Shown here: positions 1 to 64,000 of the stretch, piece after piece | How the letters are laid out: the number at the start of each line of letters is the position of its first letter | How positions within the stretch are numbered: position 1 is the stretch's first letter | NCBI GenBank assembly: GCA_038231275.1 | Contig: JBBRLQ010000013.1 | Span: 64,001 to 128,000 of the forward strand | Source: Polyangiales bacterium | Lineage (GTDB): Bacteria; Myxococcota_A; Polyangia; Polyangiales; Polyangiaceae | Direction of reading: 5' to 3' | DNA length: 64,000 nucleotides | Translations under genes and position numbers: made by a program | Notes under the pieces: generated by a model | Database searches by the model: none | What the model saw: only the letters and a program-made list of their open reading frames with translations | What the model was told of the DNA's origin: nothing

Positions 1-2
1 GC

Positions 3-362
3 CACTGCGGGTCGTTCGACTGCCACGGCAACACGGCGCGCGCCCTCCGCATCTACAGCCAGAACGGCCTGCGCCTCCCAAACGAAGGAGGCGTCCTCCC
101 CGGCGGCGCGGCGACCACCCCCGACGAGGTCTCCGCCAACTACCGATCCATCATCGCGGTCGAGCCCGAGCAGATGAACAGCGTCGTCAAGAGCAGCGGC
201 GACCCCTACTCGCTCCTCATCTTGAAGAAGCCGCTCCTGATCGAGACGCACAAGGGCGGCACCGTCATGATCAAGGGTGACGACACCGAAAAGTGCATCA
301 CCGGCTGGGTCAAAGGCACCGTCGACAAAAACGTCTGCACCGCCGCGGCGCAGCTTCCTTAG
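3..362 (+). CDS. 3' part of a putative c-type heme protein with a CX4CH motif (truncated by the window edge)
   Basis: The frame is open from base 3 (HCGSFDCHGNTARALRIYS...) and continues into ORF 174..362. It has a CGSFDCH motif and a later His (ETHKGG) as candidate distal ligand. Confidence 0.6.
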   Translation, partial: HCGSFDCHGNTARALRIYSQNGLRLPNEGGVLPGGAATTPDEVSANYRSIIAVEPEQMNSVVKSSGDPYSLLILKKPLLIETHKGGTVMIKGDDTEKCITGWVKGTVDKNVCTAAAQLP

Positions 363-390
363 TCCCCGAGCGAGGCTCGCGGACTAAGGA
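356..390. terminator. Hairpin overlapping the stop codon of the first CDS
   Basis: TCCTTAGTCC (356-365) pairs with GGACTAAGGA (381-390) around an inner CGAGC/GCTCG stem. No U-tract. Confidence 0.5.
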
Positions 391-396
391 GACCTA

Positions 397-625
397 CGTT
401 TGTGTGGGCCCTGCGGGCCCCTCCACGCCGAGGAACGGCGTGGAGCCCTCCCCGCACATCGCCTGCGGCGAATGTCGTGCGGGGCACGACGCGGGAGAAG
501 AGATTTCACGGCCTTCGCTACGTGTGGGTCCGCCGTCGCGCGGTGCGCGACTTCGCCCGAAGGGCGAGGCGGGGAGGGCTCCACGCCGTTCCTCGGCGTG
601 GAGGGGCCGCAGGCCCACACAAACG
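397..625. repeat. Nested palindromic intergenic element (REPIN/MITE-like), copy 1
   Basis: Arms 397-455 and 569-625 are reverse complements apart from two 1-nt indels. Each arm carries the hairpin CTCCACGCCG-N5-CGGCGTGGAG. It lies between convergent genes. Confidence 0.8.
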
Positions 626-644
626 AAGGCTGATTTGGCGAAGC

Positions 645-1511
645 CTAATCAGCCCCGGCGTCGGGTTGCTTGACGGCCTGGCAACGCCCCGCGTTCATGT
701 TGCTGATCGTGTCGCTCACGAACTGCGTGATGTTCGCCATCACCGTCGGGCTGAGCGCGAATCGCGGGTGACTGTTGGCGTTCACTTGCTGCGCCTCGGT
801 TCCCTTGTCCATCATGCGCCGCGAGTTCTGCAGCGAGTCGAACGCGCCCGACGCGTTGACCGAGCCGACCACGAGCCGCTGGATGTACGGGAACTGCGTG
901 AACTTGAGGAACGTCTCTTGTTTGTTCTGGCTCAGCCAGAGGCTCGCTTGCCCCTTGATGTGACAGGAGAGGCACTGCCCCTCGTTCTCGGTGTTCGTCT
1001 CGGCGATCTTGTCGAGTCCGAGCGCCTGCCACTCCGTGTAGTCCATGCAGGCGCCGAACGCCTTGAACGCAGCGCGCAGGTTCGCGGGCTTGCCGGTGTC
1101 GCCGGACAGCTTGCGCGCGGTGACCTCCATCTTGAGCCACTGCGTCACGAGATCGCCCTGATCGCTCGTGAGCGCAGGACCGCTGTGGAGGCCGTGCTGC
1201 ACGAGAGGGCTCGAGCTCGGATCGGCGATGAGGCCGGTCGTGCCCTCGAGCGCGTTGTAGCTCGCGTCGCCGCCGCTCGCGAGGAACACGGGGGCTCCGC
1301 GCTCGCCGGTCGCGTGGCACTTCGAGCACGTCGGCTCGATCGACGGATAGACCTTGTTGACGAAGAACGCGTGGGCCGCGGCCGTGTCGCCTCCGCCCGT
1401 GGTGCCGCTCGTGCCGCCGCCGCCGCCGGAGTCGGACGACGAGCCGCACGCGAGCATGCCGGCGGTGCCGAGCACCGCGACAATCGCAGCAACGTGAACT
1501 CGGGCCCTCAT
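645..1511 (-). CDS. Diheme c-type cytochrome-like lipoprotein
   Basis: Lipobox MLA-C after a hydrophobic signal; two CXXCH motifs (CSKCH, CLSCH); ATGA overlap with the upstream paralogue at 1508-1511. Confidence 0.75.
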   Translation of the reverse strand: MRARVHVAAIVAVLGTAGMLACGSSSDSGGGGGTSGTTGGGDTAAAHAFFVNKVYPSIEPTCSKCHATGERGAPVFLASGGDASYNALEGTTGLIADPSSSPLVQHGLHSGPALTSDQGDLVTQWLKMEVTARKLSGDTGKPANLRAAFKAFGACMDYTEWQALGLDKIAETNTENEGQCLSCHIKGQASLWLSQNKQETFLKFTQFPYIQRLVVGSVNASGAFDSLQNSRRMMDKGTEAQQVNANSHPRFALSPTVMANITQFVSDTISNMNAGRCQAVKQPDAGAD

Positions 1512-2404
1512 TTGCCACCTCCGTCCGCCGCGTCGGGCGGTCCGGCGTCTCTGGGTACGACGAACGGCTGCCCGCACGTCCCGCTCGCGACGTTCTGCAG
1601 CGTCGCGGTGACGAAGTTGTCGAGCGCGTTGGTCACGTTCGGCGGGAGGCCGAACGACGGATGGCAGTCGGTCTTCCCATCGGGGCACGGCTCGTCCGCC
1701 TTGTCGGCGAAGCGTCCGGCGGGCACGAGGGAGTCGAAGTTACCGTCCTTGTCGAGCTTGCCGACGACGAACTTCTGGATGAACGGGAACTGCTTCGCCT
1801 TCTCGAACGTCTCGCGCGAGCCTGCCGACAGCCACGCGCTGCCCTGCCCGATCGAGTGACAGCCCATGCAGGGCCCGTCGATGTCCGTCTGCGAGAACGG
1901 CAAGTCGCCCACTCGGAAATACTCCCACATGTCGAAATTCATGCAGTCTGCATACGATTTGTACGCCGCCTGGAGCGTCGGCGCCTTTTGCACGCTGCCG
2001 GACAGGCCGCGCGCGGTGGCTTCCATGTTGAGCCACTGCGTGAGCACCGTGCGCTGCTCCGGGGTCAACTGAATCGTCTGGTCGGTGTGACTGTGCTGAA
2101 CGAGCGGGCTCTTCGACGGTTCGGCGATGAGCCCGATCGTGTTCGTGATCAGCTGGTAGCTCTGCTCCCCGCTCGCCGCGAGGAAGACCGAGGCCGCTCC
2201 CCCGGCGCCGTGACAGTTCGCGCAGCCCCTAGAGACTTGCGGGAACACCTTCGAGATGAAGTAGTCACGCGCGCCGAGCTGCGCGTCCGCGTTGTCGGTC
2301 GCGGGGTCGGGAGTTGACGCCGTCTTCTTGCAGCCGGTGGCGCTGGCCGCCGCGGCTGCAAGAGACAACGAAGCGAGGAGAAGAGCTGCAGCCTTCGATC
2401 TCAT
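1508..2404 (-). CDS. Diheme c-type cytochrome-like lipoprotein (paralogue of 645..1511)
   Basis: Lipobox ATG-C; CANCH and CMGCH; colinear similarity with the neighbour (GLIAxPSxSPLVQH, QWLxMExTAR, ETFxKxxQFPxIQ). Confidence 0.75.
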   Translation of the reverse strand: MRSKAAALLLASLSLAAAAASATGCKKTASTPDPATDNADAQLGARDYFISKVFPQVSRGCANCHGAGGAASVFLAASGEQSYQLITNTIGLIAEPSKSPLVQHSHTDQTIQLTPEQRTVLTQWLNMEATARGLSGSVQKAPTLQAAYKSYADCMNFDMWEYFRVGDLPFSQTDIDGPCMGCHSIGQGSAWLSAGSRETFEKAKQFPFIQKFVVGKLDKDGNFDSLVPAGRFADKADEPCPDGKTDCHPSFGLPPNVTNALDNFVTATLQNVASGTCGQPFVVPRDAGPPDAADGGGK

Positions 2405-2446
2405 TGTGACCTCGGTGGAGGGACTCGCGGGAGAAGTGCCGTCGGT

Positions 2447-4207
2447 TCAGGCCTTCTTGGTGCGGCGACGAGCGCCAGCGATCACCAAGCCGACGAGCGC
2501 GAGCCCACCCAGCATCGTACCAGAATCCGTCTGCGTACCAGGCGTGCTGCACGCGCAACCGCTCGGGGAAGCCGGCGCACCATTGTTCTGGTTTCCGGTG
2601 TTGTCGGTGGTCGGGACCGGCGGCTGATCGACGGGCGCCGGGTTCTGCGGCGTAAGGACCTGATCGGCCTGGCCAGGGATGAACGAGAGGTACAAGGAGT
2701 TCTTGTAGTCGCCCGGAACACGCCCGCTCACCGCGGCGACGAAGAACGATTTGACGTCCTTCATGTAGCCACTGTCCTGGTGGTAGCCGGGGTTCGGCAC
2801 GTCGCCGATGCAGCGGAGGAAGTCACGGCCTTGGCGCATCGGGTTTTCGCCGTACCAGTTCGCGAGGTGGCCCGAGTCGCCGTACCAGCTGATCGGCCAC
2901 TTGTGCGCCTGATCGTTGTACGTGAACACCTTCGTCGGCGTGTCGTAGTTGACCATGACCATCTCCGCGCGGCCGATGCCGGTGGGAGGGGCGCTGATCA
3001 CGCCGACGTGCGCGGCGCCGTCGACACCGAAGGCGCCGGTGCAGATCGTCGAGTGCGTCTGGTGCGCGGCGACGCCGGTGACGTGGCCGTTGATGGTGAA
3101 CGCGTCGGCCGCGAGATCCATCGTGTAGAGGTGCGCGACGTTCGAACCCTTGAGGTTCGTGTTCTGCCCCATCGCGTTCGACTCGATGGTGCTGAGCGCG
3201 AAGCTCGTGTCGTTGATCTTCGCGACGGTCGGCTGACCCATGTAGTGCTTGGTGCCGTCCTTGTCCTCGTACGACGGCGCGATCAGCTGCTTCCAGCGGA
3301 CGTTGCCGGTGGTGGAGTCGAGGATGGCGCACTCGGTGCCGACTTCGACGGGGCGGTTGTTGCCCTTGCCGGCGCAGTAGAGCGAGCGCGTGGCGTCGAT
3401 CGCCTTGAGCGTCGGGCGGCCGATACGGGCCGGCGAAACGACCTGTTGGATCCAGTTGCGCTTCAGCGTGTAGTTGACGTCCACCTTCGTGAGCTGGATG
3501 CCGAAGCCGTACATGACCTCGGTCGCGTTGCCGGCGGTGCTGAGGTAGCCGCCCGACCACTGCCCGTTGCCGTTGTACGCGAGGTCCGGCGCGCCGTCGT
3601 TGTTGTCGATCTTGTCGGTCGGCACGTTGTTGTCGGTCGCAGTGACCGTGTTGCCGGCGGGGAGCTCGGTGATCGACTTCGCGTTCACCATGATCGGCGC
3701 CGCGACGACGTTGCACATGTGGTCGATCGCGCCGACGTACGTGTTCGGGCGGTTGCTGTTGTAGTCCGAGCCGTAGGCCCACATGATGACGTTGCCGTCG
3801 TTGGCGATGCGCGGGTGGTTGCAGAGGCGGTTGCCGCCGCCCTTGTAGTAAGAGAGCTGCTTCAGGTGAACGCGCTCGGCGGGCGCGCCGACGGCCTGGA
3901 GCTCGTAGCTCGAGCATGAGCACTGCCAGGGGCCGTAGCCGCTCTTCTCGTCCATCGACTGCATCGTGACGAGCACGACGAACTGCTTGCCGTCCTTCGT
4001 GATGGTCGTCACGTCGGTCTGCTCGAAGCCGGGGCCGCGGCGCTTCATCTCGCCGTCGAGGCGGCCCTCGTTTCCGGAGCCGGCCATGAGGACGACCGCC
4101 GAGCTGTTCACGGCGGTGCCCGGAGCAGTGTTCCCTGCAGTGGCATCTGCCGCCACGAGAGTGAGGAGCGAAGCCCCGACGAACCCAACGACGTGACGTG
4201 CTTTCAT
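2447..4207 (-). CDS. Secreted protein with MYXO-CTERM sorting tail
   Basis: Signal peptide MKARHVVGFVGASLLTLVAADATA; C-terminus SGCACST, hydrophobic helix, RRRTKKA. Confidence 0.8.
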   Translation of the reverse strand: MKARHVVGFVGASLLTLVAADATAGNTAPGTAVNSSAVVLMAGSGNEGRLDGEMKRRGPGFEQTDVTTITKDGKQFVVLVTMQSMDEKSGYGPWQCSCSSYELQAVGAPAERVHLKQLSYYKGGGNRLCNHPRIANDGNVIMWAYGSDYNSNRPNTYVGAIDHMCNVVAAPIMVNAKSITELPAGNTVTATDNNVPTDKIDNNDGAPDLAYNGNGQWSGGYLSTAGNATEVMYGFGIQLTKVDVNYTLKRNWIQQVVSPARIGRPTLKAIDATRSLYCAGKGNNRPVEVGTECAILDSTTGNVRWKQLIAPSYEDKDGTKHYMGQPTVAKINDTSFALSTIESNAMGQNTNLKGSNVAHLYTMDLAADAFTINGHVTGVAAHQTHSTICTGAFGVDGAAHVGVISAPPTGIGRAEMVMVNYDTPTKVFTYNDQAHKWPISWYGDSGHLANWYGENPMRQGRDFLRCIGDVPNPGYHQDSGYMKDVKSFFVAAVSGRVPGDYKNSLYLSFIPGQADQVLTPQNPAPVDQPPVPTTDNTGNQNNGAPASPSGCACSTPGTQTDSGTMLGGLALVGLVIAGARRRTKKA

Positions 4208-4238
4208 GGTAGCCCTCTTTGATCTCTGGTTTTCGGGT

Positions 4239-5288
4239 CTAGAGTTCGTCGTCATCGCCGCCACCACCACCACCCTGGCCGCCGCCGGAGTTGTTGGAGT
4301 TGGAGTCGGCGTTGACATCATTTTTCGGCAGCACGATGGTGCGTGCGGGAGGCGTGTTCTTTACGAAGATCTGAAGCGCGGACACCTTGGCCGCCTTGGA
4401 GTCTCCGGCCGGCATCGCGATCTGGCCGTGGTTGTGGCGCGGGAGCGAGAAGGCAAGCTTGTCCGCGCCGCCCGCCTTGCCGTCGACGCGCAGGATGACC
4501 TCGTCGTCGCGCACGAAGTCCATGGCTTTCGCCTGCTTCGCGTCGACGCCGATCGAGGTCAAGTAGCCGGGGAGCGAGAAGCGGGGGTTCTCGACGCTCG
4601 AGTCGACGAGGAGGCCGTTCGGGAGCTCCTTGCGCTTCACCGTCGCGGCGAGCTTGCCGTCGACGTAGACGCGCGTGCCCTTGCTGATCTCGGCCGGAGC
4701 GTACGGGATGCCGACGATCGGCTTGCCGTCCGCGAAGGCGAGGTCGCCGTTCTGGAGGGTCGGCGCCTCTTTGTCCACGTAGACGGTGATCGCGCTGATC
4801 ATGTCGACCGTGGTGTCGGCCTTGAGGTCCGTGACCGCGAACATGATGCGGGGCTTGCCACCCTCGGCGCCGCGCGAGAACGAGAAGTGGACGCCGTCCT
4901 GCACGCGGCGGAACTCGGTCCCGTCGAGCGTGACGACGCGCGTTCCGCCGTAGACGTGGAGAGCCTTCACCTTGGCGACGTCGACGCCGAGAGCGCGAAC
5001 GTACTCGCCCAGGTAGTAGTTGGGGGAGCCGCCGGTCATCGAGTCGTGCATCTTCAAGCCGGCGGGGAGCTCGGTCGAGCGGATGGCCGCGAGGGGCGTG
5101 CCGTCGACGTAGATCATCGCCTCCTTGAGGCGGGGCTTCTTCGGCGCGAGGACTTCTTGCGTCGGCATCGGCGCGACGGCCGCCGTCTTGGCGCTCCCCT
5201 GCGAGGAAGGCGCCTTCTTGCACGCCGTGACCAGCACCGAAGCGCTGGCGGCGAGCAGGACGACGCAGGTGCAGGCGATGAAACGCAT
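4239..5288 (-). CDS. Lipoprotein with two internally repeated domains
   Basis: Lipobox VTA-C; repeat 1 IYVDG..ELP..LGEYVRALGVD and repeat 2 VYVDG..ELP..LPGYLTSIGVD. Confidence 0.7.
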   Translation of the reverse strand: MRFIACTCVVLLAASASVLVTACKKAPSSQGSAKTAAVAPMPTQEVLAPKKPRLKEAMIYVDGTPLAAIRSTELPAGLKMHDSMTGGSPNYYLGEYVRALGVDVAKVKALHVYGGTRVVTLDGTEFRRVQDGVHFSFSRGAEGGKPRIMFAVTDLKADTTVDMISAITVYVDKEAPTLQNGDLAFADGKPIVGIPYAPAEISKGTRVYVDGKLAATVKRKELPNGLLVDSSVENPRFSLPGYLTSIGVDAKQAKAMDFVRDDEVILRVDGKAGGADKLAFSLPRHNHGQIAMPAGDSKAAKVSALQIFVKNTPPARTIVLPKNDVNADSNSNNSGGGQGGGGGGDDDEL

Positions 5289-5524
5289 CGGACGACCTGA
5301 CTGCATGGCGTGTGCCGCCGCGTATTCCCGCGGAATCTGCGAAATTCGTTCGTTACAGCGATGCAACACGATGTGACCTGGGGGTTACCGCCCAACAGAG
5401 TGGGGGGCTTCCACCCCGACCCCAGGCAACTCCTTGCCTCCTCCTCTTGAGGGTCTGCGCATCGCCGCGAAGAAAGGTCGATCTTTTGCGATCCTGGGTC
5501 TGCTCGACGAGGCATCGGGGCGAT

Positions 5525-5540
5525 GGGCCGGCATCTTGCA
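5525..5540 (+). promoter_or_regulatory. Possible sigma-54 (-24/-12) promoter of the globin gene
   Basis: GGGCCGGCATCTTGCA has GG-N10-GC spacing with TTGCA, about 67 nt before the ATG at 5607. Confidence 0.35.
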
Positions 5541-5606
5541 CAACGGGACGTCGTCGCGGTGCACGGGCTGCGTGTTGGGCTCGCAGTCAAAAGGAGAGGT
5601 CGGAAG

Positions 5607-6329
5607 ATGACTACAAGGCGCGCGGGTTGGGCCATCGTGTTTGGAGCGGCCGTTGCGGCCACGGGCCTCATGCTCGCCTGCAGCTCGAACGACGAGACCG
5701 TCGCCGGCAAGGTGAACCCCGCGGGTCCGGGCAGCGATCAAGACGCAACGACCGGCGACGCCGCGCTTCAACCCGACACGCTCCTCCCGCCCGGCGCGCC
5801 TCTCTGCACGAAGTATCCGAACGGCCCCGCACTGGTCACGAAGATCACCGCGGACCTGCTCGACTCGCTCAACGCCGACTGCCGCGTTTCGGCCTATTTT
5901 ACCGCGCCCAAGAGCGGCGCCGCGCACCTGTCGCAGTGCCTCCAGAGCCAGATCTCGACCTTCTTCCAGTGCCCGGGCGCGACGTACAGCGTCGACCAGG
6001 CCGGCAAGACGTGCCGCACCATGGGAGACGCGCACAAGGGAATGAACCTTCGCTCGGCGGACTTCGACGCGTTCATTACGAACCTCGTCGCGGTGCTGAA
6101 GAAGAACGGGATCTCGAGCGACGACATCACCGCGGTGCTGCCGACGTTCACCGGCACCAAGGTCGCGATCGTCCCGAACCCCAAGGAGCTCGGAAACTCG
6201 ATGTGCTCCTGCCCGAACGACGTCACGCCAGACGGCGGATACTGCGGGCTCGACGCCGGAATCGACGCGGGAGACGCGGGAGACGGCGGTGACTCCGGCG
6301 CCATCGACGCCTCGGATGACGGCGGCTGA
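5607..6329 (+). CDS. Group I truncated-hemoglobin-like lipoprotein
   Basis: Purine-rich RBS-like AGGAGAGG; lipobox MLA-C; D.RV..YF (CD1 Phe) and TMGDAHKGMNLRSADFDAFITNLVAVLKKNG match the 2/2 globin F-G helix signature with a proximal His. Confidence 0.75.
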   Translation: MTTRRAGWAIVFGAAVAATGLMLACSSNDETVAGKVNPAGPGSDQDATTGDAALQPDTLLPPGAPLCTKYPNGPALVTKITADLLDSLNADCRVSAYFTAPKSGAAHLSQCLQSQISTFFQCPGATYSVDQAGKTCRTMGDAHKGMNLRSADFDAFITNLVAVLKKNGISSDDITAVLPTFTGTKVAIVPNPKELGNSMCSCPNDVTPDGGYCGLDAGIDAGDAGDGGDSGAIDASDDGG

Positions 6330-6348
6330 TCCCACCGCGGGAGACGCG

Positions 6349-7050
6349 ATGACGAAGCCTGCGAGCCGCGCGGTCCGCGTCGCGAAGCGGGCCGCGATCG
6401 CGGCGTGTGCGATCGTCGCAGTGACGGGATTGCTCCATACGCGCGCCGCGCGCCCGCTCCTCGCGCGGCTCTCCGGGGGAGGTGCGGCCGGGTGCCCGGT
6501 GCTCGTGGGCGCTTCCCCCCAGGCCCTCGAGGAGCATCGCGCGGCGGCGGTGAAGCCACTGGCGGCGGGCGAGCGCGCACCGACTCGCGCGGCGCTCGCC
6601 TTCACGCTGACCACCACGACGCGTGCGGATGTGGGGGCATGGACGGCGAGCCATGCGCTCGAGTGCAAAGACGACGTCGCGGGGACCGCGCTGCGCTGCA
6701 AGGACGTGGATCCGAAGACGCTCGACGATGGCCAAGTCCCCATCGATGACCTGTTTTTCCTGTTCGATCCGGCAGGGAAGCTCGTCGCCGTGGACGTGAT
6801 GCATCGCGGGGCGAGCGCCGACGAGGCCTCGCGGCTCCTGGACGACGCGTCGTCGCGGCTCCAGCGCGTCTTGAATTCGCCGCCGACGTCCACGAGCGGC
6901 GACCGCACCAGCACCTACCTCACCTCTGCCCCCCTGGCGCAGAGCGCGATCGAGTACCGGTTCCGCGATCTCGCGGTCGACGTCAACGCGACCAACTTCG
7001 GCGAGCGCGGGATCATCGTGCGCGAGCAGTACCGCGCCATCCCGGACTGA
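6349..7050 (+). CDS. Hypothetical exported/membrane-anchored protein
   Basis: Starts 20 nt after the globin stop; N-terminal hydrophobic segment; normal codon usage. Confidence 0.65.
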   Translation: MTKPASRAVRVAKRAAIAACAIVAVTGLLHTRAARPLLARLSGGGAAGCPVLVGASPQALEEHRAAAVKPLAAGERAPTRAALAFTLTTTTRADVGAWTASHALECKDDVAGTALRCKDVDPKTLDDGQVPIDDLFFLFDPAGKLVAVDVMHRGASADEASRLLDDASSRLQRVLNSPPTSTSGDRTSTYLTSAPLAQSAIEYRFRDLAVDVNATNFGERGIIVREQYRAIPD

Positions 7051-7195
7051 CCGCGCAGCCCGACGCTCGAGCCGACGCAGGCGACGCCCCCCAGGGCGCG
7101 GCAACGAGCCCCCAAACCACGGGTGGGACGGCGTCGTAGAGGGGCCCACGAATCGAGTTTTCCCGGGCAAAGGGTGGCAAGAAATTGCCCGCGCG

Positions 7196-7211
7196 TGGCG
7201 TGCCGCGTGCA
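7196..7211 (+). promoter_or_regulatory. Possible sigma-54 promoter
   Basis: TGGCGTGCCGCGTGCA (GG-N10-GC), followed by GGAGG and a GTG at 7239. Confidence 0.45.
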
Positions 7212-7238
7212 ATGCTTCTTCTCGGAGGTTCTCTGCCC

Positions 7239-8606
7239 GTGAAGAAGCCCGATACTGGTAACGGCGTCATCGTGATGAAGAAGCTCACCACGCGAGGCCT
7301 GCAGGCGCTCGCCGGCGGCCCGAGCCGTCTACGGAGCTCGAAGCCGTCACCGTTCGGAGCGCAGCCTTCGAAGAGCGCGCAGAGCCCCGAGGTCGAGAAG
7401 ATGCGTCCGCCGGTCGACTCGCTCAACGAGGTGACCCTTCCGCGTGAGACGGCGGTGAAGCCGATCGCGCTCGCGAGCGACGAGGAGATCGATCACGCGA
7501 CGCTTCTCGTCGAGCAGGCGCAGCCGAAGCTTCGCGACGAGGACATCGAGACGTTGATGCAGTCGAACCCGCTCTCGTCGCCGCGCCCGGCCGCCGGTCT
7601 TGCGGCGCGTGAGGACGAACGCGTCGAGCGCGTCGAGCGGACCGCGCTCCTCGTGGCGCCTCCCCCGTCGGCGGCGATGCCGTCGCCGCTTGGTGAGCCG
7701 GAGCCGCCGAAGCCGCAGATGACGCTCCGTACGCCGCCGACCCTCATCCACGCGCAGAACGCGATCCCTGACGAGATCCGGCAGCTCGCGATCAAGGCAC
7801 TCGCCGATCAGAAGGCCGCCGCGGCGGCTCCTCCGCCACCCGCCGCTCCCTTGTCCCAGCCGATGCAAGCCAAGACGGCCGTGACGCCGGTGCCGCAAAA
7901 ACCGCAGCCGGGAGCGCCTGCGCTCGTGAAGGGCGGCGGCAAAGTGCAGATCGTGGTGCGCGAGACGAAGCGCCGCACAGCGGTCGGGTGGACGGCAATG
8001 CTGCTCGCGCTCGGCGTGTTCGTCGGCTTGTCGACGGTCGCCGTGATCCACGGCGACGCGAGGCACGCGTGGGACGCGGCGAAGAACTATGCGTCGCCGA
8101 AGCCGGCCGAGCCGGTCATCGCGGCAGCGCCTGCGGTTCAAGCGCCGGGGATGGATCCCGTCGCCGTCGCGCCCGCTCCCGTTCCTCCGCCCATTGCCGC
8201 TCCGGCGCCCGCCGCCGATCCGATCGCCGCGAACACCGACCTGAAGGTCGCCGACAACAAGCCGAGCGACGTGAAGGACGACGCAAAGGCGTCGCCGAAG
8301 CCCGAGCCGAAGCCCGAGGTCACGAAACCCGATCCCGCGCCTCGCCCGCAGCAGAGGCCGTCGAACGCCTACGCGAGCGCGCCGTCGCGCTTCGCGGCCG
8401 CAAAGCCGGAGCCCAAGCCCGAGCCGATGTTCGTCGCCGCGAAGCCCGAGCCGAAGCCGAAGCCCGAGCCCGTCGCCGCCGCGATCAAGCCGAAGCCCGA
8501 GAAAGATCCGGCGCCGGCCCCGACGCCCGCTGCGAAGCCCAAGGACGACGACGTCGCGAAGATCTCCCAAATGGCGCAGCAGCAACTCGGCGCCGCTTTG
8601 CCCTAG
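7239..8606 (+). CDS. Pro/Ala/Lys-rich single-pass membrane protein
   Basis: One TM helix (WTAMLLALGVFVGLSTVAVI) and KPEP repeats; start placed at the GTG after GGAGG. Confidence 0.7.
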   Translation: MKKPDTGNGVIVMKKLTTRGLQALAGGPSRLRSSKPSPFGAQPSKSAQSPEVEKMRPPVDSLNEVTLPRETAVKPIALASDEEIDHATLLVEQAQPKLRDEDIETLMQSNPLSSPRPAAGLAAREDERVERVERTALLVAPPPSAAMPSPLGEPEPPKPQMTLRTPPTLIHAQNAIPDEIRQLAIKALADQKAAAAAPPPPAAPLSQPMQAKTAVTPVPQKPQPGAPALVKGGGKVQIVVRETKRRTAVGWTAMLLALGVFVGLSTVAVIHGDARHAWDAAKNYASPKPAEPVIAAAPAVQAPGMDPVAVAPAPVPPPIAAPAPAADPIAANTDLKVADNKPSDVKDDAKASPKPEPKPEVTKPDPAPRPQQRPSNAYASAPSRFAAAKPEPKPEPMFVAAKPEPKPKPEPVAAAIKPKPEKDPAPAPTPAAKPKDDDVAKISQMAQQQLGAALP

Positions 8607-8638
8607 GCGCTGCGCGCCTTCGGGAAAAGCATCTTTGA

Positions 8639-8909
8639 CTAGTGGGGCTTGCGCCCCCTCGCGCGTGAAGAACACGCGCGAGCCTCCCCGCATCGCCGAG
8701 GAACGGCGAAGTCGCGCGATGCGCGCGACGGCGTACCCAGACGTCGGCGCCCTAGTTGCGCTCTTCGCAGAGAAAGATGCGCCCGCTGTTCTGCTCTTCG
8801 CGAGATGACCTTCCGCGATGCCGTCGCGCGGTCGCGCGACTTCGCCGTTCCTCAGCGAGGCGGGGAGGCTCAAAACGCTCCGCGTTTTGAGGGGCGGCAA
8901 GCCCACTAG
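8639..8909. repeat. Nested palindromic intergenic element, copy 2
   Basis: Imperfect terminal IR starting and ending in CTAG; inner 40-bp IR 8680-8719/8832-8871 with 2 mismatches; side hairpins; shares motifs with 397..625. Confidence 0.8.
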
Positions 8910-8917
8910 CTGAAAAC

Positions 8918-8970
8918 GCAGTTGAAGCTCCGGCGGATTGACTCAGTCAATCCGCCGGAGCTTCATCTGC
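8918..8970. terminator. 26-bp-arm palindrome centred on the stop codon of the methyltransferase gene
   Basis: GCAGTTGAAGCTCCGGCGGATTGACT-C-AGTCAATCCGCCGGAGCTTCATCTGC, one mismatch. Confidence 0.6.
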
Positions 8971-9803
8971 ACGTCGCTCGACCAGTGCGCGGCGAAGGCG
9001 CGGACGCACGTGGAGAGGTAGCGATCGTAGTCGTCGAAGACTTGGTCGCCGTAGGTCGCACGGATGTCCTTCTCATGGAGCTTCATGCGGCGCAGCCACT
9101 CGGCGGTCGTCTTGCCGTAGTGCTCGCGGCGGGTGTGAAGCTCGACGATCTCCCAGCGTGGGCTGACGGCGGTGACGAGCTCCTCGAGGCGCGGGTTGAG
9201 GCCGCCCGGGAAGATGACGTCGGCGGTGAAGCGGAGATCCTCGAGGTCCTTCCGGTTGCGCGGCATGCGGTTCCGGAGGATGGCCTGGAAGCCGAAGCAG
9301 TCGCCCGGCTTCACGAACGTGGCGCACTTCTCGAAGTAGCCGCGATAGATCTGAACGGCGAGACCCTCGGCCGCCTGCTTCGGCGAGCACAGGTGGTCGA
9401 TCATCTCGATGGAGATGAGGGCGTCGTATTGCTCCTCGCCTTGCTCCTTCGGCGAGAAGTCGGCGTAGTCCATGCACCACACCTTCACGCCCTGAAGATT
9501 GCGGGCCATGATCTCTGCGTGCTGCGCGGTCGAGAGCGTGATGCCGTGCGCCGCCTTGGCGCCGCGCTTGGCGACGTACTCGAGGTTCGCGCCCCAGCCG
9601 CATCCAATGTCGAGCACGCGCTTGGTCTTGTCGACCTCGGCGAAGTCGTAGAGGATCCGGCTCTTGTTCTCCTGCGCGGTCTCGAGCGTGTCGCCGTCAC
9701 GGAAGACGGCGCACGTGTAGTGCATGCGCTCGTCGAGCCAGAGGCGGAAGAACTCGTTCGCGACGTCGTAGGAGACCTCGATTTGATCCTTTGTGCTGGT
9801 CAT
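8943..9803 (-). CDS. Cyclopropane-fatty-acyl-phospholipid synthase family SAM methyltransferase
   Basis: YDVANEFFRLWLD..M.YTCA, VLDIGCGWG, GITLS, SIEMIDH, IFPGG motifs. Confidence 0.9.
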   Translation of the reverse strand: MTSTKDQIEVSYDVANEFFRLWLDERMHYTCAVFRDGDTLETAQENKSRILYDFAEVDKTKRVLDIGCGWGANLEYVAKRGAKAAHGITLSTAQHAEIMARNLQGVKVWCMDYADFSPKEQGEEQYDALISIEMIDHLCSPKQAAEGLAVQIYRGYFEKCATFVKPGDCFGFQAILRNRMPRNRKDLEDLRFTADVIFPGGLNPRLEELVTAVSPRWEIVELHTRREHYGKTTAEWLRRMKLHEKDIRATYGDQVFDDYDRYLSTCVRAFAAHWSSDVQMKLRRID

Positions 9804-9837
9804 GACGGCGCTGGTATGCCACGAAATACTCTGGTCG

Positions 9838-11169
9838 TCACGGGGTGACGGTGAACGTCGCCGCCGCGCCCGCCGCGCCCGCGGGGATGGTGCCGCCGTA
9901 GACGAGGACGAGCTGATTGTTGGAGCCGTCGTGGAAGCCGTACGCGAGCGCCGTCTTGGGGGACGTGTTCGACGCGACCGTCGTGCCGCCGAGCATGAAC
10001 GTCCACGTCGCGCTGTTCCACCCGTCGAGCACGAACACAGAGGCGAAGCGCGACGCGGCGGTCTTCATCACCCAACTAACCGGCGAGGTCCCGGCGGGCG
10101 TGGTGAGGTACCAGGCGAGCTCCCCGTCGTCGAAATTCGCGGCGGTGGCGCCGGTGAGGGCGCCGATCCCCTGATCGAAGTAGTCCGCGGCGCGATCGCC
10201 GAGCCCCTGCGCGCTGAGCCCGCCCGGCCACACCATGAGCTCGCCGTTGCGCGCGAACATCGCGCCCGCCGCGACGCTGGTGTTTTGGACCAACCAGAAG
10301 TGATCCGTCGAGAAGTCCGAGCCGCCGTTCGTCTCGCCCGAGCCGTTCATGAGCAGCGCGTTCGGCCCGGGCGGCGGGCCGTCTACACGCGAGTACGCCT
10401 CGGTGCTCCCGCTGATGGCGGAGATGGCCCAGTTGACGTTGGTGGCCGGTGTACTGTGCATGTATTCGACGTTGTCGATCGGCACCGCCGCGGCGTTCGA
10501 GTTGTTCGCCTGGTACTTCAGCCCGACGCGGCCGCTCGGGTAGATGGTGTGGGCGGCGGTGACGTTGAGCTTCTGCGCGCCAGTGCCGAGATCGAACTTC
10601 GAGATCACCTGAACGCGGGCCGGCGTTTGGTCGATGATCTGCGCGCTGGACGGGCTCGCCTCGCGGCTCAAGTAGAAGACGCCGCCGATCTGGATCTGAA
10701 ATGGCTCGAGGAGCAAGTTGGCGCTGCAGCCACCATCGTAGCGGCACGAGAGGTTCGCGCTCGTCGTGCCGATGTCGACCCACTCGGTGAGGAGCCACGC
10801 CGACTCGCTGCCGAACGACAGCCGAAACCGACCGGTCGCCTCGACGGAGATCGGCGACGCGGCGGGCGAGCCGGTCACGACGAGATCCACCGCGGAGGCG
10901 ACGACGTCCGGCGAGGCGTCGCTCGCAGCGTCGGGGAGGTGCGCGTCGGTCGTGGAGCCGTCCGGCGGCGGCGAGGACGTGTCCGATGTGAGCGTGTCGC
11001 CCACCACGTCGGTCAAGCTCGCATCGTTTGGTTGCGCGCCGTCGGGTCCGACGGCGCCGTCGCCGAGCCCGTTGGTGTCGAGAAACAGCGAGCAGGCGAA
11101 CGCCGACGCGGCGAAAAGTCCGCATGAATAGGCCATCACGAATGGGTGGTGCCCCCGACGCTTCCCCAT
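9838..11169 (-). CDS. Hypothetical lipoprotein, beta-rich
   Basis: Basic N-region and lipobox AFA-C; Asp/Ala/Pro linker followed by a globular region. Confidence 0.7.
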   Translation of the reverse strand: MGKRRGHHPFVMAYSCGLFAASAFACSLFLDTNGLGDGAVGPDGAQPNDASLTDVVGDTLTSDTSSPPPDGSTTDAHLPDAASDASPDVVASAVDLVVTGSPAASPISVEATGRFRLSFGSESAWLLTEWVDIGTTSANLSCRYDGGCSANLLLEPFQIQIGGVFYLSREASPSSAQIIDQTPARVQVISKFDLGTGAQKLNVTAAHTIYPSGRVGLKYQANNSNAAAVPIDNVEYMHSTPATNVNWAISAISGSTEAYSRVDGPPPGPNALLMNGSGETNGGSDFSTDHFWLVQNTSVAAGAMFARNGELMVWPGGLSAQGLGDRAADYFDQGIGALTGATAANFDDGELAWYLTTPAGTSPVSWVMKTAASRFASVFVLDGWNSATWTFMLGGTTVASNTSPKTALAYGFHDGSNNQLVLVYGGTIPAGAAGAAATFTVTP

Positions 11170-11217
11170 GAACTCGTCACTGTACCGCGATTTGGGCGCG
11201 GGCTACTCTGGGGAACG

Positions 11218-12735
11218 ATGGGCGAGCTTGGCTCCCTCTCCGCCACGCGCATCCTAGGCCGCTACGCGCTCTACGACGAGATCGCGGCGGGCGGCATGGC
11301 AACGGTCCATCTGGGGCGGCTCATCGGCCCCGTCGGCTTCTCTCGCACAGTCGCCATCAAGCGACTTCACGCGCAGTATGCGAAGGATCCGGAGTTCGTC
11401 GCGATGTTCCTCGACGAAGGGCGCCTCGCTGCCCGCATTCGGCATCCAAACGTCGTCCCGACTCTCGATGTCGTAGCGCTCGACAAAGAGCTGTTCCTCG
11501 TCATGGAGTACGTGCAGGGTGAGTCGCTCTCGCGGCTCTTTCGCGCCGCGGCGAACAAGGGAGCGCCGATCCCCCGCAACATTGCCGTCACCGTGATGGC
11601 GGGCGTGCTCCACGGCCTCCACGCCGCGCACGAGGCGAAGACGGAGCAGGGCTCGGCGCTCGCGATCGTTCACCGCGACGTGTCGCCGCAGAACGTGCTC
11701 GTGGGCATCGACGGCGTCGCCCGCGTGCTCGATTTCGGTGTCGCCAAGGCGACCGAGCGCATGCAGACGACGCAGGACGGGCGCATCAAGGGAAAAATTT
11801 CCTACATGGCGCCCGAGCAGCTGATGAGCGACGCGGTCGATCGACGCGCCGACGTGTACGCCGCAGCGGTCGTGCTTTGGGAGCTGCTCGCGGGCAAGCG
11901 CTTGTTCGAGGGCTCGAACGACGCGCGCGTGCTGGCCAAGGTGCTCGGCGAGCCGCCCCAGCCGCCGAGCAGCGTCGAACCCTCGGTGCCGAAGGACGTC
12001 GACCGTATCGTGATGCGCGGGCTCTCGCGCGATCGAGCGCTCCGCTTTCAAACGGCGCGCGAGATGGCGGTGGCGCTCGAGAACGTAGGCGCGCTCGCGC
12101 CCGCGTCGGCGATCGGCGAGTGGGTCGAGTCGATCGCGCACGACGCGCTCGTGAAGCGGGCGAGCCGCGTGAGCGAGATCGAGAGCCGTTCGGACATCCA
12201 CGCTGCGATCGTCCCGGCGCCGCCGGTGAGCGGGCCGGTGCCGAGATCTCACGCCGGCGCGGAGGAGAGCGCTGCGCCGGCGAGCGGTACGAGCCCGAGC
12301 CAGGCGCCGACGAGCGTCTCGTCGCGAAGGATCGCGCCGACGCTGCCGGAAGAGATGGTGAGCGTCGACGCCGAGCCGCCCGAGCCGGCGCCGGTGCCGA
12401 AGCGGCGTGGCCGCGTGGTGCTCGGGCTCGCCGTGGCGGTGGCCGCAGTCGGCGCCATTGCCTTTTTCGCGCGCGGACGAGCGACGACCGCGACCGCGAC
12501 CACGAGCACGATCGCGACCACGACCACGACCACGACCCCGACCCCGAGCCCGACCGCGACCGCAGAGCCGGTGACCATCGCGACCACGACCTCGAAGAAG
12601 CCCATGGCGCATCCGCCGGCGAAGGCGCCGTCGCCCGCTGCGAGGCCGCCGAAAACGCCGGCGGATTCCTGCGATCCTCCGTACACGATCGACACGGATG
12701 GAATTCGCCACGCGAAGCCGGAGTGCCTAAAATGA
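11218..12735 (+). CDS. Membrane Ser/Thr protein kinase
   Basis: GGMATV, VAIK, HRDVSPQN, DFG and YMAPE intact; TM helix; Thr/Pro stalk; C-terminal CDPPY..D..GI...K..C. Confidence 0.92.
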   Translation: MGELGSLSATRILGRYALYDEIAAGGMATVHLGRLIGPVGFSRTVAIKRLHAQYAKDPEFVAMFLDEGRLAARIRHPNVVPTLDVVALDKELFLVMEYVQGESLSRLFRAAANKGAPIPRNIAVTVMAGVLHGLHAAHEAKTEQGSALAIVHRDVSPQNVLVGIDGVARVLDFGVAKATERMQTTQDGRIKGKISYMAPEQLMSDAVDRRADVYAAAVVLWELLAGKRLFEGSNDARVLAKVLGEPPQPPSSVEPSVPKDVDRIVMRGLSRDRALRFQTAREMAVALENVGALAPASAIGEWVESIAHDALVKRASRVSEIESRSDIHAAIVPAPPVSGPVPRSHAGAEESAAPASGTSPSQAPTSVSSRRIAPTLPEEMVSVDAEPPEPAPVPKRRGRVVLGLAVAVAAVGAIAFFARGRATTATATTSTIATTTTTTTPTPSPTATAEPVTIATTTSKKPMAHPPAKAPSPAARPPKTPADSCDPPYTIDTDGIRHAKPECLK

Positions 12736-13547
12736 GCACGATCACACGCCCCGCCGTTGCTTCGCTGTTCGCGCTGCAACTCGCGATCGCCCCGAGCGTG
12801 GCTTCTGCCGTGGACGTGCTTGCACGGTGCTCGGCGACCTACTCAGAGTCGCAGGTCGAGAAGAAAGCCGCGCACCTCCTCAAGGCGCGCGAGAAGCTCG
12901 TCGTGTGCGCGCAGCCCACATGCCCATCGTTCATCACCGCGGACTGCACGCAGTGGCTCGCCGAGGTCGACGCGCGCATGCCGCAGGTCGCGTTCGTCGC
13001 TCGCGATCGCAGCGGACGCGACAAGGTCGACGTGACCGTGGCGATGGACGGGCAGGAGATCTTGCACGAGCTCAGCGGCAAGGCGGTTGCCGTCGACCCC
13101 GGCGCGCACACCTTCACGTTCACGACGAGCGGCGCGCCATCTGTCAGCGAGCAGACGATCATCGCGGAGGGCGAGAAGAGCCGCGTCATCACCGTCACCA
13201 TCGGCGGCGAGGCGCCGGCCAGCGCGGGCAAGTCGGCCGTCGTCGCCCCGCGGACGCGCCGCGCCTCCGCCGTCCCCGCCATCGTCGTGGGCGCCGCCGG
13301 GATCGTCGTGCTCGGCGCGTCGGCGTTCTTTGGATTCTCCGCCAAGAGCGACGTCGACCACATGAAGTCCACATGCGCGCCCACCTGCCCGAGCGGCGAC
13401 ATCCACTCGGCAGACGCGAAGATCCTCGTCTCCGACGTCACCCTCGCGGTCGGAGTCGTTGCTATCGGCATCGCCGCGTGGCTCTTCTTCTCGCGGGGCG
13501 AGGTCGAAGATACGAGCGCGCGCGTCCCGGGCCTCGTGCGCTTCTGA
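12732..13547 (+). CDS. Exported PEGA-like domain membrane protein coupled to the kinase
   Basis: Overlaps the kinase stop; signal peptide, Cys-containing helical region, VDPG.H.F motif, two C-terminal hydrophobic helices. Confidence 0.75.
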   Translation: MSTITRPAVASLFALQLAIAPSVASAVDVLARCSATYSESQVEKKAAHLLKAREKLVVCAQPTCPSFITADCTQWLAEVDARMPQVAFVARDRSGRDKVDVTVAMDGQEILHELSGKAVAVDPGAHTFTFTTSGAPSVSEQTIIAEGEKSRVITVTIGGEAPASAGKSAVVAPRTRRASAVPAIVVGAAGIVVLGASAFFGFSAKSDVDHMKSTCAPTCPSGDIHSADAKILVSDVTLAVGVVAIGIAAWLFFSRGEVEDTSARVPGLVRF

Positions 13548-13619
13548 CCGGCCGCGACCCGGTCTCCGTCCGTTCGACGGTCACGACGACGTTGTCGATG
13601 ACGACGTCCAGCCCTCGGT

Positions 13620-16040
13620 TCAGGCCCCCAAAAACCCCGTCGCCGGGGCCGGGCTCTGCGTGCGCGCCTTCGGAGGTTGCTCGAGCGCCGCAGCGAGGAC
13701 CTCGTCCATCCTCGCGACGAAGACGAACTCGAGCTCCTTTTTCACCTCGTCCGGAACGTCGTCGAGATCGTGGCGGTTGCGCTCGGGCACGAGCACCCGC
13801 TTGATCCCGGCGCGGTGTGCGGCCAGCACCTTCTCCTTCAGGCCGCCGATCGGGAGCACCCGGCCGCGCAGCGTGATCTCGCCGGTCATCGCGACGTCGT
13901 GGCGGACGCGGATGCCCGTGTACATCGACACGATCGCCGTGAGGAGTGTGACGCCGGCGCTCGGTCCGTCCTTCGGCATCCCGCCCGCGGGGACGTGGAC
14001 GTGCACGTCGTTCGTCTCGAACAGCTCCGGCGCGATGCCGTACCTCTCTGCGTTCGCGCGGGCGTAGCTCATCGCGGCCTGCGCGCTCTCCTTCATCACG
14101 TCTCCGAGCTGACCGGTCAGGATCAGCTTGCCCTTGCCGGCCATTCGCGTCGCCTCGACGAAGAGGATCTCTCCTCCCACCGGGGTCCACGCGAGGCCGG
14201 TCGCCACGCCCGGGTCTTCGGTGCGCTCGGCGATCTCGCCGCGGAAGCGCGGCTGGCCGAGGATCTGGACGACGTCGTCCTCGGTCGCGACCGACCGCTT
14301 CTCGTACTTGCCCTCGGCGAGCCCCACGACGACCGCGCGAACGATCGCCGCGATCTGGCGCTCGAGCGAGCGCACTCCGGCCTCTCGTGTGAAACCGTCG
14401 ATGATCGATTCGAGCGCGGCGTCCGACACGTCGAACTGCTCGGGGGTGAGGCCGTGCTCGCCGAGCTGCTTCGGGACGAGGTGACGGCGCGCGATCGCGA
14501 GCTTCTCTTTGCGGGTGTAGCCGGGGATCTCGATGATCTCCATGCGGTCCTTCAGCGGGCCAGGGATCGTGTCTCCCTGGTTCGCCGTCGCGACGAACAT
14601 CACGCCGGAGAGATCGTACGGGATCTCGAGGTAGTGATCGGTGAACGTGTCGTTCTGCTCGGGATCGAGCACCTCGAGCAACGCGGACGACGGATCGCCG
14701 CGGTAGTCGCGACCGAGCTTGTCGACCTCGTCGAGCATGAGCACCGGGTTGACGGTGCCGGCCTTCTTCATCGCCTGGATGACCTGGCCTGGGAGCGCGC
14801 CGACGTAGGTGCGCCGATGTCCGCGAATGGCCGCTTCGTCGTGCACGCCGCCGAGGCTCATGCGCTGGAATTTGCGGCCAGTGGCCCGGGCGATGCTGCG
14901 GCCGAGCGACGTCTTGCCGACGCCAGGGGGACCGATGAGGCACAAGATCGGCCCCTTCTTGTCGCTCTTCAGCTTGCGGACGGCGAGGTACTCGAGGATG
15001 CGCTTTTTGACCTTCTCGAGGCCGTAGTGATCGTCGTCCAAGACCTTGCGGACCGCGGAGATCTCGGTCGAATCGACGCTGCTCTCCTTCCACGGCACGT
15101 CGAGGATCCACTCGACGTACGTGCGCACCATGGTGAACTCCGGCGACTGCGCGGACATGCCGCGGAGGCGACGGATCTGCTTTTTGACGACGTCGGCGGC
15201 CTCCGTCGAGAGCTGCTTCTCGGCGGCGCGCTTCTCGAGCTCGTCGACGGCGCTGTCCTCGTCGCCGCCTTCGGGATCGAGCTCGTCCTGGATTGCCTTC
15301 AGCTGCTGGCGGAGCACATGCTCGCGCTGCGTCTTGCCGAGCTCGTCCTTGACCTGCGCGTTGATCTTGTCGCGCATCTTGAAGGCCTCGAGGCGGCGCA
15401 TCACGTAGCGCAGGACCTCCCGCAGGCGTGTCTTGTCCTCGAGCATGCCGAGGAGGGTCGCCTTCTCGTCGGCCGTCGCGTCGACGTAACCGGCCACGAA
15501 ATCCGCGAGGCGGCCGGGCTCCTCGATCGACTCGAAGCGGCCGGCCATCTCGCGCGGCAGACCCGGCAGGAACTTGAGCACCTCGCGCGTCGCGTCCTTC
15601 AAGCTCATCCCGAGGGCTTCGAGCTCGCTGTCTTTGTCGGCCGCGTCCTCGTGCGACGTGGTCACGGTGGTTACCCGCCCCTCGAAGAACGGCGCCTCGC
15701 GGGTGAGCGCTTCCAAACGGATTCGCTCCTTGCCCTCGAGGATCACCGCCCAGGTGCCGTCCTTCTGGCGGGCCGCGCCGACGACGCGGGCGAGGACGCC
15801 GATGGGATGGAGGTCGTCCATCTCCGGCTCATCCTTGCGGCCGTCTCTCTGCGTGAAGACGGCAACCGTGATGTTCGGATTCGAAGAGGCGCGAGCCGCG
15901 ATGTGCTCCGCGAGCGCGACGCTCTTCGCGCGACCGACGTCGAAGGAGACCACGATGCCCGGAAACAGCACCGCGTTGCGGAGGGTGAGGATGGGAGATT
16001 CGAACGTTTGGTTCTTGAGGCTGTTCAGGGGGCTCGTCAT
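13620..16040 (-). CDS. lon: ATP-dependent protease La
   Basis: LON N domain, [35 protein letters not shown]. Confidence 0.97.
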
Positions 16041-16066
16041 GGCGTCTTCGTTTGACCGTAAGCACG

Positions 16067-16082
16067 GGCAAAAACTTCGCCA
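16067..16082 (-). promoter_or_regulatory. Sigma-54 (-24/-12) promoter upstream of lon
   Basis: Minus strand TGGCGAAGTTTTTGCC, exact GG-N10-GC spacing, ending 26 nt before the ATG. Confidence 0.6.
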
Positions 16083-16133
16083 CTGTCTTGGATCCGACAG
16101 GCGTATTCTGAGTGGAGAATCGAGGGCTCATCC

Positions 16134-16835
16134 ATGCACGAAATCGTGATGCGCGCGCCGGGCAAGAACGCGCTGTCGACTGCGCTCATGTCGTGGTTCG
16201 TCACCGAGCTCGAAGCGGCGGCCGGGCAGCCGGTGCTCATCCGTGGCTCCGACGGCGCGTTCAGCGCGGGGCTCAACCTGAAGGAGATCTCGAGCCTCGA
16301 CGAGGACGGGATGGAGCGGTTCCTGAACGCGCTCGAAGAGATGCTCGACGCGCTCTACACCTACCCAGGGCCGACCGTCGCGTGCATCGACGGCCACGCG
16401 ATTGCAGGAGGCTGCGTCGTCGCCCTCGCGTGCGATCTTCGCATCGTCGCAGCGAATCCCGAGCTGCGCATCGGCCTGAACGAAACGGCGATCGGGCTGC
16501 GCTTCCCGCCCAAGGCCTTCGCGATCGTGAAGCAGCGCCTGGCGCCCCACGTGCTCGAGCGCGTCGTCCTCGGCGCCGGGCTCCATCCGCCGGAGCAGGC
16601 GCTCGCGCTCGGCCTCGTCGACGAGATCGCGTTCGACGTCGAGGCCGCCGCGCGAACGCACCTGTCGCGCCTCGCCGCCTACCCGCGCGAGGCCTACGCG
16701 CGAAACAAGGAGGCGCTCCGTGCAGGCGTCATGGACGTGAACGACGACGACGCACGACGCTTCCGCGAAGAAGTCGTTCCGCTCTGGAGCTCGCGCGAGA
16801 CGAAGGACCGGCTCCTCTCGCTCCTCAAGAAGTAG
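16134..16835 (+). CDS. Enoyl-CoA hydratase/isomerase family protein
   Basis: FSAGLNL, GHAIAGG, ACDLRI, GLNE..IGL. Confidence 0.9.
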   Translation: MHEIVMRAPGKNALSTALMSWFVTELEAAAGQPVLIRGSDGAFSAGLNLKEISSLDEDGMERFLNALEEMLDALYTYPGPTVACIDGHAIAGGCVVALACDLRIVAANPELRIGLNETAIGLRFPPKAFAIVKQRLAPHVLERVVLGAGLHPPEQALALGLVDEIAFDVEAAARTHLSRLAAYPREAYARNKEALRAGVMDVNDDDARRFREEVVPLWSSRETKDRLLSLLKK

Positions 16836-16849
16836 GACACGCTCGCCTC

Positions 16850-18016
16850 GTGAAGAATCGCGTCGTCCTCATCGTCTTCTTGACGATCTTCCTCGATCTC
16901 ATCGGCTTCGGGATCATCATCCCGATGCTGCCGCTCTACGTGAAGTCGATGGGCGGATCGGCGCAGGTCGTGGGCTTCATCTTGTCGGTCTTCTCGTTCA
17001 CCCAGCTCCTCGCGACTCCTCTACTAGGGAAGCTCTCCGATCGCCTGGGGCGGCGGCCCGTCATCCTCGTGTCCTTGGCCGGCAACGCGGCGTCGATGGT
17101 GATCTTCGCGGTGGCGACCGAGGCGCGGCTCCTTCCTCTCCTCTTCATCTCGCGGATCATCGCGGGCGCGACTGCGGGGAACATCGCGGCGTGCCAGGCG
17201 GCGGTGGCGGACGTGACGGAAGGCGAGGAGCGCGCGAAGGGGATGGGGCGCGTCGGGGCGGCGATCGGCCTCGGGATGGTGATGGGGCCCGCGGTGGGTA
17301 GCGCGCTGGCGATCGTCGGACCGTGGGGACCACCGATGGGGGCCGCGGCGCTGGCGCTCGCCGATCTCGTCGCCGCGTTTTTCTGGATGCCGGAGACCCG
17401 CAAGATCGCGCCGAAGGCCGCGGATCCGAAAGCGGCCAACGGAGCGAGCCTTGGAACGCTCCTCGGCGACCCGAAGATCCTCACCGTGTTCACGCTCTAC
17501 TTCCTCATGTTCCTCGCGATGACCAACATGCAGGTGGCGCTGGCGCTCCTCGCCAAGGAGCGGTTCGGGTGGGGAGCGAAAGAGGTCGGCGCCGGCTTCT
17601 CCGCATTCGGAGCGATCTCGCTCGTCATCCAAGGGCTCCTCATCGGGCGCCTCGTTCGCATGTTCTCGCCCATCGGCATCGCAGTCGCGGGAGGGCTCAC
17701 GATGGCGGCGGGGCTCCTCCTCGTCGCGTTCTCGGGGAGCCAGACGATGCTCGTCGCCGGCATCATGGGGATCGCGATCGGGATGGGAGTGAACGGGCCG
17801 GTCTTCTCGACGATGGCGTCCGATCTCGCGGGAGAAGGGCGACGCGGCGCGGTGCTCGGCTTCGCGCAGTCGTCGGGAGGGCTCGCGCGCACGGTTGGCC
17901 CGGCGCTGTCCGGGTTCCTCTTCACGACGTTCAGCTCGGGGGCGCCGTTCCTGAGCGGGGCGCTCGCGGCGACGTTCCTGGCGGGGCTCGCGCTCACGCT
18001 TCGCAAGCCGGGGTAA
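16850..18016 (+). CDS. MFS transporter, TetA/DHA1-like
   Basis: D.IGFGIIIP.LP, motif A GKLSDRLGRRP, about 12 hydrophobic helices; GTG start. Confidence 0.9.
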   Translation: MKNRVVLIVFLTIFLDLIGFGIIIPMLPLYVKSMGGSAQVVGFILSVFSFTQLLATPLLGKLSDRLGRRPVILVSLAGNAASMVIFAVATEARLLPLLFISRIIAGATAGNIAACQAAVADVTEGEERAKGMGRVGAAIGLGMVMGPAVGSALAIVGPWGPPMGAAALALADLVAAFFWMPETRKIAPKAADPKAANGASLGTLLGDPKILTVFTLYFLMFLAMTNMQVALALLAKERFGWGAKEVGAGFSAFGAISLVIQGLLIGRLVRMFSPIGIAVAGGLTMAAGLLLVAFSGSQTMLVAGIMGIAIGMGVNGPVFSTMASDLAGEGRRGAVLGFAQSSGGLARTVGPALSGFLFTTFSSGAPFLSGALAATFLAGLALTLRKPG

Positions 18017-18057
18017 GCTATGGTGCGTCAGCCGTGCACAAGGAGCCCAACTCCAGC

Positions 18058-19860
18058 ATGAAGGTCCGCCCCGAGGTGCAGCTCCTCGGGCGCCACCACG
18101 TGCTGAGCGTCCTCTCGGAGGACGAGCTGGGGACCGTGAACCTCGCGCGCCTGGAGGGGCCGAGCGGCTTCCAGCGTTGGGTCGCGCTGCGCATCGTCAA
18201 CCGCGAGCTCGCCAAGAACCCGAAGTTCAAGGACGCGTTCTACAACGCAGCGCGCCTCGCCGCGCAGGTGAGCCACGCGAACGTGGCGAGCACGCTGGAG
18301 GTCGGCGAGACGAACGGCAACCTGTGGCTCGCGATGGAGTACCTGCACGGCGAGCCGCTCGGCGACGTCATGCAGCGCGCCCGCGAGTACGAGATGCCGC
18401 TCCCGTGGGACATCGCGTGCCGCATCGCGAGCGACATCGCGCTGGGCGTCGACGCGTTCCACGAGGTGCGCAAGCCCGGCGGCGAGCGGATCTCGATCGC
18501 GCACGGTCGCCTCGCGCCTCACCAAATCGTCGTGACGTACGACGGCAAGACGAAGGTCCTCGGCGTGCCCGTCGGCGCCGCGGATCTTCCCTCGTACGGC
18601 ACCGACGCGCTGCGTGAGCTCCCGTACCTCGCGCCCGAGTTGGAGGGGGGCGGCCCGCCGAACGCACGCTCGGACATCTACGCCGTCGGCGTGCTCCTCT
18701 GGGAGCTCGTGAGCGGTCGCTCGCTCTTCGCCGGAGTGAGCGACGCCGAGACGCGCGCGAAGATCCGCGCACACGTGATACCCGCGCTGAAGCCGATGAG
18801 TCTGGGCTGCCCAGAGCGCATCGACAAGATCGTGCAGCGCGCGACCGCGGTGGACGAGAAGAAGCGCTTCGCGACGGCGCGCGAGCTGGGGCAGGCGCTG
18901 CAGGCGGCGCTGGTGTCGGAGGCGCTCGTCGTGACCGACGACGACGTGGGCCGCTATGTCCTCAAGCTGTTCGGAGACACGTTCGAGGAGCGCGAGGATC
19001 GGCTGCGCTCGGCGTCGGAGGTGACCGAGGTCTTCCGACGCTCGTCGCACCCGCCACCGGGTCCCGATCCGGACGCGACGATTCCGATCAGCGAAGCGCA
19101 GCCGCATACGGTGCGGATGTCGAACATTCCGCACGTGCCGCCGACGTACACGCCGATGCCGGTCCCGATCGCGCGGCCGGTGAACGATCTCGCGGAGACG
19201 CAGATTCGTCCGCCCGGGCCGCCGGCGCCGACGGTGATCATTCGCCCGACGCCCACGCCGCCCCCGGGACGGCCGCCGGCGCCGTCGTCGTCGTTCGCCT
19301 CGTACACGCCGCCGACGGTGCGCAACGCGCGGCGAAAGAGCGCGCTTCCGTACGTGGTGGTGGGCGGTACGGCGCTCGTCGTCGCGGTGACGCTGGCGGG
19401 CGTCTATCGCATGCGGGTCCGCGCTCCGCTTCCCCCGGCGAGCACGACCACGACCGCGACCCCGACACCGACCCCGACCCCGACCCCGACTCCGACGCCG
19501 ACGCCGACCCCGACTCCGACTCCGACTCCGATTCCGACTCCGACTCCGACTCCGACCCCGACCCCGACTCCGACTTCCGATCCGACTCCGACGCCGAAGC
19601 CGAGCACTCGTCCTCCGCGTCCTCCCAGGCCGCCGCCGCCTTCCGGCGCGACGGGGCTTCTCACCGTGATCTGTTTGCCCGCGTGCGATCAGGTGTTCGA
19701 CGGTGGGCGCGCGCTGGGGCCGTCGCCGATCTTGAAGGCCACCGTCTCGGCGGGGTCGCATCGGCTTCGGTTGAAGTTGAACGATCCGCCGACGGAAAAA
19801 ATCGTGGTCGTCGAGGTCGCGGAGGACGACACCAAGGTCGTTCGGCAATCGATGGAGTAG
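18058..19860 (+). CDS. Ser/Thr kinase-like membrane protein with degenerate catalytic motifs (pseudokinase)
   Basis: Kinase fold (MEYLHGE, YLAPE, DIYAVG..LWE) but VAIK>VALR, HRD>HGR, DFG>GVP; TM helix, Thr-Pro stalk, PEGA-like C-terminus. Confidence 0.85.
   Translation: MKVRPEVQLLGRHHVLSVLSEDELGTVNLARLEGPSGFQRWVALRIVNRELAKNPKFKDAFYNAARLAAQVSHANVASTLEVGETNGNLWLAMEYLHGEPLGDVMQRAREYEMPLPWDIACRIASDIALGVDAFHEVRKPGGERISIAHGRLAPHQIVVTYDGKTKVLGVPVGAADLPSYGTDALRELPYLAPELEGGGPPNARSDIYAVGVLLWELVSGRSLFAGVSDAETRAKIRAHVIPALKPMSLGCPERIDKIVQRATAVDEKKRFATARELGQALQAALVSEALVVTDDDVGRYVLKLFGDTFEEREDRLRSASEVTEVFRRSSHPPPGPDPDATIPISEAQPHTVRMSNIPHVPPTYTPMPVPIARPVNDLAETQIRPPGPPAPTVIIRPTPTPPPGRPPAPSSSFASYTPPTVRNARRKSALPYVVVGGTALVVAVTLAGVYRMRVRAPLPPASTTTTATPTPTPTPTPTPTPTPTPTPTPTPIPTPTPTPTPTPTPTSDPTPTPKPSTRPPRPPRPPPPSGATGLLTVICLPACDQVFDGGRALGPSPILKATVSAGSHRLRLKLNDPPTEKIVVVEVAEDDTKVVRQSME
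19459..19572 (+). repeat. (ACNCCG)n hexamer tract encoding about 19 Thr-Pro units
   Basis: Directly visible tandem repeat inside the pseudokinase. Confidence 0.85.
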
Positions 19861-19923
19861 CGCGGAAGAAGTCGGCCGGCGACCCTTGCAGCCTGCGGGC
19901 GGGCGTGACTACGTGCGCGCTCG

Positions 19924-20565
19924 ATGACCTCCACGAAGATCGACGCCACGCTGCGCGCCCTCGAACAGTCCCACGCCGACGATCCGGAGCGCGCGGAGCT
20001 GCTGCGGCGAGCGCGGGCCTTCAAATCGAGCTGGATCGAGCTCGCGCAGGGGCTGACCGAGGCGCGCAAGAACGGGCGCTGGAAGAGCTGGGGGTACGAG
20101 TCGTTCGAGGATTACACGCGACTCGAGCTGCACCTGCGGCAAGAGACGGTCGACAAGCTGACCGGCTCGTACTCGTTCCTCCAAAGGCGCGCGCCGGCGG
20201 TGCTCGATCGCGACGGTGTGGGGGCGCCGCTCCCGAGCTACCAGTCGATCGATTTCTTGCGCCGTGCGGAGGAGCGGCCCGATGCGCCGCGCGAGGCGGT
20301 CGAGGAGATCCGCCGCAAGGTGCTCGACGAGGCGATGCCGATCATGCAGGTCGCGCGCGAGTTCAAGGACGTCGTCTTCCCGATCGACGAGAAGACGAAG
20401 AAGAAGCAAGACGCCGCGGGGCTGAAGAACGTGGCGAAGCGCCTGCGCGAGCTGCTCGCCGAGACGCGCGCGGTGCCGCGGCGAATGGCCGGTGAGGTGA
20501 GCGAGTCGCTCGACAAGCTCCTCGCGGCGCTCGGGGCCGAGGGAAGCGAAGAAGAGGCCGCGTAG
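19924..20565 (+). CDS. Hypothetical helical protein
   Basis: Clean ORF with strong GC3 bias; WKSWGYESFEDY motif. Confidence 0.8.
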   Translation: MTSTKIDATLRALEQSHADDPERAELLRRARAFKSSWIELAQGLTEARKNGRWKSWGYESFEDYTRLELHLRQETVDKLTGSYSFLQRRAPAVLDRDGVGAPLPSYQSIDFLRRAEERPDAPREAVEEIRRKVLDEAMPIMQVAREFKDVVFPIDEKTKKKQDAAGLKNVAKRLRELLAETRAVPRRMAGEVSESLDKLLAALGAEGSEEEAA

Positions 20566-20580
20566 CCGCCGCCGGAGTGG

Positions 20581-21252
20581 GTGGTAAGCTGCACGATCGT
20601 GGCGAACCGAACCGTCGATACGCTCCGCCGAGGCGCGCGCATCCACAGCCTGCTGTATGCGGCCCACCTCTCCAAGAACCCTGATCGCAAATACGACGTG
20701 ACGTGGGAGGGGCACCACTACCGGCGCAGTGACGTCTCGGGCGCGCGCGGCACGGTGACCTTCTCGAAGCACGGCGTGGTCGCCGTTTTCTTCGATCCGA
20801 GGAGCCCGCGCGCGCCTGCGCCGGGGAAGAAGCAGAAGAAGCTCGAGGAGCATTTCGTCGGCATTCCCGCGGCGCTGCTCACGCTCGCGAAGAGAGAGAC
20901 ACTGGCGACGATGGACGACGGCGTCGGGCCGGTGGTGACCGCGGCGATCTGGAGCACGCCGGAGGGGGAGCTCGTTGGGGCGCGCCCGTGGCCGCGCCTC
21001 GCGGAGGACGGCGCGCACCTCGTCGAGCTGGAGCTCGGCAAGCCGGACGCGTCGATCGCGGCGTGGGCCGAGCGCTACGCCCTCGCGGAGGACCAGATCG
21101 CCGCGACGCGCGAGACCTTCCCGACGAAAGGGAGCGTGCCGCCGAGCAACGCGAAGGTGACCCTCTCCGACGGCGCGCGCGCGGCGCTGCGAATTCTGCC
21201 GAACCAGGCCACGCGCGAGCTCCTCGAAGGCGCGCAGGTCTTGCTCGGCTGA
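20581..21252 (+). CDS. Hypothetical protein
   Basis: Fills the gap in a + strand run; start uncertain. Confidence 0.6.
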   Translation: MVSCTIVANRTVDTLRRGARIHSLLYAAHLSKNPDRKYDVTWEGHHYRRSDVSGARGTVTFSKHGVVAVFFDPRSPRAPAPGKKQKKLEEHFVGIPAALLTLAKRETLATMDDGVGPVVTAAIWSTPEGELVGARPWPRLAEDGAHLVELELGKPDASIAAWAERYALAEDQIAATRETFPTKGSVPPSNAKVTLSDGARAALRILPNQATRELLEGAQVLLG

Positions 21253-21259
21253 CGCGAGC

Positions 21260-22198
21260 ATGACGACGCCTCGCCAGGCTCGTGACGGTCGCCACGTGAC
21301 CGTCGACGCGTTCTTCGACGGCGGACGCGACATGCGCCGCGCGATCGATCGGAGGTTGTCGGATCGCTCGTCGCCCTTCGATCCAGGGCGGTTCGTGTGG
21401 GAGGCGTGGCACGTCGACGGGCAGTTCTCGCAGCTCCGTACGCCGGCGCGGGCGTTCTTTCCGGCGGCGCTCATCGCGGCGTTCGAGGCGCGCCTCCTAC
21501 GCTGGGCGGGCGCGGCGTACGGCGTCTCGCGATTTGGCGGGCCGCCGTGGCTCAGCGTGATCACCGACGGCGGGTTCCAGAGCCTTCACCGCGACGGACC
21601 GAACGGGCAAATCGCGTTCACGTTCGCGCTCGGACGACGCGGCGCATTCCGAGGAGGCGAGACGCTCATCGCGCGCGACGAGCTGCTCGACTATTTTCGC
21701 ACCGGCAGCCATCGTCCCGCGGTCGCGCACACGCCGCTCTTCGACGAGATCTCCCCACGGCCGAACCGGCTCATCGCGTTCGACAGCCGCATCCCGCACG
21801 CCGTGCGTACGGTCGAGGGTCCGCGCCACGCCCGCGACGGACGCATCGCGCTGCAAGGGTGGCTGGAAGCGGCGGGATGCGTCGTCGAAGGACGTCTCGC
21901 GCACGGCGAGGTGGACGACGCCGTCGGTGCCAACGTGAAGCGATTGGCGCCGCGCGCGCTCCGTGGCGCCGAGGGGCTCGTGGCGGTGCGCGTCGAGGTG
22001 CAGACAAACGGCTGCGCACGGACCGCGGAGATCCGCGCGAGCACGCTGGTCCCGACGGGACCCGACGCGCGCGCACCGGAGCGCGCCGCCCTCGCGATCG
22101 CCGCCGCCGTCGCGAAGACCCGCTTCCCAAAGGGCCCCGCGCGCATCACCGTGCCCGTCCTCGTCGGCGGATCCCGCGCGCGCGTTCCCTCCGCGTAG
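21260..22198 (+). CDS. 2OG-Fe(II) oxygenase family protein
   Basis: HxD (LHRD), F.GGE, PNRLIAFDSRIPHAV, distal Arg (GRIALQGW). Confidence 0.8.
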   Translation: MTTPRQARDGRHVTVDAFFDGGRDMRRAIDRRLSDRSSPFDPGRFVWEAWHVDGQFSQLRTPARAFFPAALIAAFEARLLRWAGAAYGVSRFGGPPWLSVITDGGFQSLHRDGPNGQIAFTFALGRRGAFRGGETLIARDELLDYFRTGSHRPAVAHTPLFDEISPRPNRLIAFDSRIPHAVRTVEGPRHARDGRIALQGWLEAAGCVVEGRLAHGEVDDAVGANVKRLAPRALRGAEGLVAVRVEVQTNGCARTAEIRASTLVPTGPDARAPERAALAIAAAVAKTRFPKGPARITVPVLVGGSRARVPSA

Positions 22199-22201
22199 GG
22201 G

Positions 22202-23740
22202 CTACAGGCCGGCGACGTCCTTGTGGCGCTTCAGGACGTAGCGCATCTTCACAAGCGCGCGGCCGTGCGGCGGGAGCTTGAGCTGCCAACGGACGAAGCC
22301 GTCCTCGTCGGGCTTGGGCGCGTCGGTCGTCTCTTTGGGATCGAGTGCAATCTGCACCTTTTCGAGCTCGGACACCGGGATCGCCTCGGAGACCGCGATC
22401 GTGCGCGGACGATCGTCGAGGCTCGAGACGTGGAGGGTGACGCGGTATACGCGCGTGATCCAGCTCGAGAGCGCGCCCGGCTCCTCTTCGTTCTCTTCGA
22501 CGACGCGCCGCGCGCGGACGCCGGGATCGGGACCCCAGCCCAGCTCGAAGCGCTCGCTCGGCGCGACGAACAGAACCTGGGTTCGCCCGACGAGGCCGCT
22601 CTCCTCGACGAGATCGACGGGACCAGCGAGGATCGGGGCGCCGCCCGCGTTGGTCTGCGTCGTCTTGCGAATCGCGAGCGCCGCCAGCTGCGGGCACATG
22701 ACGAGCTCGCTCGCGGCGTCGGTCTCGAAGACCGAGAGGGGCACGCGGTGAGGTTTCCCGTCGGTCTCGATCGTCGCGCGCGCGGCGCCGCGCACGACGC
22801 GGGGTTGACCGCCGTCGTCGATGCCCGGGACGACACGAGACGCGGCGGAACCCTCCTGCCCCAGCCCGGCGGTGTGAATCTCCTCGTGGCGCGTCTCCAC
22901 CACGAGCGTCTCCTGCTTTTTCTGCGAAGCGAGGCGATCGGCGGCGAGGAGCGGCGGCTCGCGGCCGAGCGACGGGCGCTCGGTCGAGAACGCGACGTCG
23001 GCGTCGGTCCAGGCTTCTCCGGTGTTCTGCCAAACGCACGCGTCGGTCGCGAAGCGGACCTTCCCGGCGTGCAGGCGCGCCGTGTGCGCGGGGCGCCAGC
23101 ACGCGCCCGGGACGATGTAGTCGACACGCAGCTCGGTCTTCTGCGCGGCGGCGCACGACAGGACGATCACGATTCGGGCGCTCTCGCGCGTGGCCGTCGT
23201 CTCACGGACGTCGCGGCGGCGGCGGAGGCGGGCGAGCTCCTCGGTGATGCGCCGGTGCTGCTCGGCGATCTGGAGAAAGCTCGCGCGCTTCTCCTTCTCT
23301 TCGGTCTCCAGCTCCAAGAGGCGCGCGCGCGTCGCGGAGACGCTGAGCACGCCCCACGACGTGTCGACCGCGGCGTCGGAGACGAGCTGCGCGATGACCG
23401 AGTCGAGGCCGGCGAGCTCGACCTCCATGCGTTTGCGCGCACGCGCGACGTCGCGCTCGTCCTGGGCGCGCTCGTCGATCTGCGCGTCGAGGGTGGCGAC
23501 ATCGACCGGGCGCTCCCTTTCGGTATGGATCGCGCGTCGCTCGACGCGGACCGCGCCGACCGTGATGCCCGCGTCGACCGCGACCTTGAGCGTCTTGTCG
23601 ACGAGCACCGTCGCGACCTCCTCGATCACGATCTCGTTCACGCCGGCGGCGAGCTGCACGTCGCCGCGCCGGACCACGTGCGCGCGATCCTCGCTCACCG
23701 TCACCACGTCGACCTTGGCGGTCACCGGGATCATGCTCAT
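22202..23740 (-). CDS. DUF4140/DUF4139 (MuiA-like) family protein
   Basis: VTVSEDRA.V.R, Y.VPGA.W.P, QNTGE.W; ATGA overlap with the upstream paralogue. Confidence 0.85.
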   Translation of the reverse strand: MSMIPVTAKVDVVTVSEDRAHVVRRGDVQLAAGVNEIVIEEVATVLVDKTLKVAVDAGITVGAVRVERRAIHTERERPVDVATLDAQIDERAQDERDVARARKRMEVELAGLDSVIAQLVSDAAVDTSWGVLSVSATRARLLELETEEKEKRASFLQIAEQHRRITEELARLRRRRDVRETTATRESARIVIVLSCAAAQKTELRVDYIVPGACWRPAHTARLHAGKVRFATDACVWQNTGEAWTDADVAFSTERPSLGREPPLLAADRLASQKKQETLVVETRHEEIHTAGLGQEGSAASRVVPGIDDGGQPRVVRGAARATIETDGKPHRVPLSVFETDAASELVMCPQLAALAIRKTTQTNAGGAPILAGPVDLVEESGLVGRTQVLFVAPSERFELGWGPDPGVRARRVVEENEEEPGALSSWITRVYRVTLHVSSLDDRPRTIAVSEAIPVSELEKVQIALDPKETTDAPKPDEDGFVRWQLKLPPHGRALVKMRYVLKRHKDVAGL

Positions 23741-25938
23741 GCCTCCCTCCGGTTGCCGCCTGCCAGCTCCTGCTTCGACGAGAGCTTGACGACGTATTTG
23801 GCGAAGAGCTTTCTCTTCTGGCCTGCCTCCACGGTAACCGTCCAGCGGTAGCCTCCGTCGAGCGTTTGGTCCTGGGACCACTCTTTCCACGCGGGCTCCA
23901 CCGTCTCGACGGTGACCTCGATGTCCTTCTCGTCTTTGCGCGTCACCGGCACGCGCTCGCGAACTTCGAGCTCGGCGGGGGCGCTCGTGCCGTTGTGGAC
24001 GTCGACCTCGATCTCGTGCACGAGCGAAAGGCCGCCGCCGAGGAGACCGGTCGACTTCTCCGCGAAGGAGGTGTTGCGCGCGATCTTGATCGCCTGCTCG
24101 ACGCCGAGGCCGAGGCGCACCTTGCCGCGCGGCGGGGTCGGTGGGACGCGCGTGGTCATCAGGTACGCGCCGCCCTGGTAGACGTCGAGCGGACCGCGCG
24201 GCAACGCGGCGTCGATGGGGCTGTGGAGCTCGAGGACGCGGAAGACGTCCTGCGTCTCACGCGGGACGGCGACGTGGGTGACGCGCGACTCGGTCTTGTA
24301 GACGCCGAGCGGCAGCACGTGGAACGCGCCGTCGGAGGGAACGTTCACCGTGCCGGTCGCGACGTACGCGTAGTCGAAGTCGTTCGAGCGCGAGATCGGC
24401 TCGTGCCCGGGGGGCAGCGCGTCGTCGCCGATGCTCGCGCGCTGGACGGCGACGCGGATCACCGTGAGCACGTCGATCGACACTGACGCGCCGAGCGCCT
24501 CGAGGTACAGAGACGACGCGCTCGCGGCCACCAGCGCGCCGCGACCGCTCGACGTCGGATCGAGCATGCGGAGACGACCGTACGAGAGGGCCTGCAGATC
24601 GAGCCCGGTGGCCCGCGGCTCCGCCTCTTCCACGCTCCCGGCCTCACCGTACGAAGCCGCGGAGGCGCGCCGCTTCATCATCGGCTCCGCGAGCGCCGCA
24701 CCCCCGAACATTCCCACTCCTCCGCGCGGGGCCGCGAGCGACAGGGACTGCGGCGGCGGCATCATCATGGCCGCCATTGGCGCCATTGGCGCCATGGGCG
24801 CCCCGGTCGGCATCCTCGCCCCCGGGCGCGCGGGGGGAGAAGGCGCCGACAGCGCGTCGACCTCGCGCGCAAATGCCGGCATCCCGGCGGCGGGCTGGCG
24901 CACGACGGTTCGCATGTCCTCGACCGGCGTGTTCTCGTCGTCGTACCCCTTCGACGCGGAGACGCGCATCGTGACCTCGTCGTCCCCGATCGAGCGCGAG
25001 AGGAAATCCTCCACCTCTTGCCGCGACTGCCGCGGCGGCCCGAACGCGCGATCGCGATCGGCGTAGAGCTCCAGCGCCCCCACCGGCGGCTCACGCCAAC
25101 CACGCGGCGGCTTCCCTCGCTGCGCGCGCCCGATGCGGACGCTCTTCAGCGTCGGAAGCTCGGTCCACGCCGCGGCGTCGGCGGTCGACAAGATGAGACG
25201 CGCGCCCGTCCAGTCCTCGCCGCTCCGCTGCGCGACCGCCGCGCGCAGCGACAGCTCGGCCCCTTTCCCGCCCGCGCCGAGCGCGACCGAATACGACGGC
25301 GACCAGCGCGCGCCGGGAACCATGTATTCTACATGCAAAAGACCCTTTGCCGAGCCATCCAGCGTGACGATGACGCTCTTGAAGAGCTCATGCTCCTTGG
25401 GGTTCCTCGCCGTCGTCACCCGCGCTGCGCGATCGCGCAGCGATGCGTTCAGTCGTTCCGCCACCACCAGCGTTCGTTCGAGCGTCGCCAGCTCCTCGGC
25501 GAGGCGCGCTTGCTCCTCGGAACGAAACGCGACGAGGGCGCGGCGCGCGGCGGCGGGCGACGTCATCGGCGGCTCCCCTTCCTTGCCTTTGGGCCGCGCG
25601 AGGATCGCGATCGATTGCACGCGCGCGATCATGGCTCCGACCCGCTCGACCTCGGCGCGGATGCGAGCGACGTCGAGCTGCGCGGCGTGGAGCTCTTCGT
25701 CACGAGGGGGCGCGAGGGCGGCGTCGTCCGGCGGGACCTCCAGGGTGACCCGAAGATCGGTCGCGGCGCCTTCCCCGTCGATGCGCGCACGGATGGACCC
25801 GTCGTCGAGCGTCAGGGGCAGCCGCACCAGACGGACGCGCCTCTCGGACGACGCCGGAAGCTCGGCGACCCGCTCGACGCGCGCGCCGGAGCGGAAGACT
25901 GTGACCTCGTGGACGCGTGACTCGAGCGCGGTGCTCAT
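23737..25938 (-). CDS. DUF4140/DUF4139 family protein
   Basis: VTVFRSGARVER, YMVPGARWSPSY, QRSGEDW, VRERVPV. Confidence 0.85.
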   Translation of the reverse strand: MSTALESRVHEVTVFRSGARVERVAELPASSERRVRLVRLPLTLDDGSIRARIDGEGAATDLRVTLEVPPDDAALAPPRDEELHAAQLDVARIRAEVERVGAMIARVQSIAILARPKGKEGEPPMTSPAAARRALVAFRSEEQARLAEELATLERTLVVAERLNASLRDRAARVTTARNPKEHELFKSVIVTLDGSAKGLLHVEYMVPGARWSPSYSVALGAGGKGAELSLRAAVAQRSGEDWTGARLILSTADAAAWTELPTLKSVRIGRAQRGKPPRGWREPPVGALELYADRDRAFGPPRQSRQEVEDFLSRSIGDDEVTMRVSASKGYDDENTPVEDMRTVVRQPAAGMPAFAREVDALSAPSPPARPGARMPTGAPMAPMAPMAAMMMPPPQSLSLAAPRGGVGMFGGAALAEPMMKRRASAASYGEAGSVEEAEPRATGLDLQALSYGRLRMLDPTSSGRGALVAASASSLYLEALGASVSIDVLTVIRVAVQRASIGDDALPPGHEPISRSNDFDYAYVATGTVNVPSDGAFHVLPLGVYKTESRVTHVAVPRETQDVFRVLELHSPIDAALPRGPLDVYQGGAYLMTTRVPPTPPRGKVRLGLGVEQAIKIARNTSFAEKSTGLLGGGLSLVHEIEVDVHNGTSAPAELEVRERVPVTRKDEKDIEVTVETVEPAWKEWSQDQTLDGGYRWTVTVEAGQKRKLFAKYVVKLSSKQELAGGNRREA

Positions 25939-26033
25939 GGGGCGACCATTGCACGCGCGGAAACACGTCCGGTCAAGGCCGGACGCGGGCGATCCTCCTG
26001 CCGCCCACGTGTCCTCCCCTGTACGATGGCCGG

Positions 26034-27323
26034 GTGCCGTTCGTCGCCTTCGGGGCCCTGACGATGACGCTCGCCCTCGTAGTCGGGCGTCCGCGTGTCC
26101 GCGGGGTGCCGGTGTCGCCGCTGGTCGGCGCGATCCCGGGCGTCGTCGCGATGCTCGCGTTCGGGGTGCTCTCGCCGTCCGACCTCGTCCGGGGAGCGAC
26201 GATGCTCTGGCGGCCGCTCCTCACGATCGCCTGCATCATGTCGACCACCTCGGTCGCGCACCGCCTCGGCATCTTCGACCGCGCCTCACGCGCGATCGAG
26301 ATCCGCACCCGCGGACCGGTCTCGCGCGCGTTCACCGCCACCTACGTCATCTGCGCGACCACGGCCACGCTCTTCAACAACGACGCGGCGATCCTGCTGC
26401 TGACGCCGGTGATCGTCCCGGTCGTCCGGCGCATGTACCCGAAGCGGCCGTACCTGGTTCTCCCGTTCGCGTTCGCGATCTTCACGTCGGCGGGCGTCGC
26501 GCCGCTGTCGACTTCGAACCCGATGAATCTGGTCGTCGCCGAGCAAGCGCACATCGCCTTCAACGGCTACGCGCTGCGGATGATCCCGGTGGCGCTCGTG
26601 GGAACGGTCGTCTCCTATTTGATGCTGCGGCTCGCGTACCGGAAGGAGCTCGACGACTCCGTGCCCGCGGGCGGCGCCGAGCTCGGCTCGCTTCAGCCGC
26701 TGGAGCCGACGTCGTACGGCGTGCTCGGGATCGTGGCGCTCGTCTTCCTCTCCTACCCGCTCTTGTCGTATTTCGACGGACCGGTGTGGGTCGCCGCGAC
26801 CGGAGGCGCGCTTTTCACGGCGGCGCTCGGCCTGCGCAGCTCCGAGGTGACGTTGACCACGCTGCGCACCGGCGTCGCGTGGGAGATCCTTGGATTTCTC
26901 TACCTCATCTTCGTGACGGCGCTCGGCCTCGAGAACGTCGGCATCGCGCGATGGCTCGCCGAGGTGTACGGCGCGCCGTCGAGCCTGCCGGGATCGCTGG
27001 CCGCGATCGCCGGCACGAGCGCGCTCGGTTCGGCGATCATGAACAACCACCCGATGGCTGCGCTGAACGCCCTCGTCATGCGCACGCTGCCAGGCGACGT
27101 GACCTGGCAAACGCTGGCCGCGCTCGTCGGCGGAGATCTCGGCCCGCGCCTCTTGCCGATGGGATCTCTGGCGGGGCTCTTGTGGCTCGACATGGCCGCG
27201 CGCCTCGGCGCGACGGTGCGCACGCGGGATTTCGTGCGCGTCGGAGTGATGACCAGCCTCCCCGCGCTCGCCGCGTCGCTCGCGGTGCTATGGCTCGAGG
27301 CCGTGCTTTGGCCTGCCGGATAG
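26034..27323 (+). CDS. ArsB/NhaD family anion transporter
   Basis: FNNDAAILLLTP, SNPMNL, NNHP, DLGP...P.GSLA.LLW; multi-TM. Confidence 0.85.
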   Translation: MPFVAFGALTMTLALVVGRPRVRGVPVSPLVGAIPGVVAMLAFGVLSPSDLVRGATMLWRPLLTIACIMSTTSVAHRLGIFDRASRAIEIRTRGPVSRAFTATYVICATTATLFNNDAAILLLTPVIVPVVRRMYPKRPYLVLPFAFAIFTSAGVAPLSTSNPMNLVVAEQAHIAFNGYALRMIPVALVGTVVSYLMLRLAYRKELDDSVPAGGAELGSLQPLEPTSYGVLGIVALVFLSYPLLSYFDGPVWVAATGGALFTAALGLRSSEVTLTTLRTGVAWEILGFLYLIFVTALGLENVGIARWLAEVYGAPSSLPGSLAAIAGTSALGSAIMNNHPMAALNALVMRTLPGDVTWQTLAALVGGDLGPRLLPMGSLAGLLWLDMAARLGATVRTRDFVRVGVMTSLPALAASLAVLWLEAVLWPAG

Positions 27324-28376
27324 GCCCCGGGCGTCCATCTCGACCTCTACTCGACCGACGGCGGCGCGCACGGGGCGACCGCCCGACGCCGACTGAACGA
27401 CGACACGATCGCGCGTGTCGGCGACCGCGGGCACAACGCCGAGATCGACGGGGCTGGCCCATTGGGGGCGGCCACGCGCGTCGTAGCGCGTCGCGATCAC
27501 GTGATCGCCGACAGGTCCAGGCCGCACGTCGCCGTACTGGACGAGGACGAGCGCGGCGTCCCCGTCGAACGCGATCGACAGAGGAGCGGGCGCGCGCCAC
27601 GGTGCTCCCACGTCGACGCCGTCGCGGCGCCACGCCATCGTCCCGTCCTCGCGAAGGAGCTGAGCGCGCGCGCCGCCGAGCCACGCGCACGTCGCGACCC
27701 ACCCGCGCGTGGGCCAGTACGCCGCCGAGAGATCGTCGCACGCGTCGACCTTCATGACCTGAAAGTCCGCGAAGGGGCCGCCCTCGGGATCCCAGATGCG
27801 CGCGGCGACGACCTTGGTGGGCGCGTCGTACGCGAAGAACGTCGCGCCTCCCGACGGGTGCGCCGTGATGGCGAGGTGCACAGCCGGAGGGATCATCCCC
27901 GCCGTCGGCCGTTCCTTGGACCAAAGGAGCCGATCCCCTTCGAGCGCGAGGACCATCGGATCGCTCTCGTCGCGCGAGGAGACGAGGATCATCCGTCGCC
28001 CGGCCGCGAGCGCGAGGCGCTGCACGAGGAACGGGCCCTTCGCGTCGCCGAAGTGCTTCTTCACGAGGTCGGCCTGCGACGCGAGGACCGAATCGACGTC
28101 GAGGCGCGCGATCGTCGCGCGGACGGACTCGCCGGCGGGAGCGCTCGCGACGCCTGCCGCGTCTGCCCCAGCTGCCGCGTCTGCCGCGTCTGCCGCAAGG
28201 GCAGTGGAAGGAGAGGGCGACAGCGACGCGGCCGAGGCGGAATCGGTCCCCGACGCCGCGCCAGGCCCCGCGTCGGTGGTCACGCCAGTTCTCCCGCAGC
28301 CGAAGAACGACGAGCCGAAGAAGACGGATGAGGAGGAGCAAAAGAGGAGAGCGGCGGAGACGCGGCGAGCCTTCAC
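27288..28376 (-). CDS. Hypothetical lipoprotein
   Basis: GTG start, possible lipobox FFG-C, Ala/Asp linker, beta-rich domain. Confidence 0.6.
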   Translation of the reverse strand: MKARRVSAALLFCSSSSVFFGSSFFGCGRTGVTTDAGPGAASGTDSASAASLSPSPSTALAADAADAAAGADAAGVASAPAGESVRATIARLDVDSVLASQADLVKKHFGDAKGPFLVQRLALAAGRRMILVSSRDESDPMVLALEGDRLLWSKERPTAGMIPPAVHLAITAHPSGGATFFAYDAPTKVVAARIWDPEGGPFADFQVMKVDACDDLSAAYWPTRGWVATCAWLGGARAQLLREDGTMAWRRDGVDVGAPWRAPAPLSIAFDGDAALVLVQYGDVRPGPVGDHVIATRYDARGRPQWASPVDLGVVPAVADTRDRVVVQSASGGRPVRAAVGRVEVEMDARGLSGRPKHGLEP

Positions 28377-28599
28377 GATGCCAGGGTAGCGCGTCCGCCC
28401 GTGCGCTCGCGCGTACGTCCTCGCTGTACGATTCCAATCTCGCGGCAACGGCGGATCCACCTCTGGCGTACCGCTTTAGCCGCAGCGGTATCGACCGGAA
28501 ATCGCGCGTCTCCCCCGTGCCTCCGTCCTCGACCGGCTGCTACGTTTTTCTTGTTTTCGTCGTGTCCGTCGTCGCAAGGCGACAAAGTCGGAGGGATCG

Positions 28600-29334
28600 A
28601 TGGCCAACGTGGGCGCTGACAGCATGGACGACATCTGGTTCGTACAGCTTCCGAACGGGAACGTGAGGGCGTGGTCGCTCGACGAGCTCGACGCGGAGTT
28701 CCAGAAGGGCACGATCAACGAGGGCACGCTGGTTCGCCAGGGCGTCGCGCCGTGGACGAAGCTCTCGGCGCTGCTCGGCCTCGACGACGCGCCGCCGCCG
28801 ATCTCGAGCGGCATGGCGGTGTCGGTCAGCGTCGCGCCAGCGGCCATCGCGCCGTACCAGATCCCGAGCATGCCGCCGCCGCCCGTCGTGATGAGCCTCG
28901 ACGAAGACGTCGATCTCGATTTCATGGCGCCGCCGGCCTCGCGGAAGAAAAAGGTGATGATGGGCGTCGCCGCCGCGGCGCTCGTCCTGTGCGGCGGGGT
29001 CTTCGCGCTGACCAAGGTCACGTCCGGCGCGCCTGCTGCAGCCAGCGCCGTCGGCCAGAACGCAAACGCATCGATCGCGCAGATCGCCGCGCCCGCTCCC
29101 CCGCCTGCGCCCGTCGCCGCGCCCGCTGCCGCGCAACTCGACGCACCGAAGGGCGCACCGCTCACCGATCTCCAGAGGAAGGCGCTCCTCACCGCGGACA
29201 AGAACCGCGAGCGCGTCGCCAAAGAAGCCAAGGAGAAAAAGGCGAAGCTCGCCCCCGCTCGCCGCTCGCCGCGAAGCGCCAGCCCGTTCCACAAGAACGG
29301 CAGCAAGGGCGACCCGCTGAACATCACGTTCTGA
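28600..29334 (+). CDS. GYF_2 (DUF4339)-like domain membrane protein
   Basis: WFV...G......L.EL...F..G.I...TLV......W..L pattern, then one TM helix; GGAGG RBS. Confidence 0.75.
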   Translation: MANVGADSMDDIWFVQLPNGNVRAWSLDELDAEFQKGTINEGTLVRQGVAPWTKLSALLGLDDAPPPISSGMAVSVSVAPAAIAPYQIPSMPPPPVVMSLDEDVDLDFMAPPASRKKKVMMGVAAAALVLCGGVFALTKVTSGAPAAASAVGQNANASIAQIAAPAPPPAPVAAPAAAQLDAPKGAPLTDLQRKALLTADKNRERVAKEAKEKKAKLAPARRSPRSASPFHKNGSKGDPLNITF

Positions 29335-29360
29335 CCGGCACCCTGTCGTACGATGGCGCG

Positions 29361-30032
29361 ATGCTGACGCGCTTCGCCGACGACATCTGGACCGAGGCAC
29401 GCAGGGCCAAATTCTGGGGCCTCGAGACCGGCTCGCGCATGACGATCGTGCGCATGGAGAGCGGCGGGCTGTTCGTCCATTCGCCGCTCGGCCTCGACGA
29501 TGCAACGCGCGCGGAGGTCGACGCCATCGGACCGGTGCGCGCCGTGGTGGCGCCCAGCCTCTTTCATCACCTGCACGTCGGCGCGTGGATGAGGGCATAC
29601 CCCGACGCCGTCTTCGCCGCGATCCCGGGACTCGAGTGGAAGCGCCCCGATCTGGCGTTCACGTCGGTCATTGGCGACGAGCGCCACGCGGCGTGGACGC
29701 CCGATCTCGAGCAAGTCTACTTCTCTGCGCGGCGCGAAAACGAGGTCGTGTTCTTCCACACGAAGAGTCGGACGATGATCTGCGCCGACGCGCTCCTGAA
29801 CCTCTCGAAGCACGACCAGGCGTGGACGCGCTTCGTCGCTTCGTGGATCATGTGGAATCGCGCGCCCGGCACCGGACCGCTCGAGCATGTCATGGTGCGC
29901 AATCGCGACGTCGCGCGCCGGCAGGTCGAGCGCATCCTCGCGTGGGACATCGATCGCATCATCTTGTCACACGGCGCCCTCGTCGAAGGGGACGGCCGTG
30001 AGGTCGTGCGACGCGCGTACGCCTGGCTCTGA
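29361..30032 (+). CDS. DUF4336 family protein (metallo-beta-lactamase-like fold)
   Basis: RMTIVR...GGLFVHSP, APSLFHHL, EVVFFH..SRT.I..D, I.SHG. Confidence 0.85.
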   Translation: MLTRFADDIWTEARRAKFWGLETGSRMTIVRMESGGLFVHSPLGLDDATRAEVDAIGPVRAVVAPSLFHHLHVGAWMRAYPDAVFAAIPGLEWKRPDLAFTSVIGDERHAAWTPDLEQVYFSARRENEVVFFHTKSRTMICADALLNLSKHDQAWTRFVASWIMWNRAPGTGPLEHVMVRNRDVARRQVERILAWDIDRIILSHGALVEGDGREVVRRAYAWL

Positions 30033-30092
30033 GCGGAGCGAAGCGCAGCGGAGCGAAACGCTCCTGCCGGAGAGCCGACTCGAGCGCCGCGC

Positions 30093-30449
30093 CTATTTCT
30101 TGATCGGCGCGCAGACGGCCTTCGGCACGAACACGCGCGCCGGAGAGCCAAGGAACGTGACCACCTCGGTGGACGCGCGCGCCGGCACGAGCACTCTCTG
30201 CGGCTCGGGGTTCACGTCCGTCGTGACGGTGCACGCCTCGTCCTGGGCGCACGCGTTCGCGAGGACGACGACGTGGTTGTATCCAGCGGCTCCGTAGCGC
30301 GCCTCAGCGCGGATCGCCACGCACGCGCGCGGCGGCGCGGGAGGTGCGGGATCCGCATGCACCGGCGCGGTAGCGAGGGCGAATGTCGCCGCCACGAACG
30401 CTCCGCCGAGCACCCTCGCGCTGCGCTTCGTCGTGGGTTCATGAGCCAT
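30093..30449 (-). CDS. Small secreted Cys-containing protein
   Basis: Signal peptide ending VHA; 4 Cys; GYNHVV..N.C motif. Confidence 0.7.
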   Translation of the reverse strand: MAHEPTTKRSARVLGGAFVAATFALATAPVHADPAPPAPPRACVAIRAEARYGAAGYNHVVVLANACAQDEACTVTTDVNPEPQRVLVPARASTEVVTFLGSPARVFVPKAVCAPIKK

Positions 30450-30451
30450 CG

Positions 30452-31048
30452 TCAGACCTCTTTCGACACGTGACGGAGCGACGCCGATAGGTTCGCGATC
30501 ACGCGCTCCAAGTTTCCCATGAGATCGGCCTCCGCGCTGCCCCACGCCCAAAACGAAATCATGAGCTGCTCGCCGAGCTGCTCGGCCGGAGGGAGCGCCA
30601 GGTAGCGCGCAGGCACGCGCGTCGTGCCGATGACGCCGAGCTCGAACAGTGCGTCACGCTCGGACAGGTCGCGATGGAGCGCGCCCGTGAGCCACGCGAC
30701 GTCGGGCGGCGACGCGTTCAGGGGAAGGTCGCGGAAGAGGACGATGATGCGCCCGGAGCACTCGAACGCGCGCGCCCGATCGGCCGTTCCGTTGGCGTGC
30801 GGCGCCGTGAACGCGCAGTCGCTCGACTCGAACGGCGAGTCGTCCCCGTTCAGCCACTCGAGGAGCGCGTAAAACCGGGTCACCGCCGCGTGATCTCCAA
30901 ACGGCACGAAATCCTCGAGCGCCGTGCGAATGAGCGAGGGCGTCGCGCGCAGATCGTAGTAGCGGAATGCCGCGCTCGTCACGGCGTCGGTCCACGGATG
31001 GGACCGCGGCTCGGTGAACGGCGGCCCGTCGTACTCGCAAGTCCTCAC
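30452..31048 (-). CDS. Hypothetical protein
   Basis: GTGA overlap with the GtrA gene; only the last 198 aa of ORF 30452..32521 look protein-like. Confidence 0.7.
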   Translation of the reverse strand: MRTCEYDGPPFTEPRSHPWTDAVTSAAFRYYDLRATPSLIRTALEDFVPFGDHAAVTRFYALLEWLNGDDSPFESSDCAFTAPHANGTADRARAFECSGRIIVLFRDLPLNASPPDVAWLTGALHRDLSERDALFELGVIGTTRVPARYLALPPAEQLGEQLMISFWAWGSAEADLMGNLERVIANLSASLRHVSKEV

Positions 31049-31533
31049 GGCGCGCGCGGAGGCTCCGGCGTCTCTTGGGGGAGGCGAAAGATGACGAGCT
31101 TGCGCATGGGATACGCGAAGCAGACGAAGACGACGAACGTGCCGAGGAAGCTCACCAGCTCTTGCGGCATGAAGGTGATGCGCGGGGAGAGGAACCGGAA
31201 GATGCTCCAATTGAGGAGGAGCGCGAAGAGCTCCGCGGCGACGAACAGACGAGCTTGCCGCGTGATCTTGCCGCGCTGCGCGCGAAACGTGAACGTGCGG
31301 TTGCCGAAGAATTGGAACGACGCGCCCGCGAGCAGCGCCGGCACACGAGCCGTTGTCGGCGCGAGACCGACCAGGTGGATGGACGTCGTGAGGACGGACA
31401 CATCGAGGATCGTCGCGCCACTCCCCACGATCAGCGCGCGCCCAAACCGCAGCGCGCGCTCCACGAACGGCTCTTTTGGCGTCGATTCGTCGCGTTCTGC
31501 CGGCAACACCGCTCTCAGGATAGCGCGGGGCAT
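31045..31533 (-). CDS. GtrA family membrane protein
   Basis: RF.R...VG..AT..D, F..NR.FTF, four short TM helices. Confidence 0.85.
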   Translation of the reverse strand: MPRAILRAVLPAERDESTPKEPFVERALRFGRALIVGSGATILDVSVLTTSIHLVGLAPTTARVPALLAGASFQFFGNRTFTFRAQRGKITRQARLFVAAELFALLLNWSIFRFLSPRITFMPQELVSFLGTFVVFVCFAYPMRKLVIFRLPQETPEPPRAP

Positions 31534-31586
31534 AAAGCGGGGTAGGATCGTGTTTCGCGTTTCGTACGACGAACAGGAGGGTGGCC

Positions 31587-31976
31587 ATGTCCGCGAGAGA
31601 CCGCATCGAAGGGCTTACGAACAGCTGGTACGGCTTCGACCTCGTGGCAGGCGCGGTGGCGCTGCTCGACAGCGGCTTCGGATTCTTCTCGCTCCTCCGG
31701 GCGGCGGCCGCGGTGCTCTTCAGCTTCGCGCTGACGTGGTTCTTCGGGCGGCGCCTGCTCGCCAAGTCGAGCACGATGCGGATGTTCCTGCTCGTAGTGG
31801 CGGGCATCGGCGTCGTCTTCGGCGCCCTCGGCACCGCGCGCCTCGGGTGGACGTTCCTCCACGACTGGTCGATCGGGCTCCTCATCCAGACGGCGTTCAC
31901 CGGCTCGGCGGCGTGGATGTACCTCAGGTCGCTCCGCGCGCTCACGGACTCGCAGGTCAAGGCGTACTTCGACTGA
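31587..31976 (+). CDS. Hypothetical membrane protein
   Basis: AGGAGG RBS; 4 hydrophobic segments; C-terminal VKAYF. Confidence 0.75.
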   Translation: MSARDRIEGLTNSWYGFDLVAGAVALLDSGFGFFSLLRAAAAVLFSFALTWFFGRRLLAKSSTMRMFLLVVAGIGVVFGALGTARLGWTFLHDWSIGLLIQTAFTGSAAWMYLRSLRALTDSQVKAYFD

Positions 31977-32511
31977 CGATCGCGAGCGCGATCGCCGCAG
32001 CGGCGACGAGACCCGCGACGAGCCCCCAACCGAACGAGCCACGGGTTGGCGCCCTCGCGTCGGCGCGTGGAAACGTGACGGCGTGCAGCTCTCCCGCCTC
32101 TGCGTCGTAGAGGAGCACGCCGTCGACGTCGAAGGCGACGCTGTACTCGAGGAGCTGTCGGCGCGTCGCCGTGGTCTGGATGCGCGGCGCGACGCTGCCC
32201 GTCTTCACCTCGACGACGTACACCGCGTCGTCCCTTCGCACGAGGTAGTCCGCGCGCACGGACGCGCGCGTCACTTCCCCGTCGACGTGCACGGCGTAGT
32301 CGGCGGCGACCTGGGCGCCGAGGATCTCGTAACCGGCGGCCACGAGCGACGAAGCCGCCTCGGCCTCCCCCTCCCCTGCCCTCACCACGCGCGCGAGGAT
32401 CCGCCGACGCCGCGCGCGACGCCTCCACGTGCTCGCGATCGCCTGCGCGACGGCGAGCACGATCGCGAGCGCCGCGACGACCACGAGGAGATCGCGGGAG
32501 ATCGCGGGCAT
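31957..32511 (-). CDS. Membrane-anchored PD-(D/E)xK nuclease-like protein
   Basis: GE.EA...L...GYEI, RADYLV, VVEVKTG; hydrophobic helices at both termini. Confidence 0.7.
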   Translation of the reverse strand: MPAISRDLLVVVAALAIVLAVAQAIASTWRRRARRRRILARVVRAGEGEAEAASSLVAAGYEILGAQVAADYAVHVDGEVTRASVRADYLVRRDDAVYVVEVKTGSVAPRIQTTATRRQLLEYSVAFDVDGVLLYDAEAGELHAVTFPRADARAPTRGSFGWGLVAGLVAAAAIALAIVSRSTP

Positions 32512-32580
32512 GCTCCGTCATCGCACCGCGCGGTCACGCGGGCCAAGAACGCGTCGCGCGACGCCGGAAACCGAACGCGC

Positions 32581-32985
32581 TTACGGGCCGTACGGGTTGG
32601 GCGAGCCGGAATCTTGCGTCTGCGCGGGGCAGGCGCTGCCCGACCACTGGAAGCACACGTGCGTCGCGTCGCAGCAATTCACGCCATTGTTCACCGGCGC
32701 GCACCAGGACTGGCAGTCCTGATCGGTCGCGCAGGTGTTGCCGCACTGTCCGGTGGAGCCGGCGTCCGGCGTGCCCGACGTGCCCGACGTACCCGAGCTG
32801 CCGCTCGAGCCGGAGCTGCCGCTCGAGCCGGAGCTGCCACTCGAGCCGGAGCTGCCCGAGCTCGTCGACGCGTCCTGGTCCGTTCCCGGGCCGTCCGACG
32901 ACGCCGGGTTGCTCGACGAGCAGCCGTAGGCGGCGAATCCGAAAGCGGCGAGCAAGGCACCCGAAATGGCGACGGCGATTTTCAC
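32581..32985 (-). CDS. Small Cys-rich lipoprotein with Ser/Gly linker
   Basis: Lipobox AYG-C, (SSG)n linker encoded by 18-nt repeats, 8-Cys C-terminal domain. Confidence 0.75.
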   Translation of the reverse strand: MKIAVAISGALLAAFGFAAYGCSSSNPASSDGPGTDQDASTSSGSSGSSGSSGSSGSSGSSGSSGTSGTSGTPDAGSTGQCGNTCATDQDCQSWCAPVNNGVNCCDATHVCFQWSGSACPAQTQDSGSPNPYGP

Positions 32986-32990
32986 GGGTG

Positions 32991-33026
32991 TTTACTTAGC
33001 TCAAGAGGCTTGCTGCACTAAGTAAA
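32991..33026. promoter_or_regulatory. AT-rich inverted repeat in a divergent promoter region
   Basis: TTTACTTAG-N18-CTAAGTAAA with inner CAAG/CTTG. Confidence 0.45.
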
Positions 33027-33064
33027 ACCTCGAGCACGAGACAATAGAGAGACGCCTGGCCCCG

Positions 33065-34813
33065 ATGACGAGCGACGACGACGCCGCGAAAACGCGAAAA
33101 AACACGCGATTTCGCTTCATTCCGCCCGTCACCCTCGTGATCGCGCTCGGCGTGCTCCTGTTCCAGCCGGGTCTGCGATCGCCGCTCATGTTGGATGATT
33201 ACATCCAAGCTGCAATGGTCGACGGCACGTACGGTCCGCCGCGCGGCCCGTTCGATCTGTACGACTTCGTCGGCACGAGGGAAGCGGAGCGCCTCGTCGC
33301 GCGGGGGTTCCTCCCCTGGTGGTCGCATCCGGCGCTGAAGATCCGGTTTTTCCGGCCCGTGTCGAGCGTCCTCAGGTGGAGCGATCAGCGCCTCGTCGGC
33401 CGCAGCCCGCTGCCGCTCCACGCCCACTCGCTCGCGTGGTGGGTGCTCTGCGTGATCGCGGCGCGCTCGCTCTTCAAGCGCGTGCTCGCGCCGAGGCCGC
33501 TGCTCGTCGCGACCGCGATCTTCGCGCTGGCGCCGTGCCACGTGATGCCGCTGGCGTGGCTCGCCAACCGCGAGGCGCTCCTCTCCTTGTCCTCCGGGGC
33601 CTTCGCGCTCGCCGCCTACGCGCGATGGCGCGACGAGCGACGGGCAAAGGACGCGGCGGTCGCGTTCGTGCTCTTCGGGCTGACGGTCCTGTGCGGCGAG
33701 TACGGCCTCGGCTTCGGCGGATACGTCGTCGCGTTCGAGCTCGTGCGACGCCGAGAGTCCGTCGTGCGGCGCGTGACGGGCCTCGCGATCTACGCGATCC
33801 CGACCGCGGCGTACCTGTGGCTTCGCGCGTCGCTCGATTACGGGACGAAGGGCTCGGGATTTTACGCGGACCCGATCGCCGAGCCGTTCGAGTATTTGAG
33901 GCTCGCGCCGTGGCGGGCGCTCGTCCTCGCGGCGCAGGCGTGGCTGTCGTACGCGGCCGATCCCGCCGCGGGGGAGCTGGAGACGGCGCTGACGACGGTA
34001 AGCGTGCTGGCGGGGCTGGTCCTCGTCGCCATCGTGTGGCGTCGCGTTCGCGCGGAGATGGACACGCCCACGAGCGACGCGGCGTCGTGGCTTCTCCTCG
34101 GCTCGATCTTCGCGCTCGCGCCGGTGCTCGCGGTTTTGCCGTCCGCGCGCGTGCTTGGCGTGACCATGCTCGGCGTGGCGCCAGTTTGCGCGCTCATCGT
34201 CGAGCGCGCGTGGTGGCCGACCTCGGTAGCGCCGCGCCGTGGAATGCCCGAGCTCGTCGCGCTTGTGGGGACGGCGATGGGCTTCGCGCAGCTCGTACAC
34301 GGGCCGGGCACGTCGTTCTTGCTCGCGCGACGCCATCGCGCCGAGGCGGTCGCATTCGCGACGCAGACGACCGCGCTCGGCAAACGCCTGGGCGACGTAC
34401 CCGCCACCGACGTCGTCGTGGTCCGCGGTTTCGCCCGCATGTTCTTCGCTCCCTTCGCGCTCTCGCCGCACGGCGAGGGGCCGCGGCGCTGGCGGATCCT
34501 CTCGCAGACCGGCCACGTGCTCTTACTGCGGCAAGGCCCACGCGCGTTCGACGTCGTCGTCGCCGAGAACGCCACCATCTTTCCGATCGGAGACGGCAAC
34601 CTGTTCCGCAACAAGGCGCTCCCGGTGCGCAAGGGCGATCTGTTCAAGATGCCTGGCGCGACCGCCAAGGTCGTCGACGTAGGACCGGCGGGCCCGCGGC
34701 GTGTTCACTTCGAATTCGACGACGAGCTCGGCCCGTGGATCAACGAGAAGAACGACACGTTCGCCGACGCCGAGCTCCCCCGCGAAGGCTTCGGCGCGCC
34801 GTTCGATCCGTGA
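33065..34813 (+). CDS. Polytopic membrane protein, probable GT-C-fold glycosyltransferase
   Basis: DD motif after TM1 (MLDDY), FFRP, FAL.P.H....W...R, multiple TM helices. Confidence 0.6.
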   Translation: MTSDDDAAKTRKNTRFRFIPPVTLVIALGVLLFQPGLRSPLMLDDYIQAAMVDGTYGPPRGPFDLYDFVGTREAERLVARGFLPWWSHPALKIRFFRPVSSVLRWSDQRLVGRSPLPLHAHSLAWWVLCVIAARSLFKRVLAPRPLLVATAIFALAPCHVMPLAWLANREALLSLSSGAFALAAYARWRDERRAKDAAVAFVLFGLTVLCGEYGLGFGGYVVAFELVRRRESVVRRVTGLAIYAIPTAAYLWLRASLDYGTKGSGFYADPIAEPFEYLRLAPWRALVLAAQAWLSYAADPAAGELETALTTVSVLAGLVLVAIVWRRVRAEMDTPTSDAASWLLLGSIFALAPVLAVLPSARVLGVTMLGVAPVCALIVERAWWPTSVAPRRGMPELVALVGTAMGFAQLVHGPGTSFLLARRHRAEAVAFATQTTALGKRLGDVPATDVVVVRGFARMFFAPFALSPHGEGPRRWRILSQTGHVLLLRQGPRAFDVVVAENATIFPIGDGNLFRNKALPVRKGDLFKMPGATAKVVDVGPAGPRRVHFEFDDELGPWINEKNDTFADAELPREGFGAPFDP

Positions 34814-34825
34814 TCGTCTGCGCCG

Positions 34826-36013
34826 TCACGCCGCGATGCGTTCACGGAAGCGCAGCGACGGCTTCTCGATGAGGACGTGCATCACGTACGAGAGTGCGAT
34901 CGACAGGATCATGAGCTCCCCGAGTGAGATGAGCCACACGATCGACATCGGCAAGGACTTGGCGAGGCGCTGCGCGACCGGAACCATCACCTCCTCGCAG
35001 AGCGGGATGTGCACGAGGTAGATGCCGTAGCCGAGCGTCGCGATCCGCCTATAAATCGGCCACGACAGGAGTCTCACGAAGAACCCGTCGCCGTGCAAGA
35101 GGAGCAGCACGCAGCCGAAATACATCGCGCTCGTCACCGTTCCCCACGACCAGACGAGGACCATCTGCATGGTGCCCTCGCCGAACATCCAAGGCTGCAC
35201 GAGGAGCCACAGGCACGCCAGCGACGCCAACGTCACGAGCGCGCGGTGGAACGGCGCCTTCAGCCACGCGGCGATGCGCTCCTTGTACTCGGCCTGGACG
35301 ACCGCGAGGAGGATGCCGCCGACCAGCGTGTCGAACCGCGTGTGCGTTCGGAAGTAGAGCGCCATCCGGAGCGCCGAGTCCGTCCACGGACGCCCGTGGT
35401 AGTAGATGTACATCCGGACCCCGAGCGCCGCGAAGAAGAGGACGAGCAAGAGCCCGATCCGCCACCGCCCGCTCCGCACGCGCTGGAGGACGAAGAAGAG
35501 GATCGGCACGGTGAGGTAGAACTGCTCTTCGAGCGCGAGCGACCACCCCCAGTACATGATCACGTCGCCCGGCTTCAGGCGGATGAAGTTGGTCCCGTAC
35601 AGGTACTCAGCGAGCAGGTGCTTCTGCTGGAGCGCCGTCAGCGCGGTCGTGAGCGCGAGGTAGGTGAGGACGACGTAGTACGACGGGAACGTTCGGAAGA
35701 TGCGCCGCAGGTAAAAGCGCTGGAGCTGCTGCGACCCCGCGGTGCGGATCGAGTGGAGGAGGATCGACCCGATCAAGAATCCGCTCAGAAAGAAGAACAG
35801 ATCCATCCCGAAGAACACCGTGAGCGACGACGCCATGAAACCGGCGTCGAGCGGCATGCGCTTCTCGCCGCCGAAGATCCACGTCACGTGGAACTGCACG
35901 ACGCTCAGGATTGCGAAGACGCGCAGACCGTGGAGCTGCGGGTAGCGGTTGTCGAGGAGCTCCAGCGAAAGAAATCTTCCGAGTCGCGATTGCGGCAGCG
36001 CGGCGGCGGTCAT
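34826..36013 (-). CDS. Acyltransferase 3 (OafA-like)
   Basis: L.GLR..A...V..FH, G.DLFF.LSGFLI, RRIFR..P.Y, WSL.LEEQFY, YGIYLVH, IEKP. Confidence 0.92.
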   Translation of the reverse strand: MTAAALPQSRLGRFLSLELLDNRYPQLHGLRVFAILSVVQFHVTWIFGGEKRMPLDAGFMASSLTVFFGMDLFFFLSGFLIGSILLHSIRTAGSQQLQRFYLRRIFRTFPSYYVVLTYLALTTALTALQQKHLLAEYLYGTNFIRLKPGDVIMYWGWSLALEEQFYLTVPILFFVLQRVRSGRWRIGLLLVLFFAALGVRMYIYYHGRPWTDSALRMALYFRTHTRFDTLVGGILLAVVQAEYKERIAAWLKAPFHRALVTLASLACLWLLVQPWMFGEGTMQMVLVWSWGTVTSAMYFGCVLLLLHGDGFFVRLLSWPIYRRIATLGYGIYLVHIPLCEEVMVPVAQRLAKSLPMSIVWLISLGELMILSIALSYVMHVLIEKPSLRFRERIAA

Positions 36014-37638
36014 GACGCGGCGGCGCTCGCGAAATACTCGTCGTAGCGCGCGTCGGCCTCGGCGCCGAAGAGCATGGCGCACGCCTCACGGAGGCCGGGC
36101 GCGGCGCGGAGCTCGGCCTCCGTCATCACCAGCGAAATCTTCGAGCGGCGACGCAGAAAATCCTCGAGCTTCACGATCATCTCGCGGCGCGCGGCCTGTT
36201 GGATCTCGCACCGCAGATACTCGGCGCCTTCGATGAGCACTTCGGCCATCGTGCGATCGGCGCGGATGTCCTCGAGGAGGCCGAGCGCCTCGGCGCCGTA
36301 GCGACGCCACAAACGGAGGGTGAGCTTCTCACTGGAGCGAGGCGAGGTCATCGCGTCGAGATCCATGAGGCGCGCCTGGTGGAGGAACTCGCGGCGGGTC
36401 TCGTCGGGCGGCTCGCCGTACCAGCGCGCGTCCGGGTAAGGGAGCGTGACGCCGAGAGCCGCGACGGCCGCCGCGATCTCTTCGCCGACGTTGAGGCAGT
36501 CGGTGAGCTTTCCGCCGAAGATGCTGACGTGGCGCGCGGTGTCGTCGATCTCGACCACGTGCTTGCGCGACATCTGCGTCCAGTCGCTCGCGCCTTTGGA
36601 CGCGTTCGTCTTGGGGACGGCGAGGGGCCGCACGCCGCAGCGCTCGGCGATGACGTCGGCCTCCGTGAGCGGCGCGGGGAGGCGGAGGCGCTTGTTGATG
36701 TTGTCGAGGACGAAGCGGCGGTCCTCGCCCGTGACGTGGCTCTCCGGATCATCGACGCGCGTGTCGGTGGTTCCGATGCAGGTACGCGGCCCCATCGGCA
36801 CGACGAAGAACGGACGCCCGTCGTCGGCGAAGAACGTGAGGACGCGGTGGCTGCCCGTGAGGCGGCGGACGATGAGGTGGATGCCCTTGGAGAAGACGTG
36901 CTCGTGCGTCGTCTCGCGCGAAGAGCGGCGGTTCATCGCGTCGACGTAGGGGCCGCACGCGTTGACGAGCACGCGCGCCCGAACGGTGAGGTCTCGGCCC
37001 GTGACGACGTCGCGAACGCGTACGTGCCACGCGTCGCCGTTACGCTCGGCACCGAGGGCCTCGACGTAGTTGGTGGCGAGGCATCCGTAGTTGAGCGCGC
37101 CGCGGATGAAGTTCCACACGAAGCGCGCGTCGTTGTCGTGGAGGTACGCGTCGGAGTACTCGAAGCCGCCGTCGGCGACGTCGACGCGGATCAACGGCTC
37201 CTCCTGCTCGATGGTTCGCGTCGAGAGGAGGCGCGGACCCTTCGTGAAGAAGCTCCCGATGATCCAATAGAGCCACGCGCCGACGAGCAGCTTCAACAGG
37301 CCGTGCCGGAAGCCCTTGGGGTGCACCGCGAAGAAGCGGATCTCCTGCACCGTCGACGGGTAGCTCTGGATGAGGTGGTTGCGCGAAAGGCAGAGCTTGC
37401 GGACGAGGCCGAATTCGTACGACTCGAGGTACTTGATGCCGCCCCACGCGAGGTTCGACGACTGCTGGCTCGTGAAGCCCGCGAAATCCCCCTTGTCCAC
37501 GAGCGCCACCTTGACCCCACGGGCCGCGAGGCACGCCGCCGACACCGCGCCGTTGATGCCGCCGCCCAGGACGAGGACGTCGAACACGCGCGCCTCGAGG
37601 TCCCGGAGGTTGGTGCTGCGAAGAGAAGGCGAGGCCAT
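36010..37638 (-). CDS. glpD: FAD-dependent glycerol-3-phosphate dehydrogenase/oxidase
   Basis: GGGING, DFA..TS..SS.L..GG.KYL, KGIHL, GTTD, GVRPL, GGKLT. Confidence 0.88.
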   Translation of the reverse strand: MASPSLRSTNLRDLEARVFDVLVLGGGINGAVSAACLAARGVKVALVDKGDFAGFTSQQSSNLAWGGIKYLESYEFGLVRKLCLSRNHLIQSYPSTVQEIRFFAVHPKGFRHGLLKLLVGAWLYWIIGSFFTKGPRLLSTRTIEQEEPLIRVDVADGGFEYSDAYLHDNDARFVWNFIRGALNYGCLATNYVEALGAERNGDAWHVRVRDVVTGRDLTVRARVLVNACGPYVDAMNRRSSRETTHEHVFSKGIHLIVRRLTGSHRVLTFFADDGRPFFVVPMGPRTCIGTTDTRVDDPESHVTGEDRRFVLDNINKRLRLPAPLTEADVIAERCGVRPLAVPKTNASKGASDWTQMSRKHVVEIDDTARHVSIFGGKLTDCLNVGEEIAAAVAALGVTLPYPDARWYGEPPDETRREFLHQARLMDLDAMTSPRSSEKLTLRLWRRYGAEALGLLEDIRADRTMAEVLIEGAEYLRCEIQQAARREMIVKLEDFLRRRSKISLVMTEAELRAAPGLREACAMLFGAEADARYDEYFASAAAS

Positions 37639-37720
37639 GACGGAATGTCGCAGACATGATCGCACACGTGACCGAGCGCTTGAAGCAGAACCGCGCGAGC
37701 CGGGGTAGAGTGTGCGGGCC

Positions 37721-38095
37721 ATGACGCGCGCGACTCCTCCTCGTTCCCTCTTCTCGCTCCTCGCCGTCGTCGGCCTCGTCGCGAGCTGCCTCCCCGACGC
37801 CACCGGCACGAGCTCGTCGGGCGGCAGCACGAGCAGCGGCGGTGGGGTCGCGGTCGACGGCGGAGGCGACGGAGGCACCAGCGACGTCCCCGCCGCGCGC
37901 GTCGCCCTATGCGCGCAGTACGCCGCCGCGACGGCCAATTGCTGCAATCAGGGCGCAGGCGGCACGTGCGCCACGAACAACCAGGCCGATTTGAATGCAT
38001 ATTGCATCAAATATGCGCGCCTGTGCACCGGCATGCCGACGTGCTTCTCGGGGCCCGACTGCAACAGCCTCATCTATTGCGGCGGCTCCTGTTGA
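37721..38095 (+). CDS. Small Cys-rich lipoprotein
   Basis: Lipobox VAS-C, Gly/Ser linker, 10 Cys in the C-terminal 60 aa. Confidence 0.75.
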   Translation: MTRATPPRSLFSLLAVVGLVASCLPDATGTSSSGGSTSSGGGVAVDGGGDGGTSDVPAARVALCAQYAAATANCCNQGAGGTCATNNQADLNAYCIKYARLCTGMPTCFSGPDCNSLIYCGGSC

Positions 38096-38112
38096 GGGGG
38101 ATGCTGCGTGGC

Positions 38113-39019
38113 ATGGACACCGAAGCCTTCGCGCACCTGCCCACCCGCATCCGACTCGGCGATCTGGAGGTCACGCGCCTCGGCTTCGGCGCGATGCGCC
38201 TCCCGGGGAAGGACGTCTGGGGCGAGCCCGATGATCCCGCGCGCGCGCGAGGTGGTGCGCCGCGCCGTGGATCTCGGCGTCGATCTGATCGACACCGCGT
38301 GGTACTACGGCCCGCTCGTCTCCAATCGCCTCATCAAAGAGGCGCTGCATCCGTACCCGAAGCACCTCGTCATCGCGTGCAAGCTCGGCGGCAAGCGACT
38401 GCCCGACAAGGGCTGGGCGCCGTCGATCCGCCCCGAGGAGCTGCGCGCCGGCTGCGAGGAAGATCTGCGGTCGCTCGGCCTCGATCGCCTCGACGTCGTC
38501 CACCTCCGATGGATGGCGGCCGGCGTACCGTTCGCGGAGGCGCTCGACGCGCTGATCGCCCTCCAGAAGGAGGGGAAGATCCGGCACCTCGCGCTGAGCA
38601 ACGTGTCGGCCGCGCAGGTCGAGGCGGCGCTGGCGCGGACGCCGATCGTCGCCGTGCAGAACATGTTCAACGTGAACGGCGGCGCCGGCACGCTCGCGAA
38701 GATGACGCACTCCGAGGTCGAGTCGCCGGACGCGGTCGTCGATCTCTGCGAGAAGAAGGGCATCGCGTACCTCCCCTATTTCCCGCTCGCGGTGGGCGGC
38801 ATCGCGGGACAGAACGCCGGCCTCGCGAAGGTGGCGGCCAGGAAGGGCGCGACGCCGGCGCAGGTCGCGTTGGCGTGGCTGCTCGCGCGATCCAAGACGA
38901 TGCTGCCGATTCCGGGGACCGGCTCGGTCGCGCACCTCGAGGAGAACTGGGCCGCCCGCCTCGTCGCGCTCGACGCCGCCGATCGCTCGGAGATCGCGCG
39001 CGGCGCCGCGACGACCTGA
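38113..39019 (+). pseudogene. Aldo/keto reductase, frameshifted in a (CG)6 tract at 38238-38249
   Basis: N-terminus LGFGAMRL is in one frame; IDTAWYYG, GKIRH..LSN and PIPGT....HLEEN are in another. Adding one GC restores PARAREVV. Confidence 0.8.
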
Positions 39020-39039
39020 CTCCTCTATTGCACGGGCGC

Positions 39040-39534
39040 CTATTGCACGGGCGCCGGCGGCATCGGCGGCTTCTCGTCCGGAGAGAGCAGCATCTGGACC
39101 TCTGCGGCCGCTTTGCTGACGAACGCCTTCAGGATCCCTGCGCTCGCGCGATGACCACTTTGCGAGTAGCTGCCGAGGCTCGTCGACGGGCTCGACGGAG
39201 TCTGCGCGGGGCGGAGCGGCGAGAGCGACTTCGCTTCACCGGCCAAGGCGAAGGTATCCCCGAGCTTGGTCAGGAATGCGGCGTTGGGTCCCTCGGACTT
39301 CCGCGCAGCGGTCTTCAGCTCCACGGCGAGCTTCGACATCATCCGCTCGAAGGTCGCCGGATTCGTGTCGAGCAGCCTCTGCAGCTTCTGCATGAGATCG
39401 CCCTCCTTGCTGATTCCCTTCGTCGCGGCCGGGGTCGTCGCGGGCGGCTCCGGTCCGTGGGTCACCCTTGCGGTCGCCATCGGCGCGACACCGGTGATCG
39501 AAGGTGGCGAGGCCACACCTGTGATCGTGCTCAT
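39040..39534 (-). CDS. Hypothetical protein
   Basis: GAGGG upstream of the ATG; helical core; no family recognised. Confidence 0.6.
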   Translation of the reverse strand: MSTITGVASPPSITGVAPMATARVTHGPEPPATTPAATKGISKEGDLMQKLQRLLDTNPATFERMMSKLAVELKTAARKSEGPNAAFLTKLGDTFALAGEAKSLSPLRPAQTPSSPSTSLGSYSQSGHRASAGILKAFVSKAAAEVQMLLSPDEKPPMPPAPVQ

Positions 39535-39635
39535 GACGTTGCCCTCATTTTTCCCCCTGACACGAAGGGCGAACGGCTCGAGGGGGAGATTCTTTAGGGG
39601 GCTACAACGTTTGAAGGAACGACCGTCCGCGCCCG

Positions 39636-39857
39636 TCAGCGCTTCCCGTTGCCGACATGGCCGCGTGTCCGGTCGCTGCCACCGGACGCGGCCGCGCCGC
39701 CGCCGGACCCTCGCGCGTCGGTCGCGGCGCCGCTGCGATCGGTGCGCGTGTCGGTGTGCACGCCGGGCGCCGCGGCAGGGGCGTCGCCGACGCCGGGACC
39801 GCAGCCTCCCGACAGCCCGGCGAGGAGCGAAAGCGCAACGGCGAACAAGGACTTCAT
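39636..39857 (-). CDS. Putative small lipoprotein
   Basis: GAGGA RBS; MKSLFAVALSLLAGLSGGC signal. Confidence 0.45.
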   Translation of the reverse strand: MKSLFAVALSLLAGLSGGCGPGVGDAPAAAPGVHTDTRTDRSGAATDARGSGGGAAASGGSDRTRGHVGNGKR

Positions 39858-39940
39858 GTCCTCAAGCCTTCCACGAAGGAGAGGGGCAGGCCGCCCCTTT
39901 CTGCGCACGAGCTGAGGGCGGGCGCGCGCGCAGGCGCACG

Positions 39941-41092
39941 CTAGAGGTTCTTCTTCGCCTCGGCAGGCGTGTTGCGGTGCTGGAGGAGCAACTTCCGCAG
40001 CCCGAAATTTCGGCGTACCAGCGGTTGCTTGAGGAGGTGCGCCAAGAGGGCCGGCGGCGCCGCCGAGAAGCGCGCGATGTTCTGGACGAACATGACGGTG
40101 TAGGTGGTCTTTCCGCACAGGATCGTCGTCGTGTGGGCGTCGAGCGGGCAGCCGGCGAGGATGAGGAGCGCGCGACCTTCGGTCTTGATGAGGAGCGCCG
40201 CGCGCTCGTCCGCCGTCGCGACCGTGAATTTTTTCCGGAGGAGCTCGCGCACTTTCACGCGCGAACGCTCGGGGTTCTCACGATCGATCGAGATCCGGTA
40301 GACCTCGAGGAGCAGCTTGGGGTGGACGATCTTCCGGAGCACCGTCTCGGGGAGCTGCGGATTTCGCAGGAGTCGCCGCTGCACCCCGGAGTCGGCCATC
40401 ACGTCGGTCCGCCGCGCGCAGAGCTCGAGGCCGGCCGCGGTCCGATGATGAAACGCGATCGTGCGTGCGTGCTCGAGCCCCACCTTCGGGTTGCTCATCA
40501 CCGCCGCGACGACCATCGGCTCGGGATCGAGGCACAGCGCGATGAGGTGGCTCCCCTCGACGGTCTGCGCCGCCGCCGCGCGCGCGTCGCGGGACATGGG
40601 TCGGTAGATGCTCTCGTAGATTTTCCGGTACTCGCGATCGCCGATCTCGGGGTCGGCGTCGGAGTCGGAAGCGGAGTCGGCGTCGGACGCGGACTCGGCG
40701 TCGGAGTCGGCGTCGGAGTCGGCGTCCGAAGCGGGGTCGGCGGCGGGGACCGGGGCGGCTTCGCGGTCGTGGCTGGCATCGCGCTCGAGGTCCGGGAGGC
40801 GGTCGGACTCCGGCGCGAGGTCGAGCACCGGGTCGAGCACCGGAGTGTCCGGATCGAAGTCCGACGCGATCACCAGGCCCTCCCCCGCGGCCCGCTCGAC
40901 CTCGACTGCGCCTTGGTCTGCGAGGAGTCCGACGATCTCGACGACCCGCTCTTCCGCGAGCCCCGTCATGGTCACGAGCTCACGAACGCTCACGGGCGCG
41001 TCGACGCGCGACAGCACGAAGCCCTCCTCCGCAGAGAGCTTGAGGCTCCGTACGTCGAAGGGCTTCGGCCGGACGCTCTTGAAGTCCCCCAT
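39941..41092 (-). CDS. Hypothetical protein with acidic Ser-Asp linker and helical-repeat C-terminus
   Basis: L...EGFVLSRVD N-domain, SDADSDAD repeats, ..NP.. helical repeats. Confidence 0.8.
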   Translation of the reverse strand: MGDFKSVRPKPFDVRSLKLSAEEGFVLSRVDAPVSVRELVTMTGLAEERVVEIVGLLADQGAVEVERAAGEGLVIASDFDPDTPVLDPVLDLAPESDRLPDLERDASHDREAAPVPAADPASDADSDADSDAESASDADSASDSDADPEIGDREYRKIYESIYRPMSRDARAAAAQTVEGSHLIALCLDPEPMVVAAVMSNPKVGLEHARTIAFHHRTAAGLELCARRTDVMADSGVQRRLLRNPQLPETVLRKIVHPKLLLEVYRISIDRENPERSRVKVRELLRKKFTVATADERAALLIKTEGRALLILAGCPLDAHTTTILCGKTTYTVMFVQNIARFSAAPPALLAHLLKQPLVRRNFGLRKLLLQHRNTPAEAKKNL

Positions 41093-41132
41093 CGAGGGAG
41101 AGTAGAGCGCGTGTCGGGGGTGTTCGCGACGG

Positions 41133-44100
41133 TTACTTCACCGGACCGGTGCCGCCGCAGGTGCCGGCCACGCCGCCGCCGCCGCACGTCTGGGGCGCCA
41201 CGCAGGTGCCGCAGTCGAGCTGGTTGCCGCAGCCGTCGCCCGCCGGGCCGCAGCTGATTCCCTGCTGCGCGCACGTGAGGGGGACGCAGGCGGGGTGACC
41301 GCACTGGCCGGGAGCTCCGGCGCCGCCGCAGGTGTCCGGTGCGGTGCACGTGCCGCACTGGAGCAGGTTTCCGCAGCCGTCGCCCGCCGGGCCGCAGCTG
41401 ATGTTCTGCTGCGCGCAGGTCTTCGGCACGCAGGCCGCGTGGCCGCAGACGCCGGGGGAGCCGCCGCCGCCGCAGGTGTCCGGCGCCGTGCAGGGGCCGC
41501 AGTCGAGCTGACCGCCGCACCCGTCGCCCGCAGGTCCGCAGCTCACGTTCTGCTGCGCGCAGGTGAGCGGCTTGCAGCTCGGGTTGCCGCAGACGCCCGG
41601 GGTTCCGCCGCCGCCGCACGTCTGGGGAGACACGCAGGGGCCGCAGTCGAGGAGCCCGCCGCAGCCGTCGCCGGCCGGGCCGCAGCTGATTCCCTGCTGC
41701 CCGCAGGTGAGCTTGGTGCACGAACCCGAGCCGCACTGGCCGGGCGAGCCGCCGCCGCCGCAGGTGTTGGAGCCGCTGCAGACCCCGCACTGGAGGAGGC
41801 CGCCGCAGCCGTCGCCGGCCGGACCGCAGTTGACGCCGATCTGGGCGCAGGTCTTCGGCGTGCAGCCTGCCGTGCCGCACTGGCCCGGGACGCCGCCGCC
41901 GCCGCAGGTGTTCACGCCGGAGCAGGCACCGCACTGCTGAACGCCGCCGCAGCCGTCGCCGGCAGGGCCGCAGTTGATGTTCTGCTGCGCGCACGTCAGC
42001 TTGGTGCAGGTCGGCTGGCCGCACTGGCCAGGAGTTCCGCCGCCGCCGCACGTGTTCGTTCCGGTGCAGGTGCCGCAGCTCGCGATGAGACCGCCGCAGC
42101 CGTCGCCGGCAGGACCGCAGTTGACGCCGGGCGGGCAGCCTTGCGGCGTGCAGGTCGGGTGACCGCACGCGTTCGGGGTGCCGCCGCCGCCGCAGGTGTT
42201 CGGCGGGGTGCAGTTGCCGCACTGGAGGAGGCCGCCGCAACCGTCGCCTTGCGGGCCGCACGTCGCGCCGAGCTGCGCGCACGTCTTGGGCGTGCACGAG
42301 GGGACGTCTTGCGAGATGCACGACGTCAGGTCGAAGAGCATGAACTCGAGGAGCTTCTCCTGCGGCGTCATCGGCGCGTTCGGCGTGCACTCCGCCGGGA
42401 ACGCGATGTTCGTGCTGGGGTTGTTGCTCGCGTCCTCGACGTGGAAATCGCTGTACACGACGCGCCCACACTGGTTCGCCGGCGTCGCGCCGACGGGCGT
42501 GTTGAACGTGTAGTGCAGCGGGAAGGCCGCCACGTCGGGCGGGTTCGTCGAGTACATCCAGCGCTGCGCCGGCGCGACCACCGCCGAGAAGTCGTTACGG
42601 ACGACGTTGACCGGGATCTGCCCGAGCGTGCCGCCGGTGACGTTCTTCAGCCACTGGGCAAGCGCGACGCCCTTAGGGAAGCTCTGGTCGATGACGCCGG
42701 TGAACTGCTGGTTGTACGACGCGTTGTTGATCGTCCAGTTCGCGGTCGAAGAGAACGGCGCGTCGTTGTAGAGCCACACGTAGCTGAAGTGGGTCGTGAA
42801 GACGCGCCCGCCCAGGTTCGTGTAGTTGATCACGTTCGTCTGGTTGCCCACGGCCTCGTCGCGCTGCCCGCCGAGGCACGGGAAGAGGACGATGTCGTAC
42901 GCGTTCAGCGTCGTCGCGTTGCCGACGAGAGCCGGCTCCTTGGGCGTCTGGTTGTTGATGCGCGCGCCGCCGGCGGGGCCCGGGTTGCCCGGGTTGTTCG
43001 GGTTGGCTTGGTAAACGTGCATGCGGCCGGCGGCGGTCGGGTTGCCCGACGCATCGATCGCGGGGTTCACGAACTCTGCGTCGTCCACGCCCATCTTGCG
43101 GAGGACGCACTCGAGCGTGTCGACCGCGCCGGTGTCGATCGCGAAGCGCGGGATGTTGCCCTCTCCCGAGTTGCGCGGGAGGTGGGTCTGCGTGGTCGGC
43201 AGCAGGTTGTCCTGGCACGCGGTGACGGGCACGGTGATGACGCGGCGCCACTTGCCGAGCTGGATGACGACGGGGACCGCAGGGCCGACCGGCGGGTTCG
43301 TGAGCTTGAACTTGCCGTCGACGCCGGTGATGAAGCTGACGATCGACGCTTGAGGCGTCGCGCACTTCTCGCAGGTGGCGCCCGTCGTGATCGGCTGAAC
43401 CGGTCCGCTCGGGACGTAGACGTACGCGTTGTAGACCGGGTCCGGTTGGCCGAAGCCGTTGAGCGGGTTGGTGCCCGCGACGACGGTGCCGCTGATCGAG
43501 GTCACGCCGCCGCTGTCGCACGTCACGAAGACGCCGGCGTCGGTGGCGACGGTGCCCGTGCCGCACTGGCTCGGCGTGGTGCCGCCGCAGATCGCGGGAA
43601 GCGTACAGGTGCCGCAGCTCGCGATGAGCCCGCCGCAGCCGTCGCCGACCGGACCGCAGTTCGCGCCGAGCTGGGCGCACGTCTTCGGCGTGCACACGGC
43701 GCCGCCGTCCGCGCCACCCTGGCCGCACTGGTTGGGGCCACCGCCGCCGCAGTAGGCCGGCGCCGTGCAGGCGCCGCAGGTGATCGTGTTGCCGCAGCCG
43801 TCGCCCTGCGTCCCGCAGTTCGCGCCGAGCTGACCGCACGTCTTGGGGACGCACGGCGAGCCGCCGTCCGAGCCGCCAAGGCCGCACTTGTTCGTGCCGC
43901 CGCCGCCGCAATAGGCCGGCGCCGCGCAGGTGCCGCAGTCGAGCGGGTTGCCGCAGCCGTCGCCTTGGGTGCCGCAGCTCGCGCCGAGCTGACCGCAGGT
44001 CTTCGGGACGCACGGCGAGCCACCGTCCGCGCCGCCCTGCCCGCATTGGTTGGTGCCGTTGCCGCCGCAGAACGCAGGCGCCACGCACGTGCCGCAGTTG

Positions 44101-44984
44101 ACCGTGTTGCCGCAGCCGTCGCCCTGGATGCCGCACGTCGCGCCGAGCTGCCCGCACGTCTTGGGCGTGCACGACGAGCCGCCGTCGTTTCCGCCCTGGC
44201 CGCACTGGTTCGCGCCGTTGCCGCCGCAATAGGCGGGCGCGACGCACGTGCCGCAGCTGATGATGTTGCCGCAGCCGTCGCCCTGTTGGCCGCACGTCGC
44301 CCCGAGCTGGCCGCACGTCTTCGGCGTGCACGGCGAGCCGCCGTCTGCGCCGCCCTGGCCGCACGCGTTGACGCCGCCGCCGCCGCAGTATGCGGGCGCG
44401 ACGCACGCGCCACAGTTGATCACGTTGCCGCAGCCGTCACCCTGGACGCCGCACGTCGCGTTGAGATCGCCGCACGACTTGGGAGTGCAGTTCGAGCCGC
44501 CGTCGGGCCCGCCCTGTCCGCACGAGTTGCTGCCGCCGCCGCCGCAATACGCGGGCGCGGTACACGTGCCGCAGTCGATCACGTTGCCGCAGCCGTCGCC
44601 TTGCTTTCCGCAATGCGCGCCGAGATCGGCGCACGACTTGGGGTTGCAGATGGGGAGGCCGCCGTCGGTCAGGCCGTTGCCGCACTTGCTCGCGCCGCCG
44701 CCGCCGCAGAACTGATCGGCGGGGCAGGAGCCACACTGCTGGATCCCGCCGCAGCCATCGCCTTGCGGACCGCAGTCGAAGCCGAGCTGGGTACACGTCT
44801 TCGGCGTGCACGAGGTGGTCGTCGCGCCATCGCCGAAGGAGCCAGTTTCGAAACCGCCGCCCGTAGCGTCGACTCCGCTGTCCCCGTCGTTGAACTGCGC
44901 GGACGACCCGCTGTCGCCGCACGACGCGGCCAGCAGACCCACCAAGACGACCGAAAGCGCGACAAGCAAACGTGAGCTCTGCAT
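41133..44984 (-). CDS. Giant Cys-rich repeat lipoprotein (8+8 repeats around a central globular region)
   Basis: Lipobox AAS-C; repeats CxPxTC..LG..CG..GDGCG....CG.C.....CGGGG...C; central region has ISGTV, T..DG.F.L and TGAVDTLECVLRK. Confidence 0.9.
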   Translation of the reverse strand: MQSSRLLVALSVVLVGLLAASCGDSGSSAQFNDGDSGVDATGGGFETGSFGDGATTTSCTPKTCTQLGFDCGPQGDGCGGIQQCGSCPADQFCGGGGASKCGNGLTDGGLPICNPKSCADLGAHCGKQGDGCGNVIDCGTCTAPAYCGGGGSNSCGQGGPDGGSNCTPKSCGDLNATCGVQGDGCGNVINCGACVAPAYCGGGGVNACGQGGADGGSPCTPKTCGQLGATCGQQGDGCGNIISCGTCVAPAYCGGNGANQCGQGGNDGGSSCTPKTCGQLGATCGIQGDGCGNTVNCGTCVAPAFCGGNGTNQCGQGGADGGSPCVPKTCGQLGASCGTQGDGCGNPLDCGTCAAPAYCGGGGTNKCGLGGSDGGSPCVPKTCGQLGANCGTQGDGCGNTITCGACTAPAYCGGGGPNQCGQGGADGGAVCTPKTCAQLGANCGPVGDGCGGLIASCGTCTLPAICGGTTPSQCGTGTVATDAGVFVTCDSGGVTSISGTVVAGTNPLNGFGQPDPVYNAYVYVPSGPVQPITTGATCEKCATPQASIVSFITGVDGKFKLTNPPVGPAVPVVIQLGKWRRVITVPVTACQDNLLPTTQTHLPRNSGEGNIPRFAIDTGAVDTLECVLRKMGVDDAEFVNPAIDASGNPTAAGRMHVYQANPNNPGNPGPAGGARINNQTPKEPALVGNATTLNAYDIVLFPCLGGQRDEAVGNQTNVINYTNLGGRVFTTHFSYVWLYNDAPFSSTANWTINNASYNQQFTGVIDQSFPKGVALAQWLKNVTGGTLGQIPVNVVRNDFSAVVAPAQRWMYSTNPPDVAAFPLHYTFNTPVGATPANQCGRVVYSDFHVEDASNNPSTNIAFPAECTPNAPMTPQEKLLEFMLFDLTSCISQDVPSCTPKTCAQLGATCGPQGDGCGGLLQCGNCTPPNTCGGGGTPNACGHPTCTPQGCPPGVNCGPAGDGCGGLIASCGTCTGTNTCGGGGTPGQCGQPTCTKLTCAQQNINCGPAGDGCGGVQQCGACSGVNTCGGGGVPGQCGTAGCTPKTCAQIGVNCGPAGDGCGGLLQCGVCSGSNTCGGGGSPGQCGSGSCTKLTCGQQGISCGPAGDGCGGLLDCGPCVSPQTCGGGGTPGVCGNPSCKPLTCAQQNVSCGPAGDGCGGQLDCGPCTAPDTCGGGGSPGVCGHAACVPKTCAQQNISCGPAGDGCGNLLQCGTCTAPDTCGGAGAPGQCGHPACVPLTCAQQGISCGPAGDGCGNQLDCGTCVAPQTCGGGGVAGTCGGTGPVK

Positions 44985-45266
44985 ACAAAACCTCTCAGAC
45001 TAATGACGCTACAGAATCTGGCGAGGGGCGCAAGGAAAGCGTGTCCACCCCGCCGGGAGTCACTCCAATGAAGTCGCCGGGCGCCGCCGATCGGATCCGT
45101 TGTGTGTGCTGTGCGGCCCCGTACGCGGGATGCGTACGCGAACGGTCTCGACCCGTCCGACGGTGAGGCGACGCCGAGACGGCACCCCGCCACCTCGAGA
45201 TGGCCGACCCTTCTCCGTTCCGTCGACAGGCGTTCGAGAGCGACACGACGCGAGAGAAAACGGACG

Positions 45267-46973
45267 TCAGGTCGGGCGCGTAAGGAGGGACTGCACGGCC
45301 TCGTGCTCGCGGTGCACGAGAAGGGCGACGACGTCTCCGGGACGGCCGGTCGCGAGGACGTCGTTGAGCGCGTCGACCTCCGAGTCGGCGATGCGTAACG
45401 CCGTTTGCGGCAGGCCGAGACCGCGGAAAATGGCCTCGAACAGCGACGGGACCTCCCCCGGCTGACGGCCGCGGAGATAGCCCGGGAGCTCTCGTACGAG
45501 CACTCGGTCGGGACGCGCTTCGAGGACGGCGCGCGCGATCTCCTCGATCTCCCGGTTGCTGCGGTCTCCCGCGCTGCCGGTGATCACGGCGAGCCGACCG
45601 CCGGACCGACGGCGGAGCTCGGCCACGAGTTGGAGGGCGGCGCGGACGGCCTCCGGGTTGTGCCCGAAGTCGAGGAACACCTTCACCCCTGCGCGGTCGA
45701 CCAGCTCGCCACGGCCGGGGTTGTCGCGCGCACCGAAGCCGGCGAGCGCGCGACGGATGGCGTCTTCGGGAAGCCCGACCGCGAGCGCCAGCGCGACCAC
45801 TCCAAGGATGTTCTCGACGTTGTACCGCGCGACCCCCCCGAACGTGAGCGGCAGCTCGGTGATCACGCCGAACGACGTGACGCGGTCCCCCTCGCGCGCC
45901 ACGACGGCTCCATCTTCGGCAAGAACGACGCGGTCTCCTTGTGCGCGGCGCGCGTCCACGACCGCGCGGGCCTCGGCGTCGGCGGTCTCGAGGTCACAGA
46001 AGAAGGTGACGCGCGCGGCGACCTTCGCCGACATGCGCACGAGGTTCGGGTCACGGGCGTTCAAGACGACGCCGCCGGAGCGGGGGACGACGTCGGCGAT
46101 GAGCCCCTTCACCTCCGCCATCGCCGCGAGATCGTCGATGCCGTAGAGGCCGAGGTGGTCGTCGGAGATGTTCGTGATGAGCGACGCGTCGGCGGAGTCG
46201 ACGGCGAGGCCGCGTCGAAGAATGCCGCCGCGTGCCGTCTCGAGCACCGCGAAGTCGATGTCGTCGCGCCGGAGAACGGTGCGCGCGGCGGCGGGTCCGG
46301 TCCAGTCTCCCTCTTCGACGAGGACGCCGTCGACCGCGATGCCGCCCGTGGACGACGCCCCGACGTGCCAACCGGCCTCGCGCGCGACGCGGGCCATCAG
46401 GCGCGCGGAGGTCGTCTTGCCGTTGGTGCCGGTGACGAGGACGATCGGGATCGTGCCGATCGTCGCCCAGGGGACCGCGGCCACGTCCGGGACCTCGTGA
46501 CGTCCGCACGTGAAGGCGTGCGCACCGGCGCCGACGGTGAGGCTCGTGTCGTCCCACAAGAACGGCAAACCACGACGGTGCGCCTCCGCGACGAGCGCGA
46601 GCATGTTCGGGCTGCGATCCTTCGCGAGGATCGCGGCGATCTCCTGGCGCTTGGGCTCGAGGGAGAGCGGCGCTTCGCGCGCCAAGACGCGGCTCGCGGA
46701 CATGACCGCCCACTCGCTCGCCTCCGCGCACGCGAGCATCTCGTCGAGCGGCGTGGCGTAGCCGATCACGGCGCCGCCCTTGTGCGTGCGGACGATCGGC
46801 GAGATCTCGGGAACCATTCCCAGCGCCTTTCGCATGCGCCCCAGCTCGCTCAGGTACGCCGCGAGCGTCGCTGCGATCGTGTCGTCGTCCTCGAGATCGA
46901 GCTCGACGATGACGAGCGGCGCGCGCGAGAGGAGGTTCGGGCCGGTCAGCCTTCGGGCATCGACGAGGAGCAT
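45267..46973 (-). CDS. CphA-like Mur ligase family protein lacking the ATP-grasp domain
   Basis: R.L.GPNL N-terminus, VTGTNGKTT, GDWTGP, LETARGG, TNISDDHLG, NPGR, DFGHNP; only 568 aa. Confidence 0.85.
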   Translation of the reverse strand: MLLVDARRLTGPNLLSRAPLVIVELDLEDDDTIAATLAAYLSELGRMRKALGMVPEISPIVRTHKGGAVIGYATPLDEMLACAEASEWAVMSASRVLAREAPLSLEPKRQEIAAILAKDRSPNMLALVAEAHRRGLPFLWDDTSLTVGAGAHAFTCGRHEVPDVAAVPWATIGTIPIVLVTGTNGKTTSARLMARVAREAGWHVGASSTGGIAVDGVLVEEGDWTGPAAARTVLRRDDIDFAVLETARGGILRRGLAVDSADASLITNISDDHLGLYGIDDLAAMAEVKGLIADVVPRSGGVVLNARDPNLVRMSAKVAARVTFFCDLETADAEARAVVDARRAQGDRVVLAEDGAVVAREGDRVTSFGVITELPLTFGGVARYNVENILGVVALALAVGLPEDAIRRALAGFGARDNPGRGELVDRAGVKVFLDFGHNPEAVRAALQLVAELRRRSGGRLAVITGSAGDRSNREIEEIARAVLEARPDRVLVRELPGYLRGRQPGEVPSLFEAIFRGLGLPQTALRIADSEVDALNDVLATGRPGDVVALLVHREHEAVQSLLTRPT

Positions 46974-46995
46974 GGGAGGCGGCGCTCGAACGAGC

Positions 46996-49827
46996 TCAAT
47001 CCTCGGTCTCGCGCGCGAGGCGGACGCCGCGCTCGTCCTCGATGACGGCCGCGCCGGCTCCCATGAGGAGCAGCACGTCGCCGCCCACCTCGCCCCCGCG
47101 CGGGATCGAGACGGGCGCGGCCTCGAGCGGCGCCGCGGGCGGCTGCGATTTGACGTCGTCCCCTTCGGGCTTGAAATAGATGATCTGCTTCCAGCTGCGC
47201 GACACCTTGTCGGCGAACGCGAGGAGCAGGTCACCGCGCCGGCAGAATTTCAGCGCGGTGTCGAACGCCTGCTGCTCGTCGGGGATCACCTGGATGTGAT
47301 CCTTGGGGAAGCCGCTCTCGAGGAGCTCCTTCTCCATCAGGCGCGGCACCTCCTCGGGGCTTCGTCCGCGCAGATCGTCGTCGCGCCGGAGGATGATGTG
47401 ATCGAACGCCTTGCCGGCGATGCGCGCCATCGCGCGGAGGTCCTCGTCGCGCCGATCGCCGGGACCGGCGAGGAGGCACACGCGGCGGCCGTTGCACTCC
47501 ATCCGTCCGGTGAGGTCGGCCATCGCCTGGATCGCCGCCGGGTTGTGCCCGTAGTCCAAGATGACCTTGAACGGCAGCTTGTCGAAGACGTTGGTGCGCC
47601 CCGGCACCTGGAAGTACGTCGTGTCGAAGGTGCGGAGGCCCTGGCGGATGTTCTCGACCTTCACGCCCATCGCGTACGCCATCACCGCCGCGAACATGGC
47701 GTTCTGCACGTTGTGCATCGCCTTGCCCTCGATCGTGGCAGGAATGAGATGAGTCCAGAGGAGGGCGAGGTGCGCGCCTTTGTCGTAGAGCGTGATCATG
47801 TGGCCGTTGATCCCCTCTTCGAGGACCGCGGCGAGGCCGCCCGCGCGCAGGTGCTTGCGCACGAGCTCGTGACGCGGGTTCATCGTCACGTAGGCGATGC
47901 GCGTCGCCTTGGTGTGATCGGCCATGCGGAGGCAGTTGATGTCGTCGGCGTTGAGCACCGCGCAGTCGCGCGCGACCTCGACGACGATGCGCTTCACCTC
48001 GGCGAGCTGCTCGAGCGTGTCGACGCCCTTGATTCCCAGGTGATCGGCGCTGACGTTGAGCACCGCGCCGACGTTGCAGTGGCGGTAGCCCATTCCGGCG
48101 CGGAGCAGGCCCCCGCGCGCTGTCTCGAGCACCGCGAGGTCCACGTCGGGATCGCGCAGGACCATCTGCGCCGACTGGGGGCCGGTCATGTCGCCAGCGA
48201 CCGTGCGCTCGCCGTCGATGTAGACGCCGTCGGTCGTCGAGAGGCCGACGGTGAAGCCGTTCATTTTTTGGATGTGCGCGAGCATGCGCGCGGTGGTCGT
48301 CTTGCCGTTGGTGCCGGTGACCGCCGCGATCGGGATCTGCGTCGGCGTGCCCGCCGGGAAGAGCATATCGATGACCGGGCCGGCGACGTCGCGCGGCTTT
48401 CCTTCGGTCGGCGCGACGTGCATGCGGAAGCCCGGCGCCGCGTTCACCTCGCAGATGCCGCCGCCCACCTCGCGGTAGCTCTGCGTGATGTCGGACGTGA
48501 TGAAGTCGACGCCGCACACGTCGAGGCCGATCGCCTTCGCGGCGCGCACCGCCATGTCGCGGTTGTCGGGGTGGACCACGTCGGTGAGGTCGATCGCAGT
48601 ACCGCCGGTGGAGAGGTTGCCGGTGCCGCGCAAGAAGAGGAGCTCGCCGTTCGGGAGCACCGCGTCCTTGGTGACGTTCTTCTTCGCCATCAGGCGCTCG
48701 GCCTGCTCGTCGAGCTCGAGGCGCGTGAGCACCTTCTCGTGCCCGATGCCGCGGCGCGGATCGCTGTTCACGATGTCGATGAGCTGCGCGATTGTGTGCG
48801 TGCCGTCGCCGACGACGTGACCGGGCACGCGCTTCGCAACCGCGATGAGCTCGCCGCCGATCACGAGCATGCGGTGATCGAAGCCGGCCAAGAAATTTTC
48901 CACGACGACGCTGCGCGCGTGCTCGCGGGCCTTCGCGAAGGCGACCCCGACCTCACCGGCGGTCTTGAGGTCGAGCGAGACGCCGCGGCCGTGGTTCGCG
49001 TCGAGCGGCTTCACCACCACCGGGTAACCGAGGCGCGACGCGGCGCTGACCGCGCTCTCCGCCGAGCGCACGACGCGCTGGCGTGGCACCGGCAGGCCGA
49101 GGTCGCCGAGGATCTTGTTCGTCTCCTCTTTGTCGGAGGCGATCTCGACGGCGATGTGCCGCGTCTCGCTCGTCACCGTCGCCTGGATTCGCTTCTGGTA
49201 TTTGCCGTGCCCGAACTGGATGAGGCTGTAGTCGTTGAGGCGCATCCACGGGATGTCGCGCGCCTCTGCCGCGCGCACGAGCGAGCCGGTCGACGGCCCC
49301 AGCTGCCGGCGCTGGGCGAAGTCGATCAGATCGTGCAGCTCCTTCTTGAAGTCGAAGGGCCCGGTCTGCTCGTCGTCGTCGCCCTCGTCCTTTTTGGACG
49401 GGCGCAGGTCCGGCGGCAAGAGATCGTGGAGCAGGCGCATGGCAAGATCGCCGGCGGCCTCGGCGACGCGCTCCTCTTCGTACTCGTAGACGACGTGGTA
49501 GAGGCCCTTGCTCCCCTCGCCGCGCGTCTTGCCGAAGACGACGTTCGCGCCGGTGAGCTGCTGCAGCTCGATCGCGACGTGCTCGAGCACGTGACCGAGC
49601 CACGTCCCGCCGTCCTCGGTGAGGCGACGGATGAAGCCCCCTTCGGTGCCGTGCGAGCACGTGTGCGCCTTCAGCGAAGGCAGCGCGCCGAGGAGCCGAT
49701 CGTTGAAGCCTACGATCTTCGCGCTCGGCCAGTCCTCGAGCGCGCCGAGATCGACGGTGAGGCGCATGACGGGAAAGTGCGCGTAGAGGCTGGGACCGCG
49801 GTAGACGCGGCGCTCGAGGAGGTGCAT
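46996..49827 (-). CDS. cphA: Cyanophycin synthetase (CphA1)
   Basis: N domain C..HVLEH, LGPST, ATP-grasp VVKPLDANHGRGV and EVNAAPGFRMH, Mur domain VTGTNGKTT and LETARGG. Confidence 0.97.
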   Translation of the reverse strand: MHLLERRVYRGPSLYAHFPVMRLTVDLGALEDWPSAKIVGFNDRLLGALPSLKAHTCSHGTEGGFIRRLTEDGGTWLGHVLEHVAIELQQLTGANVVFGKTRGEGSKGLYHVVYEYEEERVAEAAGDLAMRLLHDLLPPDLRPSKKDEGDDDEQTGPFDFKKELHDLIDFAQRRQLGPSTGSLVRAAEARDIPWMRLNDYSLIQFGHGKYQKRIQATVTSETRHIAVEIASDKEETNKILGDLGLPVPRQRVVRSAESAVSAASRLGYPVVVKPLDANHGRGVSLDLKTAGEVGVAFAKAREHARSVVVENFLAGFDHRMLVIGGELIAVAKRVPGHVVGDGTHTIAQLIDIVNSDPRRGIGHEKVLTRLELDEQAERLMAKKNVTKDAVLPNGELLFLRGTGNLSTGGTAIDLTDVVHPDNRDMAVRAAKAIGLDVCGVDFITSDITQSYREVGGGICEVNAAPGFRMHVAPTEGKPRDVAGPVIDMLFPAGTPTQIPIAAVTGTNGKTTTARMLAHIQKMNGFTVGLSTTDGVYIDGERTVAGDMTGPQSAQMVLRDPDVDLAVLETARGGLLRAGMGYRHCNVGAVLNVSADHLGIKGVDTLEQLAEVKRIVVEVARDCAVLNADDINCLRMADHTKATRIAYVTMNPRHELVRKHLRAGGLAAVLEEGINGHMITLYDKGAHLALLWTHLIPATIEGKAMHNVQNAMFAAVMAYAMGVKVENIRQGLRTFDTTYFQVPGRTNVFDKLPFKVILDYGHNPAAIQAMADLTGRMECNGRRVCLLAGPGDRRDEDLRAMARIAGKAFDHIILRRDDDLRGRSPEEVPRLMEKELLESGFPKDHIQVIPDEQQAFDTALKFCRRGDLLLAFADKVSRSWKQIIYFKPEGDDVKSQPPAAPLEAAPVSIPRGGEVGGDVLLLMGAGAAVIEDERGVRLARETED

Positions 49828-50001
49828 CGCGATCCCGTTATATCAGCGGGTCGCGGCTGGGCTATCCTCATCCGATCGCGGCCGGCAGCGGCGAGCCCGG
49901 CGCGTCGCCTTCGAAGCGATGACGACAACGTGCCGAAACGTCCCCGACACATTGCCCGGCCTCACTTGCCCGTTACGTCCAAACGACGTTCCGTCTAGTC
50001 T

Positions 50002-50018
50002 GTAGTGAGAAACACTAC
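50002..50018. promoter_or_regulatory. Putative TA autoregulatory operator
   Basis: GTAGTG-AGAAA-CACTAC just upstream of the antitoxin ATG (50030). Confidence 0.5.
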
Positions 50019-50029
50019 GGAGCCCTTCC

Positions 50030-50359
50030 ATGGCAAAGTCTCCCGGAGCGCGCAAGGCCCCGCCCGAGTACCCCATCAGCGTGCGCTTTCCCGCTGCGCT
50101 GCGAAGCCGCACCGAGCGCTACGCACGGGAGCACCGAGTCGCCGTTGCGAGCGCGATTCGGATGATCGTCGGCGAGCACCTCGACGAACTGGATCGCGAC
50201 GAGGGGCTCTCCCGCGCCGAGCTCTGGCAGCGCGCGCAGGCCTGGTCGACGGCGCAGTCGATCGTCGATGGGAGCGCCGTTGAAGCGAGCTGGGATGAGC
50301 TACGCACCGCCGCGCGTGACACCGAGGCCAAGCGCGGTCGCGCCAAGCGATCGCGCTGA
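50030..50359 (+). CDS. Putative antitoxin with ribbon-helix-helix N-terminus
   Basis: ISVRFP..L.......A......A..IR..V pattern; 1-nt overlap with the toxin gene. Confidence 0.7.
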   Translation: MAKSPGARKAPPEYPISVRFPAALRSRTERYAREHRVAVASAIRMIVGEHLDELDRDEGLSRAELWQRAQAWSTAQSIVDGSAVEASWDELRTAARDTEAKRGRAKRSR

Positions 50360-50685
50360 TGGCGCGCAAGGTTCGACTCCACCGGGCCTTCGTCGACGAC
50401 GTTCGGCGGCAAGCGCGATGGCTCGCCGAGAATGATCGCGCGCGGTGGTCCGAGGAGCTCCTGGAGGGGATCGACGAGGTCGCCGCACGACTCGCGCGCT
50501 TTCCCAAAATTGGACCCCTCGTCTCCGAGGACGAGCGCGTCGTGCTCCGAAAGTTGATCCTCCGGCGGCTCCCCTACGTCGCCTGGTACGCGTACGCGAA
50601 GCCGGCAGGGGACGTGTGGCTCCTACGCCTCTTTGGAGCGAGGCAGGATCGAGTCGATCCGGATCCGTCGTCGTGGGGGATCTGA
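50359..50685 (+). CDS. RelE/ParE family toxin
   Basis: V.....F..D, L..FP..G, R.L...R.PY..WY, V.LLR.F..RQD. Confidence 0.85.
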   Translation: MARKVRLHRAFVDDVRRQARWLAENDRARWSEELLEGIDEVAARLARFPKIGPLVSEDERVVLRKLILRRLPYVAWYAYAKPAGDVWLLRLFGARQDRVDPDPSSWGI

Positions 50686-50707
50686 CCCGACGGCCAGAGT
50701 CGCGCTT

Positions 50708-51748
50708 CTACGTCACGCCGAGCGGCGTCGAACGGAAGATGGCTTGCTCCTCCTCCGTCATGTCGACCGGGATGCTCTCGAAGAGAGGCGTGCTCAAGTA
50801 GCGCTCGGCGGTGTCGGGGAGCATGGCCAGGATCGTGGCGCCCTTGGGCGCGTCTTTGGCGACCTCGAGCGCCGCGGCGAAGGTCGCGCCCGACGAGATG
50901 CCGACGAAGATGCCCTCCTTCTTGGCGAGGTCATGGCTGCACCGCATCGCGTCCGGCGCGGTGACCGCGAGGATGCGATCGATCACCTTCATGTCGACGG
51001 CCTCCTCCGTGAGGAGGGGAATGAAATCCGGCGTCCACCCCTGCATCGGGTGCGGCGTCCACGCCGGGTGCCCTGCCGACGGTGAGCCGTCTGGGTGCCG
51101 CGCCTGACGGGTCTTGCTGGCGAGGAGCGGCGCGGTCGCCGGCTCGCACACGACGATCTTGGTCTTCGGGCTCTCCTTCGCGAGCACACGCGATACGCCC
51201 TTCAGCGTCCCGCCGGTGCCGTATCCGGTGACGAAGTAGTCGAGCGGAAGATCGGCGAAGTCGGCAAGGATCTCAGGCGCGGTGGTCCGCGAGTGCACGT
51301 CGGGGTTGGCTTGGTTCTCGAACTGACGCGCGAAGAACCACCCGTGCTTTTTTACGAGCTCCTTGGTCTTGTCGACCATCCCGGTCGCGCGAAGCGCCGC
51401 GGGAGTGAGGACCACCTTCGCGCCGAGAAAGCGCATCAGGCGGCGCCGCTCGATGCTGAACGACTCCGGCAGGGTGACGACGAGCGGATACCCGCGCGCG
51501 GCGCAGACCATCGCGAGGCCGATGCCGGTGTTGCCGCTGCTCGCCTCGATCACGGTCTGGCCGGGCTTGAGCTCGCCGGAGGCCTCGGCGGCGTCGATGA
51601 TGCCCATCGCGAGGCGATCCTTGACGGAGCCGAGCGGGTTGAACGCCTCGATCTTCACGAAGAGCTGGACGTGCGCGGGCGCGAGCTTGTTGATGCGCAC
51701 CACGGGGGTGCGGCCGATCGTCTCGACGATGTTTGCGTAGCGGGCCAA
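50708..51748 (-). CDS. cysK: Cysteine synthase A
   Basis: IG.TP, KIEAFNP.GSVKDR, SSGNTG, G.GTGGT, GISSGA, PDTAERYLST; TTG start after GGGAGGGA. Confidence 0.93.
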   Translation of the reverse strand: MARYANIVETIGRTPVVRINKLAPAHVQLFVKIEAFNPLGSVKDRLAMGIIDAAEASGELKPGQTVIEASSGNTGIGLAMVCAARGYPLVVTLPESFSIERRRLMRFLGAKVVLTPAALRATGMVDKTKELVKKHGWFFARQFENQANPDVHSRTTAPEILADFADLPLDYFVTGYGTGGTLKGVSRVLAKESPKTKIVVCEPATAPLLASKTRQARHPDGSPSAGHPAWTPHPMQGWTPDFIPLLTEEAVDMKVIDRILAVTAPDAMRCSHDLAKKEGIFVGISSGATFAAALEVAKDAPKGATILAMLPDTAERYLSTPLFESIPVDMTEEEQAIFRSTPLGVT

Positions 51749-51850
51749 GAGTCCCTCCCCTTCTTTTCTTCTCGTTCTGTTACGCGAGGCGCCCATCCTA
51801 GCCCAGGTCGCCCGTGGCGTGCGCGCAGCGAGGAGGCTACCGTGCTCCGC

Positions 51851-52990
51851 ATGGATGGGCTCGCTGCGCGTTGCTTCGTCATCGCCGCTGCGAGCGTCCT
51901 CGGCGCATGCGCGCGAGCTCCTGCGCCCATCGCCCCGGACGGCGCGGCGCAGGCGAGGTACGCGGAAGGCAAGAGCTGGCTTTGCTTGCCCGGGCGCGAC
52001 GATGCGTGCGCGCGCTCGCTCGACGCCACCGAGCTGCGCTTCGACGGGACGCGCGTGGTCGTGCGCGACACGAAGGCGCCTGGCGCCGACGACGTCGACT
52101 GCTTCTACGTCTATCCGACCGTCGACTTGAGCCTGGGCGCCGCGAATCACGAGGACTTCACGGACCTCGCGCCGATGACGCGCGTGACGGTCGCGCAGGC
52201 GGCGCGGTTTCGCAACGTGTGCACGCTGTACGTGCCGCTCTACCGGCAGATCACGATCGGCGCCTATTTGCGCGCGCCCGACGTGAAGCGCGCGTACACG
52301 GCGGTCGCGGAGGCCGACGTCGACCAGGCGTTCGCGCAGTATCTTCGGAGCTACAACGGCGGCCGCAAGATCGTCCTCGTCGGACACTCGCAGGGCGGCG
52401 AGATGGTGGTCCACCTCCTCCAGCGCTTCTTCGACCGCGACCCGGAGCTGCGCGCTCGCCTTCTCCTCGCGATGCCGATCGGATGGCTCGTCGAGGTTCC
52501 CAAGGGAAAGACCGTCGGGGGCAGCTTCGCCAACGTGCCGGTGTGCACGCGCGCGGGCGAGACGGGATGCGTCGTCGCGTACCGCTCGTTTGCCGCGGGG
52601 AGCGAGCCGGAGTCGAAGCGCGCCACGCCGGCGGAGGGCAATGACGCCGTGTGCGTCAACCCCGCGGAGCTCGCGCATGGTCCCGGTCACGCGTTCTCGC
52701 GCGCGTTCTTGCCGATGGGTCTCGTGGCGGGAGACGCCGGCCTCGACGCGGTCACGACGCCCTTCGTCTTGCTCCGCGATTTCTACGGCGGCACATGCAA
52801 AGACGGACCGCGCGGCACGCGCTACCTCGCGGTCTCCTCCGCGCCCGCCACGGGCGATCGTCGCACGACGCCCATCCGCTTCTCGAGCCTGTGGCTGCGC
52901 GGCGAGCTGGGGCTGCACCTCCTCGACATGCAGTTCGCGCAAGGCGATCTGCTCGATCTCGTGGCCGAGCGCGCCGCCCCGAAGCCGTGA
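51851..52990 (+). CDS. DUF3089 family alpha/beta hydrolase lipoprotein
   Basis: Lipobox LGA-C; DCFYVYPT, PLYRQ, GHSQG, CVNP, LH..D. Confidence 0.88.
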   Translation: MDGLAARCFVIAAASVLGACARAPAPIAPDGAAQARYAEGKSWLCLPGRDDACARSLDATELRFDGTRVVVRDTKAPGADDVDCFYVYPTVDLSLGAANHEDFTDLAPMTRVTVAQAARFRNVCTLYVPLYRQITIGAYLRAPDVKRAYTAVAEADVDQAFAQYLRSYNGGRKIVLVGHSQGGEMVVHLLQRFFDRDPELRARLLLAMPIGWLVEVPKGKTVGGSFANVPVCTRAGETGCVVAYRSFAAGSEPESKRATPAEGNDAVCVNPAELAHGPGHAFSRAFLPMGLVAGDAGLDAVTTPFVLLRDFYGGTCKDGPRGTRYLAVSSAPATGDRRTTPIRFSSLWLRGELGLHLLDMQFAQGDLLDLVAERAAPKP

Positions 52991-53043
52991 CCCGCGCGCG
53001 ACCCGCTTGATCGTCCGCCGCCCGATTCGATACGGTGGCTGCA

Positions 53044-53703
53044 ATGCGAATCGAACGACATGGGATCCTCGCGTGCGCTGCTCTGCTCGCGACGGTGGCG
53101 ACGACGGGATGCTCCAAGGACGACGCGGCAAAGGGAACCGCTTCCAGCGCGAGCGCCGCGCCGGTCCAATCGACCCCTCCTCCTCCGCCGCCGAGCGCCG
53201 CGCCGACCGCCGCCGCGAGCGCCGCTCCACCCGTCGACTGTCCGAAGGGCTCCGCCGGCGACGGCACCTTTGCCAAGCCATGCGTGGCCAAGGGCAACGC
53301 GCGCATGATGGAAGTCGCATGGACCGGAAAGTCCGACGACAAAGGCCCGTCCTTCCGCGTCGTGAACAAGTCCACGTCGGTCGTCCTCTACGGAAAGATG
53401 GCCGTCTATTTCTACGACAAGGCCGGCAAACCGATCATGGCGAAGGACCGAAGCCAGTCGCCGCCCACCGACAAGCCGTTCCACACGTGCGGCGGGAGCA
53501 TGTTCCAGGGCGTGATGAAGGCCGGCGAGAAGGCGGTCATCACGTTCTCGTGCGTCACGAAGGCGGACGTCCCCGACGGGGCGACGTCCATCGAGGCAGA
53601 GATGCAAACGGTCGGCTTTACCGACGACGAGAAGAAGATCTCGTCGTACTGGCAGAACCCCGACCTCACGCCCGACACCCGCAAGAAGGGCGGCGTGAAG
53701 TAG
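53044..53703 (+). CDS. Hypothetical lipoprotein
   Basis: Lipobox TTG-C, Pro/Ala linker, beta-rich domain. Confidence 0.8.
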   Translation: MRIERHGILACAALLATVATTGCSKDDAAKGTASSASAAPVQSTPPPPPPSAAPTAAASAAPPVDCPKGSAGDGTFAKPCVAKGNARMMEVAWTGKSDDKGPSFRVVNKSTSVVLYGKMAVYFYDKAGKPIMAKDRSQSPPTDKPFHTCGGSMFQGVMKAGEKAVITFSCVTKADVPDGATSIEAEMQTVGFTDDEKKISSYWQNPDLTPDTRKKGGVK

Positions 53704-53725
53704 CGACGCACCCGAGGGCGCGAAA

Positions 53726-54556
53726 TCAGCGCTCGCCGGCGGCGGCGGCCTTGCGCGTTTCGAGGTCGAACGTTCCACCCTCGATGAGGACGTGGAGGCG
53801 CACGTTCGTCATGCAGACCGGGCGACCTTCCTTGGCCTCGGCGATCGACGAGTGCGTGAGCTCCGACGCATCGACGATCGTGAGCGCGCCGTTGCCCACG
53901 ACCTTGAGCTTCCTCTCCGAGTCGATGAACGCCGCCGTGTCCTCGTCGAGCCCGACGCCGACGGCGAACGGGTTGTAGGCGAGCGCCGTCAGGAGGCGCC
54001 CGAGGCGATCGCGCTGGCGAAAATGCTGGTCGATCATGATCCGGTTGGTGAGGCCAAAGCCTGGCACCAGCGTGACCGCGCCGGCGTGCGGCGTGTGCCC
54101 CTCGGCGCCGAAGGCGATCATGTGCTCGCTGAGGATCGCCGCGCCCGCGCTGGTGCCGCCGACCGTGACGCCGTTCGCGTTGGCGCGACGGATGGCGCGC
54201 GCGACGAGCGTGCCGCCGAGAATGGTCGTGAGGCGCAGCTGGTTGCCGCCGGTGATGAAGATGCCGTGCGCCCTCTCGATGTAGTCGAGCCACTCGCGCT
54301 TGTTCGCGTCGTCGCGGGTGAGGAAGGGCAGCGCCTTCGCCTCGTCGGCGCCGAGCTTCTTGAAGATTTTTTCGTACTTCCTGCCGGTGTCCTCGACGGT
54401 CGACGCCGTCGGGATGATGACGATGCGCGCGTTCTCGCCGCCCGACACGTCGAGGAACTTGCGAAGGACGTTCGACTGCCCCTCCTTGTCCTCGGCGCCG
54501 CCGATGGGGACGATGAAGCCGCGTTTACGATCGGTGGGGATTTTCGATGGGCTCAT
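53726..54556 (-). CDS. cphB: Cyanophycinase
   Basis: IGGAEDK, TGGNQLRL, GTSAGA, DQHF.QR.R.GRL, GLDEDT; ATGA overlap with iadA. Confidence 0.95.
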   Translation of the reverse strand: MSPSKIPTDRKRGFIVPIGGAEDKEGQSNVLRKFLDVSGGENARIVIIPTASTVEDTGRKYEKIFKKLGADEAKALPFLTRDDANKREWLDYIERAHGIFITGGNQLRLTTILGGTLVARAIRRANANGVTVGGTSAGAAILSEHMIAFGAEGHTPHAGAVTLVPGFGLTNRIMIDQHFRQRDRLGRLLTALAYNPFAVGVGLDEDTAAFIDSERKLKVVGNGALTIVDASELTHSSIAEAKEGRPVCMTNVRLHVLIEGGTFDLETRKAAAAGER

Positions 54557-55743
54557 GAATTCGCTTTCGCGGGGGCGCGCTCGAAGGTGCCGACTCGGAC
54601 CGTCTCGCCGCCGCGGACCAAGAAGCGTCCGCACGCCATCACCTCGCGTATGCGGTGCGCGTCGTCAAGGACCACGACGTCGGCGTCGGCGCCGACCTCG
54701 AGCGTCCCCTTCTTCGTCAGGCGGAGCAGGTGGGCGACGTTGCGGGTGAAGACGGGGAGCACGTCCGCCAGAGCGTGGCCGCGCTTCAGCAGGATTTCCA
54801 GGGTCTCCGCGATCGATGACGGGCGGCCGACGTCCATCGCGACGAGGCGGCCGTCCGCGTCGAAGGTCGGCAGACAGCCGCCGCCGTCCGAGCTGACCGT
54901 GAGGAGGTGCCGCGGCGCGTCACTCGCGAGGTAGCGCTCGACGCCGTCGGCGGCGGAGTACGCGTCCTCGCCGTCCTGCACCGGGAACGCCGTCACGTCG
55001 ACGGTGCAGCCGCGGCGCGCGAGATCAAGCGCCTCTTCGAAGAGGCGCGTCTTGCGGTTCACGTGCGTCGGGTAAAAGACGCGCGCCGGCAGCTCGGTCG
55101 TGTCGAGCGCGCGGCGTACGAGCTCGAGGCCGCGCGCGCCGTCGCCTACGTGGAGGTGGAGGACGCCCGCTTTTCCGCTCATCAGGCCGGCGACGTGGCA
55201 GTCGGCGGCGAGGCGAACGAGCTCGTCGAACGTGGGCTGGCTCGACCGGTGATCGCTGATCGCGACCTCGCCGACGCCGAGCACCGGGTCGACGAAGACG
55301 ATGTCCGACCGCACGCGGCCGGTCAGCGTGATCGGGGGAACCTCGTAACTGCCGGTCCAGCACCACGCGGAGAGGCCCTCTTCGCGGAGGCCGAGCGTCG
55401 CGGCGACGAGGGAGGCGACGTCGCGGGTCGTGCCGTCGGTGCCGAGGACGCCGATCGCCGTCGTGATGCCCGCACGCGCGAGCGCGGCGAGCGCGACAGG
55501 CGGGACGCGCGAGCTGGGGCCCGACTCGCCGCCGCCGCCGGTCAGGTGCACGTGCGCGTCGATGAGCCCCGGGATCGTGCGCGCGCCGCCGAGATCGACG
55601 ACCTCGCACAGCGCCGCGGGGAGCGCCGGGAGCGACGCGCCGATCGCGAGGATCTTCCCGCCCCCCACCAGCAGATCGCGCACGCCCACGCGCTCGGGCG
55701 CGAGCACGTCGGCGTTGCGCAGGAGCGTGAGCGGAGAGGCCAC
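54553..55743 (-). CDS. iadA: Isoaspartyl dipeptidase (beta-aspartyl peptidase)
   Basis: PGLIDAHVHLTGGGGE, LGTDG, AISDHRSSQP, PTHVNR, SSDGGG.LP; GTG start. Confidence 0.95.
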   Translation of the reverse strand: MASPLTLLRNADVLAPERVGVRDLLVGGGKILAIGASLPALPAALCEVVDLGGARTIPGLIDAHVHLTGGGGESGPSSRVPPVALAALARAGITTAIGVLGTDGTTRDVASLVAATLGLREEGLSAWCWTGSYEVPPITLTGRVRSDIVFVDPVLGVGEVAISDHRSSQPTFDELVRLAADCHVAGLMSGKAGVLHLHVGDGARGLELVRRALDTTELPARVFYPTHVNRKTRLFEEALDLARRGCTVDVTAFPVQDGEDAYSAADGVERYLASDAPRHLLTVSSDGGGCLPTFDADGRLVAMDVGRPSSIAETLEILLKRGHALADVLPVFTRNVAHLLRLTKKGTLEVGADADVVVLDDAHRIREVMACGRFLVRGGETVRVGTFERAPAKANS

Positions 55744-55774
55744 GGCCTGCTCGTAGCCGAAATTCAGCGACAAA

Positions 55775-57601
55775 TCACGTCCATCGAGGCGCGCGGCGGC
55801 GCCTCCTCGAGGCCGCGAGCGCGGTGACGAGCGCGCCGAGCGCGGCCGCCCATCCCGGCACGTCCGATCCCGCCCCCGCGCAGCCGCTCTTCGAAGATCC
55901 ACCGGGGCTGGCAGGCGCGCCGGCGTCATCCTCGGGGACCGTGTCGGTGAACGTGTAGGGCAGCGCGGCGCGCGCGTGGGGCGATGCGTTCTTGGTGCCG
56001 TCGGTGTCGCTCGCGCGGGCGAGGTAGTACGCCGCGAGGAAGTCTCCGCCCGGGTTCATCGTCGTCGACGCGTCGCCGTTCACTTCGAACGGATCGGAGC
56101 GCCACTCGAAGTTCGAGTCGGGCCGAACCGCCCACGGGACGATCTCTTTGGCGACCAGGGATCCGCCGTGGCCGTTCGACGTCTCTAGCGCAATGACCGT
56201 CACGCCGTCGACCGCGAGGCAGCTCCCCGCCTTGATCTCCGTATCGTCGCAGTTGCGCCGATCGCGCGCGAACGCCGGCGCGTCCTGCATGCCCAGGAGC
56301 GACGCTCGGATTCGATCGGTAAGGCCCGCCGCCGGCGTGGCCGCGTAGGCGCCGTACACCGCGTCGAACCACGCCTGCTTCACGTGCGACACGTCGCGCG
56401 AGTTGGGCGTCGACCAGTACTGCTTGTCGAGCGTCTCGTGGAGCTTGCCGAGGACGTACGGATCGGTCTCTGTGCGCCCGATCGTCGCGAGGGCGATCGT
56501 GAGCATGTTCACGTTCGAAAAATTCGTCGGCGCGCCCAGGAAGATGAAGCCCGAGTTCTCGGCCATCGACTTCGGCAGGTTGCGGTGGCCGACGAGCTCC
56601 TCGTAATAGAAGCGCCCGACATCCGGATCGCCGCCGACGTGGTAGGCCGCGCGGATCACGCCGAGCGCCATCGCCGCGTTGAAGCCGTTGCGGATGGTGA
56701 GCTGCTCGGCGACGACCGCGTCGGGGACGACCTGGCGCGGGTTCAGATCGTGGAAGCTCGTGAGGCGGCCGTCGGCGTCGCGGATGCAGAGATCGAGGCC
56801 GTACTCGGGGGCGACCTTCATCAGGTTCTTGGCGAACGCCGTCAAATCGGCGGCGAGCGCGTCGACGACGTCCTTCGGCGCGTCGGGGTCTCCGGTGAGC
56901 GCGTCCCAGAGCCACGTCGCGCCGAGCGCGTAGCCGCTGACCTGATCCTTGCTGGTGTCGTCGAGCCACACCCAGCCGTCGAAGCCCGCGGCGACGGGCG
57001 CGCGCCACACGGCCCCCTTCTTCGCGGGGAGCGGTCCGCTCCCGTCCGTGAGCGGAACGAGCGCGGGGGCGGCGCCGGGTGAGGCGGGGCCACCGGCGAC
57101 GTTCGGCGAGAGCTTGCGAATGCCGCGCGCGACGACGCCCGGCCCACCGATCGACGCGTACACGTGCCACGCCCTCGCCGCGCGGACGGCCGCATTTCGC
57201 GCCACCGCGACGTCCGCCGCCGGCGCGCCATCGCGCTTCAAGACGAGGAGGCGCGCGCCAATCCCCACCGACGCGATGCCCGCGAAGTTCCCTTCGTCGC
57301 CGTACTCTTCGTAGCCGTCGAGGACGTCGAACGGGTGCTTCCCCGAAAAGGCCTGAAAATCCGGCTGCGCGGTCTGCGCGAAGAACGCCTTCACGCCCGC
57401 CACCTCCGTCGCCTTCACGATCGTGTCGAGGAAGAGCCCGCTCTCGAGCGTCGTGAACGCGAGCTCCTGCCGCTGGTACGCGGCGGCCTTCGCGAGCAGC
57501 GGCGCGTCGGGCACGAGGATCGGCGCGGCAGAGGCCGAGCTCGGCACCGAGAGGATCGCGAGCGAGAGGGCCACGCCGGCGGCGCGATTCCAGTGGCGCA
57601 T
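55775..57601 (-). CDS. Secreted protein with MYXO-CTERM-like tail
   Basis: Signal peptide; C-terminal SGC, hydrophobic helix, RRRRR; DTSKDQ motif. Confidence 0.75.
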   Translation of the reverse strand: MRHWNRAAGVALSLAILSVPSSASAAPILVPDAPLLAKAAAYQRQELAFTTLESGLFLDTIVKATEVAGVKAFFAQTAQPDFQAFSGKHPFDVLDGYEEYGDEGNFAGIASVGIGARLLVLKRDGAPAADVAVARNAAVRAARAWHVYASIGGPGVVARGIRKLSPNVAGGPASPGAAPALVPLTDGSGPLPAKKGAVWRAPVAAGFDGWVWLDDTSKDQVSGYALGATWLWDALTGDPDAPKDVVDALAADLTAFAKNLMKVAPEYGLDLCIRDADGRLTSFHDLNPRQVVPDAVVAEQLTIRNGFNAAMALGVIRAAYHVGGDPDVGRFYYEELVGHRNLPKSMAENSGFIFLGAPTNFSNVNMLTIALATIGRTETDPYVLGKLHETLDKQYWSTPNSRDVSHVKQAWFDAVYGAYAATPAAGLTDRIRASLLGMQDAPAFARDRRNCDDTEIKAGSCLAVDGVTVIALETSNGHGGSLVAKEIVPWAVRPDSNFEWRSDPFEVNGDASTTMNPGGDFLAAYYLARASDTDGTKNASPHARAALPYTFTDTVPEDDAGAPASPGGSSKSGCAGAGSDVPGWAAALGALVTALAASRRRRRAPRWT

Positions 57602-57617
57602 GCGGCGGAAGGTAGCG

Positions 57618-58445
57618 CTACGGCTCGTCGGCGTCGATCGCGACGAGGAGACCGGACGCGAGCGCCGCAGGGAGCGAGCGATGCCATCCGGCGTACGTCG
57701 CCTCGCTGCCGAGACAGAACGACGTCGCGCCGAACACCGCGCGCACCAGGGCACGCGCCGCCTCGTCCTCGCCGGCGTCCACGAACGCGCGCGCGACCTT
57801 CTCACGCACGGCGACGTCGAGATCTTTGCGCGCAGCGATCACGTCGGCGGGGATGCCACCGAACGTCTCGAGCACGCGAAGCGTCGGATCGCGCTCGCCT
57901 TGCACGAGCGCGCCCCCTTCGTCGGCCGCGCCGTGGGTGCCCGCCACGTCGGCCTCGCCCTTTCGCACGGCGTCGAGCGCCGCCGGGTGCGATCCGAGGA
58001 AGCGCTCTTCGGCGAAGAAGGCCTCGGGCCCGAGCCCGCGCGCGTGCAGCTGGCCGCGCGGGAGCACGTAGCCGGCGACGCTGAGCGGATCGACCCACGC
58101 CGCTCGCTTCCCCCGCAGACCCTCGAGCGTGAGGATCTCGGAGTCGGCGCGCACGACGAGCACGGCCTCGTAGGTCGATCGACCCGCGCGCTGGAGCGTG
58201 ACGAGCGGTACGACGACTTGCTTGCGCTCGAGGCGCACGTAGACGAGCGGCGGGAGCCACGCGAGATCGACGGCGCGCTCGGCCATCTTGTCGGCCAAGC
58301 TGTCGTACGTCGGCGCGGCGTCGTGCGTGAGGGTGACGTCGGCGCGCGCGGAGACCCACGCGAGCAGCTCCGCGAGGGGAGCCTCCACCTCGGGCCTCCC
58401 CTGCGCCGAGAGCCCGAACACGATCCGCGGCGCCTCCTCACTCAT
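57618..58445 (-). CDS. PhnD-like substrate-binding-fold protein without signal peptide
   Basis: DLAWLPPL.YV, L.GK..AWVDP.S..GY..P, GSH...L.AV..GEADVA, IP.D. Confidence 0.85.
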   Translation of the reverse strand: MSEEAPRIVFGLSAQGRPEVEAPLAELLAWVSARADVTLTHDAAPTYDSLADKMAERAVDLAWLPPLVYVRLERKQVVVPLVTLQRAGRSTYEAVLVVRADSEILTLEGLRGKRAAWVDPLSVAGYVLPRGQLHARGLGPEAFFAEERFLGSHPAALDAVRKGEADVAGTHGAADEGGALVQGERDPTLRVLETFGGIPADVIAARKDLDVAVREKVARAFVDAGEDEAARALVRAVFGATSFCLGSEATYAGWHRSLPAALASGLLVAIDADEP

Positions 58446-58641
58446 CTAGAGGAGGAGAGTAATCCAACTCGGGGGGCCGGATTCGTACACTTGCACGGTA
58501 ATTTTGCGGCCTCGCAGACGGTGAAAAGCGACCGAAAGTCGCGGCATTGACTTGCCGCAGAGACGTAAACGAAATGTGCGATTCGCCCTCCCACGAACCC
58601 CGATCGTGCGCTAGAGACTCCCGCCCTTGAGGAGGTGTCTG

Positions 58642-59646
58642 ATGCGTGTTGTCGGAATCTGCGCTTCATTGCTCGCTGCGGCTCAATTCGTGATGGTGTC
58701 GACGACGCCGGCTTTCGCCGCGCCGAACGACGCGCAGACCGCGGCGACCGCGCCGGCCGACAAGAAGCCCACGAAGGGCACGCGCAAGAAGCCGAAGAAG
58801 ACCGACGCGGCCCTCGACGGCGCCGCCCCGGCCGCCGCGGCTCCCCTCAGCGCCACGAAGAAGCCCCGCGGCAAGAAGCCGAAGAAGGGTGCGGCCGCGC
58901 CGGCGCCCGAGGCCGTCGTCGCTCCCGCTCCCGCCCCCGAGCCGACTCCCGCGCCGGAGCCCGTCGCCACGACGACGCTCACGAGCGCCGAGGTCCCCGC
59001 GGTCGAGGAGAAGAAGGACGAGAAGCCGGCCGTCGAAGCCAAGCAGGACGACGGCATGGTGGAGGTCCACATCGACTCGCCGCGCGCCGTCACGCTCGAG
59101 AAGCGCTCGGCCGAGTCGACCTGGGCGCGCGCGTGCGACGCTCCCTGCGACGTGAAGCTCGGCGTGAGCGACGAGTACCGCATGGTCGGCACGGATCTCA
59201 ACGGCTCCGAGCCGTTCCACATCGACGGCAGCAAGGGACGCGTCGTCCTCAAGGTCGATCCGGGTACGCCCGGCGGCCAGACGCGCGGCCTCATCACGAC
59301 GATCGCAAGCGGCGCGCTCCTCGCGGGCGGCGTCGTCGTCATCCTCGTCGGCGTGAAGCACCACGGCAACTCGGACGGCGAGCTCTCGCAGCCGCACAAC
59401 GACGGCGCGCTTCTCGCGGGCGGCGCGATGGTCTTCGCGGGCATCGTCGGCGGCATCATCGGCACGTCCTGGCTCGTCACGAACGCGCACACCGGGGTCG
59501 ACGGTGACGTCTCGAAGGGCACCGACGAGAAGGCCCGCCCGGCCACGTTGGGCGTCTCCGCGTCGCGTCAGCCGACCTGGAACACGCCGAAGGTCGTCGG
59601 CGTCCCGACCGCCACCACCGTCCCGCTCTTCACGGGCTCATTCTAG
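58642..59646 (+). CDS. Exported/membrane protein with Lys/Pro-rich N-region
   Basis: GGAGG RBS, signal AFA, C..PC motif, two C-terminal hydrophobic helices. Confidence 0.8.
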   Translation: MRVVGICASLLAAAQFVMVSTTPAFAAPNDAQTAATAPADKKPTKGTRKKPKKTDAALDGAAPAAAAPLSATKKPRGKKPKKGAAAPAPEAVVAPAPAPEPTPAPEPVATTTLTSAEVPAVEEKKDEKPAVEAKQDDGMVEVHIDSPRAVTLEKRSAESTWARACDAPCDVKLGVSDEYRMVGTDLNGSEPFHIDGSKGRVVLKVDPGTPGGQTRGLITTIASGALLAGGVVVILVGVKHHGNSDGELSQPHNDGALLAGGAMVFAGIVGGIIGTSWLVTNAHTGVDGDVSKGTDEKARPATLGVSASRQPTWNTPKVVGVPTATTVPLFTGSF

Positions 59647-59647
59647 A

Positions 59648-60997
59648 TCACTGAAGAGCGTACGGTAGCGACGTCCGCACCTCGTTCGCCGCCGGTAGAA
59701 CGATCGTGACCTGCGTCCCCTTCCCGACCTGACTCGCGATGCGCATCGTCCCACCAAACCGGCGGACGAGATCCTCGCACACCGACAACCCGAGCCCAGT
59801 CCCGACGCCCACCGGCTTGGTGGTGAAGAACGGCTCGGTCACGCGCGAGAGGATCTCCGCGGGAATTCCCCGCCCAGTGTCCTCGACCGAGATGCGCGCG
59901 TCGCCGTGGGGATCGGTGTCGAGGGTCACGACGATCGCGTGCGCTCGCCCATCATCGTCCGGGATCGCCTGCGCCGCGTTCACGAGCAGGTTCACGAGCA
60001 CTTGCCCGAGCCGGGTCTCGCTCGCGATGACCTCCGGGCACTCGCCGAGCTCCGTGCGCAGCACCGCGCGCCGCTTCACCTCCCCGGCGACCATCCGGGC
60101 GCTCGACGCGACCACGCCGCGTAGATCCACCCGTGCGAGCTTCTCGTCGTCTCCGCGCGCGAACGCCTTGAGGTCTTGGACGATGATCTTCACGCGCGCG
60201 GCGCCGTCGATCGCGTCATGCAGCGCCTCCTTCTGGTCGCCCTCGAGCGCGGTCGTCTCGAGGAAGTCGAGGTTGGCGAGGACGTAGGAGAGGGGGTTGT
60301 TGATCTCGTGTGCGAGGCTCGCGGAGAGCTGGCCCAGCGACGCAAGTCGATCGGCGCGGAGGATCTGCGCCTCACGCTCGGCCTCGAGCTTCCGGCGATC
60401 GGCTTCGGCGAGCTCCTCTTCCGCCTTCGTTCGAAGCCACTCCTGCGCGATGGCCATGAGGAGCAGGAGCCCTCCGAAGAGGCCGGACACCATCACGTTG
60501 CTCCACATCGCGTGCGCCGGCGGCATGCGATCAGGAACGACGACCCCCGCAGCGCCAAGCGCGAGATAGGCGAGCACTTCGGCGCCGCATACGCACGCCC
60601 ATACGACGCCGGCTCGGCGACCCGCGATGGCCATCGCGATGAAGGGCACCGCGGCGACGGTGGTGAGCGGCGGAGCGGCGAGGCCGCCGCGAAGGAACAC
60701 CCCCCAGCCCGTCGCCACGAACCAGCACGCCGCAATGAGGTTTCCGCCAACCGAGAGCGAGCGCCCGCGCAAGATCGACGCCGGCGCCGCAAGGCTCGCG
60801 AGACCCGCGGCGAGCGGTGCGAGCACGTAAGGCGCCTGGATCCCGAAGAGGAGGTAGTGCGTGACCGCGAGCGTCGTCCCGCCGATTCCTCCGAGGAGGC
60901 CAAACGCCGCCACCAGGCGCGCTCGCCGCCGTTCGTTGGGCGAGTCCGCGGCGAACCGACGAAGAACCGCGCCGTCGAAGGGAAGATGGCCAAGCAT
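59648..60997 (-). CDS. Membrane sensor histidine kinase (orphan)
   Basis: About six TM helices; AHEINNPL, QVLVNLLVNA, DTGRGI, PFFTTK, GTGLGL. Confidence 0.93.
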   Translation of the reverse strand: MLGHLPFDGAVLRRFAADSPNERRRARLVAAFGLLGGIGGTTLAVTHYLLFGIQAPYVLAPLAAGLASLAAPASILRGRSLSVGGNLIAACWFVATGWGVFLRGGLAAPPLTTVAAVPFIAMAIAGRRAGVVWACVCGAEVLAYLALGAAGVVVPDRMPPAHAMWSNVMVSGLFGGLLLLMAIAQEWLRTKAEEELAEADRRKLEAEREAQILRADRLASLGQLSASLAHEINNPLSYVLANLDFLETTALEGDQKEALHDAIDGAARVKIIVQDLKAFARGDDEKLARVDLRGVVASSARMVAGEVKRRAVLRTELGECPEVIASETRLGQVLVNLLVNAAQAIPDDDGRAHAIVVTLDTDPHGDARISVEDTGRGIPAEILSRVTEPFFTTKPVGVGTGLGLSVCEDLVRRFGGTMRIASQVGKGTQVTIVLPAANEVRTSLPYALQ

Positions 60998-61092
60998 CGC
61001 AACCGACGGCACGAAGCAAACCTCGCGCCTCGGTCAACCCCTGGTTCCCACGGGCCGAACACGCGGCGCCGTCAGCGACATGACGCCGCTCG

Positions 61093-61497
61093 TCAGCCCG
61101 GCGAGCGCAGGGGAGCGAGCGCACGCACGCGCGGATCGCGAAGCCACAACCCCACCCACGCGAGGACGCCGAGGAGGACGGGCAAGATGAAAGGCTCCCC
61201 CGCGCGCACATGCGTCGCGACGGCGCCGCCGAGGTACGCCGCGATCAGGATGGCGCCGAGCACCGCGGTCCGCGGAATCAGGTAGAGGACGACGCACGCC
61301 AGCTCGACGATCCCGATCGGCGTCAGCGCCCCCGCCGGGTACCCGAACTTCGCGAACCCTTCGACCACCGGCGCCCCGTGCGACACCTTCATGGCCCCGC
61401 TCATCGCCATCGCGAGGGCGGGCAACGCGCTCGCCACACGCCCTCCCCAAAGGGCCGCCTTGGAGGGAATCTCGTTGGCTTCGTTCGGCTTCGACAT
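61093..61497 (-). CDS. DoxX family membrane protein
   Basis: SG.MK, GYP, IG.VEL....LY.IPRT..LGAIL...YLGGA...H. Confidence 0.88.
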   Translation of the reverse strand: MSKPNEANEIPSKAALWGGRVASALPALAMAMSGAMKVSHGAPVVEGFAKFGYPAGALTPIGIVELACVVLYLIPRTAVLGAILIAAYLGGAVATHVRAGEPFILPVLLGVLAWVGLWLRDPRVRALAPLRSPG

Positions 61498-61531
61498 GGC
61501 GACTTTTCCGGGCAAGTGGGTGGTTACGAAA

Positions 61532-61556
61532 GGTGACCAGCACTATATTGGTCACC
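61532..61556. promoter_or_regulatory. Putative HxlR-family operator
   Basis: GGTGACCA-N9-TGGTCACC between the divergent doxX-like and hxlR-like genes. Confidence 0.6.
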
Positions 61557-61584
61557 GGTGGTCCAACCGCAAGCAGGCACACGC

Positions 61585-61980
61585 ATGTCACCAAGGCACA
61601 TCCCGGGACACGAATCCTGCCTCGCCGTCCGCGAGGTCCTCGATCGCGTCGGCGACAAATGGAGCGTGCTCCTCGTCGGGATGCTCAAAGATGGCCGGAT
61701 GCGCTTCAGCGATCTGCGGCGCGCCATCGAAGGTATCTCCCAGCGGATGCTGACGTTGACGCTCAAGGCGCTCGAGCGCGACGGCCTCGTGCTCCGCACC
61801 GTGCACCCGACCGTGCCGCCGCGCGTCGACTACGAGCTGACCGCGAACGGTCGCACGCTCCTCGACGCGACCGCCGCGCTCGCGACGTGGGCGCAAGAGA
61901 ACCGCGTGGCGATCCGGGACGCGCGGACCAAATACGACGCGCGCCAAGCACGACGCGCGCGCCGCGCAGAGGGCGGATAG
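61585..61980 (+). CDS. HxlR family transcriptional regulator
   Basis: C......[37 protein letters not shown]. Confidence 0.93.
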
Positions 61981-61983
61981 TCG

Positions 61984-62586
61984 GTGCGCCGCTTCGTCGT
62001 CATCGGGCAGAGCGCGGTCGCGTCCGACGATTTCCTGCTGGAGGATTTCGCCGGGACGAGCGGGCGCCTCGACGTGCTCGCTCGCTGCGTTCGTGCGGGC
62101 CTCCTCTTCTCGCATGGCGTACGCCGCGACGCGTGCGTCTACCTGGTGCTGCTCGGCGGCCCGCGCGCGCCGCGCGTCGTGCGCTTCCAGGGAGCCATCG
62201 CGAAGTACGTCCGCCCCGACGAGCGGAACCTCTCGGTGCAGCTGAAGAAGGTCCTCGCCTACCACGACGACGACGAGCGTGCGGGCTTCGTCGAGGTGCG
62301 CGCGGGCATCTCGGTCGCCCGTGGTGCGCTCGAGCCGGTGCTCGGCGATCTCGACGGCGCGACGCCCTTCGTCCTCGAAGAGGGCGCGCCCGACGTTCGC
62401 GAACGGGCCTCTGCCGAGCTGGCGAACGCGGCGTTCTTCATCGGCGATCACCACGGCTGGGACCCCGCCTCGCGCGCGCGCCTGGCCGAGATCGGCGCGC
62501 GCCCCGTCGGGGTGGGACCGGTCAGCCTCCACACCGAGGACGTCGTCACGCTCGTTTCGAACGAGCTCGATCGCCGCGAGGCCTGA
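61984..62586 (+). CDS. trmY: tRNA (pseudouridine54-N1)-methyltransferase (SPOUT)
   Basis: F.L.D..G..GR.D...RC.....F.SH..R.D, PDER, L.E.G, F.IGDH.G, GP.SLH. Confidence 0.85.
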   Translation: MRRFVVIGQSAVASDDFLLEDFAGTSGRLDVLARCVRAGLLFSHGVRRDACVYLVLLGGPRAPRVVRFQGAIAKYVRPDERNLSVQLKKVLAYHDDDERAGFVEVRAGISVARGALEPVLGDLDGATPFVLEEGAPDVRERASAELANAAFFIGDHHGWDPASRARLAEIGARPVGVGPVSLHTEDVVTLVSNELDRREA

Positions 62587-62610
62587 CCTCCGGTATTCTC
62601 CGGCGATCCC

Positions 62611-64000
62611 ATGAGCCAGCAGGTCTCTCTTCCGAAGCGCGCGCGTGTCGTCGTCATTGGAGGGGGCGTCATCGGCACCTCCGTCGCCTACCACCTCGCC
62701 CACATGGGCTGGAAAGACACCGTCCTGCTCGAGCGCGACAAGATCACGTCGGGCACCACGTGGCACGCCGCTGGCCTCATCGTGACGTTCGGCTCCACGA
62801 GCGAGACGTCGACGGAGATGCGAAAGTACACGCGCGATCTCTACGCCCGCCTCGAAGAGGAGACCGGGCAGTCGACCGGCTTCAAGGCGTGCGGCTTCAT
62901 CGAGGTCGCGAGCGAGAAGGATCGCCTCGAGGAGTACCGGCGCGTGTCGGCGTTCAACCGCTACTGCGGCGTCGACGTGCACGAGATCTCGCCCGGTCAG
63001 GTGAAGGAGCTCTTCCCTCTCGCGAAGACCGACGACCTCTTGGCCGGCTTCTACGTGAAGGAGGACGGGCGCGCGAACCCCGTCGATCTCACGATGGCGC
63101 TCGCGAAGGGCGCGCGCATGCAAGGCGCCACGATCCTCGAGAACGTGCCCGCGCTCGGCGTGCTCACCAAAGGCGGTGCGGTCACGGGCGTAGAGACCCC
63201 ACTCGGCGACATCGAGTGCGAATTCGTCGTCAATTGCACCGGAATGTGGGCGCGGCAGCTCGGCGCAAAGAACGGCGTCGTCATCCCCAACCAGAGCGCC
63301 GAGCACTACTACCTCATCACCGACAAGGTGCCGGGCATCGACGCGTCGTTCCCGGTGCTCGAAGATCCCGGCTCCCACGGCTACATCCGCGAAGAGGTCG
63401 GGGGCCTCATGATCGGCCTCTTCGAGCCCATTTGCGCGCCGTGGAACGTCGGCGGCGTCCCCGAGGATTTCTCGTTCGGCGAGATCACGCCGGACTGGGA
63501 TCGCATGGGCCCCTACGTCGAGAAGGCAATGAGCCGCGTGCCCATCTCGCTCGAGGTCGGCGTGCGAAAATTCTTCTGCGGCCCCGAGAGCTTCACGCCG
63601 GATCTCCAGCCGATCGTCGGCGAGGCTCCCGAGATCAAGAACTACTTCGTCGCCGCCGGCCTCAACTCGATCGGCATCTTGACCGGCGGCGGCCTCGGGC
63701 GCGTGCTCGCGCACTGGATCATGACCGGGCGCCCCGACGTCGACGTCACCGGGATGAACATCGATCGCTTGCACGCCTACCAGACCAACCCCGAGTACCG
63801 GCGCACGCGCACCGTCGAGTCGCTCGGCATGGTCTACCAGTGCCACTACCCGACGCGATCGATGGAGACGGCGCGCGGCGCGAAGAAATCCGCGGTGCAC
63901 GATCGCCTCGCCGCGATGGGCGCGTACTTCAAGGACGTGAGCGGCTGGGAAGGCCCCGACTGGTACGCGCCGCCCGGCGTGGAGCCAAAGGTCGAAAGCC
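62611..64000 (+). CDS. Sarcosine/dimethylglycine dehydrogenase-like FAD oxidoreductase (GcvT family), runs off the window
   Basis: Not in the ORF track; reads MSQQVSLPKRARVVVIGGGVIGTSVAYHL..TSGTTWHAAG..GPESFTPD..GWE.P.W. Confidence 0.92.
   Translation, partial: MSQQVSLPKRARVVVIGGGVIGTSVAYHLAHMGWKDTVLLERDKITSGTTWHAAGLIVTFGSTSETSTEMRKYTRDLYARLEEETGQSTGFKACGFIEVASEKDRLEEYRRVSAFNRYCGVDVHEISPGQVKELFPLAKTDDLLAGFYVKEDGRANPVDLTMALAKGARMQGATILENVPALGVLTKGGAVTGVETPLGDIECEFVVNCTGMWARQLGAKNGVVIPNQSAEHYYLITDKVPGIDASFPVLEDPGSHGYIREEVGGLMIGLFEPICAPWNVGGVPEDFSFGEITPDWDRMGPYVEKAMSRVPISLEVGVRKFFCGPESFTPDLQPIVGEAPEIKNYFVAAGLNSIGILTGGGLGRVLAHWIMTGRPDVDVTGMNIDRLHAYQTNPEYRRTRTVESLGMVYQCHYPTRSMETARGAKKSAVHDRLAAMGAYFKDVSGWEGPDWYAPPGVEPKVES

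Follow-up and report, generated by a model that had tools for sequence, protein, structure and literature searches.

A conserved Polyangia locus of exported heme-motif lipoproteins, a DUF3570 protein and a truncated hemoglobin: a candidate extracytoplasmic electron-transfer system

DUF3570 proteins are a published component of extracytosolic electron transfer. According to Meheust et al. (2021; PMC8238504), ApbE flavinylates the canonical members at two [S/T]GA[S/T] motifs, an experimentally demonstrated modification that gives them two covalent flavins, and their genes cluster with those for ApbE and for DsbD, thioredoxin-like and DUF4266 proteins. Porin–cytochrome conduits, exemplified by Geobacter Pcc and Shewanella MtrCAB as described in PMC4245776 and PMC4282303, place the gene for an outer-membrane protein beside those for exported c-type cytochromes, which in Pcc carry 8 and 12 hemes. 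Cable bacteria encode periplasmic fusions of a multiheme cytochrome to a truncated hemoglobin (lPHCtX, the large pentaheme fusions), for which PMC11976967 suggests a role as periplasmic oxidase, periplasmic O2 reduction being presented there as a proposal only.

The locus reported here spans about 11 kb and 9–10 genes, occurs in a few Polyangia lineages and extends beyond the span given in the preliminary description. Its exported heme-motif proteins, with a DUF3570 protein beside them, suggest a new heme-based route for electrons through the cell envelope. The features are listed by position in the window, the whole 64,000-nt stretch that was analysed, except for genes of the upstream triad, which carry the coordinates of the full locus (L001).

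L001:7080-9260: u1, TPR and DUF3570 protein, first gene of the triad
L001:9257-9826: u2, diheme lipoprotein, second gene of the triad
L001:9823-10362: g1, whole gene, last member of the triad
1..362, plus strand: 3' part of g1, lipoprotein gene (179 aa when whole) with one CX4CH (CGSFDCH)
363..644: convergent intergenic region between g1 and g2, with a hairpin and an inverted repeat pair
645..1511, minus strand: g2, diheme lipoprotein B, 288 aa (CSKCH, CLSCH)
1508..2404, minus strand: g3, diheme lipoprotein A, 298 aa (CANCH, CMGCH)
2447..4207, minus strand: g4, MYXO-CTERM propeller protein, 586 aa, with a signal-peptide-like N-terminus
4239..5288, minus strand: g5, tandem-domain lipoprotein, 349 aa, two copies of ~125 aa
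5289..5606: divergent g5/g6 intergenic region, 318 nt, presumed promoter region
5607..6329, plus strand: g6, truncated-hemoglobin lipoprotein, 240 aa, group-1 domain at about residues 66-195
6289..7050, plus strand: g7, small exported protein 3' of g6, with a conserved lipobox-like GGCP

The triad begins 2.9 kb upstream of the window and lies mostly outside it; the g1 reading frame visible from 3 to 362 covers the last two-thirds of the gene, whose start lies 177 nt upstream. The preliminary description had this CX4CH gene converging on a four-gene run, and its position stands, although g1 turns out to close a conserved triad and is not a stray neighbour. The minus-strand run g5-g4-g3-g2 is as tight as described, with 31 nt between g5 and g4, 42 nt between g4 and g3, and an ATGA in which the g3 stop and the g2 start overlap. 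Export of all four products likewise holds, judged by eye from signal or lipobox N-termini in the translations; lipobox-like sequences seen in this way are GMLAC in g2, SATGC in g3, LVTAC in g5 and LMLAC in g6.

Sixteen related species-level loci, whose g3 proteins share 45–82% identity, confirm the synteny of these genes: g2 with g3, g4 with g5, and g6 are each found in 14 and the u1-u2-g1 triad in 13, and the triad, the four-gene run and the globin gene occur together in 13. One locus (L007) carries u1, u2, g1, g5, g4, g3, g2 and g6 on a single strand with short gaps. The genome under study itself holds four copies of the triad, adjoined by other exported redox proteins such as a Tat-signal Rieske lipoprotein.

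We suggest, with moderate confidence, that the locus most likely encodes an extracytoplasmic heme-based electron-transfer system. Such a system would comprise a signal-peptide TPR/DUF3570 protein followed by two small lipoproteins with two CXXCH and one CX4CH; a tandem-domain lipoprotein, a MYXO-CTERM seven-bladed propeller and two paralogous diheme lipoproteins; and a divergently encoded truncated-hemoglobin lipoprotein with a small exported protein. Four lipoproteins, with seven c-type heme sites among them, would link the periplasm to the outer membrane or the cell surface as an electron relay, with u1 as a membrane-embedded partner (a putative barrel) and with the surface propeller g4 and the exported hemoglobin g6, possibly binding O2 or NO, as end points. 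The preliminary description had proposed an envelope electron-transfer, gas-sensing or oxidative module. There is good support for a functional module of exported proteins rich in heme motifs, because the genes are syntenic, the motifs conserved and the globin assignment backed by a profile, whereas we infer heme attachment, location at the surface, gas sensing and the direction in which electrons flow, together with the protein contacts and the substrate.

Among the known systems closest to this arrangement is the canonical DUF3570 system (PMC8238504), with which u1 shares an above-cut-off DUF3570 match (75.2 bits; cut-off 25), secretion and a surrounding cluster of exported proteins with redox motifs. 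No respiratory complex had been recognised in the preliminary description; in the enlarged locus DUF3570 is a recognisable redox family, though here without its flavinylation motifs. Four canonical Myxococcota DUF3570 genes taken as controls all retain both exact motifs and all have a redoxin or thioredoxin neighbour, with ApbE within 1.5 kb in one of the four and DUF4266 within that distance in one. In u1, the aligned sites instead read D-V-L-T-A-A-S (TAAS) and A-T-A-S, and the intervening loop of 10–14 residues is deleted; [TS]AAS at the first site is common to the u1 studied here, all 13 orthologs and all five u1 paralogs of the same genome. The neighbours of u1 include no gene for ApbE, DUF4266, DsbD or a thioredoxin-like protein; both ApbE genes of the genome are on contigs other than this one, and CXXCH lipoprotein genes occupy the adjacent positions instead. 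These differences are consistent with a swap of heme for flavin, in which a u1 subfamily that lacks both flavinylation motifs would have taken cytochromes as partners; the [TS]AAS sequence retains the acceptor Ser, and residual flavinylation may occur. Unlike its canonical relatives, u1 also carries an N-terminal TPR-like region of ~330 aa (TPR_12 E 0.0016, below cut-off) between its signal peptide and the C-terminal DUF3570. The protein has no homolog in the PDB.

As in the Pcc and MtrCAB loci described in the two sources above, the gene for a probable outer-membrane protein here adjoins genes for exported c-type-cytochrome-like lipoproteins, and electron passage across the outer membrane is a plausible common role. 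In contrast to the Pcc cytochromes, only two hemes are predicted on u2 and one on g1, and these three hemes on two small lipoproteins, far below known trans-outer-membrane conduits, count against the electron-transfer reading. By sequence, u1 is unrelated to MtrB and to OmbB-type porins; its barrel family would be DUF3570, and the pairing of u1 with u2 is putative. That the locus contains no inner-membrane electron-entry component also counts against the electron-transfer reading.

All five candidate c-heme motifs counted at the outset on g1, g2 and g3 are present, and the total rises to seven on four lipoproteins with the two CXXCH of u2. The paralogs g2 and g3 are 42% identical across 235 aa (E 4e-64). 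Both CXXCH of g3 are invariant among 48 aligned homologs, as are H106 and a CX6CH-like set of C240 and C247-H248; two CXXCH occur in 116 of 120 database homologs, and 13 of the 14 g2 orthologs have both, the one from L007 having a single motif. All 14 orthologs of g1 keep its CX4CH (C62, C67, H68) and a second histidine, H143, unchanged. This invariance makes the motifs more than chance occurrences, and from the sequences we infer covalent heme on the lipoproteins that bear them. Among 1.84 billion proteins, g3 has matches in 465 representative clusters at E<=1e-3, while in Pfam it reaches the cut-off of no family.

The MYXO-CTERM assignment of g4 is borne out by TIGR03901 (23.7 bits; cut-off 20), and the tail would place the protein at the cell surface. 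Its structural model (pLDDT 82.8, pTM 0.81) is all-beta and forms a seven-bladed propeller that matches no PDB entry by sequence and whose best structural matches are generic propellers, E. coli YncE (Z 30.7) and CylK (Z 29.3). The two halves of g5 are 29% identical over 123 aa (E 1e-9), in agreement with the duplication noted earlier; no family for it was found in Pfam, the PDB or the Atlas. An alternative that we consider unlikely is iron or metal acquisition, in which the cytochromes would serve as a ferric reductase at the surface or in the periplasm, g4 and g5 would bind a chelate of the metal or a mineral, and the metal, once reduced, would be imported elsewhere. In its favour, YncE, the top structural match of g4, is iron-regulated. 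On the same contig, a paralogous g6/g5/g4/g2-3 module (L028) has a TonB-dependent receptor on one side and an SBP_bac_11/permease/ABC ATPase importer on the other, and flavinylated systems have been tied to iron reduction, with 25 DUF3570 clusters containing the iron transporter VIT1 (as reported in PMC8238504). However, YncE scores only ~1.4 Z above unrelated propellers, a TonB receptor, a transporter and a Fur-like site are absent from the present locus and none is kept across the 16 loci, and iron acquisition would leave the truncated hemoglobin without a role.

That g6 is a globin, a call originally made by eye, is upheld at the profile level: g6 alone matches nothing in Pfam or NCBIfam, and a profile built from 15 orthologs aligns along the full domain with group-1 truncated hemoglobins of known structure (3aq5, E 8e-10; 1dly, query 45-195 on chain 24-161; 7tt9, query 68-192 on chain 4-113). 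With the trHbN proteins of Tetrahymena (3aq5), Chlamydomonas (1dly), cyanoglobin (2ksc) and M. tuberculosis HbN (1idr), it shares the entire 2/2 globin domain and an F-helix M..AH.G that aligns with its proximal histidine, a residue kept in 12 of 15 orthologs and lost in three. It differs from them in its lipoprotein signal, a linker of ~40 aa, an Asp/Gly-rich C-terminal tail, distal-site residues that vary among orthologs and six invariant cysteines, probably forming three disulfides, which fit an oxidising compartment. None of 23 database homologs has a Pfam domain or a name. The adjacent g7, whose true start is probably downstream of 6289, adjoins g6 in 10 of the 16 loci; H50, C69, C126 and C137 are invariant in it, and it matches nothing in Pfam or the PDB.

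Mycobacterial HbN has NO dioxygenase activity, and the relationship of g6 to trHbN, with the histidine retained in most orthologs, raises a second alternative, quite unlikely in our view, in which g6 would be the catalytic end of an envelope O2 or NO chemistry (NO dioxygenase or O2 reductase), served by the diheme lipoproteins as reductases, while the propeller and the DUF3570 triad would be accessory or unrelated. It draws support from L005, where g4 and g5 are absent yet g6 remains beside, and divergent from, g3-g2. The cable-bacteria fusions offer, for this reading as for the main one, a proposed precedent that likewise pairs an exported truncated hemoglobin with exported c-type cytochromes (PMC11976967), but in contrast to those fusions g6 is a separate lipoprotein in Myxococcota, and the cytochromes here are diheme proteins of an unrelated family. 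Against such a role, the histidine is missing from some orthologs, g6 is transcribed divergently in most loci, three genomes (G230, G305, G315) carry the diheme family and have no g6-like match at E<=1e-5, and the linkage to the triad in 13 of 16 loci would go unexplained. The lost histidine and these three genomes weigh against the electron-transfer reading too, as does the single CXXCH in the L007 ortholog of g2.

Slam translocons for surface lipoproteins are outer-membrane proteins that combine a periplasmic TPR domain with a barrel, and their genes adjoin those of their cargo. The similar build of u1, with a signal peptide, TPR-like region and DUF3570, its two lipoprotein genes directly 3' and the loss of both flavin motifs, could mean that it is no redox protein and instead flips u2 and g1 to the surface, which we regard as improbable: a comparison of u1 with the Slam family (DUF560) gave nothing at E<=10, the short u1 paralogs in two of its genome's four triad copies lack the TPR region, and the canonical relatives of its domain are demonstrated flavoproteins (PMC8238504).

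The electron-transfer reading depends on the motifs binding heme, and two results count against it: g1, g2, g3 and u2 match no cytochrome Pfam family at or above cut-off, and the AlphaFold2 model of g3 (pLDDT 80.1) has no fold match in the PDB, including any solved cytochrome fold. It is nonetheless highly improbable that this is a conserved envelope locus whose CXXCH bind metal or form disulfides with no electron-transfer chain, for although many further cysteines are invariant and a low-confidence loop in the g3 model (residues 175-188) falls exactly on the second motif, the whole CXXCH including its histidine is invariant over 45–100% identity, candidate sixth ligands are conserved, the products are exported, the genome has heme-attachment genes (three matches to the cytochrome c assembly family PF01578) and sub-threshold cytochrome matches always centre on the motifs.

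In the divergent region between g5 and g6 (5289-5606), a sigma-70-like site was sought and none found, and a comparison of 13 orthologous regions gave no widely shared 8-mer. Between g1 and g2, a 16-bp hairpin (356-390) directly follows the g1 stop, and a dispersed repeat of ~95 nt forms an inverted pair at 393-472 and 552-629; copies of this repeat occur on at least nine other contigs.

The locus is a variant of the DUF3570-based extracytosolic redox systems that is built largely from unannotated families, and we consider the chances evenly balanced that it constitutes a heme-based extracytoplasmic electron-transfer system. In such a system the lipoprotein cytochromes would carry electrons between the periplasm and either the outer membrane or the cell surface. 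Their membrane partner would be the DUF3570 protein u1, and a surface-sorted propeller together with an exported truncated hemoglobin would form the end points. The genes within the window, with those of the four-gene run delimited by ORF listing and start-site inspection, are as follows.

Conserved genes of the locus within the window
3-362, open frame converging on g2: end of g1, CX4CH lipoprotein (179 aa, start 177 nt before the window)
645-1511, minus strand: g2, diheme lipoprotein B, 288 aa
1508-2404, minus strand: g3, diheme lipoprotein A, 298 aa
2447-4207, minus strand: g4, MYXO-CTERM propeller, 586 aa
4239-5288, minus strand: g5, tandem-domain lipoprotein, 349 aa
5607-6329, plus strand: g6, globin lipoprotein, 240 aa, divergent from g5 with 318 nt between
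6289-7050, plus strand: g7, small conserved protein, next after g6

The spacing of the run, with a 31-nt gap between g5 and g4, a 42-nt gap between g4 and g3, and an ATGA overlap between g3 and g2, reproduces exactly what the preliminary description had claimed. Upstream of g1 lie u2 (a diheme lipoprotein, 189 aa) and, before it, u1 (726 aa), with overlapping or abutting starts, so that u1, u2 and g1 form a triad. By inspection, g1, g2, g3, g5, g6 and u2 have lipobox-type N-termini and g4 and u1 signal-peptide-like ones, in agreement with the earlier view of g2 to g6 as exported products. That description stands in its observations, with the locus now extended by the triad, and its reading of the genes as an envelope redox module is supported in part. 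Two further genes flank the cluster: a 581-aa sensor histidine kinase (positions 5297-7042 of L001, the window region with its upstream DNA, and outside the window itself) ends 37 nt before u1, being adjacent to the cluster only in the close relatives L002 (partial) and L003 and placed elsewhere in the locus in L013; and downstream of g7 (window 7185-8606) a 473-aa Pro/Ala/Lys-rich protein devoid of cysteines is kept in the two closest relatives only.

The synteny comparison across Polyangia that had been proposed as a check was run by means of a one-genome-per-species scan, which gave 16 related loci from Polyangiaceae, Labilithrix, Byssovorax and similar MAGs, onto which the locus proteins were mapped with tblastn. 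The tandem g2–g3 pair, g4 with g5, and g6 are each present in 14 of the 16 loci, the triad in 13, and g7, after the globin gene, in 10. The g3 matches are 26-82% identical to the window protein over all loci, and 45-82% where the tandem pair is present (14 loci). Among the exceptions, L005 is a 4.8-kb contig ending 946 nt past g2, in which the absence of g4 and g5 between g6 and g3 is genuine; in L016, g4 and g5 accompany just one g2/3-like gene, and both g6 and the triad are missing; and the match in L017 sits at a contig edge. As in the window, the triad converges on g2 in 12 of the 13 loci that bear it, across a gap of less than 0.5 kb in 10 of these 12 (4.4 kb in L004 and 1.9 kb in L010). 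In L007, u1, u2, g1, g5, g4, g3, g2 and g6 all lie on one strand with short gaps, and the fact that these genes have stayed linked through a rearrangement argues more strongly than anything else here for a joint function.

The nearest precedents, as far as the available text of the respective papers goes, are the porin-cytochrome complexes (PMC4245776, PMC4282303) and the cytochrome-truncated hemoglobin fusions of cable bacteria, which have been proposed to act as a periplasmic oxidase (PMC11976967). Pcc/Mtr systems are recognized by cytochromes with at least eight hemes and an MtrB/OmbB-type porin, whereas here u2 carries two motifs and g1 one, and u1 gave no match to such a porin. A role in iron reduction or iron uptake is the foremost of the alternatives that we weighed, and even so an unlikely one.

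Slightly less probable still is an O2/NO system centred on the globin, to which the remaining proteins would be accessory. On its own, g6 has no match in Pfam or NCBIfam, none of its 23 database homologs bears a precomputed Pfam domain or name, and two of the 15 orthologs give a weak PF00042 match, with E 0.0018 at best. Nevertheless, the profile of the 15 orthologs matches 22 trHbN/cyanoglobin entries in the PDB at E<=0.023 (best 8.3e-10), which supports the earlier claim of a globin lipoprotein; several of these alignments span 110-138 residues, nearly the whole group-1 truncated hemoglobin domain, and the F-helix "M..AH.G" containing the proximal histidine aligns residue by residue to the Tetrahymena protein. 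This histidine (F8) is present in the window protein, in 12 of the 15 orthologs and in the in-genome paralog. The orthologs of L004, L006 and L011 have a common 3-residue deletion that removes it while keeping all six cysteines, and may be heme-free derivatives. Taken together with the variable distal-side residues among the 15 orthologs, this loss disfavours a universal heme role for the family. The six cysteines, invariant among the orthologs, fit an exported, disulfide-bonded protein.

DUF3570 is a probable outer-membrane barrel family. In u1, a TPR-like N-terminal region is followed by a C-terminal DUF3570 domain (PF12094; score 75.2 bits, cut-off 25, E 6e-21, covering positions 111-353 of the 427-position profile), one of 5 matches over cut-off in a whole-genome scan. 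According to the accessible text of Meheust et al. 2021 (PMC8238504), ApbE flavinylates DUF3570 at two [S/T]GA[S/T] motifs, the neighbours are ApbE, a thioredoxin-like protein, DUF4266 and often DsbD, the family is a redox protein to which no function is there assigned, and some clusters suggest redundancy of flavins and cytochromes. Four canonical DUF3570 genes from other Myxococcota families served as controls, six further returned loci being left out. All four carry SGAS or TGAS plus SGAT, and within 1.5 kb they have a redoxin (4/4), ApbE (1/4) or DUF4266 (1/4). In the alignment with the control genes, the first site of u1 has the sequence D-V-L-T-A-A-S and the second A-T-A-S, and the loop that separates the sites is missing; at the aligned positions [ST]GA[ST] was found neither in u1 nor in its 13 orthologs, which have D-x-x-[TS]-A-A-S and A/S-x-A-S instead. 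The [TS]AAS form of the first site recurs in u1 and 13/13 orthologs as well as in all five DUF3570 genes of the same genome. The ApbE, thioredoxin-like, DUF4266 and DsbD families are absent among the locus proteins, and the two ApbE genes of the genome lie on other contigs (C58, C12). Alignment and neighbourhood thus identify u1 as belonging to a DUF3570 subfamily that lacks the defining flavin motifs and partners and is accompanied by CXXCH lipoproteins instead; since the acceptor serine is retained, residual flavinylation may persist. Complex prediction for the C-terminal domain of u1 with u2, run without controls, scored 0.00, a value that speaks on neither side of the question of binding. 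It is improbable that u1 is a Slam-like lipoprotein translocon, as its only profile matches at E<=10 are DUF3570 and TPR, with none to DUF560, the Slam family.

In the proposed electron-transfer system, the hemes would be carried by g2 (CSKCH, CLSCH), g3 (CANCH, CMGCH), u2 (CVVCH, CGNCH) and g1 (CGSFDCH, a CX4CH motif). This makes seven candidate c-heme sites across the locus, of which the five claimed earlier for a 6.3-kb span (two each in g2 and g3, one in g1) are borne out. All four proteins combine an export signal, with the lipobox judged by inspection, and a CXXCH or CXnCH motif, the combination by which c-type cytochromes are recognized, and we regard them on sequence grounds as candidate c-type cytochromes with putatively covalent heme. 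Conservation of the motifs, on which the preliminary description had staked its reading, is high. In g3 both motifs and H106 are invariant in 48/48 aligned homologs; the motifs of u2 and the CX4CH of g1 are invariant in 14/14 orthologs each, with a further conserved histidine in both proteins; and g2 keeps both motifs in 13/14, the L007 ortholog having a single CXXCH. The g2 and g3 proteins are paralogous, sharing 42% identity over 235 aa (E 4e-64). A database search with g3 gave 127 homologs, and two CXXCH motifs are present in 116/120 among the matches listed; a scan of 1.84 billion representatives gave 465 clusters at E<=1e-3, with two motifs in 112/115 of those of 250-360 aa among the matches listed. 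The genome also holds heme-attachment (cytochrome c assembly) genes, with 3 matches to PF01578 above cut-off. Use of the CXXCH-type motifs without heme is the least probable of the readings weighed.

No curated cytochrome c family exceeded its cut-off for g1, g2, g3 or u2, the best being Cytochrome_CBB3 at 19.5 bits against 27. PDB profile searches with g1, g3, g4, g5, g7, u1 and u2 returned chance-level matches, except that u2 matched a cytochrome c555 trimer, a hit driven by the motif (E 4.7e-6, 43 residues). The AlphaFold2 model of g3 (pLDDT 80.1) has its sole low-confidence internal loop at the second motif, as expected of a model built without heme; compared with solved folds, it gave no Foldseek match at E<=0.001, and the wide VIA search reached a best Z of 5.2, to generic helices. 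A diheme peroxidase (CCP/MauG) assignment for g2 and g3, without Pfam or fold support, was rejected. Profile-profile comparison of g1 or u2 with g3 detected only short motif-centred similarity (probability 75-79%), which does not establish common ancestry of these cytochrome domains. Pfam added no informative extra domain for 14 long (fused) relatives of the diheme family. A third element of g3, C-x6-C-H-P (C240-x6-C247-H248; residues 240-248), is likewise invariant in the 48 g3-type sequences and retained in the g2 paralog as His-Pro only; possible identities are a disulfide beside a heme ligand and a third heme site of unusual type.

The proposed surface-sorted end point, g4, matches the MYXO-CTERM model TIGR03901 at its C-terminus (residues 587-620 of the long ORF; score 23.7 bits, cut-off 20), as had been claimed, and its homologs are named MYXO-CTERM by JGI and NCBI. 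Its confident model (pLDDT 82.8, pTM 0.81) is a seven-bladed beta-propeller with generic structural matches (YncE, Z 30.7; CylK, 29.3; many WD40 proteins) and low-scoring Atlas look-alikes (<=0.83) from propeller-type families; a NosZ-like propeller was rejected, only two histidines being invariant. The g5 lipoprotein consists of two copies of a ~125-aa domain whose halves align at E 1e-9, bearing out the earlier claim of a duplicated domain. It has no relatives in known families in Pfam, the PDB or the Atlas, where its matches are unnamed Myxococcota clusters plus a molybdopterin oxidoreductase cluster at 0.82, which we treated as noise. For g7, which is probably a lipoprotein judging from a "GGCP" site after its hydrophobic N-terminus, Pfam and the PDB held no relatives; it has invariant H50, C126 and C137 and a paralog on contig C6.

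Within the same genome there are four copies of the triad (on C13, the window's own contig, and on C5, C17 and C36) and two of the set of g6, g5, g4 and g2/3, the second of which lies ~40 kb upstream of the window on the same contig. This second module (L028, C13:14001-33000; positions 8003-17820) comprises a g6-like truncated hemoglobin lipoprotein followed by g5-like, g4-like and g2/3-like genes, and carries an additional class I cytochrome c (PF00034). On its flanks lie a TonB-dependent receptor, a collagen-repeat lipoprotein, two amino-acid-kinase-family genes and an SBP_bac_11/permease/ABC importer. Ahead of the triad copy on C36 (L027) lies a Rieske [2Fe-2S] protein bearing a lipobox and a Tat-like signal, RRHFLQ, and ahead of those on C5 (L025) and C17 (L026) lie small proteins whose C-termini look cytochrome c-like by eye. 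In a sample of 401 Myxococcota genomes, 104 have the u2 family, 11 the g2/g3 family and 58 g6-like globins, the last a count that probably includes ordinary cytoplasmic globins; DUF3570 is present in 48 of 151 sampled genomes. From these family counts, the triad type is widespread in Myxococcota and the four-gene run narrow.

Literature on DUF3570, on truncated hemoglobins with signal peptides and on Myxococcota extracellular electron transfer does not describe this locus; the supplementary DUF3570 cluster lists of PMC8238504, outside this search, might hold cytochrome-linked clusters. Of the nine conserved products, six (g1, g2/g3, g4, g5, g7 and u2) belong to families without a Pfam or NCBIfam model or a solved relative, and the globin family is invisible to standard annotation; the locus ties these unannotated families to DUF3570, a proven redox protein. 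The diheme family, although small, is a real one, and any function established at this locus would extend to a well-delimited dark family worldwide. The locus further offers a natural experiment in which one scaffold has flavins and thiol partners in part of the Myxococcota and hemes elsewhere in the phylum, a contrast that bears on the proposed functional redundancy of flavinylation and cytochromes. Likewise, an exported truncated hemoglobin beside c-type cytochromes, so far seen only as the cable-bacteria fusions, would make extracytoplasmic O2/NO chemistry testable in a second lineage. More speculatively, and with low probability, this DUF3570 subfamily would have traded covalent flavins for small, dedicated c-type cytochrome lipoproteins to form a minimal trans-outer-membrane conduit, wired in these Polyangia to the surface propeller and a disulfide-stapled extracytoplasmic truncated hemoglobin that jointly act at the outer envelope as an O2/NO-reducing or substrate-oxidising terminal system. 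If true, the locus would define an envelope redox machine of a new class, one whose families are almost all absent from Pfam.

As to regulation, no sigma-70-like promoters were found, terminator-like sites numbered 4 against 4.2 expected, and no 8-mer was common to more than 6 of 13 divergent promoter regions. The convergent region between g1 and g2 contains a 16-bp hairpin (window 356-390) and, at 393-629, an inverted pair of a ~95-nt element, with arms at 393-472 and 552-629 that are 86-94% complementary. By blastn this element is dispersed over contigs C7, C9, C8, C2, C22, C4, C10, C40 and C24 and recurs in the window at ~8645-8906; candidate explanations are a REP/MITE-like repeat and a bidirectional terminator.
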